Virus record (IMG/VR): IMGVR_UViG_3300042298_003052
Span: 1-64,000 of that record
Length of the DNA stretch: 64,000 nucleotides
Origin: a virus
Direction: 5' to 3' (one strand)
The translations under genes were made by a program, and so were the position numbers. The notes beneath the pieces are model-generated. The model was not told where the DNA came from and made no database searches. It saw only the letters and a program-made list of their open reading frames with translations. Positions within the stretch are counted from its first letter, which is position 1; the number at the start of each line of letters is the position of its first letter. Below are positions 1-64,000 of the stretch, piece after piece.

Positions 1-37
1 TAGAGGGTGCCGGTTAGGCCGAGGGGGTAGAGCATGG

Positions 38-256
38 CTAGCTACTCCTACGCTTGGCAAGTTGCCTAGCAGTGTAAGCTGGTCTCGATTCCCCAATATC
101 CTTATGAATGGGATCTTGCAGAGCACCCACATGGTTGACAGGAGAGGACGGATCCCAGAATCGCTCTAGGTCCGCTAAATCAGATAGCGCTTCAGTCAAG
201 GCAGCTTCGGGCAAACGAGTTAAAATTTCTTGGCATTGTTCACGAAGGTTTGTCAT
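38..256 (-). CDS. small hypothetical protein
   Basis: 72-aa ORF; start overlaps the stop of 253..669 (ATGA coupling); N-terminus is helical and amphipathic. Confidence 0.5.
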   Translation of the reverse strand: MTNLREQCQEILTRLPEAALTEALSDLADLERFWDPSSPVNHVGALQDPIHKDIGESRPAYTARQLAKRRSS

Positions 257-669
257 GGCAACGGCACCCGATCAACGGCAGACTGGGCATCAATGGCAGG
301 GTTGCCCTGATCGTCTTGTAGGGCAAATACTTTCCGCACGGTGCCATCCGGGTTGTATTGGGTGGCGGTGCTATTGGGGTAGTCGATCTTGAAGCGCCCC
401 AGGGTGAAGGCTTGGGCCAGGGCCAGGGTGCTGGCAATGTCTGGGTTCACAGCACCCACCACATCGACCCCAAGCAGCGCCGCTCCAGCATTGGCAAACC
501 AGCGCACTTCGCCGCCTGCATCGGGCAGCTCCACTACCGCCCGCCAGATGCCTCCGCCCAGGTGGGTAGGATTTTGCAAAGCACCCAGGGTGGTGCCGTC
601 GAATAGGCGATACTGCACCCCGCTGGTATAGCGGGAGCCCAGGATCGCTGCACTGGTGATAGTTTGCAT
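253..669 (-). CDS. virion-associated hypothetical protein, paralog of the N-terminus of 5410..6171
   Basis: Coupled to neighbours; shares the QT...Y...DGTT...PD.GG...W pattern with 5410..6171. Confidence 0.6.
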   Translation of the reverse strand: MQTITSAAILGSRYTSGVQYRLFDGTTLGALQNPTHLGGGIWRAVVELPDAGGEVRWFANAGAALLGVDVVGAVNPDIASTLALAQAFTLGRFKIDYPNSTATQYNPDGTVRKVFALQDDQGNPAIDAQSAVDRVPLP

Positions 670-962
670 TAGCTCACCTCCACAGAAGAAATAATCCCGT
701 TGGTACGGGTGTAGCTGGTCGTTCGCGTCAACGACTGGGTATAGTCGTTGTCCACCCTGCCGGTGACGATCCCGTTTGTGCGGGTGAGGGTGATCCGATA
801 TAGCTCGGTGGTCTTGGCGCTATTGGTGTAATAGCTAATTCGCATGGTGGTAGCGGTAGGGTAGGTGACTTCCTTGTAGTGCAGCTCAGGCCGAAAGGCT
901 ACGGCGGGGACAATTGCCGTAGTTTGGAGTTGGCCGTTGGACAGGACAAGGGATTTAGACAT
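669..962 (-). CDS. virion-associated hypothetical protein, paralog of 4111..4473
   Basis: Coupled ORF; shares the IS(Y/W)...S...ELYR...T...G...DY...TR pattern. Confidence 0.6.
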   Translation of the reverse strand: MSKSLVLSNGQLQTTAIVPAVAFRPELHYKEVTYPTATTMRISYYTNSAKTTELYRITLTRTNGIVTGRVDNDYTQSLTRTTSYTRTNGIISSVEVS

Positions 963-1657
963 TAGCTACTCGCAATGGCGGCGATCTCAGACTGGGCAAG
1001 AACGGTGGAATAGAGGCGGAAGTCGTCAATGTCAGCGTTAGCATTTTCAATGCTGAGAAAGTTATTTCCTGTGTAGGAAAAATTCCCCGTCAGGTCTGCT
1101 CGGTTGCTACCTACTGCCGTGCCATTTAAGTAAAGTTGAGGCGAGGAACCATTATATGTAAAGGCAAGATGGTTCCAATTTGTAATGGTAAAGCTTGAAT
1201 TATTGTGCCCGACATCACCTCGACCACTGGCAACAACAACGAACCCTCTGGCAACAGAAGAATTAAACCATAAATTAAACGTATAGTCTGCATCTGGTGT
1301 TGTTCTTTGCAGTCCGACAAATCCAGGACTTCCCCAAACTGGAGGAGAGGCACCACTGAGGCTTTTTATGCGCACCATAACGGTTCCACCGGTGGTCAGG
1401 TTCAATGCTGCATTAGCCGCTACAGTTGCCTTGTCGCTGCTATTAGTAAGCCTCAGGGCGTTGCCAGTGCCGTTGTAGCCAGTTACCCAGCTGTAGCCAG
1501 GGCCGGAGATTGTGGCATTTAACGCGGTCCCACCACTGCCAGCATTCGTTAAGCTGGTACCAGAGCCTTCGTTGAACTGATACCAGACCAATGGCGTCGG
1601 GCCGCTAGCCGTAGCGACGGGTGCAGCTAAGCCTTGCAGTGAGGGGATAAAGAACAT
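962..1657 (-). CDS. LamG/concanavalin A-like lectin domain virion protein
   Basis: WYQFNEGSG, WNHLAFTYNG..LYLNG and IDDFRLY..VL...EI are LamG_3 hallmarks. Confidence 0.85.
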   Translation of the reverse strand: MFFIPSLQGLAAPVATASGPTPLVWYQFNEGSGTSLTNAGSGGTALNATISGPGYSWVTGYNGTGNALRLTNSSDKATVAANAALNLTTGGTVMVRIKSLSGASPPVWGSPGFVGLQRTTPDADYTFNLWFNSSVARGFVVVASGRGDVGHNNSSFTITNWNHLAFTYNGSSPQLYLNGTAVGSNRADLTGNFSYTGNNFLSIENANADIDDFRLYSTVLAQSEIAAIASS

Positions 1658-2460
1658 TAGACCACCACCTGCCCACCGAGAATAAAAGTGTTTGAAGCGG
1701 TGGCGATCAAGGTTGCTACGGCATACTGGCCAGCGGTCTTGGTGGCTCCACCGAAAGCGTTGCGGGTTACCCCGGTCGCTGGGGTGAAAGTAATCTGGCC
1801 TGTCCCCTGCTGAATTATTGAGCAGGAAAAAGTGCTACTCAAGCTAGTTGGAATTGTTAGCGTAACAGCTGTATCTGAGGTAAAGGCAAGAATTGCACCA
1901 TTGTTGGCAGAGGCGAGAGTATGGGTCGCAGACGAAATAGAGGTGATTGCAGAAATTAAATGAAGCGGAGAGGTGACTGCACTTGTAGCAAAAAGATTCC
2001 CGACTGTGGCTGTCATCCCGTCAGCTAGAAATTTACTAATTTGCCATTCGTTGGTAGCAATCTTGAAAATAAGTCCCAAGCCTCGCGGGGGAATTCCGCC
2101 CAAGACAGAGCCCCGATAAGTAACAGTGCCGCCAAAATTGATTGGCGCGCTAGCGTTACTGTTGTATATCCAAATACGAGATCCAATCGGAAAATTGACT
2201 GAACTATCCAAGGGTACGGTAACCACACCGGCATCGCCTGTAATTAAGCGATCCACGTCGCTTAACGCCAGCGTTATTGACCCGCCGCCCGTGCTCTGGC
2301 CATTAATAAAACTGGCGGAAGAAAATTCCACCATAGCCGAAGTGCCCTTGACATAGAGCCGTCCGGCTGTCGGGTCAAAAGCGGGTTCAGCCGCATCCCA
2401 ATTAGCAGCGGTCGGCACCCCGCTGCCCTGGCGTAGCAAGATTTTGTACTTGCGCGGCAT
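1657..2460 (-). CDS. tail fibre/decoration protein
   Basis: N-terminal fibre anchor (LRQG..P...AEPAFD...LYV); two beta-rich modules (vTvP......FpIG..I.I..). Confidence 0.7.
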   Translation of the reverse strand: MPRKYKILLRQGSGVPTAANWDAAEPAFDPTAGRLYVKGTSAMVEFSSASFINGQSTGGGSITLALSDVDRLITGDAGVVTVPLDSSVNFPIGSRIWIYNSNASAPINFGGTVTYRGSVLGGIPPRGLGLIFKIATNEWQISKFLADGMTATVGNLFATSAVTSPLHLISAITSISSATHTLASANNGAILAFTSDTAVTLTIPTSLSSTFSCSIIQQGTGQITFTPATGVTRNAFGGATKTAGQYAVATLIATASNTFILGGQVVV

Positions 2461-3866
2461 TAGAATGTGCCTCCATCAATGGTTATCGCCCAGGAAATCG
2501 TGTCGCTGGCCGCATCATAGGCCAGAATGCCATCAACACTGCCACCGCCATCTAGAGCGCTAATGGTGTCCAAGGTATTGGCAATTAGGACAGAGCCCTT
2601 GGGGACGGTGGTTAGGCCCGTACCGCCACGGGTAGCAGTAATGGCAGTAGCGCTCCAGGTGCCAGTGGTAATGCTGCCAACGGTCGTGATTGTGTTTTGC
2701 CCAACATAATCGCCAGCAATGTCAATGGTGTCTGCATTCACCACAATTCGACTGGCTGTGCCACCAACATCTAGGGTGTTGCCTGTCTTGGTTAGGCCAG
2801 CTCCGGCTACTACCTGCCCTGCCCCTGAGAATTGGGCAAAAGTTAAGCCAGTGGTGTCTATGGTAATCGGACTATTAGTAGTCAGCACCCAGCCTGAATC
2901 CGCGTTGACAGTACCTTCCTCAACAAAGGTAAAAGCACCTGCGGTAAGGTTGGTGGCACTGTTGGCATCGGCGGCGCGAGTCCACGCACTAGCAGCTACC
3001 ACGTAAATGCCGTTTTGGGAGCCAGTAGACTGGTTTTTAACCAGTACTCTGTCTCCAGCAATGACAGAAACTCCGTCAATCGTCTGAGGAGCACTTAAAG
3101 TAATGTTGGCTGTGGTAGCTGCGCGGACAGATTGTTTTACGTCTAACCCTTGGGAAATTGCATCCACATAGGCTTTCGTCGCCGCGTCTTGAGCGCCAGA
3201 GGGATCGGCTAAACCTGTTATTCGTTGGCTATTGAAAGCTACTGACACAGTGGGAGCTGCCATCTGGTCTAATCGACTGGTCCGCACCTGGGTGTCGAAG
3301 TCGCTGATCTTAGCCGCCGTCAATGCAGGAATATCCCCCGCCACCAAGGCCCTAAAAGTGGGCGCTCCAGCCGTGGCCGCAGGGGCGGCAAACACTTGGG
3401 CGGCTGTCTGGCTGGCTAGAGTGGCTGTCAGGGTGCCGCTGCCGGTCACTGGCGATCCAGAGACGGTGAACAGGTCAGGTAGCGATAGTGCCACGCTGGT
3501 GACGGTGCCACCCCCAACAGCACTAACGACTGATTTCACGTAGGCTGTAGTGGCTAACCGGGTAGAATCATCGCTGGAGGACTGGGTGACGCCTGTAGCG
3601 CTGTTAGTGCCGGTGCCAGAGAATACGCAGGGGCTATTAAAAGTTTTTATGCCAGAGACAGTCTGAGTTGTTCCCAGGGTGACATAGGCACCAGAGCCAG
3701 CAATGGCCTCGATAGTGGTAGCGGTTCCACCTGCTCCGCCAGTGCCTTTACCATAGTACAAAGTATTATCAGCCTCGTTGAAGGCTAGTTCAGCATTGGC
3801 TAGGCTGGAAGGCGCTCCAGCCGCACCAGTAGAAGCGCGTCGTTTGATCCTCAAAGTGTTAGGCAT
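2460..3866 (-). CDS. tail fibre protein
   Basis: Mtd_N-like start (AELAFNEADNTLYYG); ATTAYV, DAATKAYVD and SVRAATTANITLS..TIDGV..GDRVLVKNQ..NGIY motifs; C-terminal DGGTF. Confidence 0.8.
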   Translation of the reverse strand: MPNTLRIKRRASTGAAGAPSSLANAELAFNEADNTLYYGKGTGGAGGTATTIEAIAGSGAYVTLGTTQTVSGIKTFNSPCVFSGTGTNSATGVTQSSSDDSTRLATTAYVKSVVSAVGGGTVTSVALSLPDLFTVSGSPVTGSGTLTATLASQTAAQVFAAPAATAGAPTFRALVAGDIPALTAAKISDFDTQVRTSRLDQMAAPTVSVAFNSQRITGLADPSGAQDAATKAYVDAISQGLDVKQSVRAATTANITLSAPQTIDGVSVIAGDRVLVKNQSTGSQNGIYVVAASAWTRAADANSATNLTAGAFTFVEEGTVNADSGWVLTTNSPITIDTTGLTFAQFSGAGQVVAGAGLTKTGNTLDVGGTASRIVVNADTIDIAGDYVGQNTITTVGSITTGTWSATAITATRGGTGLTTVPKGSVLIANTLDTISALDGGGSVDGILAYDAASDTISWAITIDGGTF

Positions 3867-4114
3867 TAGAAGTTACCTCCATCGGTAAGAGTTTCGGTGG
3901 TGTTCTGATCGGTGATAGTCAATTGTCCAGACTGCCAAACAGCGATGGAACCGTTAACAGGATTGGTGGTGGTAATTGCCAAGTTCGCTGGTAGCCCTAG
4001 GGCTGTTTTAAGCTGCGCTAGAGTGGCATAACCTAGACTACTGTCCGCGCTGGTGCCATTGCTGACAAGGGCATGGGTGGGGGTGGCAACTGCTTGCCGT
4101 AGTTGTTTTGTCAC
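3866..4114 (-). CDS. small virion protein
   Basis: Likely start is the GTG at 4114 overlapping the upstream TGA (GTGA); ends in DGGNF like the adjacent fibre. Confidence 0.6.
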   Translation of the reverse strand: MTKQLRQAVATPTHALVSNGTSADSSLGYATLAQLKTALGLPANLAITTTNPVNGSIAVWQSGQLTITDQNTTETLTDGGNF

Positions 4115-4473
4115 CAGGTCACCTCCTCGGTATCCCATAGAATAGGCAAAGTGCCCCAAAGTACTGGTACGTCAGTACATATCCCTACCTCTATCTGAAA
4201 TGCGCCGCCTACTTTGGCTAGCGTTCTACAGCGAGTGACGTTGTACACGTAATCGGTGTGCTTAGCCAGGGTAGGCAGGCCAGAGCCCCAGGTGATCTCC
4301 TTGCGGTATAGCTCCTGGCCTCTACCGCTGTCGCTGAACCAGCTAATCTGGGTGATCCGGCCATTGCCATCCCTGGTAATGTCACGGATACACGGATCAC
4401 GGCGCTTGGCCGCCGCTGATATAAAGTCAGCAGTGGCCAAAGCTGCGTTAACTAGCTGAATTGCCTTTGCCAT
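4111..4473 (-). CDS. virion-associated hypothetical protein, paralog of 669..962
   Basis: Operon position and similarity to 669..962. Confidence 0.6.
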   Translation of the reverse strand: MAKAIQLVNAALATADFISAAAKRRDPCIRDITRDGNGRITQISWFSDSGRGQELYRKEITWGSGLPTLAKHTDYVYNVTRCRTLAKVGGAFQIEVGICTDVPVLWGTLPILWDTEEVTW

Positions 4474-4477
4474 GGCG

Positions 4478-4999
4478 CTACACCACTGTCAATTTGATCG
4501 GTCTATCATATTCAAAAAGAATCGACGTAGGCGAGAGGGCGTGGCCTAGGGGCTGGAGGAGCACATCCGGGCCAGCGGTGGCGGGTTGAGTAGATGAAAA
4601 GCCTCCGGGAGTCGTGGCGCTTAGGTACACTGGCCCTACTGATGCGCTAATGACACCAGTATTGCGGCCAGTCAAGTAAATCGTGGCGTTAGCAGGCGAT
4701 GTAACCGCTGTCAGGACATAGCCCCGTGCTTCTCGCCCATTGCTGGCGTCCGCTTTACGTGCCTTAACAGTGCCACTATCATCAAAGATATTGATGAAAT
4801 CGCCAGTGGCTAGGTTTTCGCTAGTCGGCAAGACTACTGTTTGCAGGTCAATACCGCTAGGCAGAAAGGTAGGGCTAAGTGTCCCGTTTGTATCAAGTGA
4901 AGGTATTTTATTGGCGTCGGCTACTCCAGCACTGGTAGTGACTGCTTGAGTAAGGATGGTGTTGCCGTTTACGACGGTCAGAAACTTATTTGTGCTCAT
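4478..4999 (-). CDS. capsid cement/head-fibre-like protein
   Basis: SENL..GD.IN...KADA...A.G.V...G.VYLS..PG...P...Q.LG.A pattern of decoration/cement proteins. Confidence 0.6.
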   Translation of the reverse strand: MSTNKFLTVVNGNTILTQAVTTSAGVADANKIPSLDTNGTLSPTFLPSGIDLQTVVLPTSENLATGDFINIFDDSGTVKARKADASNGREARGYVLTAVTSPANATIYLTGRNTGVISASVGPVYLSATTPGGFSSTQPATAGPDVLLQPLGHALSPTSILFEYDRPIKLTVV

Positions 5000-5002
5000 G
5001 GC

Positions 5003-5401
5003 TTAACCTCCTAAAAGAATGGGAACAGGTTGAACGAGGTTGATCACGGTCGGGGAAATAGGCTGGGCTAGCACTAGCAGAAAACCCGTTGTCGGTGGCG
5101 TCTGGGTAAGCTGGCCGTTAGCGCCCAGGTAGATAGGGCTACCCCTGGCCCAGTTCCACACCGCATCGGTGATTTCCCCTAGCCTGTAGGCAACCCCTTC
5201 GGTGCCTTGGCTGATCGCATAGGGCAAGATGCCAGCGACTCGGTAGGCATGGTCGGGGTTGCCACTGTCTGCATAGGCAAACTGGCCTGCATTGTCGAGG
5301 ATGACCGCCCTGAGGGCCGATAGGTTGATGCTGGCGGTGGCGGTGGTAACCGCATCGCCGAGGTCAGGGAGTAATGAGATTGCCTTGTAAATAACGCCCA
5401 T
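5003..5401 (-). CDS. capsid cement/decoration-like protein
   Basis: W.W..G.PIYLG.NG.LTQTPP..G motif common in phage virion proteins. Confidence 0.6.
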   Translation of the reverse strand: MGVIYKAISLLPDLGDAVTTATASINLSALRAVILDNAGQFAYADSGNPDHAYRVAGILPYAISQGTEGVAYRLGEITDAVWNWARGSPIYLGANGQLTQTPPTTGFLLVLAQPISPTVINLVQPVPILLGG

Positions 5402-5409
5402 AGCTCCTC

Positions 5410-6171
5410 CTATAGCACCAATGCCGTAATGTCGTCAGCCTTGGCGTTGAGTGTATCCACACTCGCCTGACTAGCCTTGGCATCCAGGCTGGCCTGAGTC
5501 GCTAAGCCTGCCTGGATCTCGGTCACTGCACTAGCGGCAATAGCGTCGGCGTCAAATGCGTCAGTAGCAATAGCATTTGCCGTGATCACATTGTTGTTAA
5601 TGGTGCCTACGGTTATCGCCCCGGTGACACTACCTACGGCACCGGTGACACTGCCCACAGCACCAGTTACGCTACCGACTGATCCGGTAGTACTAAAAGT
5701 CTGGGAGCTGGCAAGGTTGAAACTGTCCTTATCCGTGAGTGCCCTGGTAGCATGGGTCCAGATTTGCGTAGTCGTGGGAATATCACCAACGGCTGCGGGG
5801 GCTGTTGGCAGGTTCGTGGTCTTGCTGCTGATGGCAGATAGCTGCGTATCCAGATTGGCGCTAGCCAGCCCCAGGGCAGCGCGGATGCCTGCCGCTTGGT
5901 CTGCTTGGTTGGGCGCAGGCTCAATCGCTACGGCACTCAGGAAAGTCCCCGACGAACCGGCATTGTTCAAGTACCACTCCAGCGTCCCTCCATCGTCAGG
6001 GGCGGTGATGCCACCATTCACTCGGTAATAGCCAGTAGCAGAAACCTCCGTTACCCCTGTGGTGGTAAAGGCTGTGGCAATGGTCGTGCCATCAACCGCA
6101 CGGATTTGGTAACCAACGCTTTGGCTAGCTCGGGTGGGGGCAACAAGGGCGGCGGGGAGAGTTTGGGTCAT
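5410..6171 (-). CDS. virion/fibre protein with GSVTGAV repeats
   Basis: Ala/Thr-rich; heptad repeats; sits in the fibre operon. Confidence 0.65.
   Translation of the reverse strand: MTQTLPAALVAPTRASQSVGYQIRAVDGTTIATAFTTTGVTEVSATGYYRVNGGITAPDDGGTLEWYLNNAGSSGTFLSAVAIEPAPNQADQAAGIRAALGLASANLDTQLSAISSKTTNLPTAPAAVGDIPTTTQIWTHATRALTDKDSFNLASSQTFSTTGSVGSVTGAVGSVTGAVGSVTGAITVGTINNNVITANAIATDAFDADAIAASAVTEIQAGLATQASLDAKASQASVDTLNAKADDITALVL
5615..5690 (-). repeat. 21-bp coding tandem repeat (GSVTGAV, about 3 copies)
   Basis: In-frame repeat with synonymous variation. Confidence 0.7.
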
Positions 6172-6491
6172 TATCTTAACCCTAGGCTTTTAAGGGTCTG
6201 AGATTGCGCTGCCTGCGCCTCGGCATCTTTTACCGCTTGCAGGAGTGCTGCAATAGCCGAGAAGGGCTCAGTTTGAAATTGCTCTGCAATAATCGCCCAA
6301 CCAGGGTTAGCAATTGCAGCGGCATTCGCGGCTTCCACGGATGGATAGAATTTGTCGATACCTGGAACTAAAGGCCCTGCTACTATTGCGCCTGAAACCG
6401 GGTCAGCAACAACATCGGACCAATACGCCTGAAGGGTTACCTTCCCCTCAGTTGGGGAAATATCGCATTGAAATCGGGATAATTGTTCCAT
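6171..6491 (-). CDS. hypothetical protein, possible fibre chaperone
   Basis: Likely start is the ATG at 6491 (MEQLS), just after the fibre gene stop. Confidence 0.55.
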   Translation of the reverse strand: MEQLSRFQCDISPTEGKVTLQAYWSDVVADPVSGAIVAGPLVPGIDKFYPSVEAANAAAIANPGWAIIAEQFQTEPFSAIAALLQAVKDAEAQAAQSQTLKSLGLR

Positions 6492-6496
6492 AGAAA

Positions 6497-7576
6497 TTAC
6501 CAAGTAGAAATAGCGACTCGTTTCCAAGCATTTGTAGCCGTGCAAACGTAGATATAGTCAGTGTCCCAGCGGATTTGCCCCGCTGTTCCCGTTGCCGCAG
6601 CACTAGCAGGAGTGCCAGATTGCACAGCTCCGAGACCGTTGATCTGGCCTCCTACATGCAGAGCACCTGCAATACCAGCACCACCTGCGGTAACTAGCGC
6701 CCCTGTCGTAGTGCTGGTACTTGCCGTTGTGGCAGTGCCGTTAATCTGCCCCCCTACATTGACTGCGCCCTGAGCACCTAACCCGCCGGCAACACGCAAC
6801 GCGCCTGTAGTGGTGCTAGTGCTTGCGCTTGTGCTTCTAATGTTTAACTCACCTTTTAAGCCAGCATTCCCACTTCCCAGAATGGAAAATAACAAGCTTG
6901 GTGAAGTTAAAGAACCGAGTTCTTGATAACTATTCCAAAATGCAAAACAAAGCAAATCATCGCGTAGCAATGTAGCGGTCTCATTTGTGTCTCTCGCGTT
7001 AAAATTTACTACACCAAGGTCAGCTGTAGCAGTAGGAGGATATAATCCAATAAACCCCAGGCATGACGCTTGGTTAATTTGATTTGGGTTGTTTTTAGCG
7101 GTGAAAAATGGCACGAAAGAATCGGATACAGCTGTGCCATTGCTAACATTAAAATATCCCGCCCCTTTTCTGAAATATAATCCATTACTGTAATTTGATT
7201 GATTATTAGGCAGATTAATATTTAATCCGGTTTCTACAAAATTTTGGCTTCTCAGATTAATATCTAGTTCATTGCCGATCACCGCCTTGCCCGTGCCATT
7301 TGGAGTTAAAGAGATATTGCCATTTGCACCCGAGGCAAATGTCAATGCCTCAGTTCCCGTGATTGAGCCGGTCTGGGTGCCAGTACCGCCACTAGCTACC
7401 GGAATAGGCAAAGCCGGGGCACCACTTAGGTTAGAGTAGGCAACTTGCTCAGCCTGCCATCGCCCAGCCGCCTGATTCCACACCAAGGCCTTCCCATTGT
7501 CACCAGATACCGGAGCGGTGCTTGATACGTTAGTTAAATCTTGTAGCTGCGAGGGGGACAGATACGCTGTTGGCAC
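6497..7576 (-). CDS. tail fibre protein
   Basis: L.DL.NV...LVWN...W start; STSTTTGAL...GG.G..G repeats; C-terminal P...A.G.AGQI.WD..YIYVCTATN.WKR motif. Confidence 0.8.
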   Translation of the reverse strand: MPTAYLSPSQLQDLTNVSSTAPVSGDNGKALVWNQAAGRWQAEQVAYSNLSGAPALPIPVASGGTGTQTGSITGTEALTFASGANGNISLTPNGTGKAVIGNELDINLRSQNFVETGLNINLPNNQSNYSNGLYFRKGAGYFNVSNGTAVSDSFVPFFTAKNNPNQINQASCLGFIGLYPPTATADLGVVNFNARDTNETATLLRDDLLCFAFWNSYQELGSLTSPSLLFSILGSGNAGLKGELNIRSTSASTSTTTGALRVAGGLGAQGAVNVGGQINGTATTASTSTTTGALVTAGGAGIAGALHVGGQINGLGAVQSGTPASAAATGTAGQIRWDTDYIYVCTATNAWKRVAISTW

Positions 7577-7589
7577 TACTCCAGCCCTC

Positions 7590-7690
7590 CATTTAGTCCA
7601 AAGTTAGTCCAGCCACGGCACAGCCCCACCGCAACCCCGCTATAGTCAAGGGTTTCAGGCGTTGAATAGTTGCGGGGAGAGCAGATAATC
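7590..7690. other. compositional junction with att-like features
   Basis: TTAGTCCA direct repeats (7593, 7604); imperfect palindrome AACCCC-N9-AGGGTT; CCGCAAC/GTTGCGG inverted repeat; abrupt GC drop immediately after. Confidence 0.4.
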
Positions 7691-7832
7691 AATAACATAG
7701 AGACCGATCTATATATAAAAGAGTTGCAATGTAGATCCATCAACATATCTAATTGTTTATCTACTTTGACACCGTTCACGACCTAAAAAAATTATCATTT
7801 GATCGCATGATAAAATTAGACAAAATAGAAAA

Positions 7833-8531
7833 GTGGCAACATTGTATCTATATTTATCGCCAGAATTTCCCGCCGATTTAGCAGGTGAGTTAATAGAGTT
7901 AACCACAAAGCCTGGTAAAGATGATACTTATTGGTTGATGGGAACTTTACCTTATTGTGATATTCAACTTAAACCTACAGATAACAAAAAGGAATTACTT
8001 CACTATCGAGCAATATCAAGAATACAATGCACAATTAAACACGAATACAAAACCGGCTTGTATATGATATTGGATGGAGGTATATACATAGATGAGAAAG
8101 ACAGTTCTGCTAAAGCTGTAAGACCTTCATCCAACGGTGTATGGTTAAATGGGGAAAGACTGTTACCAAAAGATTGGGCAACGATAAACTATAACGATAG
8201 AATTCATTTTGGTAATGATAAAAAAATAATCGTAAAGCAATCGCCTTACGATACATCCAATGAAGATATATGGAATGATGAACAGTGGCGATGTGGTCCT
8301 TACAAAGAAGAACCTTGTTCACCTATAGAAGACGGTTCTCCTTTAATGAAACATGCTAAAGAAAACGCTTCACCATGGACTATTTTAAGTGATGTATTCA
8401 CATGGTTAAAAACGCCTAGCGCATCTTGGTTGGAACAAATCACAAAATTATTCCTTATAGGACTAGGAGTTTCTATTTTAATCTCTGATGAAATAGAACC
8501 TTTACTAAAATGGTTGTTCCAACAAAAATAA
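7833..8531 (+). CDS. FHA-domain protein with C-terminal membrane anchor
   Basis: G...CDIQL, ISR.QC.I, Y.I.DG, SSNGVWLNG, ND.IHFG; hydrophobic C-terminal helix. Confidence 0.75.
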   Translation: MATLYLYLSPEFPADLAGELIELTTKPGKDDTYWLMGTLPYCDIQLKPTDNKKELLHYRAISRIQCTIKHEYKTGLYMILDGGIYIDEKDSSAKAVRPSSNGVWLNGERLLPKDWATINYNDRIHFGNDKKIIVKQSPYDTSNEDIWNDEQWRCGPYKEEPCSPIEDGSPLMKHAKENASPWTILSDVFTWLKTPSASWLEQITKLFLIGLGVSILISDEIEPLLKWLFQQK

Positions 8532-8532
8532 T

Positions 8533-9072
8533 TTAAGCATCTCCTAAAAATAAAATTTTTATAGGATTCAAAATGCGATCGCATATAATATGTGCCAGAT
8601 CGCTTAAAACACAAGAACCATACCAACATAGGATCATATATCCAACCTCATTAGGCAACCGGAGATCTCCCAAAATTACAGGTTGTACTAATAGGACATC
8701 TAAATTAAAGATCGCTAACAAACCCAATACAACAAACCAATAACCAATAAGGAACCTAACAAGAGTACCAAATACTAACGTGTGGCTGAACATACCACGA
8801 TGTCTGACATTTTTCGCATAGATACGCCAGTATATACCTAATAGACCTTTACGTGTAGGAATGTCCATGTCAGGACCAGCCCAACGCTCATGTATGCTGA
8901 ACTGTATAGGAGAAAGGAGAAGAGCTGTTATCCACCAAGGTTTAATAAGGTCTAATCTGTTATTTTCATAAAATATGTGTATCAGTGATATAAGTATAAC
9001 TACTAGACCTAGTGACAATCCTCTTGACACTATATTATTAAAACGAAGATGTTCTCTACGTCCAGTTTTCAC
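8533..9072 (-). CDS. metal-binding membrane protein (DUF2227 / LexA-binding hydrolase-like)
   Basis: GR.H, PDMD, HRG.FSH and H...D motifs; several TM segments. Confidence 0.7.
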   Translation of the reverse strand: MKTGRREHLRFNNIVSRGLSLGLVVILISLIHIFYENNRLDLIKPWWITALLLSPIQFSIHERWAGPDMDIPTRKGLLGIYWRIYAKNVRHRGMFSHTLVFGTLVRFLIGYWFVVLGLLAIFNLDVLLVQPVILGDLRLPNEVGYMILCWYGSCVLSDLAHIICDRILNPIKILFLGDA

Positions 9073-9863
9073 TTTAGAACTCCATATTCAATAAACGCTT
9101 TTTCGACTAACGCTTCGTAGTTTCTAGCAATAGTCGCTATATGATGGGCGCGATCTTTCCCATTAACGACTCTCCTAGCGGAAACATAATCTCGTTGATC
9201 TCCAGATACATACTGAGGTAAAGATTTACCAGTAAACCAACCACCCATCATACCTTCAATTAACAAAGTAACACTAACGTCAGGACTAACTATAATATCA
9301 GGATTTTGAACCGCATTTACATTATAGATACTAGATATTTTTTTATAATTATTCTTTCCAGTTAACTGTACTAAACCTCTACCAATATATTTACAAGCGT
9401 CTTCTTTACTCAGATTACCCATGCGATTAACATAACCATTACCACCAGCTCTATTGGCGAAATAATCACAGTTTCCTATTTCTACCAATGTGGTAAAGTT
9501 CGCACTTTCATGTTGAGCTGTGGCTAATATATAAGATACTTGTCCAACATCTGTAATATTCAAATTGATCGCACCGTGGATGATAGCGGTAACAACTTCA
9601 GCTTTTCGTCCTATTTGGAAATTTACAGGTAAGCTTTTGTTAATAGTGTTATCCAGTGCTTCTTGAGTAATATTTTGGAGTGATGGTATATGTCGTATAA
9701 CAACCTCTGGTGTTTTTATATTTACCAAAGGTATAGAGACACTAGGAGTTGTTATATCGAACCCGTAGTAATAATAACTCTCAATTGTTTTATTGAGCGG
9801 TTGATGGAAACTAACTGTTAAAAGAATCGCTGGAAAGGACCACTTCAACAAAAATCTAATCAT
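9069..9863 (-). CDS. GH19 chitinase-like endolysin with N-terminal signal/anchor
   Basis: YILATAQHES, YIGRGLVQLTGKNNY, ARRVVNG.DRA. Confidence 0.85.
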   Translation of the reverse strand: MIRFLLKWSFPAILLTVSFHQPLNKTIESYYYYGFDITTPSVSIPLVNIKTPEVVIRHIPSLQNITQEALDNTINKSLPVNFQIGRKAEVVTAIIHGAINLNITDVGQVSYILATAQHESANFTTLVEIGNCDYFANRAGGNGYVNRMGNLSKEDACKYIGRGLVQLTGKNNYKKISSIYNVNAVQNPDIIVSPDVSVTLLIEGMMGGWFTGKSLPQYVSGDQRDYVSARRVVNGKDRAHHIATIARNYEALVEKAFIEYGVLK

Positions 9864-10474
9864 TGAAACAATACCGCTGTAAGATGACCTGTTTTAACTT
9901 TTACAAACATGAATCGTCCGTTTGCATCTTTAGCACGTAGTTGAAGATGTAAATGAGGACCAGTGCCGTTACCAGTATCACCTGTTTCAGCGATCTTCCA
10001 CCCTTTTTCATAACCACCACTTTTACAGGTGTCTTTCTTCAAATGTAAAAGCTGCCATAACATGTCAGCGTACCAAAACTCTGCGTAATAGCCGCCACCA
10101 TTACCATCGAATTTACAGACAACTTCTATATTATCTGGTGCATAAAGAGGTATTCCTATGGGAGTACCTACATCTACACCATTGTGATATTTAGAACAAC
10201 CTGGACAGGGTGACTTTCTAGGCCCCTGTAAACTTGTTACTTTATGAGTGCCAATAACTTGGCCTATAAATGGATCTGTAAGATCAAACGAAGGATTCTT
10301 TTTTTCTACTACAATCTGTTCTGTCGCGGTTTCATAATCTAAAGGGATAAGTATCTCCACATCACCGAATTTGGCATATCCATGATGAACCAATGATTCT
10401 ACTTGTCGGTTCACTGATGGCACTAGAACGATCGCACCACATACACCCCAAGTTACAAAGTGATTATTTATCAT
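9860..10474 (-). CDS. M23 peptidoglycan endopeptidase with N-terminal signal/anchor
   Basis: HNGVD (HxxxD) and TG.GTGPHLH (HxH). Confidence 0.85.
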   Translation of the reverse strand: MINNHFVTWGVCGAIVLVPSVNRQVESLVHHGYAKFGDVEILIPLDYETATEQIVVEKKNPSFDLTDPFIGQVIGTHKVTSLQGPRKSPCPGCSKYHNGVDVGTPIGIPLYAPDNIEVVCKFDGNGGGYYAEFWYADMLWQLLHLKKDTCKSGGYEKGWKIAETGDTGNGTGPHLHLQLRAKDANGRFMFVKVKTGHLTAVLFQ

Positions 10475-10766
10475 TTGACCTCATAAAAGGAACATCAATA
10501 TGATCTACTATGGGTAACGCAAATTTACTATAACCAGGGGCCATAACTTGACTGATCGCGATCGCTACGGCAGCTCCCGTTATTAACCAATATTTACGAT
10601 CTATAGTGCGATCTTTAATAACTATCACATACTCATCTTCTTCCTCTTGTTGTTCATAAATCGTGGTTTGTTGAGCCTTTATAGTAGCTAAGGTAGTTAG
10701 CTGTTCAGCAAGGCGTGTATTACCCTCCTGAACAGCTACTTCTATAAGACGTTCGATGTTGTCCAC
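10464..10766 (-). CDS. small single-pass membrane protein
   Basis: One hydrophobic helix (YWLITGAAVAIAIS). Confidence 0.6.
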   Translation of the reverse strand: MDNIERLIEVAVQEGNTRLAEQLTTLATIKAQQTTIYEQQEEEDEYVIVIKDRTIDRKYWLITGAAVAIAISQVMAPGYSKFALPIVDHIDVPFMRSNDK

Positions 10767-10772
10767 TGTCTT

Positions 10773-11777
10773 CTACTTCTGAATTTTGTAATTCTTACCC
10801 TTAGGCGTAATCCTAGTGACAGCTTTTTGAGCGTCAGTAGAAGCGTTTCCTGTGATGCTACCAAGTAGATGTTTACCAAAGTCTACCGCGTAGGTTGTAC
10901 GCGCTTGATTGCTCCTAGCATCAATCATAGCATCAGGAATCAATTCAGCGATCGCTTGTAAGATAGCATCACATATTGGAAGTAATACGTGAGGGGAAAC
11001 CATAAGAACGATCGCTAGGAATAAACAGTTTATCCAACCAGGGATGAAAGGAAACAGTTTAGCTGCTCCCGTTTGATCCATTCCTAAGTAATTAGTCGAT
11101 ACGTTTGCTAACACAATTGTAATAATACAAAAGACTTTGCCAAAAAACACTAAACGTTCAAGAGTTGATACTTGACCGTCTTCATTGGTATCAACACGAA
11201 GAAATCGACTTAGGACGACTTCTCCGTTTACTTTGATATTGGTGCTAACACCTAAACCAAAAATGATGAAGCCGATCGCTGCACTTAGAACAATGCTAAT
11301 CGCACTATTCCTACCATCCGCCGTTAGTGTCGCTGACAATCCCCAAAAAGAAAATACAGCATCAAAAAATGACAGCAGTGGTACTCCGATAAACTTAACC
11401 GTGGAAAATGTAAGACCTAATGCAGCCAAGGTGTTTAGATCGTGTAAGTATGTCGATTCTCTTCGCATTCTACTCTGCTCCGCTTGTACATGAACTTGTT
11501 CTACTTGTCTCTGTTCTATAGGATCACTCAATTTAGTGTTGTATACGCTAGGTATACGTTCTTGTGGATGTTGTGATCCTGGTAAATGCGATCGCTGATT
11601 GCCTAATCGTGATCCTTGCATCTGTGATGGTCGTCTATTTTCCTCCGGTGGTTGTGTATTACGGCTATGTTCAATTATCCACTGTTCTTGTTTATGTTCT
11701 GGCCAATCGAAAAAATCGTTTGGTAAGTCAGACGGTAGATTAAATGGTTGCGACATAGTAAGACTCCTTTTTTTCAA
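10773..11777 (-). CDS. polytopic membrane protein with an EF-hand-like loop
   Basis: About four TM helices; DTNEDGQVSTLE fits a DxNxDGxxxxxE Ca-binding loop. Confidence 0.65.
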   Translation of the reverse strand: MKKRSLTMSQPFNLPSDLPNDFFDWPEHKQEQWIIEHSRNTQPPEENRRPSQMQGSRLGNQRSHLPGSQHPQERIPSVYNTKLSDPIEQRQVEQVHVQAEQSRMRRESTYLHDLNTLAALGLTFSTVKFIGVPLLSFFDAVFSFWGLSATLTADGRNSAISIVLSAAIGFIIFGLGVSTNIKVNGEVVLSRFLRVDTNEDGQVSTLERLVFFGKVFCIITIVLANVSTNYLGMDQTGAAKLFPFIPGWINCLFLAIVLMVSPHVLLPICDAILQAIAELIPDAMIDARSNQARTTYAVDFGKHLLGSITGNASTDAQKAVTRITPKGKNYKIQK

Positions 11778-11780
11778 CTA

Positions 11781-12815
11781 CTAAACGCTTCTATCCCATT
11801 CATCAAAAACGCCTCTAACTTGTTCCCATTTCCTCCCTCCTTCGATGTTGAACATTATGCTAGCGATCGTTCTACGATTGTGATGATCTTTTAATTGACA
11901 ATATCTTAGAAAAGCCTCCTTGTTGTTAACGTCAAGATCGTAAAAGTTATTTTGTTGCGATCGTTCTCGAATTGAACTCAACTGAGTTCTGATGTAATCT
12001 ATATCGTCAACAGTGATAGTAGCAACTGGTTTCGGATCCATTTCCGCTTCGCTTCCACTTATTTCCGCTCTGCTTCCACTTCGCTTCCAGTTGCTTCCGT
12101 TTATTTCCGGGTTGTTTCCGCTTTGCTTCCACTTATTTCCGGCTATTTCCACTTCATTTCCGCCCGTTTCCGCTCTGCTTCCGGTCGCTTCCGGGCCATT
12201 TCCGGGGCATTTCCACTCTGCTTCCGGGCCATTTCCGCTCATCGAAAATCGCGGAAGCGGTTGGGAAATGGGGGTTCCTGCCCACGGGGACGGTACGCTT
12301 CCGCCAGGAGGGACAGGTAGAGGATCAACAATCGTGTTTTGAGAAATTCGATCTTCTTCATATTGACCTAACCAATATTCTACTTGTGCGCGAGAAAAAT
12401 ATTTAACAGCACCATACCCTAAGCCAAGGGCAGCAACACAAACCAACGTTGTAGTTGTAAAACTGTCCTGACCTAGTTGAGGATATTCATTGACGATGTA
12501 GGAAGATTGAGAAGCTGCAGAGACAGTCTCAATCGCAATCTCTTGCTGTGGTGAACGTTTACGCATAGGCATAACGACACCGTTCTGAGAACATTGACCC
12601 GCCGCTTCCATCTCTCTATAGGCGTCGTATTGCCCATAACCAGGAACGTCATAGGAAGACGGTAGGTGCGTTATCAAATAGGAAGAACCATCCTCCAAAC
12701 GAATATACCATCCATTGTCCCCAGTATCGGACCCAACTGGGTACACTTGGGTACATTTGGGTGTGTATTCGATACTAGGATGCCCCGCAGGGGACATGTC
12801 TTGACTTCTATTCAT
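11781..12815 (-). CDS. membrane-anchored protein with an internal DNA repeat and a possible C-terminal HTH
   Basis: One TM; low-complexity segment encoded by the GGAA array; helical C-terminus (RRTIASIMF..EGGRKW). Confidence 0.6.
   Translation of the reverse strand: MNRSQDMSPAGHPSIEYTPKCTQVYPVGSDTGDNGWYIRLEDGSSYLITHLPSSYDVPGYGQYDAYREMEAAGQCSQNGVVMPMRKRSPQQEIAIETVSAASQSSYIVNEYPQLGQDSFTTTTLVCVAALGLGYGAVKYFSRAQVEYWLGQYEEDRISQNTIVDPLPVPPGGSVPSPWAGTPISQPLPRFSMSGNGPEAEWKCPGNGPEATGSRAETGGNEVEIAGNKWKQSGNNPEINGSNWKRSGSRAEISGSEAEMDPKPVATITVDDIDYIRTQLSSIRERSQQNNFYDLDVNNKEAFLRYCQLKDHHNRRTIASIMFNIEGGRKWEQVRGVFDEWDRSV
12042..12236. repeat. helically phased TTCC/GGAA array, 19 copies at 10-11 bp spacing
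   Basis: TTCC at 12042, 053, 063, 074, 085, 095, 105, 116, 127, 137, 147, 158, 168, 179, 189, 200, 211, 222, 233. Confidence 0.9.
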
Positions 12816-13218
12816 TGCTACCTTCTCCTAGTGCTAGTCTCGGAAACAGGCCATTTAGAGCTAATCGAGCATCAACTTTGCTACTGAAATCAATGTCGTT
12901 ATATACAGTGGGACGGTCGATCGCGATCGTTTGAATCTCAGGTGCCTGTAGCTTAGCTAATTCCTCAGCCAAGTAATGCGATCGTACATTGCCTGTTAAT
13001 ACTTGCTTTTCGTAGAACTTAGAAAACTTTTTAGCGTTATCTTGTTCGTGTGAAATGATCGCTGTGTAAAGCTTCTCGTAGTGCTGATCTGAGAGGGCTA
13101 GAGTAGCCTTCACCAGAGTAATGTCCGTACTGGTGTCATAAGTGGTTTCGCCTGTTTTAGGGGGTGTAACGGGCGTTTCCTGCTCTTCTTTTAGCTTATT
13201 GATTGGTTTCGCTGCCAT
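12808..13218 (-). CDS. hypothetical protein
   Basis: ORF overlaps both neighbours in the operon. Confidence 0.6.
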   Translation of the reverse strand: MAAKPINKLKEEQETPVTPPKTGETTYDTSTDITLVKATLALSDQHYEKLYTAIISHEQDNAKKFSKFYEKQVLTGNVRSHYLAEELAKLQAPEIQTIAIDRPTVYNDIDFSSKVDARLALNGLFPRLALGEGSNE

Positions 13219-13490
13219 GACAAGAATAATTCCTCATAAAATTGAATCCGTCTGTTTCGTCTACCGTGTCTAGATCCTTTCTTCGCTTTTTCAGAAGAAA
13301 TAGCCCAAAAAGAAAGACATACGGCATCTTCAATTGTGTAAACTCTGACCTTGCTAGGGTCATAAACAGGTAAGTCAAGGATTTCCCTCATCCACCTAAA
13401 TAAGGTGGTTTTACTTACCCGTTTCTTTGTTTCTCGTTCTACAAACTGTTTTACCTCTCCTAGAGAAAGTATTAGCTCACTGTAGGTCAT
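13191..13490 (-). CDS. MerR/excisionase-like HTH DNA-binding protein
   Basis: LSL.EV...VSKTTLFRW...L...Y..ED pattern; basic; first gene of the leftward operon. Confidence 0.6.
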   Translation of the reverse strand: MTYSELILSLGEVKQFVERETKKRVSKTTLFRWMREILDLPVYDPSKVRVYTIEDAVCLSFWAISSEKAKKGSRHGRRNRRIQFYEELFLSWQRNQSIS

Positions 13491-13527
13491 GTTAGATATT
13501 ATACACCACTCAATATGTGTTTTCGAG

Positions 13528-13950
13528 AGGTGCCATCAATTGAAACGCTCACTATGTAAGCATTATAAGAATTGTATCATCCATCTAAGTAAGAGGTGCC
13601 ATCAATTTACATTTCTTTACATTTCTTTACATTGAAAAATAGTGAGTATAAGTGCGTATGATTAGTGGTACCTCTTTTAGGTGCCATCGTTCTTCAGTAT
13701 TTTTACTTATCGATAGCTGCATAGCGATCAATGGCACCTCCCTAAGGTGCCATCAATACAATGGTTCTTGATTATCTACGATGAGTATAAGTGCGTATGA
13801 TTAGTGGTACCTCTTTTAGGTGCCATTGATCGCCCGTATTTTTACTTATCGATAATTAGTTGCACCTTAAAATGGCGATATTAATATGACGATATTTTTA
13901 GTGAGTATAAGTGCGTACAATTGATGGTACCTCTCTAAGGTGCCACTAAT
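13528..13950. repeat. array of 31-bp palindromes (13-5-13; core TGGYACCT-N5-AGGTGCCA)
   Basis: Full sites at 13661, 13727, 13800, 13920; half sites at 13528, 13594, 13855; TGAGTATAAGTGCGTA x3 and GTATTTTTACTTATCGATA x2 between them. Confidence 0.9.
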
Positions 13951-14005
13951 CGATGTTCATCTCTCAGGACGATCGCATTTTTAGAGCGATCATCGGTTAA
14001 ATCGT

Positions 14006-14177
14006 TCGATCAGGTCAGATTGATCTAATCCCTTTTTTCATTTTGACTAATCGATCAGGTCAAATTGAACCAATCGATTAGTCAAAACAATTTAACCGAT
14101 CACTTCTGAATTATCGATTAGACCAAATTGACCCATTCGATTAGACCAAATTGACCCATTCGATTGGTCAAAATGAA
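14006..14177. repeat. 23-bp iteron cluster (TCGATYAGRYCARATTGA...)
   Basis: Units at 14006, 14051, 14114 and 14137 (last two identical), plus inverted partial copies; 27/28 identity to 36605-36632. Confidence 0.85.
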
Positions 14178-14472
14178 TTTAGATGATTGATCGCGATCGT
14201 TCTTCCATTTCGTTTGTCGATTAGTTCCTTAGTATGTGGTTCCTGTGATAACCACTGTTAGTCCTCTCAGAATCGTTTTTAAGAGGCGCTAAAGGCAGTC
14301 GAGGTAATTCTTATCGTTAATTTGTTAATCAGGCTTACAGAGGGTTTAGAGGCGATATTTTCTGTTTCTACCCTCTTTTTTTTGTAGATCGATCGCGATC
14401 GAATGAAATAGGAATGAAATAAGGACGATCGCGATCGTTTTTTTTATATAATTTTCAGTGTTTATATATATC

Positions 14473-14725
14473 GACCCCATTCACATAGATGCTGTGTGTG
14501 TGCTGCTGTAGATCTCTCTATATTTCTCTTTTTTCTAAGTCCTTTTATGATCTTTCCCTCTTTGTTGCGAAAACCCGGAGCCTTGTATATAATCTAAGCC
14601 TCCGGGAAAACGAAACAAACCTCGAAAGCATTGATATATAAAGGTTATAGCAAATAGAATAATGAAAAATAGCACGAAAATAGGTGATAAGAGGGAACAC
14701 ACACAGCATCTATGTAAAGGGGGTC
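14473..14725. repeat. long-range inverted repeat with 29-bp arms around an inner hairpin
   Basis: 14473-14501 versus 14697-14725, 2 mismatches; inner CCCGGAG/CTCCGGG at 14574-14606. Confidence 0.85.
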
Positions 14726-14855
14726 AACCTATTGCTATATAAGGATTACAGCTAATTCTATAAAAAATTATATATATAAAAATAAAGGAAAAGTAATTAT
14801 AAATGACGATCGCGATCTATCTAGAAACGGATATTAGAAATTACTCTATTACTAC

Positions 14856-14885
14856 TTGACAATATATCGAATAAAGATATAAAAT
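14856..14885 (+). promoter_or_regulatory. sigma70-type promoter for the copG-rep operon
   Basis: TTGACA at 14856; TATAAA at 14878 or TAAAAT at 14880 (16 or 18 bp spacer); 30 bp before the ATG at 14916. Confidence 0.65.
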
Positions 14886-14915
14886 TAGTAATAATCAATA
14901 CTTTAGGTTTATCAA

Positions 14916-15116
14916 ATGAAAAAAGTTGTAAAAGAAATGAAGAGGGGTGCTTACAGACGGCTTGATAACGATTCTCCTAAGTCGTTTTACCAATTCTGTA
15001 TGACCGAAGACGAAAAAAAGGAACTTTACGATATTTCTTGCGAGATGGGTATTACTATGGCTGCTGTACTTCGTATTGGTATTGAGTTGGTTAAGAAGGA
15101 GCGGAAGACTAATTAG
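14916..15116 (+). CDS. ribbon-helix-helix (CopG-like) regulator
   Basis: F.F.MTEDEKKEL......GITMAAVLR pattern; lies just upstream of a Rep-like gene. Confidence 0.65.
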   Translation: MKKVVKEMKRGAYRRLDNDSPKSFYQFCMTEDEKKELYDISCEMGITMAAVLRIGIELVKKERKTN

Positions 15117-15142
15117 TTTAATGTAGTAAGGAATCGAAGATA

Positions 15143-17692
15143 ATGATCGTTAAAGTTTCTCTAGATCTGAAAACAAAGCTTTCTAACAAACCCGATAGAA
15201 ATACTAAAGAAGGTCAAGATCTGATTGGAGCGATCGTAAACAGATTAACACCTACTGAAGTAAAGATCGCGGAATTAGCTTCCTATATTATTGACGGCTA
15301 TAGTTGGTCCCCTTCGGTGTGTTCTCAAAAAAAGACGGTTGAATACTTTGTGTTCTCTCGTTTATTAGCTATGGACTTTGATAATAAAAGATCAGTTATT
15401 ACTCCAGAGCAAGTTAAAACTCGTTTAGAAGAGTATGGTATTGACTGGAAATTTTTTCATACTTCTTTTAGCGATACTCCCGAAACAAGAAAATTTCGTG
15501 TTGTTTTCGATTCTGGTAGACATCTAGATAAAACAGAAACTCTAAACTATCTGAATAGATTACATGTTTTGTTTCCTGAAGCAGATTTAACTTCAAATCG
15601 TCTCGTTCAGTTCTATTTCGGAGGTCGTGAATTATTACTTGAAAATTTTGATTCGACGCCTTTAAACTACGATCTGTTAAAAAGTGCTGCCGATAGTGAA
15701 GCAGCTAAAAATTGTAGTGATAGATCGGCTAGAACCATTATAAGTCGTGCCACTAATCTCAAAATATCCGAAAACGAATCATTGTCTTTTGTTGATGGTG
15801 GGAAAGCCACTTACGATATAATTTCCAAACCTGACTTTAATCGGTTGTGCGATCGCGTTGTCTTAATTAAAGCTTTACGAGATGGTGTACCTGAGTCTAC
15901 AGAACAATACGAAATAGGAGATCGTCTATCTTATCCCGATCTTTTCACTGCTATCACCAATCTCTTGCCTTTTGAGGGTGGTCTTAAACAGGCTGAGCGT
16001 TGGATGGTCGCTGACGGGCGTTACGAATCGAAACATTACAGGATCTTCAACTCACTGCGTAAGCACCCTGACTATTTTCCCGCTAATTTATGTTATAGTC
16101 CTTTTATAAAGGATCACCGGTATTCTAACGCCGCTACGGCTTATAAAAACGAGGGTAAAGCTGTGAAGATTCCAAATGTTAAACTTTCCGCCTACACAGT
16201 AGAAGAGGCCGACAAAATCATGACGGCGGCGTTCTACGATGCTGTTGATCGTAAAGATAACAGCGTGACAGTTCTTAAATTCGCTACAGGACAAGGCAAG
16301 ACTCGTATGCAAGCTGAAATTTATAAACAGTACGAACGCCAAGGTGTAGCTTTATTCTGTGGTTTTACCACACACAAGTTAAAAGACGAATTTATTAATA
16401 AATACTTAGGTGAGACAGAAACGCTCTCTGCGGTAGTTACTCCTGAACAACCTCCTAATATACCTGGTAATATTGACGAACTTTATAACGTAGGCGCGTA
16501 TATCAAAGCTCAAGCCGCTATAAAGGCTCTAAAAAGAAAAACTAAGGATACTGATCTTAAAGAGCAACTACTGTCCTACGAAAGAAGAAATGCTGAGGCG
16601 TACGGTACCCAAACACGATCTATTATTGGAACTACTCGTAAAGCTCTAACGAAGAACGCTCGTACGAATCGATATCCGTTTGGTCATTGTAAACTTTTTA
16701 TTTTCGACGAGGATATCATTTCCGAATTGTTACCTACTTATTATATCACTCGTGAAGATCTTAACGTTCTTCGTTCGTTAGTTAGAAGAGAACAGAACGA
16801 TAACCTGACTAGATCAGTCGAACCTGTTATTTCGTACTATTTAGAAATTATTGAGAAGGAAGCCTATATAATACAGGATATGCCACACTTTGTTATTTCT
16901 GACAAAGCTAATTTATTACTAACAACTATAGTGGCAGATAATTCTAATCGTTTTGACGGTAATATTTTAGACGTTTTTCGTTTACGTGGAAAGTTTTGCT
17001 TAGACACGAACGATCTTGGTAAACTTAACTTCGTTGGTAAAAAAGAATTACCTAGCGATCGCCAATATATAATTCTTTCAGCTACCGCTGATGAAAATAT
17101 TTACAGATATCTTATTGACGAGGATAGACTAAACTTCGTGGATATATCCAACGTGGTTCCCAAAGGTAAATTGATCCAGGACACAACTAAATCCTGTTCC
17201 AGACGATCTTTGAGCAATCCTGAAACAGAAAACTATGTTAGGATTAAATTGGAAGAAGCTGGAGATCCTGAAGTGATCACGTTTAAGGCTTTCAAAGATC
17301 GTTTCCTTAACGTTTGCAAAAATATCCATTTTGGTAATTGTTCTGGATACGATGATCTTAAAGGTAAAAATATAGCGGTCGTCGGTACTCCCCATCCTCC
17401 TCAGTCTTTAGTTGAACTTATAGCGGCTGTCCTCGGTATGGAAACCCCGCCCTATGTTTCCGTGGTACAACAGGAAATTTTTCGTAACGGATTCCGATTT
17501 ATTTTTCGTACCTATGAGAATCTGAACTTGCAAAATATTCATCTTGCGCTAATTGAACAAGAACTGATTCAGGCTGTTGGTCGAGCTAGAATTTTAAGAA
17601 CGAACGCTACAGTTTGGTTATTTTCTAACTATCCTCTCCCCGACTATAGCGACGTAAAAATTATCAATATCAACGAAACTGTAGAAGTTTAG
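15143..17692 (+). CDS. AEP-family primase fused to an SF2-like helicase (Rep-like)
   Basis: AMDFDN, HTSFS and KFRVVF primase motifs; ATGQGKT, FIFDED, LSAT and QAVGRAR helicase motifs. Confidence 0.75.
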   Translation: MIVKVSLDLKTKLSNKPDRNTKEGQDLIGAIVNRLTPTEVKIAELASYIIDGYSWSPSVCSQKKTVEYFVFSRLLAMDFDNKRSVITPEQVKTRLEEYGIDWKFFHTSFSDTPETRKFRVVFDSGRHLDKTETLNYLNRLHVLFPEADLTSNRLVQFYFGGRELLLENFDSTPLNYDLLKSAADSEAAKNCSDRSARTIISRATNLKISENESLSFVDGGKATYDIISKPDFNRLCDRVVLIKALRDGVPESTEQYEIGDRLSYPDLFTAITNLLPFEGGLKQAERWMVADGRYESKHYRIFNSLRKHPDYFPANLCYSPFIKDHRYSNAATAYKNEGKAVKIPNVKLSAYTVEEADKIMTAAFYDAVDRKDNSVTVLKFATGQGKTRMQAEIYKQYERQGVALFCGFTTHKLKDEFINKYLGETETLSAVVTPEQPPNIPGNIDELYNVGAYIKAQAAIKALKRKTKDTDLKEQLLSYERRNAEAYGTQTRSIIGTTRKALTKNARTNRYPFGHCKLFIFDEDIISELLPTYYITREDLNVLRSLVRREQNDNLTRSVEPVISYYLEIIEKEAYIIQDMPHFVISDKANLLLTTIVADNSNRFDGNILDVFRLRGKFCLDTNDLGKLNFVGKKELPSDRQYIILSATADENIYRYLIDEDRLNFVDISNVVPKGKLIQDTTKSCSRRSLSNPETENYVRIKLEEAGDPEVITFKAFKDRFLNVCKNIHFGNCSGYDDLKGKNIAVVGTPHPPQSLVELIAAVLGMETPPYVSVVQQEIFRNGFRFIFRTYENLNLQNIHLALIEQELIQAVGRARILRTNATVWLFSNYPLPDYSDVKIININETVEV

Positions 17693-17704
17693 AGACTCTT
17701 CGCT

Positions 17705-19231
17705 ATGGACTTACGAGATTATCAAGCCAGAGTAATAAACGATCTCTATAACGCTTACGCCCAAGGTAATAAGCGAATGGCGTTGATCGCAGCTACAGCG
17801 GCAGGTAAGACCGTAATATCCACTAAATTATGCCTGGATGCTTCTACAGCAGGGAAGCGATCTTTATTTATTGTTCACTTAGATAAGTTAGTAGAACAAA
17901 CAGCAGAAAAGTTTACTCGATACGGACTCGAAGTAGGTTTTGTAAAAGCTGGATACGAAGAGAATCCTGATACGCTAGTGCAGATCGCTAGTATTCAGAC
18001 CTTAAATAATAGAGAAACCTGGAAGAACTATACAGTAGACTTTATTATATTTGACGAGGCTCATATAACATTAACATCTCAAGTTGGTAAGGATATTATC
18101 TACAATATCTATCCAGATGCCCGTGTAGTGGCTTTAACAGCTACTCCAAAACGTCTTGGTGTAGAACAGATAGGAGATCATTTAGAAGGCTTCGTAGCCA
18201 CTCCTACGCCTCTGGATTTACAAAGGATGGGTTTTTTATCGCAAATGCGATATTATGTTCCGTCTGCTTCTGTTAATGTGTCAGATCTTCAAGTTAAGGG
18301 TGACGACTACGAAGTATCTGAAATAAAGAACCGATGCTTTACGCCTGAACTAATCAGTGCGATCATAAAGGAATGGTTTCTACTAAAAGATACTGATGGA
18401 AGTTTTCTCTGTAGAGGAAAACGGACACTAGCATTCTGTGTGGATATAGAACACGCCGAATGTATTGCTTATCATTTCAATAGATTAGGAGTACCTTTCG
18501 CTTGTCTAACAAGTGAAACACCTTTGAAAGAGAGAGCTAAGATATATAACGATTTTAGAGAAGGAACCTTGATAGGTATATCTTCTGTAAACGTTATCAG
18601 CATCGGTTTTGACGAACCCATGGCTGAAGTAGGGTTACTTTTGAGACCTACAGCATCAGAAGCGTTACATCTCCAGCAAATAGGGAGATTGATGCGTATA
18701 GCTGAAGGTAAAAGATTTGGTGTGATACTAGATCAAGCTGGCAACACTACAAGACTAGGCATACCAGAGGATATTCAAAACTATACATTACCAACATCCA
18801 AAGAAAAAACCGTTGGTGTTATGCCCACTAAAGTGTGTCCTCAGTGCGATCGCATTGTGCCTAGATTCACTGTGGACTGTGCTTGTGGCCATCATTGGAT
18901 AACTAAATTCGATATAGATGATAGTGGTATGATTGAATTACCGATCAATAAAACTATTCATGTGGAAACCTTGAGGGATAGATTTAGAATTTATAGATTT
19001 GAAGGTTTTACCACTGGTGTTTCACCAGAGCACGTTGAAAAGAGATTTGCCAAGGAATATGGTATTTCTCCATTAGATGAATGGTTTCTTGGATCTACGG
19101 TTAATAGATCGGAGATGCTCAAAAAGGCTTATATACAATATTTATTAGATTGTGCTAACAAAGAAAACAAAAGTGAGGATTGGGCATTAAAACAATTAGA
19201 ATTAGAATTTGGTAGTCTTAATGCCGCTTGA
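17705..19231 (+). CDS. SF2 DExH helicase (RadD/YejH-like) with zinc ribbon
   Basis: LRDYQ, TAAGKT, DEAH, TATP, GFDEP, QQIGRLMR, CPQC..CACG. Confidence 0.9.
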   Translation: MDLRDYQARVINDLYNAYAQGNKRMALIAATAAGKTVISTKLCLDASTAGKRSLFIVHLDKLVEQTAEKFTRYGLEVGFVKAGYEENPDTLVQIASIQTLNNRETWKNYTVDFIIFDEAHITLTSQVGKDIIYNIYPDARVVALTATPKRLGVEQIGDHLEGFVATPTPLDLQRMGFLSQMRYYVPSASVNVSDLQVKGDDYEVSEIKNRCFTPELISAIIKEWFLLKDTDGSFLCRGKRTLAFCVDIEHAECIAYHFNRLGVPFACLTSETPLKERAKIYNDFREGTLIGISSVNVISIGFDEPMAEVGLLLRPTASEALHLQQIGRLMRIAEGKRFGVILDQAGNTTRLGIPEDIQNYTLPTSKEKTVGVMPTKVCPQCDRIVPRFTVDCACGHHWITKFDIDDSGMIELPINKTIHVETLRDRFRIYRFEGFTTGVSPEHVEKRFAKEYGISPLDEWFLGSTVNRSEMLKKAYIQYLLDCANKENKSEDWALKQLELEFGSLNAA

Positions 19232-19278
19232 TCGCTACCGAAAGTTTTATTTATGGTTCTAGTTAGGACAATCTTTTT

Positions 19279-21711
19279 ATGAATTATCTTACACTTACAT
19301 TACCGCCGTCTTGGGGCGCAGAAGAATCCTACGATGTAGGATCTAATTTTGAGTCGCAACTTGGCGATGGTTATATAAGCACGTCTTCTTCCGTAGAACC
19401 TAGAGTGACGTGGACTATTCAGGCGATCGACACTAAGGATAAGATAGAAAACATATCTGATTTTTTATCCAATAGGAGTGGCGTAGAATCGTTTTATTGG
19501 AGTCCTAATGTAGAAGTATTACCATTACAACTATACTTTTGTACAGAATGGTCTATAACACCAATAGGATTTGATACTTTTAGTTTCTCAGCCACGTTTA
19601 TAAAAGATATCGAATCACCTTGTAGCGATCTTTCTGATCTTATAGATATAACTAAAATAAAATCTGATATTACGGCATCGAAAGTATTTATAGATAATAT
19701 ATCGACTATAGATGTAAATAGTCTTATAACTAATAACGCTACACCAAAAGAAGGCAACACTTGGTTACATGTATTTTATACATTTGCTACAGAAGTGTAT
19801 TTTGATTTTTTTAAGATTGAAGTAACCAAGCCTGATGGCATCAAGGAAACTGTATTAACTCAAAGTGGTGGTGGTCAAAATATTGGTGGTTACTATGGAA
19901 CTGGATCTCCGAACTCATGGACTAATTTTTCCTATGCCTTTCAAAAAAAAGGTAAATACAAAATAAAGTTCATACACGAAAAAGATGGTAATTTCAGTGT
20001 AGATAACGAAGTAATTGCGATCGATAGTGTAGTTATTGGAAATGCCAGTACTAGAGCTGGTATAACAACCACGTATCTAAATCAAGGTTTTGAGAATGGT
20101 GTTATACCTTCAGGGTGGGTAAACAACTGGTGGCAGATTACACAAAATCCAGTTTATTCTGGCAGTAACGCTATTAAATCAGCATTAACAAGTAATGATA
20201 GAAACGCTACAGCTTCTTTAGAATTTGAATTTGAGGTGTTTCCAGAAATATCTCTCCAAGCTCCATTACTAATATCAAACAACAATTTGGTTACTAAACA
20301 ATGGCATCAGGAAGCTGGTATAGACATACCTTGGCAAGCTGGTACATTATATGATCAAATAAACATGTCGATGGCGTTTCTTAATGGATATAAGTTATTA
20401 AACAATCAGACTTGGTTAGACAGATCATTAACACTTGCAGAAGCTATAGAAACTTATTATTACAATGGTAATAGTACACTACCACATTGGTTAATAAATG
20501 TAAGATCTCCAATTGGGTCTATACAGACCAATCAACTGTTTGAAGTATACTCACCCAGTAACAACGGTTACACAGCATTTCCTGCTTCCGTAACGGCTTT
20601 ATCAACGAATCAAGTTAATATCAAAGCTTCTTGGTTGCCTATGTTGTGGGAGCTTTACGATGAATTGTATTTGATAACTCAAAACAGTATATGGCAAACA
20701 AGATCCAATAAAATAAAAACTGGTTTTCAATCTATTATAAATTACTCGCCTAATACCGTTAACAGTGAGTTATTTACATCCTCTATAGTACGACAAAATA
20801 ACGTTGTAACTAATCGTTACGGCGATCGCTATTTGATCTCTCAGAATTTATGGGGATTGGTTGGTACGAATACTAATCAACTTTTAGCAACGATCGACAA
20901 TTTAGCTAAAGCTCAAATAAAATATGCAGAGGTCAATGATGATTTTGGGCCTTTTGCTTTTAGAATATCGCCTATTAATTCCCTATGGCAGTTAAATACT
21001 GTTACAGGGAATCTTGCTACTCTTATCCTTTATAGAAATCAAGCCAACCCTATGGAACAAGGGTCAGATTCAGGTTTCTCACAGGCTCAATTTGGTCTAT
21101 GGTTGGCTAAAGCTCTTTATTATTCAAATACTAAATTCGATAGTTTACAGAAACTTTTGATGGATTGGCTAAATTGGGTAGATGGTAAATGGTGTTCTAT
21201 AGAACCGGATTTTCCTCCTACACGATTCTCAGAAAAGAACACACCTTATCCAGATAGTGATCCAGCTACACAAGCATTAATAGGAGAGTCGGCTTTGTGG
21301 GCTAACCTTAATGGAGAAGATGCTGGCACTACTTTTAGATTGATTCTGAGAAGTTATGAATATCTACAAAAACAATTTGAAGGCGATCTGACCCGTATTA
21401 TGTATGGAAGTTGGTCTAAAGACAAACAAATTTACATTGGAGAGATGTTAAAAAATTATGATTCTAGAACTCATAGTTGTGTAATCAACTTTTTGACATT
21501 ATTGGCAATATATAAAGATCAATTGGTATATCCTAGTTGCACCGAGTCAATAAGAACACCTTTGTTACAACAAACGATGGAATCTTGCTGTGGTAGTCCT
21601 ACTATACCTTGTGGTATATACACTCTAACTGGCGAAGTTAAACCAACTGGTGAAAGTGTATTCAACAATTGTGCTATGATGGTACGATTAACTGTATCTA
21701 GCTATTATTAG
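19279..21711 (+). CDS. distal tail protein (lambda gpM-like) fused to about 700 aa of extra domains
   Basis: N-terminal GDGY..WT..FL....G..SFYW.P...C..WS....SATF is the gpM signature. Confidence 0.7.
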   Translation: MNYLTLTLPPSWGAEESYDVGSNFESQLGDGYISTSSSVEPRVTWTIQAIDTKDKIENISDFLSNRSGVESFYWSPNVEVLPLQLYFCTEWSITPIGFDTFSFSATFIKDIESPCSDLSDLIDITKIKSDITASKVFIDNISTIDVNSLITNNATPKEGNTWLHVFYTFATEVYFDFFKIEVTKPDGIKETVLTQSGGGQNIGGYYGTGSPNSWTNFSYAFQKKGKYKIKFIHEKDGNFSVDNEVIAIDSVVIGNASTRAGITTTYLNQGFENGVIPSGWVNNWWQITQNPVYSGSNAIKSALTSNDRNATASLEFEFEVFPEISLQAPLLISNNNLVTKQWHQEAGIDIPWQAGTLYDQINMSMAFLNGYKLLNNQTWLDRSLTLAEAIETYYYNGNSTLPHWLINVRSPIGSIQTNQLFEVYSPSNNGYTAFPASVTALSTNQVNIKASWLPMLWELYDELYLITQNSIWQTRSNKIKTGFQSIINYSPNTVNSELFTSSIVRQNNVVTNRYGDRYLISQNLWGLVGTNTNQLLATIDNLAKAQIKYAEVNDDFGPFAFRISPINSLWQLNTVTGNLATLILYRNQANPMEQGSDSGFSQAQFGLWLAKALYYSNTKFDSLQKLLMDWLNWVDGKWCSIEPDFPPTRFSEKNTPYPDSDPATQALIGESALWANLNGEDAGTTFRLILRSYEYLQKQFEGDLTRIMYGSWSKDKQIYIGEMLKNYDSRTHSCVINFLTLLAIYKDQLVYPSCTESIRTPLLQQTMESCCGSPTIPCGIYTLTGEVKPTGESVFNNCAMMVRLTVSSYY

Positions 21712-21719
21712 GGTTTCTC

Positions 21720-22418
21720 ATGGGTCTTAGCACCAACTATTTTGACGTAGGTTTTCGTGTATATTATAGAGTGAAGAGTATGTTACATGAAGAAACATAC
21801 CTTGATGCTTATACTATTTACACAGCAGACGACCCAAAAAACAATGTTGACATTTATGAAGGAAATATACAGATAACGAGATCTTTTGATCCTCCGTCAC
21901 ATGTCCCTTTATTTGATCCTAGAGAAAAAAGAGGTATATCTATACATCATCAATTAGGATCTAGAGGTTTCCACACTGGAACAGGTCTTTTCAGTGGTAT
22001 ATTAGAACAACCTTTTCTGTATCATGGATACACTACCGCAAACGCGCCAAGACTGTATATAGGAGTAAGACGTACAGGATCTCCAAAATGGTTTTATAAA
22101 TTACCGGCTAATGTCAACATTTCCAGTTATAAAGGGGAGAACATATACGACAAAGATACAAGATCTAAAACTCCCGCAGTAAAAACATCTGTTTATGTAT
22201 CAGGGAGCGAAGGTTTTCCTGATTATGATCCAATGGATATACGTGGCCTTGATGATACGTCTACTGATACCGAATCAAGAGTATTACAGTTACATGTATC
22301 TTATATGCCTAACGGTGACTACTATCTATTAATGTCCGATCAACGAACAAAAGTATTGGGTGGCGGAAGCTTTTTCGGTAGAGTTTGGATACCTTTGAAA
22401 AATGACGGAACCTATTAG
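21720..22418 (+). CDS. hypothetical protein (tail module)
   Basis: 232-aa ORF in an operon. Confidence 0.6.
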   Translation: MGLSTNYFDVGFRVYYRVKSMLHEETYLDAYTIYTADDPKNNVDIYEGNIQITRSFDPPSHVPLFDPREKRGISIHHQLGSRGFHTGTGLFSGILEQPFLYHGYTTANAPRLYIGVRRTGSPKWFYKLPANVNISSYKGENIYDKDTRSKTPAVKTSVYVSGSEGFPDYDPMDIRGLDDTSTDTESRVLQLHVSYMPNGDYYLLMSDQRTKVLGGGSFFGRVWIPLKNDGTY

Positions 22419-23118
22419 TTTCTATTTTAATATATACAAAAACGAGATTTATGCCAGCAGACTAGTTTTTCAAATACGAAATTTTTATCCAACCTCAGAG
22501 ATTTTAATTATATCTGATGGTCAAGCTAATTTATTCTCTATGAATCAGATCCGTGATTATCACGATCGCATGTTCCCTGACTCTCCTCCATTTACATTGA
22601 TAAAAGGCGATCGCCTAAAGAATGTAGGACCAGAATTTACTCAACGCAATTTCAAGTGCGTACTTAATAATACAACTAGCGATCTTATTATCAAATTAGA
22701 TCCAGATTCTTATATATGGAGATCGTTTAATTATATTCCAGAGGGTGATTGGATAGGAGATGTGAGATTTCTGCCTGCACCTTACCTATCAAGACAATTT
22801 AATTTCATTTCTGGTGGTTGTTTTGGTATGCGTAGAAATGTTATAAAAGAAATATACAATAGCAACTTGTTATTAGGTGACGAATATCGTACAGAGGAAA
22901 GTTTCTACGACAGATATAGGATGAACAGAAAATACGGAGATCCTATCACTAATGAACTTATATACAGAGAAAATCTAGTATTAGATGATGTGGCTAATAG
23001 ACTAGGCGTAACACCTGTTCAATGGGATGAAGTATATTGTACACAACATGGAGAACAACTACAAAATCCCGATGATCTAAAGTATGCTGTAACACACCCT
23101 GTAAGGTACATATTTTGA
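22402..23118 (+). CDS. GT-A-fold glycosyltransferase-like protein
   Basis: ILIISDG, IIKLDPDS (DxD), SGGCF, terminal HP. Confidence 0.6.
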   Translation: MTEPISFYFNIYKNEIYASRLVFQIRNFYPTSEILIISDGQANLFSMNQIRDYHDRMFPDSPPFTLIKGDRLKNVGPEFTQRNFKCVLNNTTSDLIIKLDPDSYIWRSFNYIPEGDWIGDVRFLPAPYLSRQFNFISGGCFGMRRNVIKEIYNSNLLLGDEYRTEESFYDRYRMNRKYGDPITNELIYRENLVLDDVANRLGVTPVQWDEVYCTQHGEQLQNPDDLKYAVTHPVRYIF

Positions 23119-23180
23119 CTACCTTTCAGAAACAAAAACGTTGTTATGATATAGTTACCTTAGCTATATAAACTAAAAAA

Positions 23181-23654
23181 ATGCCTACCAGGAACATATC
23201 AGTTTTAGACGGTAATACCAATCCGGCTATACTCCTTTCAGAAGATAAAGGGTTATCTGGTTCGGTGCCTATATACACACCTCATTCTTATGATGAAGTT
23301 CTTGCAGACATGGGTAACCATGGTGTAACGAAACTCTACCTAACAGGCACTATATCTATCAGTGGTAATAATACGATAATAAACGCGCCTGGTAGTGGTA
23401 ACTATATAAAAGTATTAAACTTAGAACTCCAAAATGAAAGCGCTGTAGAAACATTAGCGATCGTCCGAAGTGGTACATCCACAAATGTTAGACGAGTATT
23501 ATTGTCAGCAAAAGGTACAGTTGGTTTTAGAGATCGCGTTGAGTATCATCCACATGCTTCTTTAGATCTTGCAGCGAATACAGCTCTTGTTATTAATCTC
23601 AATGGTGCAAATACAATTGGTTACAACATAACATATGTAACAAGGACGGTGTGA
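23181..23654 (+). CDS. beta-rich virion protein
   Basis: Coupled to gpI; jelly-roll-like composition. Confidence 0.55.
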   Translation: MPTRNISVLDGNTNPAILLSEDKGLSGSVPIYTPHSYDEVLADMGNHGVTKLYLTGTISISGNNTIINAPGSGNYIKVLNLELQNESAVETLAIVRSGTSTNVRRVLLSAKGTVGFRDRVEYHPHASLDLAANTALVINLNGANTIGYNITYVTRTV

Positions 23655-24232
23655 TGTACACTACTATTTATTTACATGGTTCTCTACGAAAGAAATATGG
23701 TAAAGAATTTAGATGTGTAGCGCATAGCACCAAAGATTGTGTTAGATTTCTAGAAGTTAATTTCAAAGATTTCAGACAATTTATCCTAGATGAAACAGGA
23801 AAAGGTACATTCTTCAAAGTCAGACACGGAAATTATGAAATAGGAGAAGATGAACTATCAGATCCTATAGTAAAAGATAAAAGTGTTCATATTACAGCTT
23901 TGCCTAGTGGTGCTGGTAAAGTAGGAAAAATAATTCTTGGTACAGCTCTTATTGCTGGAGGATTGATATTCTCTGGGGGTTTATTAGGTCTGAGCGCTGT
24001 TCAATTAATCGTTACAGGTTCTTTATTACTTGTATCCGGCTTAATGGGACAAAAACCAAAAAACGACGCAAGTGCCGAGAATCAAAAATCTTTTATATTT
24101 TCCGGTGTTTCTAATACAGCAGAAATAGGACAGCGTATATATGTAGTATATGGCGTTATGCTAGCACCATCTATGGTACTATCTGCCACAGTGCGATCGT
24201 ACATCACAGCTACCAATGTAGGCGGATCGTGA
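23651..24232 (+). CDS. tail assembly protein (lambda gpI-like)
   Basis: I.LHG.L.KKYG, P.GAG, hydrophobic segment, SF.FSG..NT...G....VYG. Confidence 0.85.
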   Translation: MMYTTIYLHGSLRKKYGKEFRCVAHSTKDCVRFLEVNFKDFRQFILDETGKGTFFKVRHGNYEIGEDELSDPIVKDKSVHITALPSGAGKVGKIILGTALIAGGLIFSGGLLGLSAVQLIVTGSLLLVSGLMGQKPKNDASAENQKSFIFSGVSNTAEIGQRIYVVYGVMLAPSMVLSATVRSYITATNVGGS

Positions 24233-26868
24233 TGAAATTTGATGAGTTCTGGGGTGAAGGAGGATGTCTTAGTGGTGATACTCTTATACAGACACCATTA
24301 GGATTAATACCCATACAAGATATAAAAACAGGTGATGAAGTATTTTGTTTCTCTCCAGAAAATAGAATCTCGATCAAAAAAGTATTATCCACAAGTGTTC
24401 ATAATAACCAACAAGTATTTAGATATACCTATTGGGGTGGTTATGTAATAGCAACTCCAAATCATGCGTTCTATACAGAACGTAATTCTTTCAAAGAAAT
24501 TGGTAGATGGAATATAGACGAATTTTTTATTGACAAATATTTAGAATACAGACCGTTATTAAAAATCGAAGAATTAGAAAATACTACTGTATACAATTTT
24601 GTTGTAGACGATTATCACACGTATCTTGTAGGTGAACATGGTATTTTTTCTAGTAACGGTGGCGGTGGTAAATCCAAAAATCGTACTATTGATCCTGACA
24701 CAGCGATCAGTTCTGCAAGAGCTGTAGTTGTAGAAGCCCTATCAGAAGGTCCAATAGAAGGACTATTAGAAGGCGATCGTTCCATCTACTTGGATAGAAC
24801 CCCTGTAGGTAATGCTGACGGTACTAAGAACGTTACAGGATTCAAATGGGATAGTAGAAACGGTACAGGTTCACAACGACTATTAGATGCTACGATCAAA
24901 GAGGGGCTTACATCTGAAACTGGTGTTAACACAGAAGTAAAATTTAACGTACCTGTTTCAAGAACTTTCACCGTTACTGATGTAAGTTTCGTAAGAGTTA
25001 GACTAGCATTTCAAGTACAACAATATGAAGAAGATGGAGATGTAGTTTCTAGCCGGATGGCCTTCAGAATACAATTAACCGATATTGGTGGTGTTGCAAC
25101 AGTTCATTCTGAAGATCGCTTAGTAAAATTCTCTAGTCCAACAGAATTTGAGTATAATATACCGATCGCTTATACCAATTCTGCCCGTCCTATCACTATA
25201 AGAGTTGAAAAGTTGGTAGAAGAACCAACACCTAATAGTAACTTACAGAATACTATTCAATTTGTAAGTTACACCACTGTCGTAAATGATACCAAGATAA
25301 ATTATGCTCATACGGCTGTAGTGAGTGCTGAATTTGACGCAGAGCAGTTCTCTAGTGAACCACAAAGAGGGTATAAGATTGGTGGTAGAACTGTAGCCAT
25401 TCCTAGTAATGCCGTAGTAAACGACACAGATCGCGGCTTGGACTTCAGTGGGATATGGGATGGTACTCTTTATGAACCGCCCATAGCAACATCTGATCCG
25501 GTGTGGCAGTTATATGACATTCTAACTAATAGTCGTTATGGTTTAGGTAAACAAATAGATTCTTGTCAAGTATCTTCGTATGATTTATATGACATATCTA
25601 GATATAATAATGAGTTTGTAACTAATGGTTTTGGTGGAACAGAACGTAGATTTAGATGTAATACAGTACTACAACAAGGGGAAGCTGCACATAAAGTATT
25701 AGAAGGATTTCTAAGTGCTTGTAATTCTCATTATTATTGGGATGGCACATGCTTAAAATTCTGGCAGGATAAACCTAGTGATGTTATTCAACAGTTTACT
25801 AATGCTGATGTAGAAAACGGTATGTTCAGTTACTCATCAACTGATATACAAACAAGATACTCTGTTGCTTATGTAACATGGAATGATCCAGATGATTACT
25901 ATAGACAAACAGTAGAATCAGTAGAAGTACAAGATGCACTTAAAAAATTTGGTTACAGAGAAACTGATTTTGCTGCTTATGGATGTACTTCTAGAGGTCA
26001 AGCTTATAGACAAGGACGTTATCAAGTTTATTCTAATTTTTTAGAAACAGAAACAGTGTCCTTTAAGTGTAGATTGATCGCGGTATTTATAAGACCTGGT
26101 GATATTATAAATATTGTAGATTGGAAGCGATCTAAAAAACGTCATGGTGGTCTAATAACATCAGCTACAACCACTACAGTAGAGTTAGATCAAGAAATAA
26201 TATTACCAAATGCATCAGGCTATTCTATAACCTGTACCATGCCTGACTTAACAATAGAAACTAGAACGATCAGTAACGGGGCAGGTTCTACAGATACAAT
26301 ACAAGTATCAACTCCTTTTACTACAGCTCCCCTACAAGAATCTAATTGGTTCGTAGACGTTATAACTACTAAAAAATATAGAGTACAAATAATAAAAGTC
26401 GATGTAGAAGATACTGGACTAATAGAGATCTTAGCCACTGAATATCGAGAAGACAAATTCAATATAATCGAAAATGGATGGGAATTAGAATCCACAGAAA
26501 AAGAAGAAGAAATCCCTGTCATACCCCCACCACCTGTTAATCTGGGTGTCGGTTTTGTAGAACAAAGCGCTAATGTATTCAAACTAATAGCACGATGGAG
26601 TAGACCTTCAACAGGCGGATCATTTATAAGTTCTTATCAAGTTCAATGGAAACGAGGTGCTACTGGTTCCTGGTCACCCATATTATCAGTATCCACTAAT
26701 GAACTAATAGTAGAAAATTTATCATCAGGTACATACTATATACGTGTAGCAAGTGTTCTACTGAATGGTGGTATAAGTCAATATGTCGAATCATCCCCCG
26801 CGATCGCAGGTGCTACACAAAATTTATATCTATCTTTTAACAGACGTTTAGGTATAATCGCAGCATGA
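24229..26868 (+). CDS. tail tip/host-specificity protein (lambda gpJ-like) with an N-terminal Hint domain
   Basis: LSEGPIEG, SIYLD.TP, W...G...Q, Y..TA, WDGT, DP.W..YD, RF.CN, GCTSRGQA.R; C-terminal FN3. Confidence 0.9.
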   Translation: MMKFDEFWGEGGCLSGDTLIQTPLGLIPIQDIKTGDEVFCFSPENRISIKKVLSTSVHNNQQVFRYTYWGGYVIATPNHAFYTERNSFKEIGRWNIDEFFIDKYLEYRPLLKIEELENTTVYNFVVDDYHTYLVGEHGIFSSNGGGGKSKNRTIDPDTAISSARAVVVEALSEGPIEGLLEGDRSIYLDRTPVGNADGTKNVTGFKWDSRNGTGSQRLLDATIKEGLTSETGVNTEVKFNVPVSRTFTVTDVSFVRVRLAFQVQQYEEDGDVVSSRMAFRIQLTDIGGVATVHSEDRLVKFSSPTEFEYNIPIAYTNSARPITIRVEKLVEEPTPNSNLQNTIQFVSYTTVVNDTKINYAHTAVVSAEFDAEQFSSEPQRGYKIGGRTVAIPSNAVVNDTDRGLDFSGIWDGTLYEPPIATSDPVWQLYDILTNSRYGLGKQIDSCQVSSYDLYDISRYNNEFVTNGFGGTERRFRCNTVLQQGEAAHKVLEGFLSACNSHYYWDGTCLKFWQDKPSDVIQQFTNADVENGMFSYSSTDIQTRYSVAYVTWNDPDDYYRQTVESVEVQDALKKFGYRETDFAAYGCTSRGQAYRQGRYQVYSNFLETETVSFKCRLIAVFIRPGDIINIVDWKRSKKRHGGLITSATTTTVELDQEIILPNASGYSITCTMPDLTIETRTISNGAGSTDTIQVSTPFTTAPLQESNWFVDVITTKKYRVQIIKVDVEDTGLIEILATEYREDKFNIIENGWELESTEKEEEIPVIPPPPVNLGVGFVEQSANVFKLIARWSRPSTGGSFISSYQVQWKRGATGSWSPILSVSTNELIVENLSSGTYYIRVASVLLNGGISQYVESSPAIAGATQNLYLSFNRRLGIIAA
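24265..24657 (+). other. Hint (intein/BIL-like) domain, 131 aa, no endonuclease
   Basis: CLSGDTLI (block A), TPNH.F (block B), VYNF.V..YHTY.V...I.SSN (blocks F/G); +1 residue is Gly. Confidence 0.85.
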
Positions 26869-27524
26869 CACAATTCAAACAGTCTTTAATAAGCTTAGAT
26901 CAATCTAGTGACGTTTATATATACATATTGAGGGATTTTAATCCTGATAATCCATTCGATGTATTTCGCTTCTCTAATCAACAAGTTTCTTGGGGTGGTA
27001 GCATAAGTCTAATCCCTGTTACACATAAAACAATAGAAATTACATCTACTGGCCCTGTACCAAGATTAGAAATCAATGTTGGCGATCCTAATGGTGTTAT
27101 ATCAAATTTAATTGACTCTGTAGATGGACTAGAAGGTTCTTCTCTAAAAATAATAAGAACAAAATTTAGATTCACAGATGGTGGATCTACACCAGATTCT
27201 ACTGCAAAGTTACAAGAAATAGATTACATAATAAGTAGAGTAATATCTTATGAACCTTGGATGCAAATAACATTTGAGGGCTCATCGCCATTAGAATTCG
27301 GTCAAGCTACTTTACCTAGTAGATATGCACTGCGATCTTGTGTGTGGGAATATAGAGGCCCTGAGTGTGGATATACAGGAACAAATATGTTCACGTTAGC
27401 GGATCAAACTACAACAGATCCCACAAAAGATGAATGTGGTAAATCAATAAGATCTTGTAAACTACGTTTTGGTAACAATCTTTTATTGCCAACAAGTGCC
27501 TTTCCTACACTATCTAGGAGATAA
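26865..27524 (+). CDS. minor tail protein (lambda gpL-like)
   Basis: C.W.YRG.ECGY.G...D.CGK...C..RFG four-Cys Fe-S motif. Confidence 0.9.
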   Translation: MTQFKQSLISLDQSSDVYIYILRDFNPDNPFDVFRFSNQQVSWGGSISLIPVTHKTIEITSTGPVPRLEINVGDPNGVISNLIDSVDGLEGSSLKIIRTKFRFTDGGSTPDSTAKLQEIDYIISRVISYEPWMQITFEGSSPLEFGQATLPSRYALRSCVWEYRGPECGYTGTNMFTLADQTTTDPTKDECGKSIRSCKLRFGNNLLLPTSAFPTLSRR

Positions 27525-28319
27525 TCTCCATACGGAATGTAAACGTCCTGTATGCCATCTAGGACCGCTCCATAGGTCAACACGACTAAAAGTACCCGAT
27601 TCTAACGTGTGTAATATAGTAGCATAACGATCGCTTGTAGCAGATTCTACAATTACACCACTATGATTGGCTACACGACTACCGAACGATCGCATTAGTA
27701 CGATATCCCCTTTTTTAGGGGTTTCAGTATTAACTTGTGTTATCCCTGGATGATTTAGTAATAGATTGTAATACATTCCATCCTTACTACTTTTACTAGC
27801 TTCTTTATACCAATCATCGCCCAACGGTCTTGGATAATCAGTTATATCAAAATTAAAAAACATTTTATAATACGCTCTTATGAGCCAAGCACAATCAGCT
27901 CTAGCCCAAGAAAATGGTACATTTAATAAGTAGTCTAAAGTGCCATAATTATCAGGTTCTCTTAGTGGATAAGGGTGAATATAGTCAGCATCAAACATAT
28001 CCCATACATCAAATGTAGTGTGATACATAATATAGGGTATCTGATGAGATCTAGATTGTTCGATGTCTCTTAATGACAAATACCCAGGTGTGTATTCTGT
28101 ATTGTGAGAGTGATAGATGGCTATAATATCGTCTTCATAGCTATCAAATGATTCTTGTTCTGGTATAAAAGAATCGTTTGGTTTTTCAGATATATTAGTA
28201 ACAGGAATAACTGATAGATCTTTCAATACGAAACCGCAACGTTCGTTATCAACGTCGATCATACAATCCCGAACGATCGCTTCTTTTACGCGATCATTCA
28301 ATATATCGCTAGGTTTCAT
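27510..28319 (-). CDS. tail assembly protein (lambda gpK-like): JAB/MPN plus NlpC/P60
   Basis: ERCG, YHSH...S..D (JAMM); ADC..L and NHSG (NlpC/P60). Confidence 0.9.
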   Translation of the reverse strand: MKPSDILNDRVKEAIVRDCMIDVDNERCGFVLKDLSVIPVTNISEKPNDSFIPEQESFDSYEDDIIAIYHSHNTEYTPGYLSLRDIEQSRSHQIPYIMYHTTFDVWDMFDADYIHPYPLREPDNYGTLDYLLNVPFSWARADCAWLIRAYYKMFFNFDITDYPRPLGDDWYKEASKSSKDGMYYNLLLNHPGITQVNTETPKKGDIVLMRSFGSRVANHSGVIVESATSDRYATILHTLESGTFSRVDLWSGPRWHTGRLHSVWRLSPR

Positions 28320-28415
28320 TAGTTTGTACGAGTATATAAACCCATCTAGAGGATCTCCTATTCCACGATTTTATTAGTTTTGTTTTGAATTGTGAGTTTC
28401 TAAATTTTCTAATTT

Positions 28416-28838
28416 CTAAACCGCGTTTCTAGTAAAATAATACAACGATTGAAATGGATATTGAATATTGGCGGTTAATGTTTCATCTGCCGCCCAAGAC
28501 CAGAACCCGATCAAATTGTTACTAGCGTCCGTTAGAACAGCAAATCTGAATGTTAAATTGCCTGTAGGCGTCAAGGTAACATCATTGAAAGTAACGCGAT
28601 GATGATTAGATCCTGAGTTCCAAGCTGATGCCGAAACGACCAACGATAGTCCTCCAGCAGGATAACCACTACCAGACAACTCGTTTGCGATCGCCGTGCT
28701 TGTGGCTGTATAGTTGGCGGCACTTGTACACAGTCTTATCTTACCGCCAGCACTGGCGGCGGTAGCGCCATTAAATAATAGATTAGCCTGTCTAGCAAGA
28801 CCTGCTTGAAAATGTGTAAATCCAGTTGGTTGAGCCAT
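28416..28838 (-). CDS. virion structural protein
   Basis: KI.L, ELSGSGY.AGG..L and F.DV motifs common in phage tail proteins. Confidence 0.6.
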   Translation of the reverse strand: MAQPTGFTHFQAGLARQANLLFNGATAASAGGKIRLCTSAANYTATSTAIANELSGSGYPAGGLSLVVSASAWNSGSNHHRVTFNDVTLTPTGNLTFRFAVLTDASNNLIGFWSWAADETLTANIQYPFQSLYYFTRNAV

Positions 28839-28915
28839 TTTTATTTATTTTTCGACTAATCCTATACTACTATATGTTTAGAATTTTGTAAAAGCTAATA
28901 TTTATAGTGAAATAG

Positions 28916-30478
28916 CTATTGAGTGGGCAATTGTTCTGTTGGTGGAGTGAAGTTCGCAGTGTATCTAGCAATACCTTTAGTAACTCTGAAATCATCAAAC
29001 CATGCGCCTCCAGATGCAATGTTAGTATCAGGCATTACTAAAAATGGACTATTATTGATATTCCAATTTCTACTATTCGAGGCAGATCCTAAACTGACAC
29101 CATTTTGGAATATTCTCATTGTGGTGCCTTGCCTAGTCAAAGCTATATGTGCCCAAGTGTTAGCACCAACAGGCGTCCAACTGAGTTCAACATCCCAAGA
29201 AACGTTCTCTAGAACAACACCAATTCTTCGACCAGAGAAGAGTCTACTACCAAAGGCAAAAAAGTTGCCCGTTTTACCAGTACAAAATCTAAATTCAGAC
29301 GCAAGAGTTCCGCTATACCTAAACCAAAATTCTATGGTGAAATCTCCTGTACCCCAATCGAAAGCGGCATCATAAGGCGTTTCAATTCTACCTCCAGTTA
29401 TAGATCCATTACCATACTTAAATTGAGAGGTAGTGATTATAGGAGTACCACTAGAGATTGTTACGGTTCTATTAGCCGGTCCAGAGTCTACAAAGGTCGT
29501 ACTACCATCAGTACCATTACCAAACAATAACAAGGAAACATTACTATAGAAAGGATCTGGAACAAAACCTTCTCCCAATTCTAGATTGACGCTAGATTCG
29601 TTACCGGTATTTAGATCAAACACAAGGTCTGTTAGAACAGAAACAACAGCACTAGATTCGTTACCGCCATTCAGATAATATACAACACCTGAAGGTTCAC
29701 CCAGTACGATATTAACGCTCGATTCTACACCTGTATTCAATTCATAGGGTGATGTGGTACCTTCTCCCAATGACAGTACACTACCAGATTCAGATCCAGA
29801 GAATAATAAGAAATAGCCTGGAGTAACAACTACAGCACCACTTTCGTCACCAGCAATGAGGACATACGTCTGTACAACTACTTCACCGGTTATTAAAGAA
29901 GCTCCGTTTTCGTTACCAGTAAAGAGTGTATAAGGTTCAAGTATACCGTTCTCTAATCTTAAATTACCTGAACTTTCTACACCAGTGTTTAGTGAATATG
30001 GATCTACTAATCCTAAAAAGGCACCAGATTGAGATCCATTGTATAATAAATAAATAGACGGTACTTCTAAAATTAAGTCAGCAGAAGATTCTGAACCTGC
30101 CTCCATTCTATATGGAATGGCCGTAGGTATCCATCCAGGACGGAATACCTCACTAAAAGTAGCTGAAAATTCCCATACATTTAATGCAGTCCATCTCCAA
30201 CTCCAATTGCTACATACAAAAAGACCGCAGTAATCGTCATTATACGGACGAAATACAAACGGTTTACCTCTATTAGATAATAAAAAATCGTTTATTTCAT
30301 TTCTATCTCTTAAAACACCTTGTAAACTAAATGTTTTTCTTACATCATTTACTAAGTTAGTTCTAGATCTACCAATGACACCATTAGTACCGTATTCTAT
30401 TAAAGAGTTTTTGGTCTCTACTTTAACAGAATTTTCATACCATAATACTAATTGTATTTCTGGAAATACTTGAGGCAT
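28916..30478 (-). CDS. second gpM-like protein fused to a repeat stalk and a LamG domain
   Basis: DFL...G.PF.FRP...C.NWS...FSATF.E; nine (Y/F)xLxxGxES repeats; DP.Y..VSLL, GDFTIEFW, DDFRVTKG.ARY..NF.PP. Confidence 0.75.
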   Translation of the reverse strand: MPQVFPEIQLVLWYENSVKVETKNSLIEYGTNGVIGRSRTNLVNDVRKTFSLQGVLRDRNEINDFLLSNRGKPFVFRPYNDDYCGLFVCSNWSWRWTALNVWEFSATFSEVFRPGWIPTAIPYRMEAGSESSADLILEVPSIYLLYNGSQSGAFLGLVDPYSLNTGVESSGNLRLENGILEPYTLFTGNENGASLITGEVVVQTYVLIAGDESGAVVVTPGYFLLFSGSESGSVLSLGEGTTSPYELNTGVESSVNIVLGEPSGVVYYLNGGNESSAVVSVLTDLVFDLNTGNESSVNLELGEGFVPDPFYSNVSLLLFGNGTDGSTTFVDSGPANRTVTISSGTPIITTSQFKYGNGSITGGRIETPYDAAFDWGTGDFTIEFWFRYSGTLASEFRFCTGKTGNFFAFGSRLFSGRRIGVVLENVSWDVELSWTPVGANTWAHIALTRQGTTMRIFQNGVSLGSASNSRNWNINNSPFLVMPDTNIASGGAWFDDFRVTKGIARYTANFTPPTEQLPTQ

Positions 30479-30540
30479 AATTAGTTAAGCTACATAATTC
30501 TAACTTAACTAACTCTGCCTCAAGTGTATCAAGCTAATTG

Positions 30541-30909
30541 CTATTCAACCACAATCTGATTGGCAAAATCGATCGCTTTTACTAAATGATGCCAAGTAGC
30601 GATCGCTTCTTCTGGTGATTCCACAATCGTTGTTACGTTCACTACTTTCTCGATATCATCATGAAAAATAGAAAAATATGCCACCAATTCAAAATATACC
30701 AACGGGAGAATATAAGGCAAATCATCAACTGAAGAATTATCGTAAATCAATACACAAATATCACACTCTCTTTCTGGAACAGGCTTGCGAACCTCATAAA
30801 CCTTTGTGTCAGGAAAAAGTGCGTTATTAATTGTTCTACGATACTGTGGATTTAATTCAAACCCAGCGATACGAAAAGATTCAAAAGCTGAGTCTAATTC
30901 TGAAATCAT
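30541..30909 (-). CDS. hypothetical protein
   Basis: Coupled ORF. Confidence 0.5.
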   Translation of the reverse strand: MISELDSAFESFRIAGFELNPQYRRTINNALFPDTKVYEVRKPVPERECDICVLIYDNSSVDDLPYILPLVYFELVAYFSIFHDDIEKVVNVTTIVESPEEAIATWHHLVKAIDFANQIVVE

Positions 30910-31127
30910 CGATTAATATGCTCCTTTACAAGCGGGTCGAATTCATACAACACAGCGAACACCGTATAAACAAGGTAACTAGACACTTTGAAGATCGCCA
31001 TAGTTATCGCTACAATAGCAGTGGCCAGTGCCATGCAAGCTATCAGATAAAATGCTATCGCTAATAAAATATTGTTATCCATTTCAATCAGCGTCCATTG
31101 GTTTATTATTTTCGTATATTGTTTCAA
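30906..31127 (-). CDS. small membrane protein
   Basis: Long hydrophobic stretch; start may be the internal ATG near 31082. Confidence 0.5.
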   Translation of the reverse strand: MKQYTKIINQWTLIEMDNNILLAIAFYLIACMALATAIVAITMAIFKVSSYLVYTVFAVLYEFDPLVKEHINR

Positions 31128-31440
31128 AAAGTTCGTTCATAAAATCAAAAGCTAATTTTACAAAACGTCTAGCATCAAACACTTTTTGAACAGACTGGGG
31201 AAACACTCTAGCTAACGTCTTAAGAATAAAAGTCGCTAACCAACGCGATCTACCAGCAAAATTCTGTGAAGACCCTTTACCTTCTACGCCAAGAATTATA
31301 GCAGAACAGAGAATGATGACTGCCCCTATAATCCCTCTTAACAACCAGTTTGCACTATCGTCGGTGACCTTAGTTTCCTTTTCCATATATGTTCTTAGGA
31401 TCTCTTGAAAAATCAATCCCTGCTGACATATAGAAATCAT
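31084..31440 (-). CDS. small membrane protein
   Basis: One TM; start probably the ATG at 31386. Confidence 0.5.
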   Translation of the reverse strand: MISICQQGLIFQEILRTYMEKETKVTDDSANWLLRGIIGAVIILCSAIILGVEGKGSSQNFAGRSRWLATFILKTLARVFPQSVQKVFDARRFVKLAFDFMNELFETIYENNKPMDAD

Positions 31441-32011
31441 ATATCTCAGTAGGGGTGAATGTCAAGAAATTCATTTTGACACTAGGTAAGTGTCCTCTAG
31501 CGATCAACACAGGATCCACAATCTCAATAATTTTCCTATAGAAGACAAGCGATCTTCTAACATGGAAGACTCTAGAAGTGGTTCTGTAAGTTCCTAAACG
31601 TTTACCTATCCCGTAGCTGTCAACGATACTGAAAGGTATAACAGAGCGAATTTCTGGTAAAGTATCATACCAGTCCATTAAAACTTTGGGAACCTTCATA
31701 TTCCAAGGTTTATTATCCTCTCTAGGAGTCTTTATAACTAAAGATTCTTGATATGATATCCAATACTCCTGACCGGTTAAAGATAGATAGAGAGGATAAT
31801 AAACACAAAGAGCTTGTAATCCCCAGTACATAGGAGACAACAATCCTGTAGGATCAAAAGATCGTCTTCTATAAAATTGGTAAAGATCTTCGTCTAAATG
31901 TATACTTAGACGACGTGCTCTTGAATCAAGTATATTATCAATCTTTTGGTTCAAACCAGTGTTGTAATTCTCTCCTGGTTTACGACCACCTTTATTTTTT
32001 TTGTTTAACAC
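31370..32011 (-). CDS. basic hypothetical protein, possibly DNA-binding
   Basis: GGRKPG and LSIHLDEDLY (RHH-like) segments. Confidence 0.5.
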   Translation of the reverse strand: MLNKKNKGGRKPGENYNTGLNQKIDNILDSRARRLSIHLDEDLYQFYRRRSFDPTGLLSPMYWGLQALCVYYPLYLSLTGQEYWISYQESLVIKTPREDNKPWNMKVPKVLMDWYDTLPEIRSVIPFSIVDSYGIGKRLGTYRTTSRVFHVRRSLVFYRKIIEIVDPVLIARGHLPSVKMNFLTFTPTEIYDFYMSAGIDFSRDPKNIYGKGN

Positions 32012-34185
32012 AAGCGTTCTTTCAACCTCGTATTACGTTTATTAACATAATTGTTTCTAACGGCTTTTTTAATAGCCTCTTCCTCGCCCACTAGAACGAT
32101 GAGTTTCTTCGCCCTAGTCCATCCAGTATACAACAAATTGCGTATCAACATAATGTGATGAGATGTGGTTACAGGTATGACCACGACAGGAAACTCAGAT
32201 CCTTGTGAACTGTGAATAGATATCGCATAAGCTAACTGCATATCACCACGTTCGTTATCATCAATAACAACCAATCGTCCTTCTTCAGGATTGGAAATGT
32301 CAGGAAATTTACAAGTCATCTCGTTTTCGGTAGTATCTATATATTCGATAGTACCGATCTCACCATTGAAAATTGATTTATCGTAATTATTAGATCGCTG
32401 AATAATGCGATCGCCTGATCTAAAACCTTTAAGTTCTTTCCCATTAGGATTCCAAAGATCTTGGATACGTTTGTTTAATTCTTGTGTACCATATTCTCCT
32501 TTGTGCATAGGAGACAAAACCTGTATATCATCTTTTTTCCAATTCAATTCAGGTAACTTTACATCCAATAACCATTGGATTGCGACAGGTATTGTCTCTT
32601 TAGGACACTTGATAAACAACGAATCACTATATGGAACGGTGGTACTTCGTCCTATTGATTCTAACTCAGGGACTTTACCAGCGTTGATACTTAGCGCACC
32701 ATCAATTATCTTACTATCAGCGGATTGTCTAAACACCTCAGTCAATCTGATAACAGGAACCGCTTTAGAGTTTATAAGATCCCGAAGAACGTTACCAGCA
32801 CCAACAGAAGGTAATTGATCAACATCACCAATAAGAACGACATTGGCGTATCGTGGTACAGATTCCATTAACGAATGAAACAATTTAATATCCACCATAG
32901 AAGCTTCGTCTAACAGCAAGACATCAAGTTCTAAAGGATTGTCTCTATTATGAACAAAATTACTACCGTTCCATCCTAAAAGTCTATGAATTGTAGTAGC
33001 ATCAATACCTGTTACTTCCTTAATTCGCATCGCTGCTTTAGCGGCCAAGGCACAAGCTTTAATTCGTAGTCCGCGACTGTGGAAGTATTGAATGATCGCG
33101 TTAGAGGTGTGCGTCTTACCTGATCCAGGACCACCTGTAAGGATCATAAAATTACAAGATGCTGCCGTTCTAATTGCTTGTCGTTGAGCTTTAGCAAGAG
33201 GTCTATTAGGGTCTTCAAATCTATCGATCCAAAGATCGATATCTACGGGAGGATCTCTGAATTCACCTACCATTTGTCTTATAAAATCGGCTGTTTCCGC
33301 TTCGGCTAAATACATAGGCCAACGATAAACAGCATCATCTTCAACATGTAACTGTTGACTATGACGAACGCTAGCTTTATTAAGATCTTTTATAACTTTC
33401 TGTATATCCTCTGGTTTTGGACTATAACCAGGTAGACGGATAAGATCGCATACTTTACTACAAAGCTCATCCATCATTAAAAAACAATGTCCTCCCCTTT
33501 GAGAAGCTTGTCTTAACTCTTCGTGTATACCGGCACTTAAACGAATAAAAGAATCGTTTTCTATTCCAAGTCCTCTGGCTAACTCATCAGATCGTTTGAA
33601 ACCAAAACCTCTTACAGAAGAAGAAAGGATATAAGGATTAGATTTTATTTCATGGATAGAATTATCTCCATACTGGTTATAGATGTTTTTCGCGTATCCA
33701 GCAGACACTCCAATACTATGTAGGAATTGGATAAGAATTCGCATTCCTTTTTTCTTACCATGATCTTCAAGAATTTTTTTCAAACTCTTTGGTCCAATTC
33801 CCTTAACCTCTATAAGGCGATCTGGTTCGTTGTCTAGAATATCAAATACGTCTTCACCAAAATGATCGTATAAAGCAATACCTTTACTACCACCTAGACC
33901 TTTAACACTTTGTAAGTATGCGATCGCAGCTTCTCTAGAAGTGGGTTCAGGTAGTGTATAACTAGAAAACTTAAACTGTCTACCATATTTTTTATGTTCT
34001 ATCCAATCCCCTATTAGACGAACAGGGCTATCTACTATAGGGTCTGGCATCGTACCTACAGCGATGAAATCCTCAAAATTATTTGGATCTCCGACCTTCA
34101 AGATCGCGTATCCATTTTCATCGTTATAAAATATTACGGAGTATATAACTACGTCAAAGGTGTTCACTATGCTTTCCTTTTCCAA
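32005..34185 (-). CDS. recD2: RecD2-like SF1B helicase
   Basis: N-terminal HKKYGRQF; HhH GIGPK; GGPGSGKT, DEASM, GDVDQLPSVG.G, FRQ, NGEIG, YAISIH.SQGSEF, LYT..TRA. Confidence 0.92.
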   Translation of the reverse strand: MEKESIVNTFDVVIYSVIFYNDENGYAILKVGDPNNFEDFIAVGTMPDPIVDSPVRLIGDWIEHKKYGRQFKFSSYTLPEPTSREAAIAYLQSVKGLGGSKGIALYDHFGEDVFDILDNEPDRLIEVKGIGPKSLKKILEDHGKKKGMRILIQFLHSIGVSAGYAKNIYNQYGDNSIHEIKSNPYILSSSVRGFGFKRSDELARGLGIENDSFIRLSAGIHEELRQASQRGGHCFLMMDELCSKVCDLIRLPGYSPKPEDIQKVIKDLNKASVRHSQQLHVEDDAVYRWPMYLAEAETADFIRQMVGEFRDPPVDIDLWIDRFEDPNRPLAKAQRQAIRTAASCNFMILTGGPGSGKTHTSNAIIQYFHSRGLRIKACALAAKAAMRIKEVTGIDATTIHRLLGWNGSNFVHNRDNPLELDVLLLDEASMVDIKLFHSLMESVPRYANVVLIGDVDQLPSVGAGNVLRDLINSKAVPVIRLTEVFRQSADSKIIDGALSINAGKVPELESIGRSTTVPYSDSLFIKCPKETIPVAIQWLLDVKLPELNWKKDDIQVLSPMHKGEYGTQELNKRIQDLWNPNGKELKGFRSGDRIIQRSNNYDKSIFNGEIGTIEYIDTTENEMTCKFPDISNPEEGRLVVIDDNERGDMQLAYAISIHSSQGSEFPVVVIPVTTSHHIMLIRNLLYTGWTRAKKLIVLVGEEEAIKKAVRNNYVNKRNTRLKERLC

Positions 34186-34204
34186 AGTGTTATTTAAGTT
34201 TTTA

Positions 34205-34238
34205 AAGCGAGGATCACTATATTTAGCGATCCTCGCTT
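34205..34238 (-). terminator. hairpin between the SSB-like gene and recD2 (weak terminator or processing site)
   Basis: AAGCGAGGATC/GATCCTCGCTT 11-bp stem; only a short U-tract. Confidence 0.45.
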
Positions 34239-34257
34239 GCGCGATCTATCCCGTTAT

Positions 34258-35445
34258 TTAGAATGGGATGTCGTCGTAACTTTTGGGTTCTTCATCTGCT
34301 TTAGGAGCAGCAGACTTAGTGGGTTCAATTAGACTCACCGTATCTTGAGAACCAGAGATCATGGCACCAATCTTTTGTACAGTTTGTACAAGAATAGGAC
34401 TGACGTTTTCTGGTACACCATTAACGATAAAATCTACGTCCATGAGATGCTGAACTTCTTTACTACCGATCTTCCCAGGTTGTAAGTTGGCTACGTTATT
34501 ATTCTGTAGATTCACAATAAATTCAGGGAATGTCGTGGTCACACTATTACCATTCATATCAACATATTTGACATGATGTTTTGACATTCTTAAACAAAGA
34601 GAACCGTTCTGAGCCTTCATGCGATAGAATATCAGATTTTTCTCTAAACGGGATTGTAGAGCTTTAGTTCGACTAGAAACGATTCCCAAATCTGCGATGG
34701 TAATATTCCATGAAACGAATTCTTTACCATCATAAGGAAGCTTTTTAGGATCACCGATGTCAGTTACCAAATAATCACCAACCGGTAACATTCTCATATC
34801 ATAGAATTTACCACCCCCTTTAGGGACGGTGGACATGTAGTCACAAATGTTACCATCTTCTAAAGCTGCTGCAAGTAGAGCTTCGGAGACTTTCACCTCT
34901 CTATCTAAAATGAGAGGGATATAGAGCAGTTCTTGATTTCCTTTTACCTTTGGATCACGAAGCTTAGCTGTAACGCTAAGAATCACATTATCATTATCAT
35001 CTTTAAGAACCTTCCCTTCAGAATTGGTTCGCGGAGTAACATCTACTGGGCCACGAAGGCTGCCAACGACAAGTCTACTTTCGCTTAGAGAAGCTTTATA
35101 AAGTGTTCGTCCTACACGTAAAACAAATTGGTCTTCATCAGTCTTATAAAAACACGGTCCATACAAACGATCAATAATCCCGTTTTCCATGTGATAGGAA
35201 AGCACTTCGGGATCGCTTTCGTCAGAATCACCAAGACGATCGCCTTCAATAGCATTTAGAAAAACTTCTACATTTTCTACAGAATTAAACACATCTGGCA
35301 TATCCTTTTCGGTAATGCCGTATTGATCCTTTAAGCACTTTACATGATTTTTTAGATCGGCCAAGGTAATGTTGTTCCATCCGTTCTGATGATGGTCAAC
35401 TTCCATGTCCGATACAAAACGAAACGTGGATAGATCAAAGTTCAT
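34258..35445 (-). CDS. putative ssDNA-binding or recombination protein
   Basis: Acidic C-terminus YDDIPF; likely start is the ATG at 35445 after GGAAAGGA; next to RecD2. Confidence 0.6.
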   Translation of the reverse strand: MNFDLSTFRFVSDMEVDHHQNGWNNITLADLKNHVKCLKDQYGITEKDMPDVFNSVENVEVFLNAIEGDRLGDSDESDPEVLSYHMENGIIDRLYGPCFYKTDEDQFVLRVGRTLYKASLSESRLVVGSLRGPVDVTPRTNSEGKVLKDDNDNVILSVTAKLRDPKVKGNQELLYIPLILDREVKVSEALLAAALEDGNICDYMSTVPKGGGKFYDMRMLPVGDYLVTDIGDPKKLPYDGKEFVSWNITIADLGIVSSRTKALQSRLEKNLIFYRMKAQNGSLCLRMSKHHVKYVDMNGNSVTTTFPEFIVNLQNNNVANLQPGKIGSKEVQHLMDVDFIVNGVPENVSPILVQTVQKIGAMISGSQDTVSLIEPTKSAAPKADEEPKSYDDIPF

Positions 35446-35572
35446 ATTTTGTTCCTTTCCCATTGAGGGAGTTTTTTGGATGATTTTTAGACTAGCGTGT
35501 ATTCCTTCAGCTTGGGCTTTAAGAACCACACCAATCAGTATAATACAGATATCCAATATTGTGTAGTATCTT

Positions 35573-36043
35573 ATGACTAGACTAACCCTTAGAATGTTGA
35601 GAAAGAGGGAACAGGATCGTTTGGCTCCTAAGAAACTACCTATAGCAGAGATAGCTCGTGTTGTGGGAGTGCATCCAAGTACCTGGTATAACTGGGAGCG
35701 ATCGCACTTTAAGGATCCTGGTTTTAAGGCTGGACAGAAGATCATAGAGATCCTTAACTGTACAGCACAGGAACTATACGAAGCGATCGACCCTACAGAA
35801 AAATACACCAAGGATTTTGAATACAACGGAGAGACTTATATTCGATGTACTCTATTAGTACAGTTGCCCGTATTTGAGCTAATAGAGGCATGGACAGCCT
35901 ATGTAGAGTACATTGGTACCTACACTAATAAAGAGATCGAACCCAGACGTAAAGGTAAAGGAGTAGAGCTTGCTGTAGCACAGGCCGCAGCTCTATCTAC
36001 AGAGTTTGGGGACTTTTACGAACACTTTGTTAAAGATCGCTGA
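35573..36043 (+). CDS. XRE-family HTH regulator
   Basis: LRMLR...AEIARVVGVHPSTWYNWER...P......I..IL.C...EL. Confidence 0.85.
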   Translation: MTRLTLRMLRKREQDRLAPKKLPIAEIARVVGVHPSTWYNWERSHFKDPGFKAGQKIIEILNCTAQELYEAIDPTEKYTKDFEYNGETYIRCTLLVQLPVFELIEAWTAYVEYIGTYTNKEIEPRRKGKGVELAVAQAAALSTEFGDFYEHFVKDR

Positions 36044-36147
36044 TTAAGGTAGCGATCGTCCCTCCTTCTCTATCGATTTAAGCTATAGTTTTGATCAAGC
36101 GTTCCGTTAGGAGCGTTTTGTTTCTGTACCTATTGAAAGAGGATTCC

Positions 36148-37425
36148 ATGAATAAATTACTAATTGACGAATATCCAATGATGGTATTACCTTCTCTATC
36201 CAACAAGATTGGATTAGAAGCGGCGATCGTACTACAGCAGATCAACTACTGGTTACGACTCAACCAAGAAGCAGAACGTACTGACACGTTCAAAGACGGG
36301 CATTGGTGGATACTTAACACGATTGAGGAATGGCAAGCTAAACAGTTTACATGGTGGTCGGTATCCACTGTTAAACGGATCCTATCGAGTCTAGAAAATA
36401 TGGGTCTTGTGATCAGTGGGAGATTCAACAAGAATCCATACGACCATACGAAAGCTTACACAATCAACTACACCGCCGTTGAGAGACTATCTCTACTGGA
36501 TATCTCATGTGTAACTAAGACTAGAACAGAGATCATAGAAGCCGTAAAAAATTTTTGCTTCGGTGAATCCAATTTGACCCAATCGATTGGTTCAGATAGA
36601 GATCATCGATCAGGTCAAATTGACCCAATCGAAGAGGTCAGTCTGAAACCTTCGGAAGGACCAGTTTGGTCCGATCTTCTATATTCTAAAAAGACTAAAG
36701 AGAATATATATACTGAAGACGCCCCTGACGGGGCATTATCCACATCTGATAGCGATCCTTCTTTATCCACGAATGTTGAACGATCTTCGTCTACTGAGAT
36801 CACATCAGTGGATCTTCTGATGAAACAGATGGTGGATCTTTATAATGAAACTCCCCCTTGTTGGAGCAATGTAAGGATCCTTGACGACGATCGTAAGAAG
36901 AAATTGCGATCGTTTATAAAGAAACATGGTGATGACGCGATCAAGATATGGACAAATGCGATCTCCTTCATTAAGATAGATCCATGGTGGAGTAGTCCAG
37001 TAGACCCTAGAACTAACACTCCCAAGAAACACGCATTTGAAACCCTTTTTACAAAATCCCATCTGATTGAGTTCAATGATAAATACTTAGCTAGTAACTC
37101 CTGTACTGGCGACTCTTCTGAAGGTGGTGAGAAGATGGATCCGCGTCTGGTGAGGATGCTGGACGATATCGATTTGATGGATCCAAACGATCCAAACGAT
37201 TTTGGTTACAAGATGATCTCTTTGGTTAACAAATATGTTAGAAATTTCCATACGAATAGCAACGAAGAAAGCTGTAATACGTTTAAGCAATTGGATCAAC
37301 ATGAATTACATCCCTTTGTTCAGGACAAAACTGGTGTTACGCTATATCAGGAGTTAAGTAGTAACGATAGACCTCGTTACGCTAAATTCTTGATCAAACT
37401 ATTGTTCAAAAAGGAAATTGTCTAG
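36148..37425 (+). CDS. phage replication initiator (replisome-organiser/lambda O-like)
   Basis: LLIDE.P...LPSL...IGL..AI.LQQI.YW, W..NT...W...F..WS.STVKR winged-helix N-terminus; internal iterons; ATG at 36148 with GAGGA RBS. Confidence 0.8.
   Translation: MNKLLIDEYPMMVLPSLSNKIGLEAAIVLQQINYWLRLNQEAERTDTFKDGHWWILNTIEEWQAKQFTWWSVSTVKRILSSLENMGLVISGRFNKNPYDHTKAYTINYTAVERLSLLDISCVTKTRTEIIEAVKNFCFGESNLTQSIGSDRDHRSGQIDPIEEVSLKPSEGPVWSDLLYSKKTKENIYTEDAPDGALSTSDSDPSLSTNVERSSSTEITSVDLLMKQMVDLYNETPPCWSNVRILDDDRKKKLRSFIKKHGDDAIKIWTNAISFIKIDPWWSSPVDPRTNTPKKHAFETLFTKSHLIEFNDKYLASNSCTGDSSEGGEKMDPRLVRMLDDIDLMDPNDPNDFGYKMISLVNKYVRNFHTNSNEESCNTFKQLDQHELHPFVQDKTGVTLYQELSSNDRPRYAKFLIKLLFKKEIV
36560..36714. repeat. 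putative origin: five 23-bp iterons plus an AT-rich tract inside the initiator gene
   Basis: TCG-started units at 36560, 36583, 36606, 36629, 36652; AT-rich 36679-36714. Confidence 0.75.
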
Positions 37426-39692
37426 TGCAGAAGCCCTTCTTGTTTGACCATCTCAGCAAATTTTTGACTGCTATTGGATATACAGACGGTGAAGAAGTGA
37501 GGTTGCGATCGTTCTTACCGAAGACCTACGATGATACAAAACCACGCAACCTGATCTTTACGATGCCTCAATATCCGGTTATGACTTTAACCAAGTGGAT
37601 AGATGAAGGTCGTAAAATCTATGTGGTTGTTCACCCTGGTGGAGATGGAGATAAGGACATTACTGCTTGTAGAACGATCTTCTACGAACATGACTATATA
37701 GATGAGTCTACTCTTGAGAAGATGAAAATGCTTCTCCCTGAGGTAGAATTTCCCATTAAACCAATGGAGGAAAAGGAGAAAAAACAGAAGTGGATATTCC
37801 CTAAAGACGCTCAGAAATCCTTCTGGTTAGCGTTAGGACTACCTGAACCTACCGTTCAAGTAGACACGGGTTCCAAATCTATTCACAACTATTGGACTCT
37901 ATCAGAACCCTTAGAAGAATCCCAATGGAGGGCTTTACAGGAGGATTTGATCGCGTTATCAAGTGCGGATCCAGTTAATAAGAATCCATCTAGGATTATG
38001 GCCTTAGCTGGCATGTTGAATGTAACAACTGGTGAACACGCTCGAATTGTAGGAGGTACTGGAAAACCTCATGATTACAATGACTTGCGATCGCTAATTC
38101 CTGTCAGTGAGGTTCGCAAAGGTATTTCTTATGGAGAATTTTGTAAATCTTTTAAGTTTCCGATAAACGATAGTGTACCGTTAATCATTTGTCTGTCTAT
38201 AGAAAATCAGACTAAGATTAAAGAGGGTAGCGATGACTATAGAAACAATGGCGCGTTTTCGCTAGCTTGCGATCTTATAGCAGCATCATATTTTTTAGAA
38301 TCTGAAAACCAACGGTATAGTGGCGATCCTTATGATTTATTTGTGGAATACTGTGAGAAGTGTTCTGACGGTGGCGGTTGGGGGTCTTCTGAATGGGATA
38401 CTGTGTGGCGATCTGCTGAGAAGAAAGATCGCAATACTACATTAGAACCAAAGAATATTATTAATCGTATTAAAACGTGGGTGTGGGAGAACGTTCCTAA
38501 TAAGGATGTATTGAACATCGGTGGAATAGTAAGGAGTTTTGCAGAAAACCAGGTTTCTGTAAATTTAGAAGATATACCGGAGAATGCTACTGATGAACAG
38601 AAACTTATTTTAGGTATAGCCAACTATATAACTCTACGGGATTCTGGTAATACTTTTAAGTTCATCCCTTATCGTCGTAAGCTGATGGACGGGGAAATAA
38701 CAGGAACCCGTCTGTCTTTAGATGAACTGGAAGTTTTAGCAAAACACTTACAACGGGTTAAAGCTAACGATCTATTACATACCAGTGAATTTCTCGCTGA
38801 TGTATATGATGAGATCGATCGCAGAGCTAAAGAAGACAATTTTCATGGATTGATAACTGGATACCATGAAATCGATAATAATACGCAAGGTTTTCAACGT
38901 ACTGATCTTATCGCGGTAGCAGGTAGACCCGGTTTAGGTAAAACGACCTTCGTTCTTAATATTGCGAAAAATATATGCGTTAGAAATAATGTTCCTCTAG
39001 CTTTCTTCAGTTTAGAGATGTCTAGAACCCAGTTAGCTTACAAATTATTGTCTAATGAGACGCAGATCAACTTTTCATCCCTTAGATCGGGAAGGTTAGA
39101 ATCTGATCAATGGGAAAGATTGCATGAGGGTATTATTAAAGTTTCAGAAATGAAATTTTATATAGATGACACTCCTTACATAACCATAGCTGAGGTATTG
39201 GCCAAATCACGTAAACTTAATAGAGAAGTTGGCGGGTTAGGTGCGATCGTCATAGATTATCTACAATTAATGATACAAGGTGACGATCCTACGCGAGAAA
39301 TTGGTAAAATAACAACACAACTAAAAGGACTCGCCCGAGAACTAAACGTCCCTATATTTATTTTATCTCAGTTAAATCGTGGCGTAGAAAGTCGTACTAA
39401 CAAACGACCATCGAATAGTGATTTACGTCAGTCAGGACGTATTGAAGAGGATTGCGACATGATCATAATGTTATATAGGGAAGATTATTATAATTCTTCC
39501 ACTCCTGATAAAGGAAAGACGGAAGTTTTGATCACTAAACATCGTAATGGTCCTACAGGTATGTTTGAACTGATGTTTACACCAGAAACATCTTTATTTG
39601 AAAATCTCCCTGGATCTTTTGTTGTTAAACCTAAAACCAAATCAGAATCTCAAAAAACTGAAGACGACAAAATACAAGAAATAAACTTTTAA
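37425..39692 (+). CDS. dnaB: RepB'-type primase fused to DnaB replicative helicase
   Basis: PT.QVDTG.KSIH.YW and D...KNPSR.M.LAG (RepB primase); GRPGLGKT, FSLEM, IDYLQL, LSQLNR, DLR.SG.IE.D.D, KHRNG. Confidence 0.9.
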   Translation: MQKPFLFDHLSKFLTAIGYTDGEEVRLRSFLPKTYDDTKPRNLIFTMPQYPVMTLTKWIDEGRKIYVVVHPGGDGDKDITACRTIFYEHDYIDESTLEKMKMLLPEVEFPIKPMEEKEKKQKWIFPKDAQKSFWLALGLPEPTVQVDTGSKSIHNYWTLSEPLEESQWRALQEDLIALSSADPVNKNPSRIMALAGMLNVTTGEHARIVGGTGKPHDYNDLRSLIPVSEVRKGISYGEFCKSFKFPINDSVPLIICLSIENQTKIKEGSDDYRNNGAFSLACDLIAASYFLESENQRYSGDPYDLFVEYCEKCSDGGGWGSSEWDTVWRSAEKKDRNTTLEPKNIINRIKTWVWENVPNKDVLNIGGIVRSFAENQVSVNLEDIPENATDEQKLILGIANYITLRDSGNTFKFIPYRRKLMDGEITGTRLSLDELEVLAKHLQRVKANDLLHTSEFLADVYDEIDRRAKEDNFHGLITGYHEIDNNTQGFQRTDLIAVAGRPGLGKTTFVLNIAKNICVRNNVPLAFFSLEMSRTQLAYKLLSNETQINFSSLRSGRLESDQWERLHEGIIKVSEMKFYIDDTPYITIAEVLAKSRKLNREVGGLGAIVIDYLQLMIQGDDPTREIGKITTQLKGLARELNVPIFILSQLNRGVESRTNKRPSNSDLRQSGRIEEDCDMIIMLYREDYYNSSTPDKGKTEVLITKHRNGPTGMFELMFTPETSLFENLPGSFVVKPKTKSESQKTEDDKIQEINF

Positions 39693-39697
39693 TAACC

Positions 39698-41923
39698 ATG
39701 TTAAAACCAATACCTAACTACGGAATTAACGATCCGTATCAGAATTCTTCTAATGATCCATTACCTATTCCACCAAGGGATGATCGCTTCCCTGGTTTAC
39801 GATATGTAGAAGCTCGTGAGGGAGCTAAGAAAAAGGATCCTGATAGTAAACCTCGCATAGTATCGGATGATACGGAATTTAATATTTTTGATGTTCCTGA
39901 TACTACGTTTATCAGGGAATCTGAGGTTAAACTTTTTGATGTACAACCGTTCTCAGATTACACCAGAGGCGTAGTTCTTCTAGATCTGGAATGGGTTGGT
40001 CCAGATGGAGGATCTGCTACAGGTACAAAAGATGATATTATCGTAGCGATCGGTGTCCGATACAGAGGTAAGTCTTATCTAGCCTGTAATAAAGACAAAA
40101 CAGAAAAAGAATTACTACAATGGTTTTTTGCTAGAATAGAAAGTTTTCCACAAGTTCATACGATCGCTGGTTATGCGATCTATGGGTTCTATAAGAACTC
40201 TGAAGAGGTCATGGTTGATCTAGCCATGATATATCATCGTTGCTTGTTACATGGCCTAGAATGTCCTTGGAAGCCATCAGAGAGTAAATATAATACCTAT
40301 CGATGGCAAAATGCGATCGTCTTTGGAAAACCCTTAGAAGTACCAGCGTGGGATTGCGATCTTTATGAACTTATCGATATTTATCCGCAGATTGTTTTAT
40401 ACGATTCTTTAGTTCGTAAATTAGAAAACTATCGTCTCAAAGATAGTGTTATTGGATTTGGTTTGAGAAAAGATCGTCGTATAGAAATAGGCGATAAAAT
40501 TCATGAATATTGGAGTAAAGGAGATGTAGACACTATTAAAACTTATCTAGATTATGACTTAGAAGACACAGAGCTTCTATGGAATTTTCTAACGCCACAA
40601 AATTATTTTATGAAAGCTTACATGTCATGGACGTTACAGAGGATAACCACTACAGGTACAGGATCATGGTGGAATTCGTTCATGATCGATCGCACTAAAA
40701 TGAAACCCAAGAAAACGCAGACGTGTTCTTACCAAGGTGCTTTAACATTCTACATGAGTGGAATACATAGATCTTTGATGAAGTGTGATTTCTCAGGTCT
40801 GTATCCTAGCATTATGCTTACATGGTTAGTATGTTCTCACAAAGACAGTGATTACATAGCATTGAAGACTTTATTCTTTTTACTCAAATATAGGAAGTCA
40901 ATTAAGAAGACGCCTGAATGGATACGTTTCGATGGAGGCGATCGTTCTCCCGAATGTTTAGATGCTGATGGTCGTCAGAATACGGCAAAGAGGTCAGCTA
41001 ACTCATTGTATGGGCTATGGAATACTAAAGGATTGAATTTTAACGATCCTTACGCTGGTGCTGCTGTATGTGCTTATGGTAGGCAATTATCTCGCTATAT
41101 GATCAATTGGTTATACGAGAATAAAAATCTCGACACAAGAGGTTGCGATACTGATGCTGCTATGGCCTGTTTAATAAATCCACAAGAATATGGTATTCAT
41201 GGATTTGAAAAAGGTATAAATAACTACACAGAAGAAGAGATTTTAGATAATCTCACGAAGATGGATGTGTTTTTCAAGCAGACGGTATCGGAACTCAATA
41301 GCACCATGCCAGGGTATACTGCTGTAGATTACGAAGACTTGATACCGTTTATGTGGGTTCCACCTAATATAAAGGATAAAGATGCTGGTAAAACTTTAGC
41401 TGACAAACTTAATAGCGTAGAGTGTTACGAGCATGTTACACCGGATCAGTTAGATCCTGGATTATCCAAGAACTATATCTATGCTGTAGCCAAACGGGAT
41501 AAAGATGGCAAGTTGACAGGTAAATTTACATTAAAGTCTAAAGGTAAATTTAAGAAGAGAGATAAAAATTGGATACAAAAGGATTTTGTTATTGATCTAA
41601 TCACCAAACTGTTTTATGATGGTGAACATGCGGCTAAGGAGTTTGCCTTAGATGTTAGGGCTCAGATAGCCTCTGGTACATTACCTTTGGAAAAACTACA
41701 AAAAACTGTACTTGTTGCGTCCAACTGGAAACAGTTTGTAGAATGGGGATTTCCAGTAGGTAGTAGACCATGTATACATTACACTTGGAGAGGAGAAACA
41801 ACTGGTAAAAAGAGGATAAAAAAAGTTTTTGTTGCTACTGACAATATTAGCGAATTCTATGCTCCTGAGTATTACCTGGATCAATTCGATACGGTACTAG
41901 CTGAAACCCCGGTAAAATTATGA
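39698..41923 (+). CDS. polB: family B DNA polymerase with proofreading exonuclease
   Basis: DLE (ExoI), Y..YD (ExoIII), DFSGLYPSI, K..ANSLYG, DTD. Confidence 0.9.
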   Translation: MLKPIPNYGINDPYQNSSNDPLPIPPRDDRFPGLRYVEAREGAKKKDPDSKPRIVSDDTEFNIFDVPDTTFIRESEVKLFDVQPFSDYTRGVVLLDLEWVGPDGGSATGTKDDIIVAIGVRYRGKSYLACNKDKTEKELLQWFFARIESFPQVHTIAGYAIYGFYKNSEEVMVDLAMIYHRCLLHGLECPWKPSESKYNTYRWQNAIVFGKPLEVPAWDCDLYELIDIYPQIVLYDSLVRKLENYRLKDSVIGFGLRKDRRIEIGDKIHEYWSKGDVDTIKTYLDYDLEDTELLWNFLTPQNYFMKAYMSWTLQRITTTGTGSWWNSFMIDRTKMKPKKTQTCSYQGALTFYMSGIHRSLMKCDFSGLYPSIMLTWLVCSHKDSDYIALKTLFFLLKYRKSIKKTPEWIRFDGGDRSPECLDADGRQNTAKRSANSLYGLWNTKGLNFNDPYAGAAVCAYGRQLSRYMINWLYENKNLDTRGCDTDAAMACLINPQEYGIHGFEKGINNYTEEEILDNLTKMDVFFKQTVSELNSTMPGYTAVDYEDLIPFMWVPPNIKDKDAGKTLADKLNSVECYEHVTPDQLDPGLSKNYIYAVAKRDKDGKLTGKFTLKSKGKFKKRDKNWIQKDFVIDLITKLFYDGEHAAKEFALDVRAQIASGTLPLEKLQKTVLVASNWKQFVEWGFPVGSRPCIHYTWRGETTGKKRIKKVFVATDNISEFYAPEYYLDQFDTVLAETPVKL

Positions 41924-42270
41924 CACCACTAACAAGACGCAAGAAAATTTCAAATTATATTACCGCTGTATTACAAGAAGTGCGATTTAGAAAGTTACTG
42001 AACGATTTCAGTCCTGTTGAACAGATGGTCTCTTTATTTCTGTTCGGAGAGACGGACGTGACGCGATCTGATCTACAAAAAACTCTTGTAGATCGCAATA
42101 GGATTATTCTCGAAAATGGTGATAGAACCTTAGTCAGTTTCTATAAGATCACCACCGTGGAGAATCTTACAACAACAGGGTTGAACGATGATGAAATTGA
42201 CGCTCTTGAATTTTTCTCATGGTTAGAAGATCGTTTTCACATTGTTCGGCGTTCGGAGATGTACTTCTAG
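41920..42270 (+). CDS. hypothetical protein
   Basis: ATGA-coupled to polB. Confidence 0.55.
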   Translation: MTPLTRRKKISNYITAVLQEVRFRKLLNDFSPVEQMVSLFLFGETDVTRSDLQKTLVDRNRIILENGDRTLVSFYKITTVENLTTTGLNDDEIDALEFFSWLEDRFHIVRRSEMYF

Positions 42271-42629
42271 TGGATGACCATTTTGATATTGATGTTCTAA
42301 ATAAAAGGATCGCTGATTTACAACAACATGAGAAACGCCTTCACGATTTAAGAACTAAAGCTTATACAACCCTTGCGCGTTTACACACGTTTCTAAAAAG
42401 AGGACGGCCCACATTCAGCGAAAACGAGAATAAGATATTAATATATCTTGTCAACATGGGATTGGATGGTGAATTGTCTAGGAACAATGTTTGCTGTTTT
42501 GTCGAGACGGTTTCTCTTAATATGAGAATGTTGTCGAACTCTGATATGGCAGAACAAAACGGAGAATGTGTCGTTTTTACTAATGTAAGAGCGATCGAAC
42601 GAATCTTAGATACTACTCGTGTAGGTTAA
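42219..42629 (+). CDS. hypothetical protein
   Basis: Operon position; start may be the GTG at 42270. Confidence 0.5.
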   Translation: MVRRSFSHCSAFGDVLLVDDHFDIDVLNKRIADLQQHEKRLHDLRTKAYTTLARLHTFLKRGRPTFSENENKILIYLVNMGLDGELSRNNVCCFVETVSLNMRMLSNSDMAEQNGECVVFTNVRAIERILDTTRVG

Positions 42630-42636
42630 AAGAAAC

Positions 42637-43653
42637 ATGAAAAAAAGAAAAAGTCTATTTTCTCCTGCTGTAGGAGGAAAATCTAGCGTCACTAAATATC
42701 CTGTGGACGATTATCGATATTACCGATATATCGTAGAACCGTTTGTGCATTCAGGACCAGTGACAGTCGATCGTCTTTTGAAATTCGGTAAACCTATTGG
42801 ATCTCGATTTGCTGTCGTAGCGGACGCTGATCCTACGATTGTTGCTATTTGGTGGGTATGGCAAGATCCCGTGAAACGTCAAAATTGCGATCAATTTATA
42901 AAACATTATTCTGATCGCGTAGTTGAGTTTGCTCAATCTGGCGTTACTAGAGAGACACTAAAAGATCGCATTAAACTCGTTAATTTTTTCGACGAGCTGA
43001 AATATAATTTCGAGAATCCTTATAGTGTTACTTTTGAACATTTAGCAGCCGTAAGTCTCGTACTAAGAAAGTTAGTTTTTGGTGGCGTTGTTAGATGTAA
43101 CACGTTGGGTAAATTAAATGTAGCGGTTAGTTACGATAAATTGATCGCTTTCCCCAACTGGCAACATAAATGGATTGATTTAGATCCGCTGTGTGAAGTT
43201 AAGATCGAATCTGATTACAAGAACTGTTTTACTACAGATTTTGAATTCAGTGATAGTAGTTCGATTGACTGGAGTCAGACTTTAGTCTTTATAGACCCAC
43301 CTTATTACTTACCTTACGAACCTGGTACAAAACGTAAAGGTGTAGGTGCTATGACCCCTGCTTATCCTGGTCATAATGTTTCGGGGGAATACACTTACAA
43401 CTTGGCTTTTGATAGTGTGAAGTTGGCATTAGAACGTGGTGCTAAAAGAGTCGTACACACTAATTATTGGTGTAGAGACATGCAAAAAGCCATGGAATAT
43501 CTTTCTCACAGATATAATGTATCACTCCATACCACATTGATCGGTACATTAATTGGTATGAATCATTCTAGAAAGAATGTAACCAATAGGATAGAAACAG
43601 TTTGGGAGTTTGGAGGCGATCGCATGTTTCAACCAAAAAGGATTCCTCTATGA
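42637..43653 (+). CDS. D12-class (Dam-like) N6-adenine DNA methyltransferase, divergent
   Basis: GGKS, EPFVHSG (motif I variant), G.LNV, FIDPPY. Confidence 0.75.
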   Translation: MKKRKSLFSPAVGGKSSVTKYPVDDYRYYRYIVEPFVHSGPVTVDRLLKFGKPIGSRFAVVADADPTIVAIWWVWQDPVKRQNCDQFIKHYSDRVVEFAQSGVTRETLKDRIKLVNFFDELKYNFENPYSVTFEHLAAVSLVLRKLVFGGVVRCNTLGKLNVAVSYDKLIAFPNWQHKWIDLDPLCEVKIESDYKNCFTTDFEFSDSSSIDWSQTLVFIDPPYYLPYEPGTKRKGVGAMTPAYPGHNVSGEYTYNLAFDSVKLALERGAKRVVHTNYWCRDMQKAMEYLSHRYNVSLHTTLIGTLIGMNHSRKNVTNRIETVWEFGGDRMFQPKRIPL

Positions 43654-43868
43654 GTAAAGATACTGTATACGAAAAACGAGTTGGGTCAGCATTCTACAGA
43701 ATCAAACAACAGAGGATTAAAGTAGGTAGTATATCAGAACTGTTGTCGTATACCGGAGCAGAGAAACTAGCTCCTGTCCCAGAGGTCTTTTTTAGCACTA
43801 GTAATAGCCCTAGTGTTAAGGAATTGTTGTCCAAAATAAACCATTATATCAAGACTCAAAATGACTAA
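43650..43868 (+). CDS. hypothetical protein
   Basis: Likely start is the ATG at 43650 (ATGA coupling). Confidence 0.45.
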   Translation: MSKDTVYEKRVGSAFYRIKQQRIKVGSISELLSYTGAEKLAPVPEVFFSTSNSPSVKELLSKINHYIKTQND

Positions 43869-45228
43869 ATTACCAGCGCATGTAGCCGTCACAGGTCGTG
43901 TAAAAGATTGGTTGAAAGATCCTGAAAGCCGACTACCCGTGTCTTGTACTGTATTCCATGTCAAAGACTCCATGGAGGGTAAAGACGGTATAGAAGATTC
44001 TTGGATCTTCACATCAAGAGCCTTAAGGAATGCCGCTGGTGTGGCGATCGATCTGAGCGATCTACGTCCTTCTGGTACATCTAACGGTAAAGGTTTAGTA
44101 GCTTCTGGACCTTGTTCTTTCGCTGCTGTTTACTCCGGACTAAACGAACTTCTTCGTAGAGGCGGAGCTTTTCGCAATGGCGCTATCACCTTATATTTAG
44201 ATTATGATCATCCAGATATTGAACAATATTTGGATCTAAGTTTAGATATTATTCCTTGGGCAAAAAGAGCTGTATATGTCGATGAGAATCTGATGCAGTC
44301 TCCTCACATCGACAAGATTGTTAAACGAGTTAGAGATGGTTCTATTTGGTTAGCCAAAAAATCATACGATCGCCAAGGTCGTCGTTTATACTCTAACGTA
44401 TGTATGGAAATTCTTCTGTTATCTAGAGGAACCTGTTTACTGTCTCATGGCAATTTAGGATCTGTTACTGTATCAGAAATTCCTCAGATGTTTGAGAAAG
44501 GTATGCAGTTTCTATGTGAACTTCATTCTAAAACAGGAGTGGGCGATTCTGGTATATATCTTACTCCTGAAGAAGATCGTCAAGTAGGATTCGGTGTTAT
44601 TGGTTTATCCAACCTACTGGCATTGGAGAATGTCAAATACGCTGACTTTGTAGACGCTCTAGAAAAAGTTTTGGGTTATGGTAAGGAAACACCTTCTGAA
44701 CCTGCTTATGCGATCGCTTGTGCGTTACTAGAAGGGTATTCTAGAGCCGCGATCGTGGCCAGGGCACATAACATGGAAAGAGCTTTTACCATCGCTCCTA
44801 CGGCCACCTGTAGCTATAAGTATCGCGATCGTGATGGTTATACTACTGCCCCAGAGATCAGTCCTGTAAACTGTCACCCCATATCGAAAACTCTTGTTAG
44901 AGAGTCAGAAACAATGCCAGATGTCACCTATGAGTATCATCCCAATTGTGAAACAACCACAGACATTTCTTGGGATGTTCAGTATAGGCTAATGAAAGCT
45001 TGGCAGATGTTGATGAACACAACTGGGTTAGCTCATGCGATCTCATTTAATATTTGGGATAAAGCTAATCTAGATAAAGAATTCATTCAAAACTGGTTAA
45101 AGTCACCCCTTCTAACCACTTACTACTCCTTGAAAACTCAACAATTCGCCCTTGATAAATCTCAAATCGCTTTAGCAGGAGAATCCTGTGGATTAACTCC
45201 TGATATGTGTACATCCTGTTCTGAATAA
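43861..45228 (+). CDS. nrdA: ribonucleotide reductase alpha subunit, minimal cyanophage type
   Basis: RLPVSC, ASGP.SF, RRGG, NVCMEI (thiyl Cys), CLL, IAPTA, YY, terminal C..C.E; no ATP cone. Confidence 0.9.
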   Translation: MTKLPAHVAVTGRVKDWLKDPESRLPVSCTVFHVKDSMEGKDGIEDSWIFTSRALRNAAGVAIDLSDLRPSGTSNGKGLVASGPCSFAAVYSGLNELLRRGGAFRNGAITLYLDYDHPDIEQYLDLSLDIIPWAKRAVYVDENLMQSPHIDKIVKRVRDGSIWLAKKSYDRQGRRLYSNVCMEILLLSRGTCLLSHGNLGSVTVSEIPQMFEKGMQFLCELHSKTGVGDSGIYLTPEEDRQVGFGVIGLSNLLALENVKYADFVDALEKVLGYGKETPSEPAYAIACALLEGYSRAAIVARAHNMERAFTIAPTATCSYKYRDRDGYTTAPEISPVNCHPISKTLVRESETMPDVTYEYHPNCETTTDISWDVQYRLMKAWQMLMNTTGLAHAISFNIWDKANLDKEFIQNWLKSPLLTTYYSLKTQQFALDKSQIALAGESCGLTPDMCTSCSE

Positions 45229-45239
45229 TCGAGGTTATT

Positions 45240-45971
45240 ATGACCATTACCAGTTTTTACGATTCTCAACTGAATAAAAAAGTGTCTTGGAGTGTTGTCA
45301 AAGGAACTGCCGGTCCTATTCTATCGGGAGCTGAAAATGCGATCGCTAGGGCTTTGGAATTACGCATTCTAGAGTTGGAAGTAGAAGCGTTTCTAAGAGA
45401 TGGATCCATCAGGGAAGTTAATAAATTAACTGATGACATGAGATCTATCATTTTCTCTAATATGGAAGATGAACGAAAGCATGATGAAGCCCTAAATCAT
45501 GCTGCTAATGTTTATAAATTAGCATCTCCTGACGATACTAAAGATGCACAGGCGATCGCCCAAGAATGGATTAATCACCCTGATCATCCTATTCTTAAAA
45601 CTGCGGTGTTAGAACGCAGTGTATTTTTCGTTCTTTTACCAATGTTCAGATTTCTCACCTCTGGTTGTCTAAAGGCTACCAGCCAAGATATTAGTAATGA
45701 CGAAAACGTTCATGCTGCCGCTCATACTCAGATGGCGATCGACTTAGGCTTGACAGTATCACCAAGTTTGAATAAACTGAGGAAAGATACTGTAGAATGG
45801 GTTGTAGAACATTTGGACGCCGATGGTAAGTGGGGGAATCCTGATCTCTGGAGGCGATCTTCAGATATGCTGTTTAGCAGAGGAATAGCTCCCGAGCTAG
45901 CTCAAACGTCAAGCTATTCTATGCCTGCATTTTTTGAGAAAGACAACCGTAACTTACCATCTTACGGTTAA
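45240..45971 (+). CDS. nrdB: ribonucleotide reductase beta subunit, short ferritin-like
   Basis: LE, DE.KH, LE..VFF..LP, DE.VH; follows nrdA. Confidence 0.8.
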   Translation: MTITSFYDSQLNKKVSWSVVKGTAGPILSGAENAIARALELRILELEVEAFLRDGSIREVNKLTDDMRSIIFSNMEDERKHDEALNHAANVYKLASPDDTKDAQAIAQEWINHPDHPILKTAVLERSVFFVLLPMFRFLTSGCLKATSQDISNDENVHAAAHTQMAIDLGLTVSPSLNKLRKDTVEWVVEHLDADGKWGNPDLWRRSSDMLFSRGIAPELAQTSSYSMPAFFEKDNRNLPSYG

Positions 45972-46002
45972 ATAACGTTCATAAAAAAGGAGATCTTTTA
46001 TA

Positions 46003-46722
46003 ATGCCTAATCGTGAAATCGAACTAAAGTTTCCTGTATCTAACAAATTTGTTCACGATTTCGTTAAAGGACATTCGGATACAGCTCCTACAATGCAGAA
46101 AAATCATTATTTTTCTAGCGATCAACCTAAGGTTTCTTTAAGGACTCGCGCAACGCTTTACTTACATCAGGTTTCAGGACTTGATTGGAATCCAGAAGCT
46201 TGGGTAGATGTTCATACTGGAATTAGCTACTTTGAGGATTGTCTAGATATAGAATTGATCGGTAAGAAAGGTGCTGATCCTATTAACGGAACAGATCGCA
46301 TTGAATATTCTTATTTAATGCGCGATGACGTAGGATCTATTGAAGATCTAGACAAACTCGTTATAGATATTCTTGGACATTCTGTGTTTGCCAATTGGGC
46401 TAGGATTCGATATCACGTACAAAAATACTGCCATGTGTTAAAACATGAATTTCCTGTTTATCTAGATATCAATTCTGGTTATGGTCCCATTTTAGAAATT
46501 GAAGGACCATCTGAAGAAGATATTCTCGCTTTTGCTAAAGACTCGTTTGGTCTTACTTATTACTTGACTTCTGAGAATTTGAAAGATTTTACGAGTGAAT
46601 ATGTTAGGAATTGGTCTTACTACTACGAATCGTTTTTAGATGATAAACGAGAAGTACTTGAAGCTCGTCTATCCTTAGATAAAGAATTGCTAGAAAATAA
46701 TCTCAATAACTATGGTGAATAG
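46003..46722 (+). CDS. CYTH (triphosphate tunnel metalloenzyme) protein
   Basis: EIELKF (ExExK), Q.N.YF, SLRTR, K, R.E, R.R, LD, LEIE. Confidence 0.75.
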   Translation: MPNREIELKFPVSNKFVHDFVKGHSDTAPTMQKNHYFSSDQPKVSLRTRATLYLHQVSGLDWNPEAWVDVHTGISYFEDCLDIELIGKKGADPINGTDRIEYSYLMRDDVGSIEDLDKLVIDILGHSVFANWARIRYHVQKYCHVLKHEFPVYLDINSGYGPILEIEGPSEEDILAFAKDSFGLTYYLTSENLKDFTSEYVRNWSYYYESFLDDKREVLEARLSLDKELLENNLNNYGE

Positions 46723-47611
46723 CATGAATATCGAGCAACAGTACTTACAAGCTTTGCGCGATCTAAAAAACCATGGTCAGAAAAAACTTTTGTTTAATTC
46801 TGAGCTTGGTAAAGAGGATCCTAACAAGTATATTTTGTCTTTAGTAGGACGAGTTTTCCATCACCGAACCGATAATGGTTTTCCTTTGTACACTTCTAAA
46901 TTCGTTTATTGGAAAGGTGCTATTGCTGAAATGCTTTGGTTCCTTTCTGGTAATAGCGATCTAAGTGTACTAAATGAAATGAATGTACACATCTGGGACG
47001 ATTGGGGTGGTGATAAACAAGATACAAAGCTCAAATTGCACTACACCAATATTACCAATTGGAGAGGTACAGACTTAGATCAAACTGAATGGATCTTAGA
47101 GAATTTACCTAAGAAACCATATCGTAAAAGTTATATCGTCACTTATTTGGATCCCGAAACCACTTATCAAATGGCTGATATAACTGGCCAAAAATCCGTC
47201 GATATCGTAGCGTGTCATTATTCACACCATGTTTTATGTCAGAGTCCTAATCAACTCACTCTGACAGTATCTATTAGATCGCAAGATATGTTTCTAGGGA
47301 ATCCTTTTAACGTAGCCCAATATGCTGCACTACTAGAGATGTATTGTCTGTGTCTATCTAATAGAACAGGTGAAAAATGGACCTCTGACCAACTGATTGT
47401 CAATTGTACAGGTGATTATCATATCTACAGCGATCAATTTGATCAGATTGATGAACAATTGAACAATGAGACATATCTGTTTCCTACTTTATCTATTGTC
47501 AATCGAGGACAAACGTCATTAAGAGACTTTGTTCTGTCAGATTTCAACGTGTCTGATTACAACCATTCAGGTAAAATCCCTGCTAAAGTATATTTGGCTG
47601 GAGGATATTAA
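46712..47611 (+). CDS. thyA: thymidylate synthase ThyA
   Basis: FPL.T.K, E.LWFL.G, IWD.W, ACH (catalytic Cys), RS.D..LG.PFN..QY, D.HIY. Confidence 0.92.
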   Translation: MVNSMNIEQQYLQALRDLKNHGQKKLLFNSELGKEDPNKYILSLVGRVFHHRTDNGFPLYTSKFVYWKGAIAEMLWFLSGNSDLSVLNEMNVHIWDDWGGDKQDTKLKLHYTNITNWRGTDLDQTEWILENLPKKPYRKSYIVTYLDPETTYQMADITGQKSVDIVACHYSHHVLCQSPNQLTLTVSIRSQDMFLGNPFNVAQYAALLEMYCLCLSNRTGEKWTSDQLIVNCTGDYHIYSDQFDQIDEQLNNETYLFPTLSIVNRGQTSLRDFVLSDFNVSDYNHSGKIPAKVYLAGGY

Positions 47612-48076
47612 ATGAAGGTGTTGTTATCTGTTTCTCCCAACTGGGGAATAGGCACTGTTGACGGAAATCTGCTTTATAAGAACTCTATGGATATGCAGAT
47701 ATTCAAAGGGTTGACTCAAAAGTGCGATATTATAGCAGGTCGTAAGACCGCAGAGACCATGATCGGAGGTCTAAAAAATCGTAGATGTTTCGCTATAGCA
47801 CAAAATCATATACACGGATGGACTTCTGTGACGTATGAATACGCAAAAGATGTGTATCCAGAGGCTTGGGTTATTGGAGGGGCGTTTACCGTAGATTCGT
47901 TATTACCTTATATAACAGAGTTTTGGATCTCATTTTTTCAAGACAAACCTGATGTTCCAGATAATAAACAGATCATACATTTATCTGATAAAACAGTTGA
48001 TGTTATCAATAAATGTAGAAGATTTGTTCTTTTTGAAAACCAACAATTTGTTTTTGAACGTTTAATTGTAATTTGA
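47612..48076 (+). CDS. folA: dihydrofolate reductase
   Basis: GIG..G.L, D...FK..T, GRKT.E, L.NR, WVIGG; adjacent to thyA. Confidence 0.85.
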   Translation: MKVLLSVSPNWGIGTVDGNLLYKNSMDMQIFKGLTQKCDIIAGRKTAETMIGGLKNRRCFAIAQNHIHGWTSVTYEYAKDVYPEAWVIGGAFTVDSLLPYITEFWISFFQDKPDVPDNKQIIHLSDKTVDVINKCRRFVLFENQQFVFERLIVI

Positions 48077-48079
48077 AAT

Positions 48080-48541
48080 ATGGGCGGTTCATCTTCTAGA
48101 AACAAAGGTAGTGCAGCAGAACGATCGCTAAGAGGATTTTTCTCAGATCATTTAGGCTGGTATCTACAAAAAAATGGATCTCAGTCTAATTTAGGAGGTT
48201 ATGATTGCACATTATTAGACGTACCTAATGGCCGTTTAATGGTACCTTTTGCCTTAGAGTTTAAGCATCATAAGACTCCTAACGTACAAGCTTGGTGGAA
48301 ACAGACAGTAGATCAAGCTCAAAAGACTAAATTTATACCCGTATTGTTTCACAGAGGAGACAATCAACCATGGAAGATTGTAATACCATCATATCTTCAA
48401 ACAGGTCGTAAACGTGAGGTAGACCCTTTAGATTGGAATTGGTTAGTAACACTGGAATCTAAAGATCGCCCCTACGGATTGACTTGTTCTTTACTTTTTG
48501 TGGAGTTATGTAGAGAAAATGCCATAAACTATACAAATTGA
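48080..48541 (+). CDS. Holliday junction resolvase (Hjc-like PD-(D/E)xK)
   Basis: SR.KG..AER, G.D, EFK, WW.Q...QA, P.L..R. Confidence 0.75.
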   Translation: MGGSSSRNKGSAAERSLRGFFSDHLGWYLQKNGSQSNLGGYDCTLLDVPNGRLMVPFALEFKHHKTPNVQAWWKQTVDQAQKTKFIPVLFHRGDNQPWKIVIPSYLQTGRKREVDPLDWNWLVTLESKDRPYGLTCSLLFVELCRENAINYTN

Positions 48542-48585
48542 TTCAATCGTGTTAAGATCATATCAGTTAGCAAGGAGAATCCTAT

Positions 48586-48948
48586 ATGACTAATGTTATC
48601 CCTCTAGAACTCGTCGATCGAACCCCATTGGTGAATGTAAACTACAGCGGTAGTCCTCTACAACTGTCATCTGAAGCCTTGAGGAACATGTACGATCTAG
48701 GTTTATTGACTGCTAGACCGTATGCTATTCTTGCGATCCTTTTTGATGGCGTAGGAAAAGATGAAGAAGAGGCATTTGACATCGAGGACTTTATCGATCG
48801 CTGGGAAGGAACAGAAAACGATAAAGGTAAATCGAAACGATTGAAAACTGATGATATTATCGTGGCACTCAATAAGTTGCAATCGCTAGGTTACGGTAAG
48901 GTGAAATTGGTGCCTCATGTGAAACTAGACATAGATTCTATTCTGTAG
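48586..48948 (+). CDS. hypothetical protein, possible winged helix
   Basis: AGGAGA RBS; AL.KL...G motif. Confidence 0.55.
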   Translation: MTNVIPLELVDRTPLVNVNYSGSPLQLSSEALRNMYDLGLLTARPYAILAILFDGVGKDEEEAFDIEDFIDRWEGTENDKGKSKRLKTDDIIVALNKLQSLGYGKVKLVPHVKLDIDSIL

Positions 48949-48993
48949 TAGAATAAGAGTCGTGGTAGGTTGAAAGGTGTTGTATTAATCCGT

Positions 48994-49030
48994 AGCTGGT
49001 CTAGACCTATCTCTAGATCAGCTTTTTCTT
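48994..49030 (+). terminator. intrinsic terminator
   Basis: AGCTGGTCTAGA-cctatc-TCTAGATCAGCT followed by TTTTCTT. Confidence 0.7.
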
Positions 49031-49045
49031 AAAGGAGTTATATCT

Positions 49046-49747
49046 ATGCAATATATGGGAAGCAAAAATAGATTGGCTAAACATCTGTTACCTGTAATGT
49101 TACCTTATCGAAAGAATTCTGAACAATGCTGGATAGAACCGTTTGTTGGTGGTGCCAATATGATCGATAAGATAGCGGGCGATCGTCTTGGTAATGATAA
49201 TCATCCTTTTCTGATCGCACTATTACAAGCTGTATCTCAAGGATACGATCCCCCTTCTGTTGTTACTAAAGATGAATACTATCGCGTAAAAAGTAATCCT
49301 AATGATTACCCTAGTGAATATGTTGGTTTCGTTGGATTTCTTTGTAGTTTTGGTTACAAATGGTGGGGAGGTTATGCTTTTAACAAAGAAGGTCGGAACT
49401 ATGCTGAAAAAGGGCGAAATGCTTTATTAAAACAAGCTCCTAATATTAAAGGCGTTAAGTTTCAATGTCAGAATTATCTAGAGTTAATCATACCTAATAA
49501 TAGTATCGTATACTGCGATCCTCCGTATCAGAAGAGTTCTGGTTATCATACCGATTTTGATCATCAGATATTTTGGGATTGGTGCAGATCGTTAGTACAA
49601 AATAACAATATCGTGTTTGTTAGTGAGTATTCAGCACCGGATGATTTTGTTTGTACTAAAGAAATTGTGTACGAAACCAATCTAAATAAAAATGGTAAAT
49701 CACCAAGAATCGAACGACTATTCCTACATAGGTCTCAGATCGCTTGA
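49046..49747 (+). CDS. D12-class N6-adenine DNA methyltransferase
   Basis: YMGSK, EPFVGGAN, YCDPPY, FVSEY. Confidence 0.88.
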   Translation: MQYMGSKNRLAKHLLPVMLPYRKNSEQCWIEPFVGGANMIDKIAGDRLGNDNHPFLIALLQAVSQGYDPPSVVTKDEYYRVKSNPNDYPSEYVGFVGFLCSFGYKWWGGYAFNKEGRNYAEKGRNALLKQAPNIKGVKFQCQNYLELIIPNNSIVYCDPPYQKSSGYHTDFDHQIFWDWCRSLVQNNNIVFVSEYSAPDDFVCTKEIVYETNLNKNGKSPRIERLFLHRSQIA

Positions 49748-50814
49748 GGTTTACCGTATAGCCAACCTTGACCATATATAACACCATTATCGATTAACCA
49801 TGAAGCGTCTTCTTCCTTTTCTATACCTTCTGCTATTATTTCCATATTCATAGCTTTTGCCAACGTTATCACAGTTTTAACAACTGATTGATTGGTTATA
49901 TCTTTACTAACACCATCTATAAAGGAGCGATCTATTTTTATATAGTTAGCAGAAGATGTTTTTAGTGAACTCATATTACTTTCTCCTGTGCCAAAGTCAT
50001 CTAGTAATATGTCATGTCCTAATAATCGCAATCTAGATAATTTTGGAACAATAGGTTCTTCAAGAGCATATCGTTCAGTTATTTCCAACTGTAGACGACT
50101 TCTGTTTATATTGTACTTATCTATAATATGATTGAACTGACACTCGAACATAGCCGTACATACTGTAAGAGGAGACAAATTGATGGCTATGTGTAGATGC
50201 TTTTTAAGATCATCATTAGACCATTTTTTTAGAATAATACAAGCTTCCTCTACTACCATGTTACAGAAACTTACCATCAGTCCTGTAGTTTCTAGAACAG
50301 GTATAAAATCATTTGGATACCTAATGCGATCGCCGTCTAACCATCTTACCAAAGCCTCATAACCTACTATCGTCTTATTGTTTATATTAACTATAGGTTG
50401 AAGATAAAGACTAAATTGTTTGTCTATTAAAGCCTTTTCTACATCGTTCATTAACTTTTGACTGTCAGCGTTTAACATTATTCTTTTTATAAGTTCCAAT
50501 GTTATTATAAATTCAGACGAATTTACTTGTCGTATATCGAGATTATATTCTCCCTTTTCAGTGTAATATTTTCTACTTCTATAAATATTTTTATTCTTTA
50601 TGAAATCGTTGTATATATCGTATACACTATCAGAATCTATTTCAATATTAGAGTAAACACATTTTATAATGTTTTTGTTCACTCTATATAAACCAAAAGG
50701 TTTATCTATAGTGCTTATAATCGTCTTATAGTCTTTTATGTTTTTATAGAGCGAAAATAATATGGCGATCGCAAATAATATTAAAGACCCTTCTATACTA
50801 ATCAGCAACGGCAT
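49735..50814 (-). CDS. membrane-anchored EAL-domain c-di-GMP phosphodiesterase
   Basis: QP, EAL.RW, P..FIP, INLS, LEITE, DDFGTG.S, KIDRSF, AEGIE, QGW; N-terminal TM. Confidence 0.92.
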   Translation of the reverse strand: MPLLISIEGSLILFAIAILFSLYKNIKDYKTIISTIDKPFGLYRVNKNIIKCVYSNIEIDSDSVYDIYNDFIKNKNIYRSRKYYTEKGEYNLDIRQVNSSEFIITLELIKRIMLNADSQKLMNDVEKALIDKQFSLYLQPIVNINNKTIVGYEALVRWLDGDRIRYPNDFIPVLETTGLMVSFCNMVVEEACIILKKWSNDDLKKHLHIAINLSPLTVCTAMFECQFNHIIDKYNINRSRLQLEITERYALEEPIVPKLSRLRLLGHDILLDDFGTGESNMSSLKTSSANYIKIDRSFIDGVSKDITNQSVVKTVITLAKAMNMEIIAEGIEKEEDASWLIDNGVIYGQGWLYGKPQAI

Positions 50815-51292
50815 TTGTTCTTAACCTACAATCCATTAATGGGAGTTTTAACCAACTACTCACTGATTTTGTGCCTATTGCTAACCATTGTGCAGAAGGG
50901 TCTGATTTTCCTCTAACACTATGGTGACGTATATATACTCGCCAAGTCTTTTCTGGTTTATCGTCAAGTAGTACAAAATACAACCCTGGCAATAAATACA
51001 AAGATCCAATAGTTACAGGCTGTGGTATTATACCTAGCGCGGGTCTTCTTTTATATTCTGGTAATATTTGAGACGGACACCAACCTTTATTATTCTCTGG
51101 TGGTATGATTGAATAAGATATCCAATTTTCTTCTCTACTTAGCCATCTATATCCAGTGTAAAAAGAAATCAGAAATTCACTACGTCTTTCTTTAAAACCA
51201 TAACTAAGGCGCATAGAAAGATCTCGTCTTATTAGACAAGGAGTGTATCCACTAGGAGGATTCTTTATAGATACAAACTCCATGGCTATCAT
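50798..51292 (-). CDS. hypothetical protein
   Basis: Overlaps the EAL gene start; Trp-rich. Confidence 0.5.
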   Translation of the reverse strand: MIAMEFVSIKNPPSGYTPCLIRRDLSMRLSYGFKERRSEFLISFYTGYRWLSREENWISYSIIPPENNKGWCPSQILPEYKRRPALGIIPQPVTIGSLYLLPGLYFVLLDDKPEKTWRVYIRHHSVRGKSDPSAQWLAIGTKSVSSWLKLPLMDCRLRTNAVAD

Positions 51293-51355
51293 CTTAATAT
51301 ACCACCATTCTACATGGTATATAATTACATCGTATACACGCTAAGGTAATAGACA

Positions 51356-51592
51356 ATGGACCTAAAACATTTTAACGACCTTGCTGAGCCTATTATTATC
51401 GCAGCGATCGGAGCTGCTATTACTACAGGATTTCCTTTTCTGATTAAAATCAAAAACAAGATCGATAAAGTCGAAGATCTTGTCTCTACTATTCTATTGG
51501 CCCTTAAAGATGGTCAACTCAGCGATCAAGAAAAGAAAGTAGCCAAAGAGAAACTTGATTCCCTTGTCAATGATGATAATGCTGTGTTATGA
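51356..51592 (+). CDS. small single-TM protein (holin-like)
   Basis: One TM followed by a charged helical tail; AAGG RBS. Confidence 0.5.
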   Translation: MDLKHFNDLAEPIIIAAIGAAITTGFPFLIKIKNKIDKVEDLVSTILLALKDGQLSDQEKKVAKEKLDSLVNDDNAVL

Positions 51593-51680
51593 TGCTATTG
51601 TTGCGGTGTATCGAGCCAAAAGATTAAGGTTTTCTCCTTTTCCCTGATCTTACGTCCTCGAAGCAACAGTATACCCTACA

Positions 51681-51722
51681 CTGGATGGTAACGCTTCCCT
51701 TTCGTTATCATCCAGTTTTTTT
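51681..51722 (+). terminator. intrinsic terminator
   Basis: CTGGATGGTAACG/CGTTATCATCCAG stem followed by T7. Confidence 0.75.
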
Positions 51723-52100
51723 ATGAAAAGATTAACAACGATCGCTCTTTTAACACTAATATTTGCGATCTTCCCACATCAATCTGTTAAGGCACAAGAA
51801 TCGTTTTTAAGATTAGATAACCACTGTGAAGGACAACTGTACTTTCACAAGACTGTTTGCAAAGAAGTTTACCAGGATTACATAATTTGGTACGTTCTCC
51901 AAGATAACACGCTAGTAGGTATTATTGTATTCGATGATGCTTATAGCCTAAATGTCATTGAATCAGGAGAAAACTCCTATGTCATATTCTCAAAGGAAAC
52001 CAGTCAAATCATTACACAATCAGAAAACGGTTTCAGTACGATCTCACCCTATCGTGAAACATTTGAATATATTTTAAGTGCGATCGCGTCAGTACAATAA
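51723..52100 (+). CDS. secreted/periplasmic hypothetical protein
   Basis: Signal peptide MKR-hydrophobic-VKA|Q. Confidence 0.6.
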   Translation: MKRLTTIALLTLIFAIFPHQSVKAQESFLRLDNHCEGQLYFHKTVCKEVYQDYIIWYVLQDNTLVGIIVFDDAYSLNVIESGENSYVIFSKETSQIITQSENGFSTISPYRETFEYILSAIASVQ

Positions 52101-55100
52101 TCCGTTCGGTCGTTTCTGTTCAGTTAATACTTGGAATACTGCGGCTCTGACCTTCTGAGAAAGATCTCTTGCTGCCTTATTATCTTTCTCAGGATTATTA
52201 CCATCAGAGTTGATCGTGATGGGTACGGTAACAGACGTGCTACCCCCGCTAGGAGCCTTGATAGCAGGCGTACTAAACGAACCGCCTACGACACCCCCAT
52301 TCTTAAAGTTAAGCACGTTCTCGTCCACGCCATAGCGCTTAGCGATCGCTTGTTGCTGTCTGTTCAATACCCATTCTCCAGGTGATACCACAGCTAACCT
52401 AGCTTTTGGATTACCTTCGCGTTTTAATGCCTGTCCTATAGCTTCTGTAGAAGCTAACTTATCCAATGTTGACTGCGATCTTCCTATAACACCACCTTTT
52501 GCAAAGTTCTCTATACCTAAACCTGTATCAGTTTTTATAACACCACCATCTTTGAAGAACATCCCTAGTATCGTGGATAATAAAGACTGGAATACACCTC
52601 CTATACTGAATCCTCCTTTAGATACCGCTGTGCTACTAGAACCTGAAAATACACCCATCACAACAGAACCGAGTTGAGCCCCGCCGCGATCTGCTCCAGC
52701 TTCTATAGCACTTTGTATAGACTGAGCACCGTTTTCAAATGTAAGATCAAAACCACCTAAGTCAAATAAACCTTCAGAAATGGTACCTAAAGCGTTTGGT
52801 GTTTGTATGGATACAGCCGCTTGTTGTATTGCCTGAGCCCCTAATTGTAATGAAGATAAAACCATCTCACCACCTAATCTTAATGACGCTGAGGCTTGTT
52901 CTGCCCCTGTTGTTAACGTAACATCTTCTGTACTAGCACCGAATAAAGATTTTCCATATTCTGTTAGACTTGGATCTCGTATTTCACCAGTAGAAGGGAA
53001 TAAGTAAGAACTATAATCCATTGCGCCTTGTAACAGTGGATTATATCTAGGGGTCTGCATTAGTACATTAGGATCTTCTTCGGGCGATCGCGATCTGCTA
53101 GTTCCAAAAAGCATTTCTATAATACCGTTACCAGTATCACTAGATATTCCAGCAGCACCACCGAATATACCTGCAAACAGATTATTGGTTAGCATTTCTG
53201 CTGCCAAGTTCATCAGATTATCTATTAAACCGTTGACAAAATCGTTAAAGGCTTCTCCTACTGTTTTGGTACCTTTCATAAGATCGCTGAATAGTCCTTG
53301 AACTGGACCTCTTACGTTCTTTATGACATCGGGTAACATTGAGGCTTCTTGCCTTATCTGATCCATTTTGATGTCGTTTATCTTTGATAAGGATTCGCTC
53401 ATAGCTTTGAAACCCTCATCTGTGAGTTTCCCAGCATTTTTTAGTTTTTCTAATTCTAATATGGCATTTTGATAATCTAAGCGTTGCATATCCAACAAGA
53501 ATGGTAACCGCTCTTGTTTCATAGCTTCCGTTGGACTAGCACCAAATGCGCCTAGATAAGCGTCTTGTGCTCCCATTAAATCTGTTACTCCTCCAGGGCC
53601 AACAAGAGGATTTCTTGATTGTTCTATTTGATCGGCTCTAACTTGTAAAGCTTGTTCTAGCTCTAATGTTTGTAGTTTTAATTGGGCCGTTTCTTCTATT
53701 AATAAACGACTTCGTTCTCTAGTCTCCTCTGTTAGACCCTTACTACCTTCGTATAAATCGAATATTTGACTTTCTAAATCTTGTTGTATTTTAAGAGCTT
53801 CAATTTCATAAGACAGGTCTCTAGCGTTTCCTGCTTCCCCTGTTCTATTTAATAAAGGTGTAAGAGCTTCCACATTAGCAGCTCTTTGTTCTAACAAAAA
53901 TGATGAATTGTTAAGTCTTAATTGTTCAGTATTTCTATCAATATTGTAACCTAATATCTCTAACGCTAAAATTTGACGTTTAATAGATTCTGCTAATAGC
54001 TGGTCATAGCGATCTCTATCTAATCCGCTATTTAACTGTTCTTTTAAGCCAAATTGATACTCTTTCTCTTTTTGTATTATATCAGCAGCATCAGCTTGTT
54101 TTTCTAACTCTTCTGCCAGCGCCTGCTCTCCATCATTTCTTAACAATTCAGCCTGTTGTCTTAAATTTTCACCAGTTAGTTCAGTTAACTGATTAATAAA
54201 CTCCATATAGCGTCTTTCTTCTTCCATCTTGTATTCTTCTGAAATTTTTAGTAAAGCCTCTCCTTCCATAGCGGTTAGATCAGCTAAGTTCTTTCTAAGA
54301 ATATCTATAAGTGGTTGTTTCTGAGATATTATCTCTCTGAAACCCTCTTCAATTCGTCTTACATCTTCTTCTTTGGCTCCAGCCTCTATAAGTTGGTTGG
54401 GCATGGTTTCTAATAACTGTGTTACGGCATCTATGTCGTTTTGAGCATCTTCGATTTGTCGTTGTAATTCTATACGACGATCTTCTATATCTCTAGATGC
54501 CATATCGAGATCATATTCAAGTTGAATTTCTGGCGTCATCCTGAATTCTGGTATACTTTGATACTTGCGATCTCTGTCTTGTCTTTCTTGTTGTAGCTTA
54601 GCATCTTCCGTCCCTCTCTTAGCAGTTATTCCTTCTCGATTAACTTCAGAAAACATACTATCTATTTGAGCGTCGAATCTTTCATCTGCTAACGCTTTCA
54701 TTTGTTCAATCAATTTTATTTGATCGTTAGCGTTCTGTTGTAGCATGTTTACATACTTTTGATTTTCTGATAACAATTGGTTAGAACTTTGTGTATAACT
54801 ACTTACATCTAAAGTTGTAGCACTACTACTGGTTGTTGTCGGACGCGATCTGTTGATATAGCCTGTTACATTACTGATAGCTTGGGTAGTATATTTATTA
54901 TCTGGTCGTAATTCTTCTGCTCGTCTAAAATTGATCAATGCTGATTGGTAGTCCTTTTTCTCAGTCAGAGCATAACCTTCGCGCATGAATCTTTCAAATT
55001 GCTCTTTCTCTGACATGAGTTCATTCATACCGATGCCGCTATCACGAAGGAATTGTTCAGCTCGTTGACGGTGATCGCCTTGTCTGAATCTCGGCGCAGC

Positions 55101-58100
55101 GTTTCTTACGGTAGTTTGATTACTATCCTTACGATTCCAATAACTTTCTCCAGCTTGACCAGCTAATATTGCTGAATAGGCGTGTCGTATATCATGTTCA
55201 CCAGGTCTGAAACCGCGATCTAGCAAATATCTTTCTATAGCAGGCATTTGTTGAGCTATACTTTGTTGGGTATTGGTTCCATATTTACGTTGGTTATCAG
55301 GACTGAATTGGATCAAACCCTTATATAAATTATTATCACCTCCTCGTATGTTAGGGTTGAAAGATCCTGCTGATTCCCAAGACATAAGAGCGGCAAATTC
55401 TCTTGGATCTAATCCTAAACGTTGAGCTGCGGCTATCATAGCTTGTGCCCCAGCAGGGTCGCTTTGAACTCTTTCTGCGGTTCTTACCGTGCCACCCATA
55501 GGTATTCTACCCGGACCCATACTAGCCACTCTAGAGGCCACTGGGGCGTAGTTTCTAAACATCTCTACCCCAGACTGTTGAGGCGTGCTCTGAGCTGTTC
55601 TAGAGGCCGGTTGTGATATAGGATTAATATTGACATTTACGCCCTGTAAGTTACGTGCAACTCCACCACCGGCGTTCATAGCAGCTAACCACTGTTGAGC
55701 GTCTACGAACTGACCATTAACTTTCACCTTCATATCGAGATGGTGTTGTATTACTTCTCCAACGAGCTGTCCCATCGATACATTGGTGTTCTCTCCTATG
55801 CCTATACCTAAGGCTTTTTTAACAGATTCTAATTCTAAATGATTAAATTGCAAATCAATAGGTATGCCTTTAGCGTCCTGAGTCGTTATTCTCACTTGGA
55901 CAGCATTACCTCTATCACCCTTTTGTTCAGCTATGTCTATTACCCTAGCCGTACCAGAAAAAGGAGCTGCTACATCAGCACCTCTTCCTCCTCCTACTTT
56001 TGAATCCCAGTCTATACCAGCATGATATTCTTGTCGTCCATTTCGTGTTCTACCAGCCCTGAACGATTGTCCTTCAGTAGGTTTATAACTTACTAATGAC
56101 TCTATAGATTGCCCCATCAATGGAGAAGCTACGTTTCTACCATTTGTACCTTGACTACCAATAACACCTTGATCTATTTGAGGTATACTTAATGCAAATT
56201 GTTCATTTTGTCGAAGAGTATTGAATAATTGATTCATAACATCCATTTTCTGTTTTAAGAAATCAGATGTGCTTTTTAATTGTTCTCCTATGACATTGAT
56301 AAATCTTTCTAATATGTTCATCATGCCACTGAAGTGATCGGTTCTCAATTTACCCATAGTACGAGTTATCGTATTACTGGCATTAGCAACTTTGCGATCG
56401 TTTTCAAATTCCTTAAAACTGTGAGCGATTTCTTCAGTTTGTTGACCCACCTCTATCAACATATCTTCCAGTTGACGACCCATTTGCCATAATTGTTCTT
56501 CTAACTGTCTTTTAGTAGTTTCTAGTTCTGCTACTAATTGATCTGTTTCTAGTCCCGTTTGTTCAAATTTTTGTCGTACTTCTACTAAATTTGTGAGGGT
56601 CTTGCTTAAAGAAGAATCTTCTCCTATATTATCTATGGCAGCTTGTATATCAGCCGCCGTAGCATTCATTGCTAAATTAGCGTTTTCTAATGCTTTTATG
56701 TATTCAGGATCATAAGCAATAGTTTCTAGTTTTTGTAAAGAATCTCGATTTATAGCTATTTTTTCAGAGGTCATTTGTTGTTGAACAAGATTCTGTGTAC
56801 CTTCTAACAAACCTGAATTACCAGGAGCAACAGATCTCATCAAAAGAGCGTTCTTTTGTGCTGATCTCATTTCCAAATTATAATAGGCGTTTTCCATTTC
56901 TGCGTTAACAAGTCTAAATCCTCTAGCCAATAGATCAAGTCTGGTTACTGTATTTGCTATACCGGAATTTATTTTATCAATAAGCGATTTAGTAAGTTTT
57001 AAATCTGATTCAAGTGTTGCAATATTGCCCTGCAATGATTCTCTACGAATATTATCTTCTTCAGAATCTCCCAGTCTTGCTAGTTCTTCTTTTCTTAACT
57101 TAATAGCAGATTTGATATTCTCTTCTGATAACTGTAGGTTTGCTAGTTGTTTACCAACGGGGATATATAATTTTTCTCTTTCTGCTATCAGATTATTTAT
57201 CTGTTCGTTTAAGTCTCTTTGTTTTTCTACATCTTCCCTAGAGGTTCCTTGGAGTTCTTGTTGAGCACTCTGTAACCGCACATCCAGATCTATTATTTCT
57301 TGTAATTGTTGACCAGGTTTATTACCAGGATACAAAGTGGTCCTGGCCTCTTCATATATTTTACCTGAATAAGATTGCAGATCGTTTATAGCTATGTCTG
57401 CCTGTTCAGCTTTCACATCCTCCCATGTCCTGCTTAAATCTAAACCTATATTTTTCAAACCTCCTAAAGCTAAACCTATTGGGTCTGTATAATCTCGAAT
57501 GTCGTTTCCATCAGTTATGTTACCGATAAAACTTTGTGTTCCTCTTTCAAATATACGTGAAGCCTTATCCCCTATTAGACCACCAAAGAACGTATCTTCA
57601 AGTAAAGATTCTCCACTGATTAATCGTTCTAATCCTGAACTTATCCCTATACCATCTTTAAACGCTTCAAAAAACTTTTTAGCGGAATTACTTATATCGA
57701 CTATCTGTTTAATTCCTGTTACGGATTTCAATACGTTTCCGTATGATTCTCTGCTACCATCTATATTACTAACCGATTCAATAATATCTCCGACGTAACC
57801 TCCTAGTCCACCACCAGTAAATAATTCTTTGATGGCTGTTACACCTCCAGACTCCTTAAACACCTTAAAACTGGGTTGTTCATTAAACTCTTTTGTTTTT
57901 TGACGAGCATCTTCTAATGTTTTTGTATAATCTTCCCACGCTTTTTTATTTGAGTCAGCAAGATCCTTAGCACCTCCGGAAGCGTCTCCGAAACCTTTAC
58001 TGAAAATCTTAAACACGTCCGTGGCCACAGTTATGACAGCAAACCACGTTAAGAAACTCTTACCAAATGTTATTAATTCTTGCTTCATTCTAGTAAACAA

Positions 58101-61100
58101 ACCAGAAAACGATTCGCCAATCAACGCGATCGTTTGGTTCATTCCTGCAAATTTAACAAAAAATTTGGCTAGTTCTTGTACGAGGGTAGCACTTATTGTT
58201 ACCAACAAAGCGGTAAACACGACGCTAAGTGCTACAACATTTTCTCTTAGTATTTGAATACCTTTGGTTGCTATGTTAAGTCCGACAACTCGAATAGGGA
58301 TTGTGGTGTTACCATATCCTTGTTGGAATAACGTAATTTCATTATTTAATTTATTTATGGCCGTTTGGGCGCTTCGTGCGCTACCTGACACACCCATAGC
58401 GGTTTCAGCACTTAGTTGTTGTGCAAATTTAGGTAATAGATCTTCGGCCATAACTTCTCCGGCTTGCATCATTTTACCTAATTCTTGTGTAGTAACACCC
58501 ATAGCCCGCGCTGCTACAGATATAGACCCCGGTAAAGCTTCTGCTAATTGACCTCTTAGTTCTTCCGCAGAAACTACTGTCTTGTCCATCATCTGACTCA
58601 GTGCAGTGAAAGCTTGCTGTTGTTCCTCTGGAGTCATTTGATAAACTACAGCAGCTTGTGATATAGCTGAAAATATTTGACGAGTGCCTTCGCCTTCTAG
58701 TCGTGTACCTTGAGCACTAGCTCCTAATTGGGCGAAACCTTGCATACTTGATTTCAAGTCTCCTCCCAAACTTATAACTTTATTCCTTATCAAATCTATG
58801 TTTTTAGCCCCTTCGCTCGCTGATCCAGAGACAAAATTAATTGTCGTGGCCATGTTTTCGAGTTCTACAGCAGTTTGAAAAGCGGCTTCTTCAAATGAAA
58901 ACAATGTTCCTACGAGTGGTACTACAATATAATTGAAAAACAAAAACCCTTTGGTGATGCTCATCATAGCAGGAATATTTTGAGACAATCCCTCAAATAC
59001 TTCACCCAACGATCTACCTAATTTTGGTACAAACGTTGCCATGTTTTTCATAGATTCCATAGAATCCAACATGAATGCGTATGCAGGCCCTATAACAGGT
59101 ATTTCAGCTTCCGGGCGTTCTCCTGAAACACTGAATGGCATAAAAGATTCTTCTGGTGGTGTTTTTGCCCATTCTTTTATGTCATTTACGGTTTTTGTTT
59201 TAAGACTTTTTATACTTTCCCTAACATAGTTGATACCATCAGATATACCGTTAGATATACCTTCACTTATAAACCTACCTATCTTTATTGCCCATTCAGG
59301 AGGGCTTTTTATATCAAATGTGCTATGTGTTATATCTATAACAGCTTCTGCCATATTCATGGCGGCATTAGTCGCTTCTCTGCTACTATTATTTATGCCT
59401 ATTGCTATACCAGACCCTAACTCAGATCCTATATTTTTACTAGCGGGTAATATATTTTCTGTTTTCGTGTTGTTATAACGCTGATAAGATCTTATTATAT
59501 CCCGAGTATATTGATGAGAGAATCCATAGGCGTCTCTTTCTAGTTTATTGATGTAATGTGGATTTATATCAATACCTTGTTCTTTTGCAGATTTTTTTGC
59601 AAGTTCTACAGATCCTGCTATATTACGAGCATATTCGCGATCCGATTCTCTATTATATGACGGTGTTAAAAGAAGATTTCTTGAGTAAGGATCATTTATC
59701 TTTTGAAATCCAACTTGTGCGGCATGTCGTATCTCATGTACTATTGTATCCATTGCTTCAAACAAGGAAATTATATCTTCAGTTATATTAGAATATTTTT
59801 TGTTTACTGTTTCGTAAGCTAAATCTAACTCGTCGTTATAATCATTATAAATATCATCACTAGTGTTGTTATTTAAACGTTTATATACCTCTCTCACTTC
59901 ATCTTCAATAACTTTGAGACTAATAGGTATATCAAGACCTTTTATATCATGTAAGGATTCCAACGCCTCTTCGGTTTCATCATCCAAAAAGATTGTGTTG
60001 TATTCTGGTAAATAGGCTCCTCCTGCTCTAGTTCCTAATAATTGCATAGATGCATTTTTAGCTGTGGGCATCTCTTTTACTTCTACATCGGAAAGCGCTG
60101 CTATTTCTGTAACTAGTTCTTCAAACACTTTTCTTGCTTTAGGCGTAATGTCGTCTAAAGTATCTATAATTTCTCCTATATTTCTAGTTACTTCGTTAGA
60201 CATGTCTTCGTCAAATGAATCTTTTGTATTTCGATCAACGGACCATAACGGTTGTATTTTATTGTTTTTAACTTCTTCTGCTTTTACATCGATCGTGTTT
60301 GTATGTGTTTTTAACAAATAAGCTTGTTGATAAGATTGACTTTGACGTAAACGATCGAATCTCATAACAGGCCCAGAATTTCCGGGTTCTAAACCTTTTA
60401 TTGTCTCACCTAGTTCGTGTACTCGTGCGATAAGAGACGGGGTTATACCTTCTTCTAGATAACGAGTAAGTATTTCTCGTATCTCGTTAGATTCATCTAG
60501 ATAATGAGGACTGAAATGCCCTTTCACATTAGGTATAATAGCCTCTTTTTGTCCAGTAAATCTCTTTAACGGATCTCCTTCTCCAATTAAAGATATTACG
60601 TCTGATTTAATAGCTTGAAATGCTCCTAGTAAGGGAGTACCCATACTTAAAGCTTCTGAAATAATTCCTATATTTTTAAGTATTTCTTGGGCTTCTCTAA
60701 CTATAAAACCTCCAGCAGAATGTCCTACAAAACCTATTTCAACATCTGGACGTTCTTGTTTAACGGCATAGGCTTGTTTAGCAAGACGGAGAGCTTCTTC
60801 ATTAATACCCTTTCTAACAGCCTTCATGGGCATAATGATCGCATCCATTACGACCCTTGTCAAACCTACATCATTTAAGGTTCCAGAAACATCAAAGTTT
60901 TTATTCTCGAAAGGGATCGTGTGAGTCCCTTGAGGGATCATCGGTTTTAGTTTGTCTGTTATTTCGTTACTGATTCTACCTTTTGTGCCAGTAAAACCAG
61001 ATGATACAAATATAATCTTTTTAGCATCGGCAGGGATTTCATGAACGACAGGATGAATGTCAGAATCAGGAGGTTCAGTTAGAACTCGTCGAGCGTTAGA

Positions 61101-63998
61101 ACGTACATCTTCTTTGTACTTGGTGACAATAGTTTCATTGGGATAATTAACAATTCTTCCTACTGCCGTTCTTGCGCTCTGAACGGCTTCTGAAGTGTTC
61201 TCTAACTGACCGGCAAGAGTTAATGCCTCATTAATAGAATCTCTCAATATTGTCAACTCGTCTTTTATTACTGACATATCAAAGGCTTTTCTTAAATTGC
61301 CCTGATACATATCAGCCATCAAGTATAGATCTTCTGCAAGCTCTTTCAAAATTGAGCTTATGTTCAAAACTTTTTTAACTGCATCAGAATTTGATTTAAT
61401 ACCTTTAATCAAACCTGCTACAACCATTTTACCAAAATACTCAGTTACTTTGGAAGGACTTCTAGTTTGAAGACCCTTTGCCATCGGGTCAATAATTCCA
61501 GTCTCAACAAGACGGGTAGCCTCAGCTTTTAAAGCATTAAAACGATCGCTGAATCCGACAGGATATCCATCTATAGTTTCTTGACCTAAACTTCTAGTTA
61601 AATCAGGACGTTCTATTTCTCTAGTATTGATTTTCTCATTAGCTCTATTTTTGGCTTGAGTAGCCTGACCTTTAGCAGCTCGTGCTAAGTTTGTAAATGG
61701 TGTAGTAGCACGGTCCCCTAAAACTTTTTGTAAATCGTCTATAGCTTTCCAAGCTTCGTCCGCAGTTTTAATAATTTCAGCAGCAGCTATTTTTTGTTCT
61801 TCTCTAGAATATCGATTTTTTTTATTCTCCACTATACGACGAAGATCAGCAAAATCTTCACTGATCTTTTTAACCATTTTTTGGTAGTCAGGCGGCGGTT
61901 GAGCAGCAGTTAACTGACGAACTTGTTGTTGGGATAATGAAGGTAACTCAGCAAAGTTACTAAAATCTTGAATAATTTCAGCATCAATAATGTCAGCATC
62001 TTGAGATCGAATATCGTTTAGAAAACTAGCTAATTCTCTAAGTTTATTCTCTATCTTAACGATCTGAGATTTAAGATTTGCTAACTGATTAGGTGCTAAA
62101 GGTTTCATACGATCTTGTGGTGATATTGCGACGATCGCCTCATTAACCTCTGTTAATAATCTATTGACATATCCTTGATCATTACCAGTATCATCTCCGG
62201 CTAACAACTTTATTTTTTGAATGATCGATTCATCTGGTTCACTAGAAACTAGAGCCGTCTGTATACTAGTAATCATATCTTTGGCCGCACTTAATTTTTT
62301 ACGGGATCCTTCTATAAATTCATTGGCAGCAGGCTGTGCGCCAGATAGTAGTTTGCCAGCAGATTTAGTTAGTTGAGCAAGAGCTGTTGCGGCAGAGATA
62401 CTTTTTTGAGCTAATTCAGCAATTGCCGCCGCTCCATCTTCAATACCAAGTGCGGAAGCTCTAGCAATTTGTTCTGGACCAATATCAGATATCTTTTCGA
62501 TAATGGGAGCATTAGCATCAAGCGAATCAGGATCTCCAGGTACTCTACGCATTATTCTATTTACTGCCGCCACAAGACGTGTTTCTGCCGCGATGGCCAT
62601 CGCTTCACCTGTTGACTCAGCGATATTAGTAAGACCCTCGCCAACGCCTTGCAAGAAAGATATGGCCATTTCAGAACCAATTGCAACGGCTTCCTCCGTA
62701 GACACCGTTACAGATGATCTTACCTCTCTAAGATCCGGTAGAGGTGTAGGTGGAGGTGATATGAGATTAGCGACGTAAGATTGAGTACCTAGAGTTGCTT
62801 GAGATTGTCTTGTTTTACGCTGATTCCGTTCCGCGACACGCTGAGACGTTTCAGGATCTAATCTAAGATTAGGTTGTACCTGATTGTTTATAAAATCAAC
62901 TAGCGTTGATGATATCTTCGTAGGATCAGGTGCGCGATCGAATGTACGAAGACCACCCAGTTCACCACCCTCTTCATAACCTTGAGCGACTAAGGATTCT
63001 AAATCTAATCCTTCGATCAGTTCAAAACGTCCGAGTTCTTTAGCTATAACTCGTCTAATTCCTTCCCATGCTTTGCGAATACCTTCTTTACGATCTTCTT
63101 CAATCGCTTTGGCCCATTCTTCCAGAGCCTTTTCTTGTTCTTTTGCTGACAATTTTTCAAACTCAGGCATTTTATCGGGTTTGATTATACTACGTCCATA
63201 ATCGATAGGAACCACCTTTCCTTCGTCTGATACAAAAACATTACCTGGATGATAGTCTCCGTGGGTCACACCTTTTTCATGAAGTGCTCTCAACGATGCT
63301 CCAGCCTGTTTAGCATACGCTGATACGTCATCTTTTGTCATATCTTTATTAGCAAGGTAGTCTCGACCTTCTTGACCTGCTATTGCTCGTTGAATAATAA
63401 AATCATCGCCCGACGCAAGAACGTCTGGAGCGACACCTTTAGCAATTTCCATAGCCTGAGCCTCACTAGCCATGCTGACAGCATTTTTAGCTAGTTTGTA
63501 AACAGCATCTTTGTTAGCATTTATAAAAGCGATACCTTTTGCCCCCTGTCCTAATATATATGCCATATTAGGATCTATTTTAGCTGATGGCTTACCCATA
63601 TCCTCAAGGGTCTTATTCATACCGCTAAGACGTTCCATCCAAGGTTCTGTAGCAGGTTGAGTATATTTCTTGGTTTGCCACTTTGTTTTAGGTGCATCAG
63701 GATCTCTAGGTGTTGGTCCTCGCATCCCGGTGGGAGGACCAACACCCTCTTTATAAGCTTTATTAAATATATCTTGTATATTTATCCCTTCAAGCAAAGG
63801 CATTTTTCCTTCTTTTACTAGCTTTAAAAGAAGCTCCATTGTTTTTTCGGTTCCTTCAGGAACCTTTGCCAAAATTCGCATAAAAGCTTCTTCGATTCTT
63901 TCTGGTGCTCTTTCGGCATCAGCTTTTATTTGTTCTTTAGAAGCGTTTACCTTGGCAGCACCTAAATCGATAGTTTTCATGCTTCCATCTTCCATCAC
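52089..63998 (-). CDS. giant multi-domain tape measure protein (probably continues beyond the window)
   Basis: Tape-measure core ALSQM..K..VSAEEL.GQL.E.LPG; two SP(S/P)-G-rich TMP motifs; long coiled coil; F..GG tail motifs; embedded enzyme domains. Confidence 0.88.
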   Translation of the reverse strand: MMEDGSMKTIDLGAAKVNASKEQIKADAERAPERIEEAFMRILAKVPEGTEKTMELLLKLVKEGKMPLLEGINIQDIFNKAYKEGVGPPTGMRGPTPRDPDAPKTKWQTKKYTQPATEPWMERLSGMNKTLEDMGKPSAKIDPNMAYILGQGAKGIAFINANKDAVYKLAKNAVSMASEAQAMEIAKGVAPDVLASGDDFIIQRAIAGQEGRDYLANKDMTKDDVSAYAKQAGASLRALHEKGVTHGDYHPGNVFVSDEGKVVPIDYGRSIIKPDKMPEFEKLSAKEQEKALEEWAKAIEEDRKEGIRKAWEGIRRVIAKELGRFELIEGLDLESLVAQGYEEGGELGGLRTFDRAPDPTKISSTLVDFINNQVQPNLRLDPETSQRVAERNQRKTRQSQATLGTQSYVANLISPPPTPLPDLREVRSSVTVSTEEAVAIGSEMAISFLQGVGEGLTNIAESTGEAMAIAAETRLVAAVNRIMRRVPGDPDSLDANAPIIEKISDIGPEQIARASALGIEDGAAAIAELAQKSISAATALAQLTKSAGKLLSGAQPAANEFIEGSRKKLSAAKDMITSIQTALVSSEPDESIIQKIKLLAGDDTGNDQGYVNRLLTEVNEAIVAISPQDRMKPLAPNQLANLKSQIVKIENKLRELASFLNDIRSQDADIIDAEIIQDFSNFAELPSLSQQQVRQLTAAQPPPDYQKMVKKISEDFADLRRIVENKKNRYSREEQKIAAAEIIKTADEAWKAIDDLQKVLGDRATTPFTNLARAAKGQATQAKNRANEKINTREIERPDLTRSLGQETIDGYPVGFSDRFNALKAEATRLVETGIIDPMAKGLQTRSPSKVTEYFGKMVVAGLIKGIKSNSDAVKKVLNISSILKELAEDLYLMADMYQGNLRKAFDMSVIKDELTILRDSINEALTLAGQLENTSEAVQSARTAVGRIVNYPNETIVTKYKEDVRSNARRVLTEPPDSDIHPVVHEIPADAKKIIFVSSGFTGTKGRISNEITDKLKPMIPQGTHTIPFENKNFDVSGTLNDVGLTRVVMDAIIMPMKAVRKGINEEALRLAKQAYAVKQERPDVEIGFVGHSAGGFIVREAQEILKNIGIISEALSMGTPLLGAFQAIKSDVISLIGEGDPLKRFTGQKEAIIPNVKGHFSPHYLDESNEIREILTRYLEEGITPSLIARVHELGETIKGLEPGNSGPVMRFDRLRQSQSYQQAYLLKTHTNTIDVKAEEVKNNKIQPLWSVDRNTKDSFDEDMSNEVTRNIGEIIDTLDDITPKARKVFEELVTEIAALSDVEVKEMPTAKNASMQLLGTRAGGAYLPEYNTIFLDDETEEALESLHDIKGLDIPISLKVIEDEVREVYKRLNNNTSDDIYNDYNDELDLAYETVNKKYSNITEDIISLFEAMDTIVHEIRHAAQVGFQKINDPYSRNLLLTPSYNRESDREYARNIAGSVELAKKSAKEQGIDINPHYINKLERDAYGFSHQYTRDIIRSYQRYNNTKTENILPASKNIGSELGSGIAIGINNSSREATNAAMNMAEAVIDITHSTFDIKSPPEWAIKIGRFISEGISNGISDGINYVRESIKSLKTKTVNDIKEWAKTPPEESFMPFSVSGERPEAEIPVIGPAYAFMLDSMESMKNMATFVPKLGRSLGEVFEGLSQNIPAMMSITKGFLFFNYIVVPLVGTLFSFEEAAFQTAVELENMATTINFVSGSASEGAKNIDLIRNKVISLGGDLKSSMQGFAQLGASAQGTRLEGEGTRQIFSAISQAAVVYQMTPEEQQQAFTALSQMMDKTVVSAEELRGQLAEALPGSISVAARAMGVTTQELGKMMQAGEVMAEDLLPKFAQQLSAETAMGVSGSARSAQTAINKLNNEITLFQQGYGNTTIPIRVVGLNIATKGIQILRENVVALSVVFTALLVTISATLVQELAKFFVKFAGMNQTIALIGESFSGLFTRMKQELITFGKSFLTWFAVITVATDVFKIFSKGFGDASGGAKDLADSNKKAWEDYTKTLEDARQKTKEFNEQPSFKVFKESGGVTAIKELFTGGGLGGYVGDIIESVSNIDGSRESYGNVLKSVTGIKQIVDISNSAKKFFEAFKDGIGISSGLERLISGESLLEDTFFGGLIGDKASRIFERGTQSFIGNITDGNDIRDYTDPIGLALGGLKNIGLDLSRTWEDVKAEQADIAINDLQSYSGKIYEEARTTLYPGNKPGQQLQEIIDLDVRLQSAQQELQGTSREDVEKQRDLNEQINNLIAEREKLYIPVGKQLANLQLSEENIKSAIKLRKEELARLGDSEEDNIRRESLQGNIATLESDLKLTKSLIDKINSGIANTVTRLDLLARGFRLVNAEMENAYYNLEMRSAQKNALLMRSVAPGNSGLLEGTQNLVQQQMTSEKIAINRDSLQKLETIAYDPEYIKALENANLAMNATAADIQAAIDNIGEDSSLSKTLTNLVEVRQKFEQTGLETDQLVAELETTKRQLEEQLWQMGRQLEDMLIEVGQQTEEIAHSFKEFENDRKVANASNTITRTMGKLRTDHFSGMMNILERFINVIGEQLKSTSDFLKQKMDVMNQLFNTLRQNEQFALSIPQIDQGVIGSQGTNGRNVASPLMGQSIESLVSYKPTEGQSFRAGRTRNGRQEYHAGIDWDSKVGGGRGADVAAPFSGTARVIDIAEQKGDRGNAVQVRITTQDAKGIPIDLQFNHLELESVKKALGIGIGENTNVSMGQLVGEVIQHHLDMKVKVNGQFVDAQQWLAAMNAGGGVARNLQGVNVNINPISQPASRTAQSTPQQSGVEMFRNYAPVASRVASMGPGRIPMGGTVRTAERVQSDPAGAQAMIAAAQRLGLDPREFAALMSWESAGSFNPNIRGGDNNLYKGLIQFSPDNQRKYGTNTQQSIAQQMPAIERYLLDRGFRPGEHDIRHAYSAILAGQAGESYWNRKDSNQTTVRNAAPRFRQGDHRQRAEQFLRDSGIGMNELMSEKEQFERFMREGYALTEKKDYQSALINFRRAEELRPDNKYTTQAISNVTGYINRSRPTTTSSSATTLDVSSYTQSSNQLLSENQKYVNMLQQNANDQIKLIEQMKALADERFDAQIDSMFSEVNREGITAKRGTEDAKLQQERQDRDRKYQSIPEFRMTPEIQLEYDLDMASRDIEDRRIELQRQIEDAQNDIDAVTQLLETMPNQLIEAGAKEEDVRRIEEGFREIISQKQPLIDILRKNLADLTAMEGEALLKISEEYKMEEERRYMEFINQLTELTGENLRQQAELLRNDGEQALAEELEKQADAADIIQKEKEYQFGLKEQLNSGLDRDRYDQLLAESIKRQILALEILGYNIDRNTEQLRLNNSSFLLEQRAANVEALTPLLNRTGEAGNARDLSYEIEALKIQQDLESQIFDLYEGSKGLTEETRERSRLLIEETAQLKLQTLELEQALQVRADQIEQSRNPLVGPGGVTDLMGAQDAYLGAFGASPTEAMKQERLPFLLDMQRLDYQNAILELEKLKNAGKLTDEGFKAMSESLSKINDIKMDQIRQEASMLPDVIKNVRGPVQGLFSDLMKGTKTVGEAFNDFVNGLIDNLMNLAAEMLTNNLFAGIFGGAAGISSDTGNGIIEMLFGTSRSRSPEEDPNVLMQTPRYNPLLQGAMDYSSYLFPSTGEIRDPSLTEYGKSLFGASTEDVTLTTGAEQASASLRLGGEMVLSSLQLGAQAIQQAAVSIQTPNALGTISEGLFDLGGFDLTFENGAQSIQSAIEAGADRGGAQLGSVVMGVFSGSSSTAVSKGGFSIGGVFQSLLSTILGMFFKDGGVIKTDTGLGIENFAKGGVIGRSQSTLDKLASTEAIGQALKREGNPKARLAVVSPGEWVLNRQQQAIAKRYGVDENVLNFKNGGVVGGSFSTPAIKAPSGGSTSVTVPITINSDGNNPEKDNKAARDLSQKVRAAVFQVLTEQKRPNGLLY

Positions 63999-64000
63999 AA

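Follow-up and report, generated by a model that had tools for sequence, protein, structure and literature searches.

A 5072-residue tape measure protein of a lake phage with predicted enzyme modules on both sides of its ruler core

Why would the tape measure protein (TMP) of a long-tailed phage run to more than 5000 codons, and what would the enzyme-like domains strung along it do? TMPs are usually viewed as rulers that sometimes carry a wall hydrolase. The open reading frame (ORF) in question lies on the minus strand of a window of 64,000 nucleotides (the whole stretch of DNA that was analyzed, positions 1 to 64,000 of IMG/VR record IMGVR_UViG_3300042298_003052), where it covers 52089..63998 and is still open at the window end after 3969 aa. 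An earlier note, made from the letters of the window alone, held that the ORF would probably exceed 3969 aa, and the whole virus record (139,448 bp) bears this out: the ORF is 5072 aa long, begins with an ATG at genome position 67307, and is bounded there by an in-frame stop at genome positions 67353-67355. We call the 5072-aa protein P0002 and its window part P0001, such that residue n of P0002 is residue n-1103 of P0001; residues below are those of P0002 unless stated. The genome is that of a long-tailed lake-water phage, complete at 139 kb, with a lambda-like tail tip. The ORF holds seven enzyme-like domains, namely two kinase-like, two hydrolase, one zincin-like, one M23-like, and one transglycosylase-like. 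The earlier note had placed its segments correctly for each enzyme-like domain and for the TMP core, but it miscounted the kinases and hydrolases, missing a second copy of each; the missed kinase copy straddles the window end, and the missed hydrolase copy lies beyond it. The features within the window are as follows.

52089..63998, minus strand: window part of the tape measure gene, 3969 aa of 5072; the gene runs on to genome position 67307
63708..63998, minus strand: C-terminal part of kinase-like domain 1 (whole domain about 975-1200), by Pfam Pkinase and ABC1
62928..63605, minus strand: kinase-like domain 2 (about 1235-1460), by Pfam ABC1, profile, and fold model
61053..62810, minus strand: spacer (1500-2085) without family match, 46-67% identical in four giant relatives
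60408..61040, minus strand: alpha/beta hydrolase domain 2 (2090-2300), with Ser2197 in GHSAGG, Asp2245, and His2264
59448..60170, minus strand: zincin-like domain (2380-2620), with HEIRH at 2524-2528 and Glu2590 and Asp2592 in ERDAY
58893..58949, minus strand: hydrophobic segment 1 (2787-2805), directly ahead of the core, Kyte-Doolittle score 1.78
58326..58886, minus strand: tape measure core, Pfam TMP_3 (P0001 1705-1891), 81.4 bits (cut-off 41), E 9.2e-23
58182..58253, minus strand: hydrophobic segment 2 (3019-3042), directly past the core, Kyte-Doolittle score 2.38
55653..56165, minus strand: M23-like peptidase (3715-3885), with His3762, Asp3766, His3823, His3856, and Asp3858
55038..55475, minus strand: lytic-transglycosylase-like domain (about 3945-4090), with Glu3978 in WES, and GLIQF
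54897..54989, minus strand: possible single TPR hairpin (P0001 3004-3034), a weak Pfam TPR_2 match at E 0.041, below cut-off
52092..54830, minus strand: C-terminal 913 residues, 94% identical to P0008, with a Gly-rich tail at the end that is common to giant TMPs

The ORF product is very probably a tape measure protein with the domain content listed here. In addition to its Pfam assignment, the core matches the solved TMPs 9cuy_W, 9ndy_F, 8vjh_Q, and 9zd7_4 at E 7.5e-19 to 1.8e-10, and it matches 14 tail-protein families in PHROGs, 13 of which are annotated as tail length tape measure protein. The flanking hydrophobic segments were scored by the Kyte-Doolittle scale in a 19-residue window. Upstream of the gene lies a tail-tube-like gene (Phage_tail_2 E 6.2e-4; phrog_820 E 9.7e-5), and two small ORFs between the two occupy the chaperone position; these ORFs have no family match, and no XXXYYYZ slippery heptamer is found in their overlap. 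The conserved N- and C-termini are common to this TMP and other giant TMPs. The core, the gene position after the tail tube, and the shared termini uphold the name "tape measure protein" that the ORF was first given. The tail tip genes of the same genome, which include a J-like protein (E 6.9e-171), lie about 25 kb away rather than directly downstream, and a PHROGs search of the 10 proteins of the 70-89 kb region found no terminase, portal, or capsid among them. The likeness to phage vB_AphaS-CL131, a Leptolyngbyaceae match, and the lake habitat lead us to guess at a cyanobacterial host.

Both kinase-like domains are predicted to be compact kinases close to Bud32/PRPK and RIO. Domain 1 matches Pkinase (E 8.2e-8, 32.4 bits, cut-off 31.7) and ABC1 (24.9 bits, cut-off 22.9); its catalytic loop, HGDYHAGN at 1094-1101, falls just outside the window, and its DLG motif falls within it. 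Domain 2 matches ABC1 at P0001 190-270 (24.9 bits against 22.9) and holds a Gly loop, Lys1271, HGDYHPGN at 1349-1356 (with Asp1351 and Asn1356), and Asp1369 in DYG. The pattern HGDxHxGN, with HGD contiguous, is thus present in both copies, and the Gly loop, beta-3 Lys, catalytic Asp, Asn, and DFG-Asp (alignment positions G31, K47, D127, N132, and D145) are invariant in all eight aligned kinase sequences. An AF2 model of P0001 122-377 (pLDDT 83, pTM 0.77) has at least 500 matches in the PDB at E <= 0.001, and all among the matches listed are kinases; Rio2 (0.53/0.51) and PRPK rank highest by TM-score, at 16-20% sequence identity. The corresponding profile search reached 1944 PDB sequences at E <= 0.01, with TP53RK aligned to profile positions 19-198 of 239. 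Fold prediction and above-cut-off Pfam matches therefore confirm the first, kinase-like call at 63560-63100. Like Bud32/PRPK and RIO, to which they are closest over the full length both by profile and by TM-score, the phage kinases combine a compact fold (about 230 residues) with a complete ATP site and a short C-terminal lobe; those families, however, belong to ribosome and tRNA biology, whereas the phage domains sit in a predicted virion protein.

The kinases also bear on the idea that all modules serve envelope breach only, with the kinases acting as small-molecule or lipid/sugar kinases of the Kdo/WaaP/APH kind. Weak Pfam matches to Kdo, WaaY, and APH do stand beside those to Pkinase, ABC1, and RIO1, and the HGDxHxGN loop is also found in the Kdo/WaaP/APH families. 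The best profile and fold matches, however, are to protein kinases and Bud32/RIO, and ATP is not available in the periplasm. Because the kinases need ATP, they would work on the cytoplasmic side, and we regard a purely envelope-directed role as rather improbable.

The two hydrolase copies are, as far as their sequences tell, paralogous and of the Ser-Asp-His type; an alignment of the two (E 5.6e-6) puts the Ser and Asp in register. The GHSAGG nucleophile elbow of copy 2 lies at 2195-2200, at least 90% of the 23 aligned hydrolases retain the triad (S113, D161, and H180 of the alignment), and G111 and G116 are invariant, which supports the original alpha/beta hydrolase call at 61030-60450. All of the phage protein's own hydrolase Pfam matches fall below curated cut-offs (best DUF676, E 0.0031, 17.5 bits against 20.3). 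Nine of the 23 match each of Thioesterase, Lipase_3, and Abhydrolase_1, and seven match each of PGAP1 and Cutinase; the best E among the relatives is 3e-6, and the best solved profile match is 4psc, a cutinase-like CE5 esterase (E 3.9e-4). The term "lipase" in the earlier note is just one possible reading of what is, generically, a Ser-Asp-His hydrolase. The Tle effectors of the type VI secretion system (T6SS) are alpha/beta-hydrolase lipases delivered into the target cell envelope, and the T7 gp0.7 kinase modifies host proteins but is synthesized once the DNA has entered rather than arriving ready-made. The phage TMP likewise holds kinase and alpha/beta-hydrolase domains, but its similarity to Tle (weak Pfam matches to Tle1-like and Tle3 domains, E 0.02-0.03) is not significant.

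Among 50,697 GenBank phage records, the sole match to the hydrolase domain is Aphanizomenon phage vB_AphaS-CL131, a long-tailed phage of fresh or brackish water and the one cultured relative, which bears its hydrolase copies directly upstream of the TMP gene (gp047-gp049). In CL131, however, these copies are separate ORFs of 330 and 1811 aa, and the 2131-aa TMP is unfused; no kinase or zincin match was found in CL131, and its TMP core does not match that of the lake phage at E <= 0.01. The CL131 tail of 361 nm fits the 2131-aa TMP alone, which together with the unfused hydrolases indicates that cargo need not be part of the ruler.

The remaining N-terminal module is predicted to be a zincin-like metallopeptidase, with middling fold support. 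Its HExxH at residue 2524 (window 59724-59738) is the only one in the whole protein, and both HExxH and ExDAY (H195, E196, H199, and E261 of the alignment) are invariant in six of six aligned sequences at 19-25% identity; the zincin call at 60050-59480 thus holds at the level of the motif. The model (pLDDT 65.7) places HExxH in a helix at 157-202 and ExDAY in a helix at 254-290. Foldseek with this model returned nothing at E <= 0.001, and the PDB profile search returned a single chance-level match. ERAP1 ranks first in the VIA structure comparison (Z 7.5, 120 residues aligned). Zinc metallopeptidases make up 11 of the 12 matches that align at least 115 residues, but every Z is below 8, and VIA warns of chance arrangements at values as low as the maximum of 7.5 reached here. 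Leads from the ESM Atlas are DUF3920, SprT-like, and Zn_peptidase_2, at cosines of 0.91-0.93.

The zincin lies precisely at the junction of cargo and core, which would suit a scenario in which the N-terminal enzymes work in the producer cell (in assembly, as a lysis esterase, or with the zincin cutting the cargo from the ruler) and the N-terminal half is gone from the mature tail. TMPs such as lambda gpH and T5 pb2 do undergo proteolytic processing, and the separate hydrolase ORFs of CL131, with a tail length that fits its TMP alone, point the same way. The relatives P0003 to P0006, however, keep the cargo fused without a zincin module, and so the zincin is not a family-wide processing enzyme; this phage already has two separate endolysin-like genes elsewhere in its genome, and all 76 core-bearing relatives keep the cargo fused to the TMP, the one protein that is known to exit the tail. 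We consider action in the producer cell unlikely, although not as improbable as the envelope-only role of the kinases.

The domains C-terminal to the core are of a more familiar kind. In the M23-like peptidase, HxxxD, His109, and His142 of the alignment are invariant in six sequences; Asp3858 occupies the usual place of the last, zinc-binding His of M23 enzymes, where five of the six have Asp. The phage protein's own M23 Pfam match is below the curated cut-off, relative P0003 has a precomputed PF01551 match, and the six-sequence profile matches solved M23 peptidases at E 7.2e-5 to 0.013. For the transglycosylase, E54 and GLIQF are invariant in seven of seven sequences; the phage protein's own SLT match is below the Pfam cut-off, and the seven-sequence profile matches 9udh_A at E 1.1e-20 and 9k2v_E, deposited under the name 'Internal protein', at E 9.1e-11. 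The best profile matches of each set agree with what had been proposed for 56130-55690 (M23-like) and 55440-55040 (transglycosylase-like). Among TMPs, which exit the tail at infection, T5 pb2 carries an M23 domain, and those of mycobacteriophage TM4 and its relatives carry Rpf or peptidase motifs. The lake phage TMP resembles these in being a ruler protein with peptidoglycan-cutting domains toward its C-terminal side; it differs in having about 2600 extra residues N-terminal to the core, whose kinases, hydrolases, and zincin are none of them peptidoglycan-acting.

This arrangement recurs across relatives. We gathered 155 relatives that resemble either the N-terminal 2700 residues or the stretch from hydrolase to zincin; 76 of them bear the TMP core. 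In these core-bearing proteins the hydrolase (76 of 76), kinase (6 of 6), and zincin (2 of 2) always lie N-terminal to the core, and the M23 (9 of 9) and transglycosylase (11 of 11) always lie C-terminal to it. Wall enzymes on one side and other enzymes on the other fit an ordered delivery, although relatives picked by N-terminal similarity and kin by descent may mirror a single ancestor rather than repeated selection for this order. On sequence comparison, the modules appear to behave as exchangeable cargo across a large giant-TMP family. Rhodobacter phage RcXuper and its relatives were set aside, as they have the core alone in common; the RcXuper TMP is about 1900 aa. A tblastn search with the N-terminal 3000 aa matched the TMP core alone in the best 30 of 1158 records.

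Variation in the lake itself bears on whether the giant ORF is real. Because the sequence comes from a metagenome assembly, and because the equivalent parts of CL131 are three ORFs, one might suspect that separate genes were fused artificially during assembly or gene calling. We consider this extremely improbable, as uninterrupted relatives of 4121-5767 aa occur on independent contigs, single contigs of other runs span 56484-64000, and in four lake metagenome runs every listed indel is frame-keeping (81, 21, and 24 nt, and a +1/-1 pair). For parts of 52001-56480, coverage comes from short, differing contigs only, and among the 24 runs listed there was no RNA data set with the sequence. Contig joints that skip 289 codons (the zincin module) and 177 codons (the M23 module), both in frame, hint that lake forms without one or the other exist. 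Like the frame-keeping indels, they speak for selection on a single long frame. We treat the zincin-skipping joint as a hint because its shorter side is 30 letters at 90% likeness and such joints may stem from other organisms; it may equally represent a related phage like P0003 to P0006.

As a whole, these data are best explained, in our judgment and on balance, by a TMP enlarged with cargo modules and delivered at infection. The TMP would have grown to 5072 codons through enzyme modules to either side of its core, with two hydrolases, two compact kinases, and a zincin placed between the conserved TMP leader and the core, and an M23-like peptidase followed by a lytic transglycosylase placed past the core and its flanking hydrophobic segments. 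At infection, the TMP would exit the tail C-terminus first, bringing the two wall enzymes to the peptidoglycan and the hydrophobic segments into the membrane. Next would come the N-terminal modules; the hydrolases and zincin may act on envelope lipids or proteins, and the kinases would act on the cytoplasmic side ahead of any phage gene expression. That the TMP delivers active enzymes, as the earlier note proposed, is plausible, but here our confidence is somewhat less than even. Folded domains of 25-30 kDa, three abreast, do not fit a tail tube 4 nm wide (width from PMC9022992), and hence they would be stored unfolded and later refolded. The protein thereby sharpens an old puzzle: either globular domains lie unfolded in a 4-nm tube, or just part of the TMP measures the tail. 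The part of this TMP from core to end is 2453 aa, for which 0.15-0.169 nm per residue would give a tail of about 370-415 nm.

Another reading takes the domains for decayed remnants that serve as ruler length, for a tail of about 760-860 nm by the same scaling. A TMP of about 5000 aa is already known from Thermus phage P23-45, whose gp96 (5002 aa, near the 5072 of our phage) is annotated with a metallopeptidase domain and whose tail exceeds 800 nm (PMC9022992); long TMPs alone are thus enough to explain size. Against decay, catalytic residues do not vary among relatives that are just 19-30% identical, and gp96 shares none of the modules, with no segment matching the phage protein at E <= 0.01. 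The gp96 protein appears to be mostly spacer, and a motif scan found no HExxH and two GxSxG matches, one of them beside an M23-looking PHLHYE. Decayed remnants are, in our view, a quite improbable account, although less so than an artefactual fusion, and we retain the enlarged TMP with delivered cargo.

The earlier note had also likened the ORF to polyvalent proteins, and this comparison stands in part: seven enzyme-like domains do lie in one ORF, but none of the typical polyvalent marker domains is among its Pfam matches listed at E <= 1. In Iyer et al. 2017 (PMC5512222), polyvalent proteins are described as having many enzyme domains per polypeptide, as thought to enter the host with the DNA, and as including peptidases and kinases without the usual C-terminal lobe; the words 'tape measure' are absent from its main text. 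In polyvalent kinases an insert separates the catalytic His from the Asp (PMC5512222), whereas HGD is contiguous in the phage kinases.

Somewhat more tentatively than the delivery of active enzymes by this one TMP, we propose that in a large group of freshwater, mostly uncultured long-tailed phages the TMP may be an ordered delivery vehicle from which wall enzymes exit first and swappable cargo (esterases, compact kinases, zincins) last, with kinases reaching the cytoplasm before the DNA to disable host functions or defenses, and with cassettes exchanged as in polymorphic toxins. If true, this would give siphophages a way of injecting proteins that compares with the internal proteins of P1, T7, or N4, and host takeover or anti-defense could begin before transcription. 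The strict module order and the hinted module-lacking lake forms yield direct, testable predictions. The literature searched, which was mostly open-access, yielded no paper that places kinase or lipase-like domains in a TMP.

The kinase pair has no tblastn match among the 50,697 GenBank phage records. A kinase pattern scan of species genomes gave 22 loci, all but the best of them short catalytic-loop matches; this top locus, an ORF of 792 aa, lies in a Leptolyngbyaceae MAG and was rejected as it is not a TMP. The segment with the possible TPR hairpin is common to P0013 and P0004. Among viral contigs the kinase pattern scan gave eight loci, one of which, L028, holds a 5767-aa ORF equal in length to P0117.

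A minus-strand ORF of 3969 aa (P0001) occupies window positions 52089 to 63998, where the last full codon of the window lies, and is still open at its 5′ end. An earlier note held that this ORF probably continues beyond 3969 aa, as indeed it does in the full virus record (139,448 bp, direct terminal repeats, rated 100% complete): the entire protein, P0002, starts at an ATG at genome position 67307, 15 codons past an in-frame TGA (67353 to 67355), and comprises 5072 aa, residue n of P0002 being residue n-1103 of P0001. A frame of this length cannot have arisen by chance. The tape measure protein (TMP) core proposed in the same note is robustly supported by Pfam TMP_3 on P0001 1705 to 1891 (E 9.2e-23; 81.4 bits, cut-off 41), by 14 PHROG tail-protein families, 13 of them annotated as tail length tape measure protein, and by four solved tape measure proteins that match the same stretch. 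Upstream on the same strand lies a tail-tube-like gene (Phage_tail_2, E 6.2e-4; phrog_820, E 9.7e-5), followed by a 286-aa ORF without a family match and two small ORFs that occupy the position of tail assembly chaperones and carry neither a family match nor a slippery heptamer.

Modules of P0002 in N- to C-terminal order (residues of P0002, minus strand)
~395-660, outside the window: alpha/beta hydrolase copy 1, aligning to copy 2 (E 5.6e-6)
~975-1200, straddling the window end: kinase copy 1 (Pfam Pkinase 32.4 bits vs 31.7; ABC1 24.9 vs 22.9)
~1235-1460: kinase copy 2, the one noticed earlier (Pfam ABC1 24.9 bits vs cut-off 22.9)
2090-2300: alpha/beta hydrolase copy 2 (GHSAGG at 2195)
2380-2620: gluzincin-like domain, fold tentative (HExxH at 2524)
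2787-2805 and 3019-3042: hydrophobic segments flanking the core
3715-3885: M23-like module
~3945-4090: transglycosylase module

The single kinase-like domain of the earlier note is confirmed as copy 2, but its number needs correction, since two copies are present, both with HGDxHxGN in a motif scan (P0002 1094 and 1349). The Gly-loop Gly, the beta-3 Lys, the catalytic Asp, the Asn, and the DFG-type Asp are invariant in all eight aligned sequences (the two copies and six relatives, 22 to 30% identity). Searched against the PDB, the resulting profile hit 1944 sequences at E ≤ 0.01, led by twitchin (1.9e-13), with TP53RK (Bud32/PRPK) at 4.4e-12 over positions 19 to 198 of 239. An AF2 model of copy 2 (pLDDT 83, pTM 0.77) gave at least 500 Foldseek matches at E ≤ 0.001; among the matches listed, the top TM-scores (query/target) belong to Rio2 (1zar, 0.53/0.51; 1zao, 0.52/0.49; 6fdn, 0.46/0.46), followed by PRPK (0.40 to 0.44 by query, 0.46 to 0.48 by target), and the best E-values to ROCK kinases. 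Because only ~90 residues of helix follow the DFG-type Asp, the C-lobe is short and the kinase domain is of the compact type. No record among 50,697 GenBank phage records matches the kinases. The closest kinase relative found in species genomes is a 792-aa ORF on a Leptolyngbyaceae MAG contig (locus L006, 721 to 3099; 32% identity over query residues 28 to 147), outside any giant TMP.

Likewise, the one alpha/beta hydrolase reported earlier stands as copy 2, but a second copy lies outside the window, its GTSGG and GDMDP opposite GHSAGG and GEGDP. In an alignment of copy 2 and 22 short homologues, at least 90% of the 23 sequences retain Ser113, Asp161, and His180. Copy 2's own Pfam matches all fall under their cut-offs (DUF676, 17.5 bits vs 20.3); across the 23, Thioesterase, Lipase_3, and Abhydrolase_1 match nine each, PGAP1 and Cutinase seven each, and DUF676 five. 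Among solved structures, the profile best matches a cutinase-like CE5 esterase (E 3.9e-4), and lipase is one possible reading among others of these predicted hydrolases. Many stand-alone homologues (among P0077 to P0157; 260 to 490 aa) start with a basic stretch that includes Cys and a hydrophobic segment rich in Ala and Gly, ahead of the catalytic domain.

The sole HExxH of P0002 found by motif scan, at 2524, could by itself be a chance occurrence in 5072 residues. We nevertheless take it to belong to a genuine, conserved domain of gluzincin-like type whose fold is not fully proven, because the ~240 residues around it recur in five other proteins, in two copies in each of two, and H195, E196, R198, H199, Q202, F205, E261, D263, A264, Y265, and F267 are invariant in six aligned sequences (19 to 25% identity). 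An AF2 model (pLDDT 65.7 overall, 70 to 92 in the core) predicts three short strands after a first helix, then a long helix with HExxH and, further on, a helix with ExDAY. Foldseek gave no match to this model at E ≤ 0.001, and a wide VIA search placed ERAP1 on top (Z 7.5, 120 residues, rmsd 3.4), all Z values being below 8, in the range of common arrangements. Among the VIA matches listed, 11 of the 12 that align at least 115 residues are zinc metallopeptidases (M1 aminopeptidases, BlaR1, lugdulysin), the twelfth being a transporter (rmsd 9.7). The zincin claimed earlier holds for motif and conservation; its fold is tentative.

Both wall enzymes had also been proposed. The transglycosylase assignment is sound: Glu54 and GLIQF are retained in 7/7 sequences, and the profile matches 9udh_A (E 1.1e-20) and 9k2v_E, deposited as 'Internal protein' (E 9.1e-11). 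The M23-like assignment is tentative. In its favour, solved M23 enzymes match the profile with E-values of 7.2e-5 at best, and His48, Asp52, His109, and His142 are invariant in 6/6 sequences; against it, Asp stands in five of the six at the site of the usual last zinc-binding His, two places past His142. The sole basis for a TPR hairpin is a Pfam match (E 0.041). Two separate endolysin-like genes accompany these enzymes:
window 9069-9863 (-): phrog_181, E 1.4e-28
genome 78121-78867 (-): phrog_894, E 4.4e-21

A word-indexed search with residues 1 to 2700 returned seven relatives (4121 to 4653 aa) among 6125 candidates; each is mosaic in makeup, and four (P0003 to P0006), for example, lack residues 2328 to 2605, the zincin. 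An exhaustive search with residues 2050 to 2640 gave 217 representatives at E ≤ 0.001, and from the best 150 of these 217 the TMP core occurs in 69 of 148 newly listed proteins and in 65 of the 71 that reach at least 2000 aa. In all, 76 of 155 collected proteins carry the core, and module order in them is uniform: hydrolase (76/76), kinase (6/6), and zincin (2/2) lie only on its N-terminal side, M23 (9/9) and transglycosylase (11/11) only on its C-terminal side. These counts are not independent events, because all 155 have common ancestry and were recruited by their likeness to residues 1 to 2700 or to the hydrolase-zincin stretch. A Pfam scan of ten giant relatives found TMP_3 in nine, M23 in two, and Phage_lysozyme, SLT_3, GH19, Pkinase, ABC1, and Lipase_3 in one each. 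An N-terminal leader, MAxxLGxLILELxLD... (P0002 1 to 130; genome 66918 to 67307, outside the window), occurs in 43 of the 76 giant proteins with the core, so the enzyme modules have been inserted between the core and a TMP start that is conserved, rather than simply added at the N-terminus.

Our data establish domain content, conserved catalytic motifs, module order, and maintenance of a single frame. A TMP fills the tail tube, its C-terminal end pointing to the tail tip, and exits before the DNA. The wall enzymes would leave first, breaching the peptidoglycan; the hydrophobic segments would next enter the membrane, and the N-terminal cargo would come out last; the predicted kinases, as they need ATP, would be active at or inside the cytoplasm. 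Folded domains of 25 to 30 kDa, in three copies, cannot fit a 4-nm tube (width from PMC9022992), and hence the cargo would be either stored unfolded or no part of the ruler. Aphanizomenon phage CL131, the one record among the 50,697 with a hydrolase match, has its TMP in gp049 (2131 aa) and the hydrolase copies in the two ORFs immediately upstream, gp047 (330 aa) and gp048 (1811 aa). Counting gp049 alone, the 361-nm tail of CL131 (PMC6293099, Table 1) works out at 0.169 nm per residue, an example which suggests that the cargo may not be part of the ruler.

Thermus phage P23-45 has a TMP of 5002 aa and a tail of >800 nm (PMC9022992), so the size of P0002 is not new. The two proteins share no segment at E ≤ 0.01. 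The cargo appears new: literature listings and abstracts gave no account of a TMP with kinase or lipase-like modules, and the main text of the polyvalent-protein paper (PMC5512222) makes no mention of tape measure proteins.

Twenty-four lake-water metagenome runs contain at least 79% of sampled words of window 54001 to 64000. We compared this stretch with the contigs of four runs, distinct from three possible source runs among the 24. Single contigs span 56484 to 64000 with few differences (in X10, for example, 32 substitutions and one 21-nt insertion), and the indels listed in the four runs are all frame-preserving: a skip of 81 nt, gains of 21 and 24 nt, and a +1 and a -1 change lying three bases from each other. 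Whole modules may also be absent: a joint that links 59457 to 60336 through 11 other letters (X4 and X6; the shorter side fits by 30 letters only) removes a net 289 codons in frame, matching the zincin module, and a joint of 55625 to 56157 (X15; 51 letters on the shorter side) would remove in frame the 177 codons between these positions, matching the M23 module. Contigs depart from the reference at module edges (56157, 55511 to 55549, 56480, and 54843). We take this as a hint, no proof, of module cassette exchange, because contigs matched at 90% likeness may belong to related phages. Over the C-terminal part (window 52001 to 56480), the four runs give many short contigs, with summed depth several-fold above that of 56484 to 64000; several related phages sharing this part would be expected to give such deeper coverage.

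Gene order downstream of the TMP is unusual: a 164-aa ORF, an EAL-domain protein (window 49735 to 50814, minus strand; Pfam EAL, E 4.8e-59) that is likely a c-di-GMP phosphodiesterase, and, past these, a block for replication and nucleotide metabolism in convergent orientation (36091 to 49747, plus strand) with a DnaB-like helicase, polymerase, ribonucleotide reductase, thymidylate synthase, and methyltransferases. Beyond it, ~25 kb from the TMP gene, are lambda-like tail tip genes (19279 to 27524, plus strand; J-like protein, E 6.9e-171). Window 1 to 7600 has a G+C content of 53 to 55%, vs 35 to 41% in the remaining window, and its genes match PHROGs for tail-fibre, head-decoration, and virion structural proteins.
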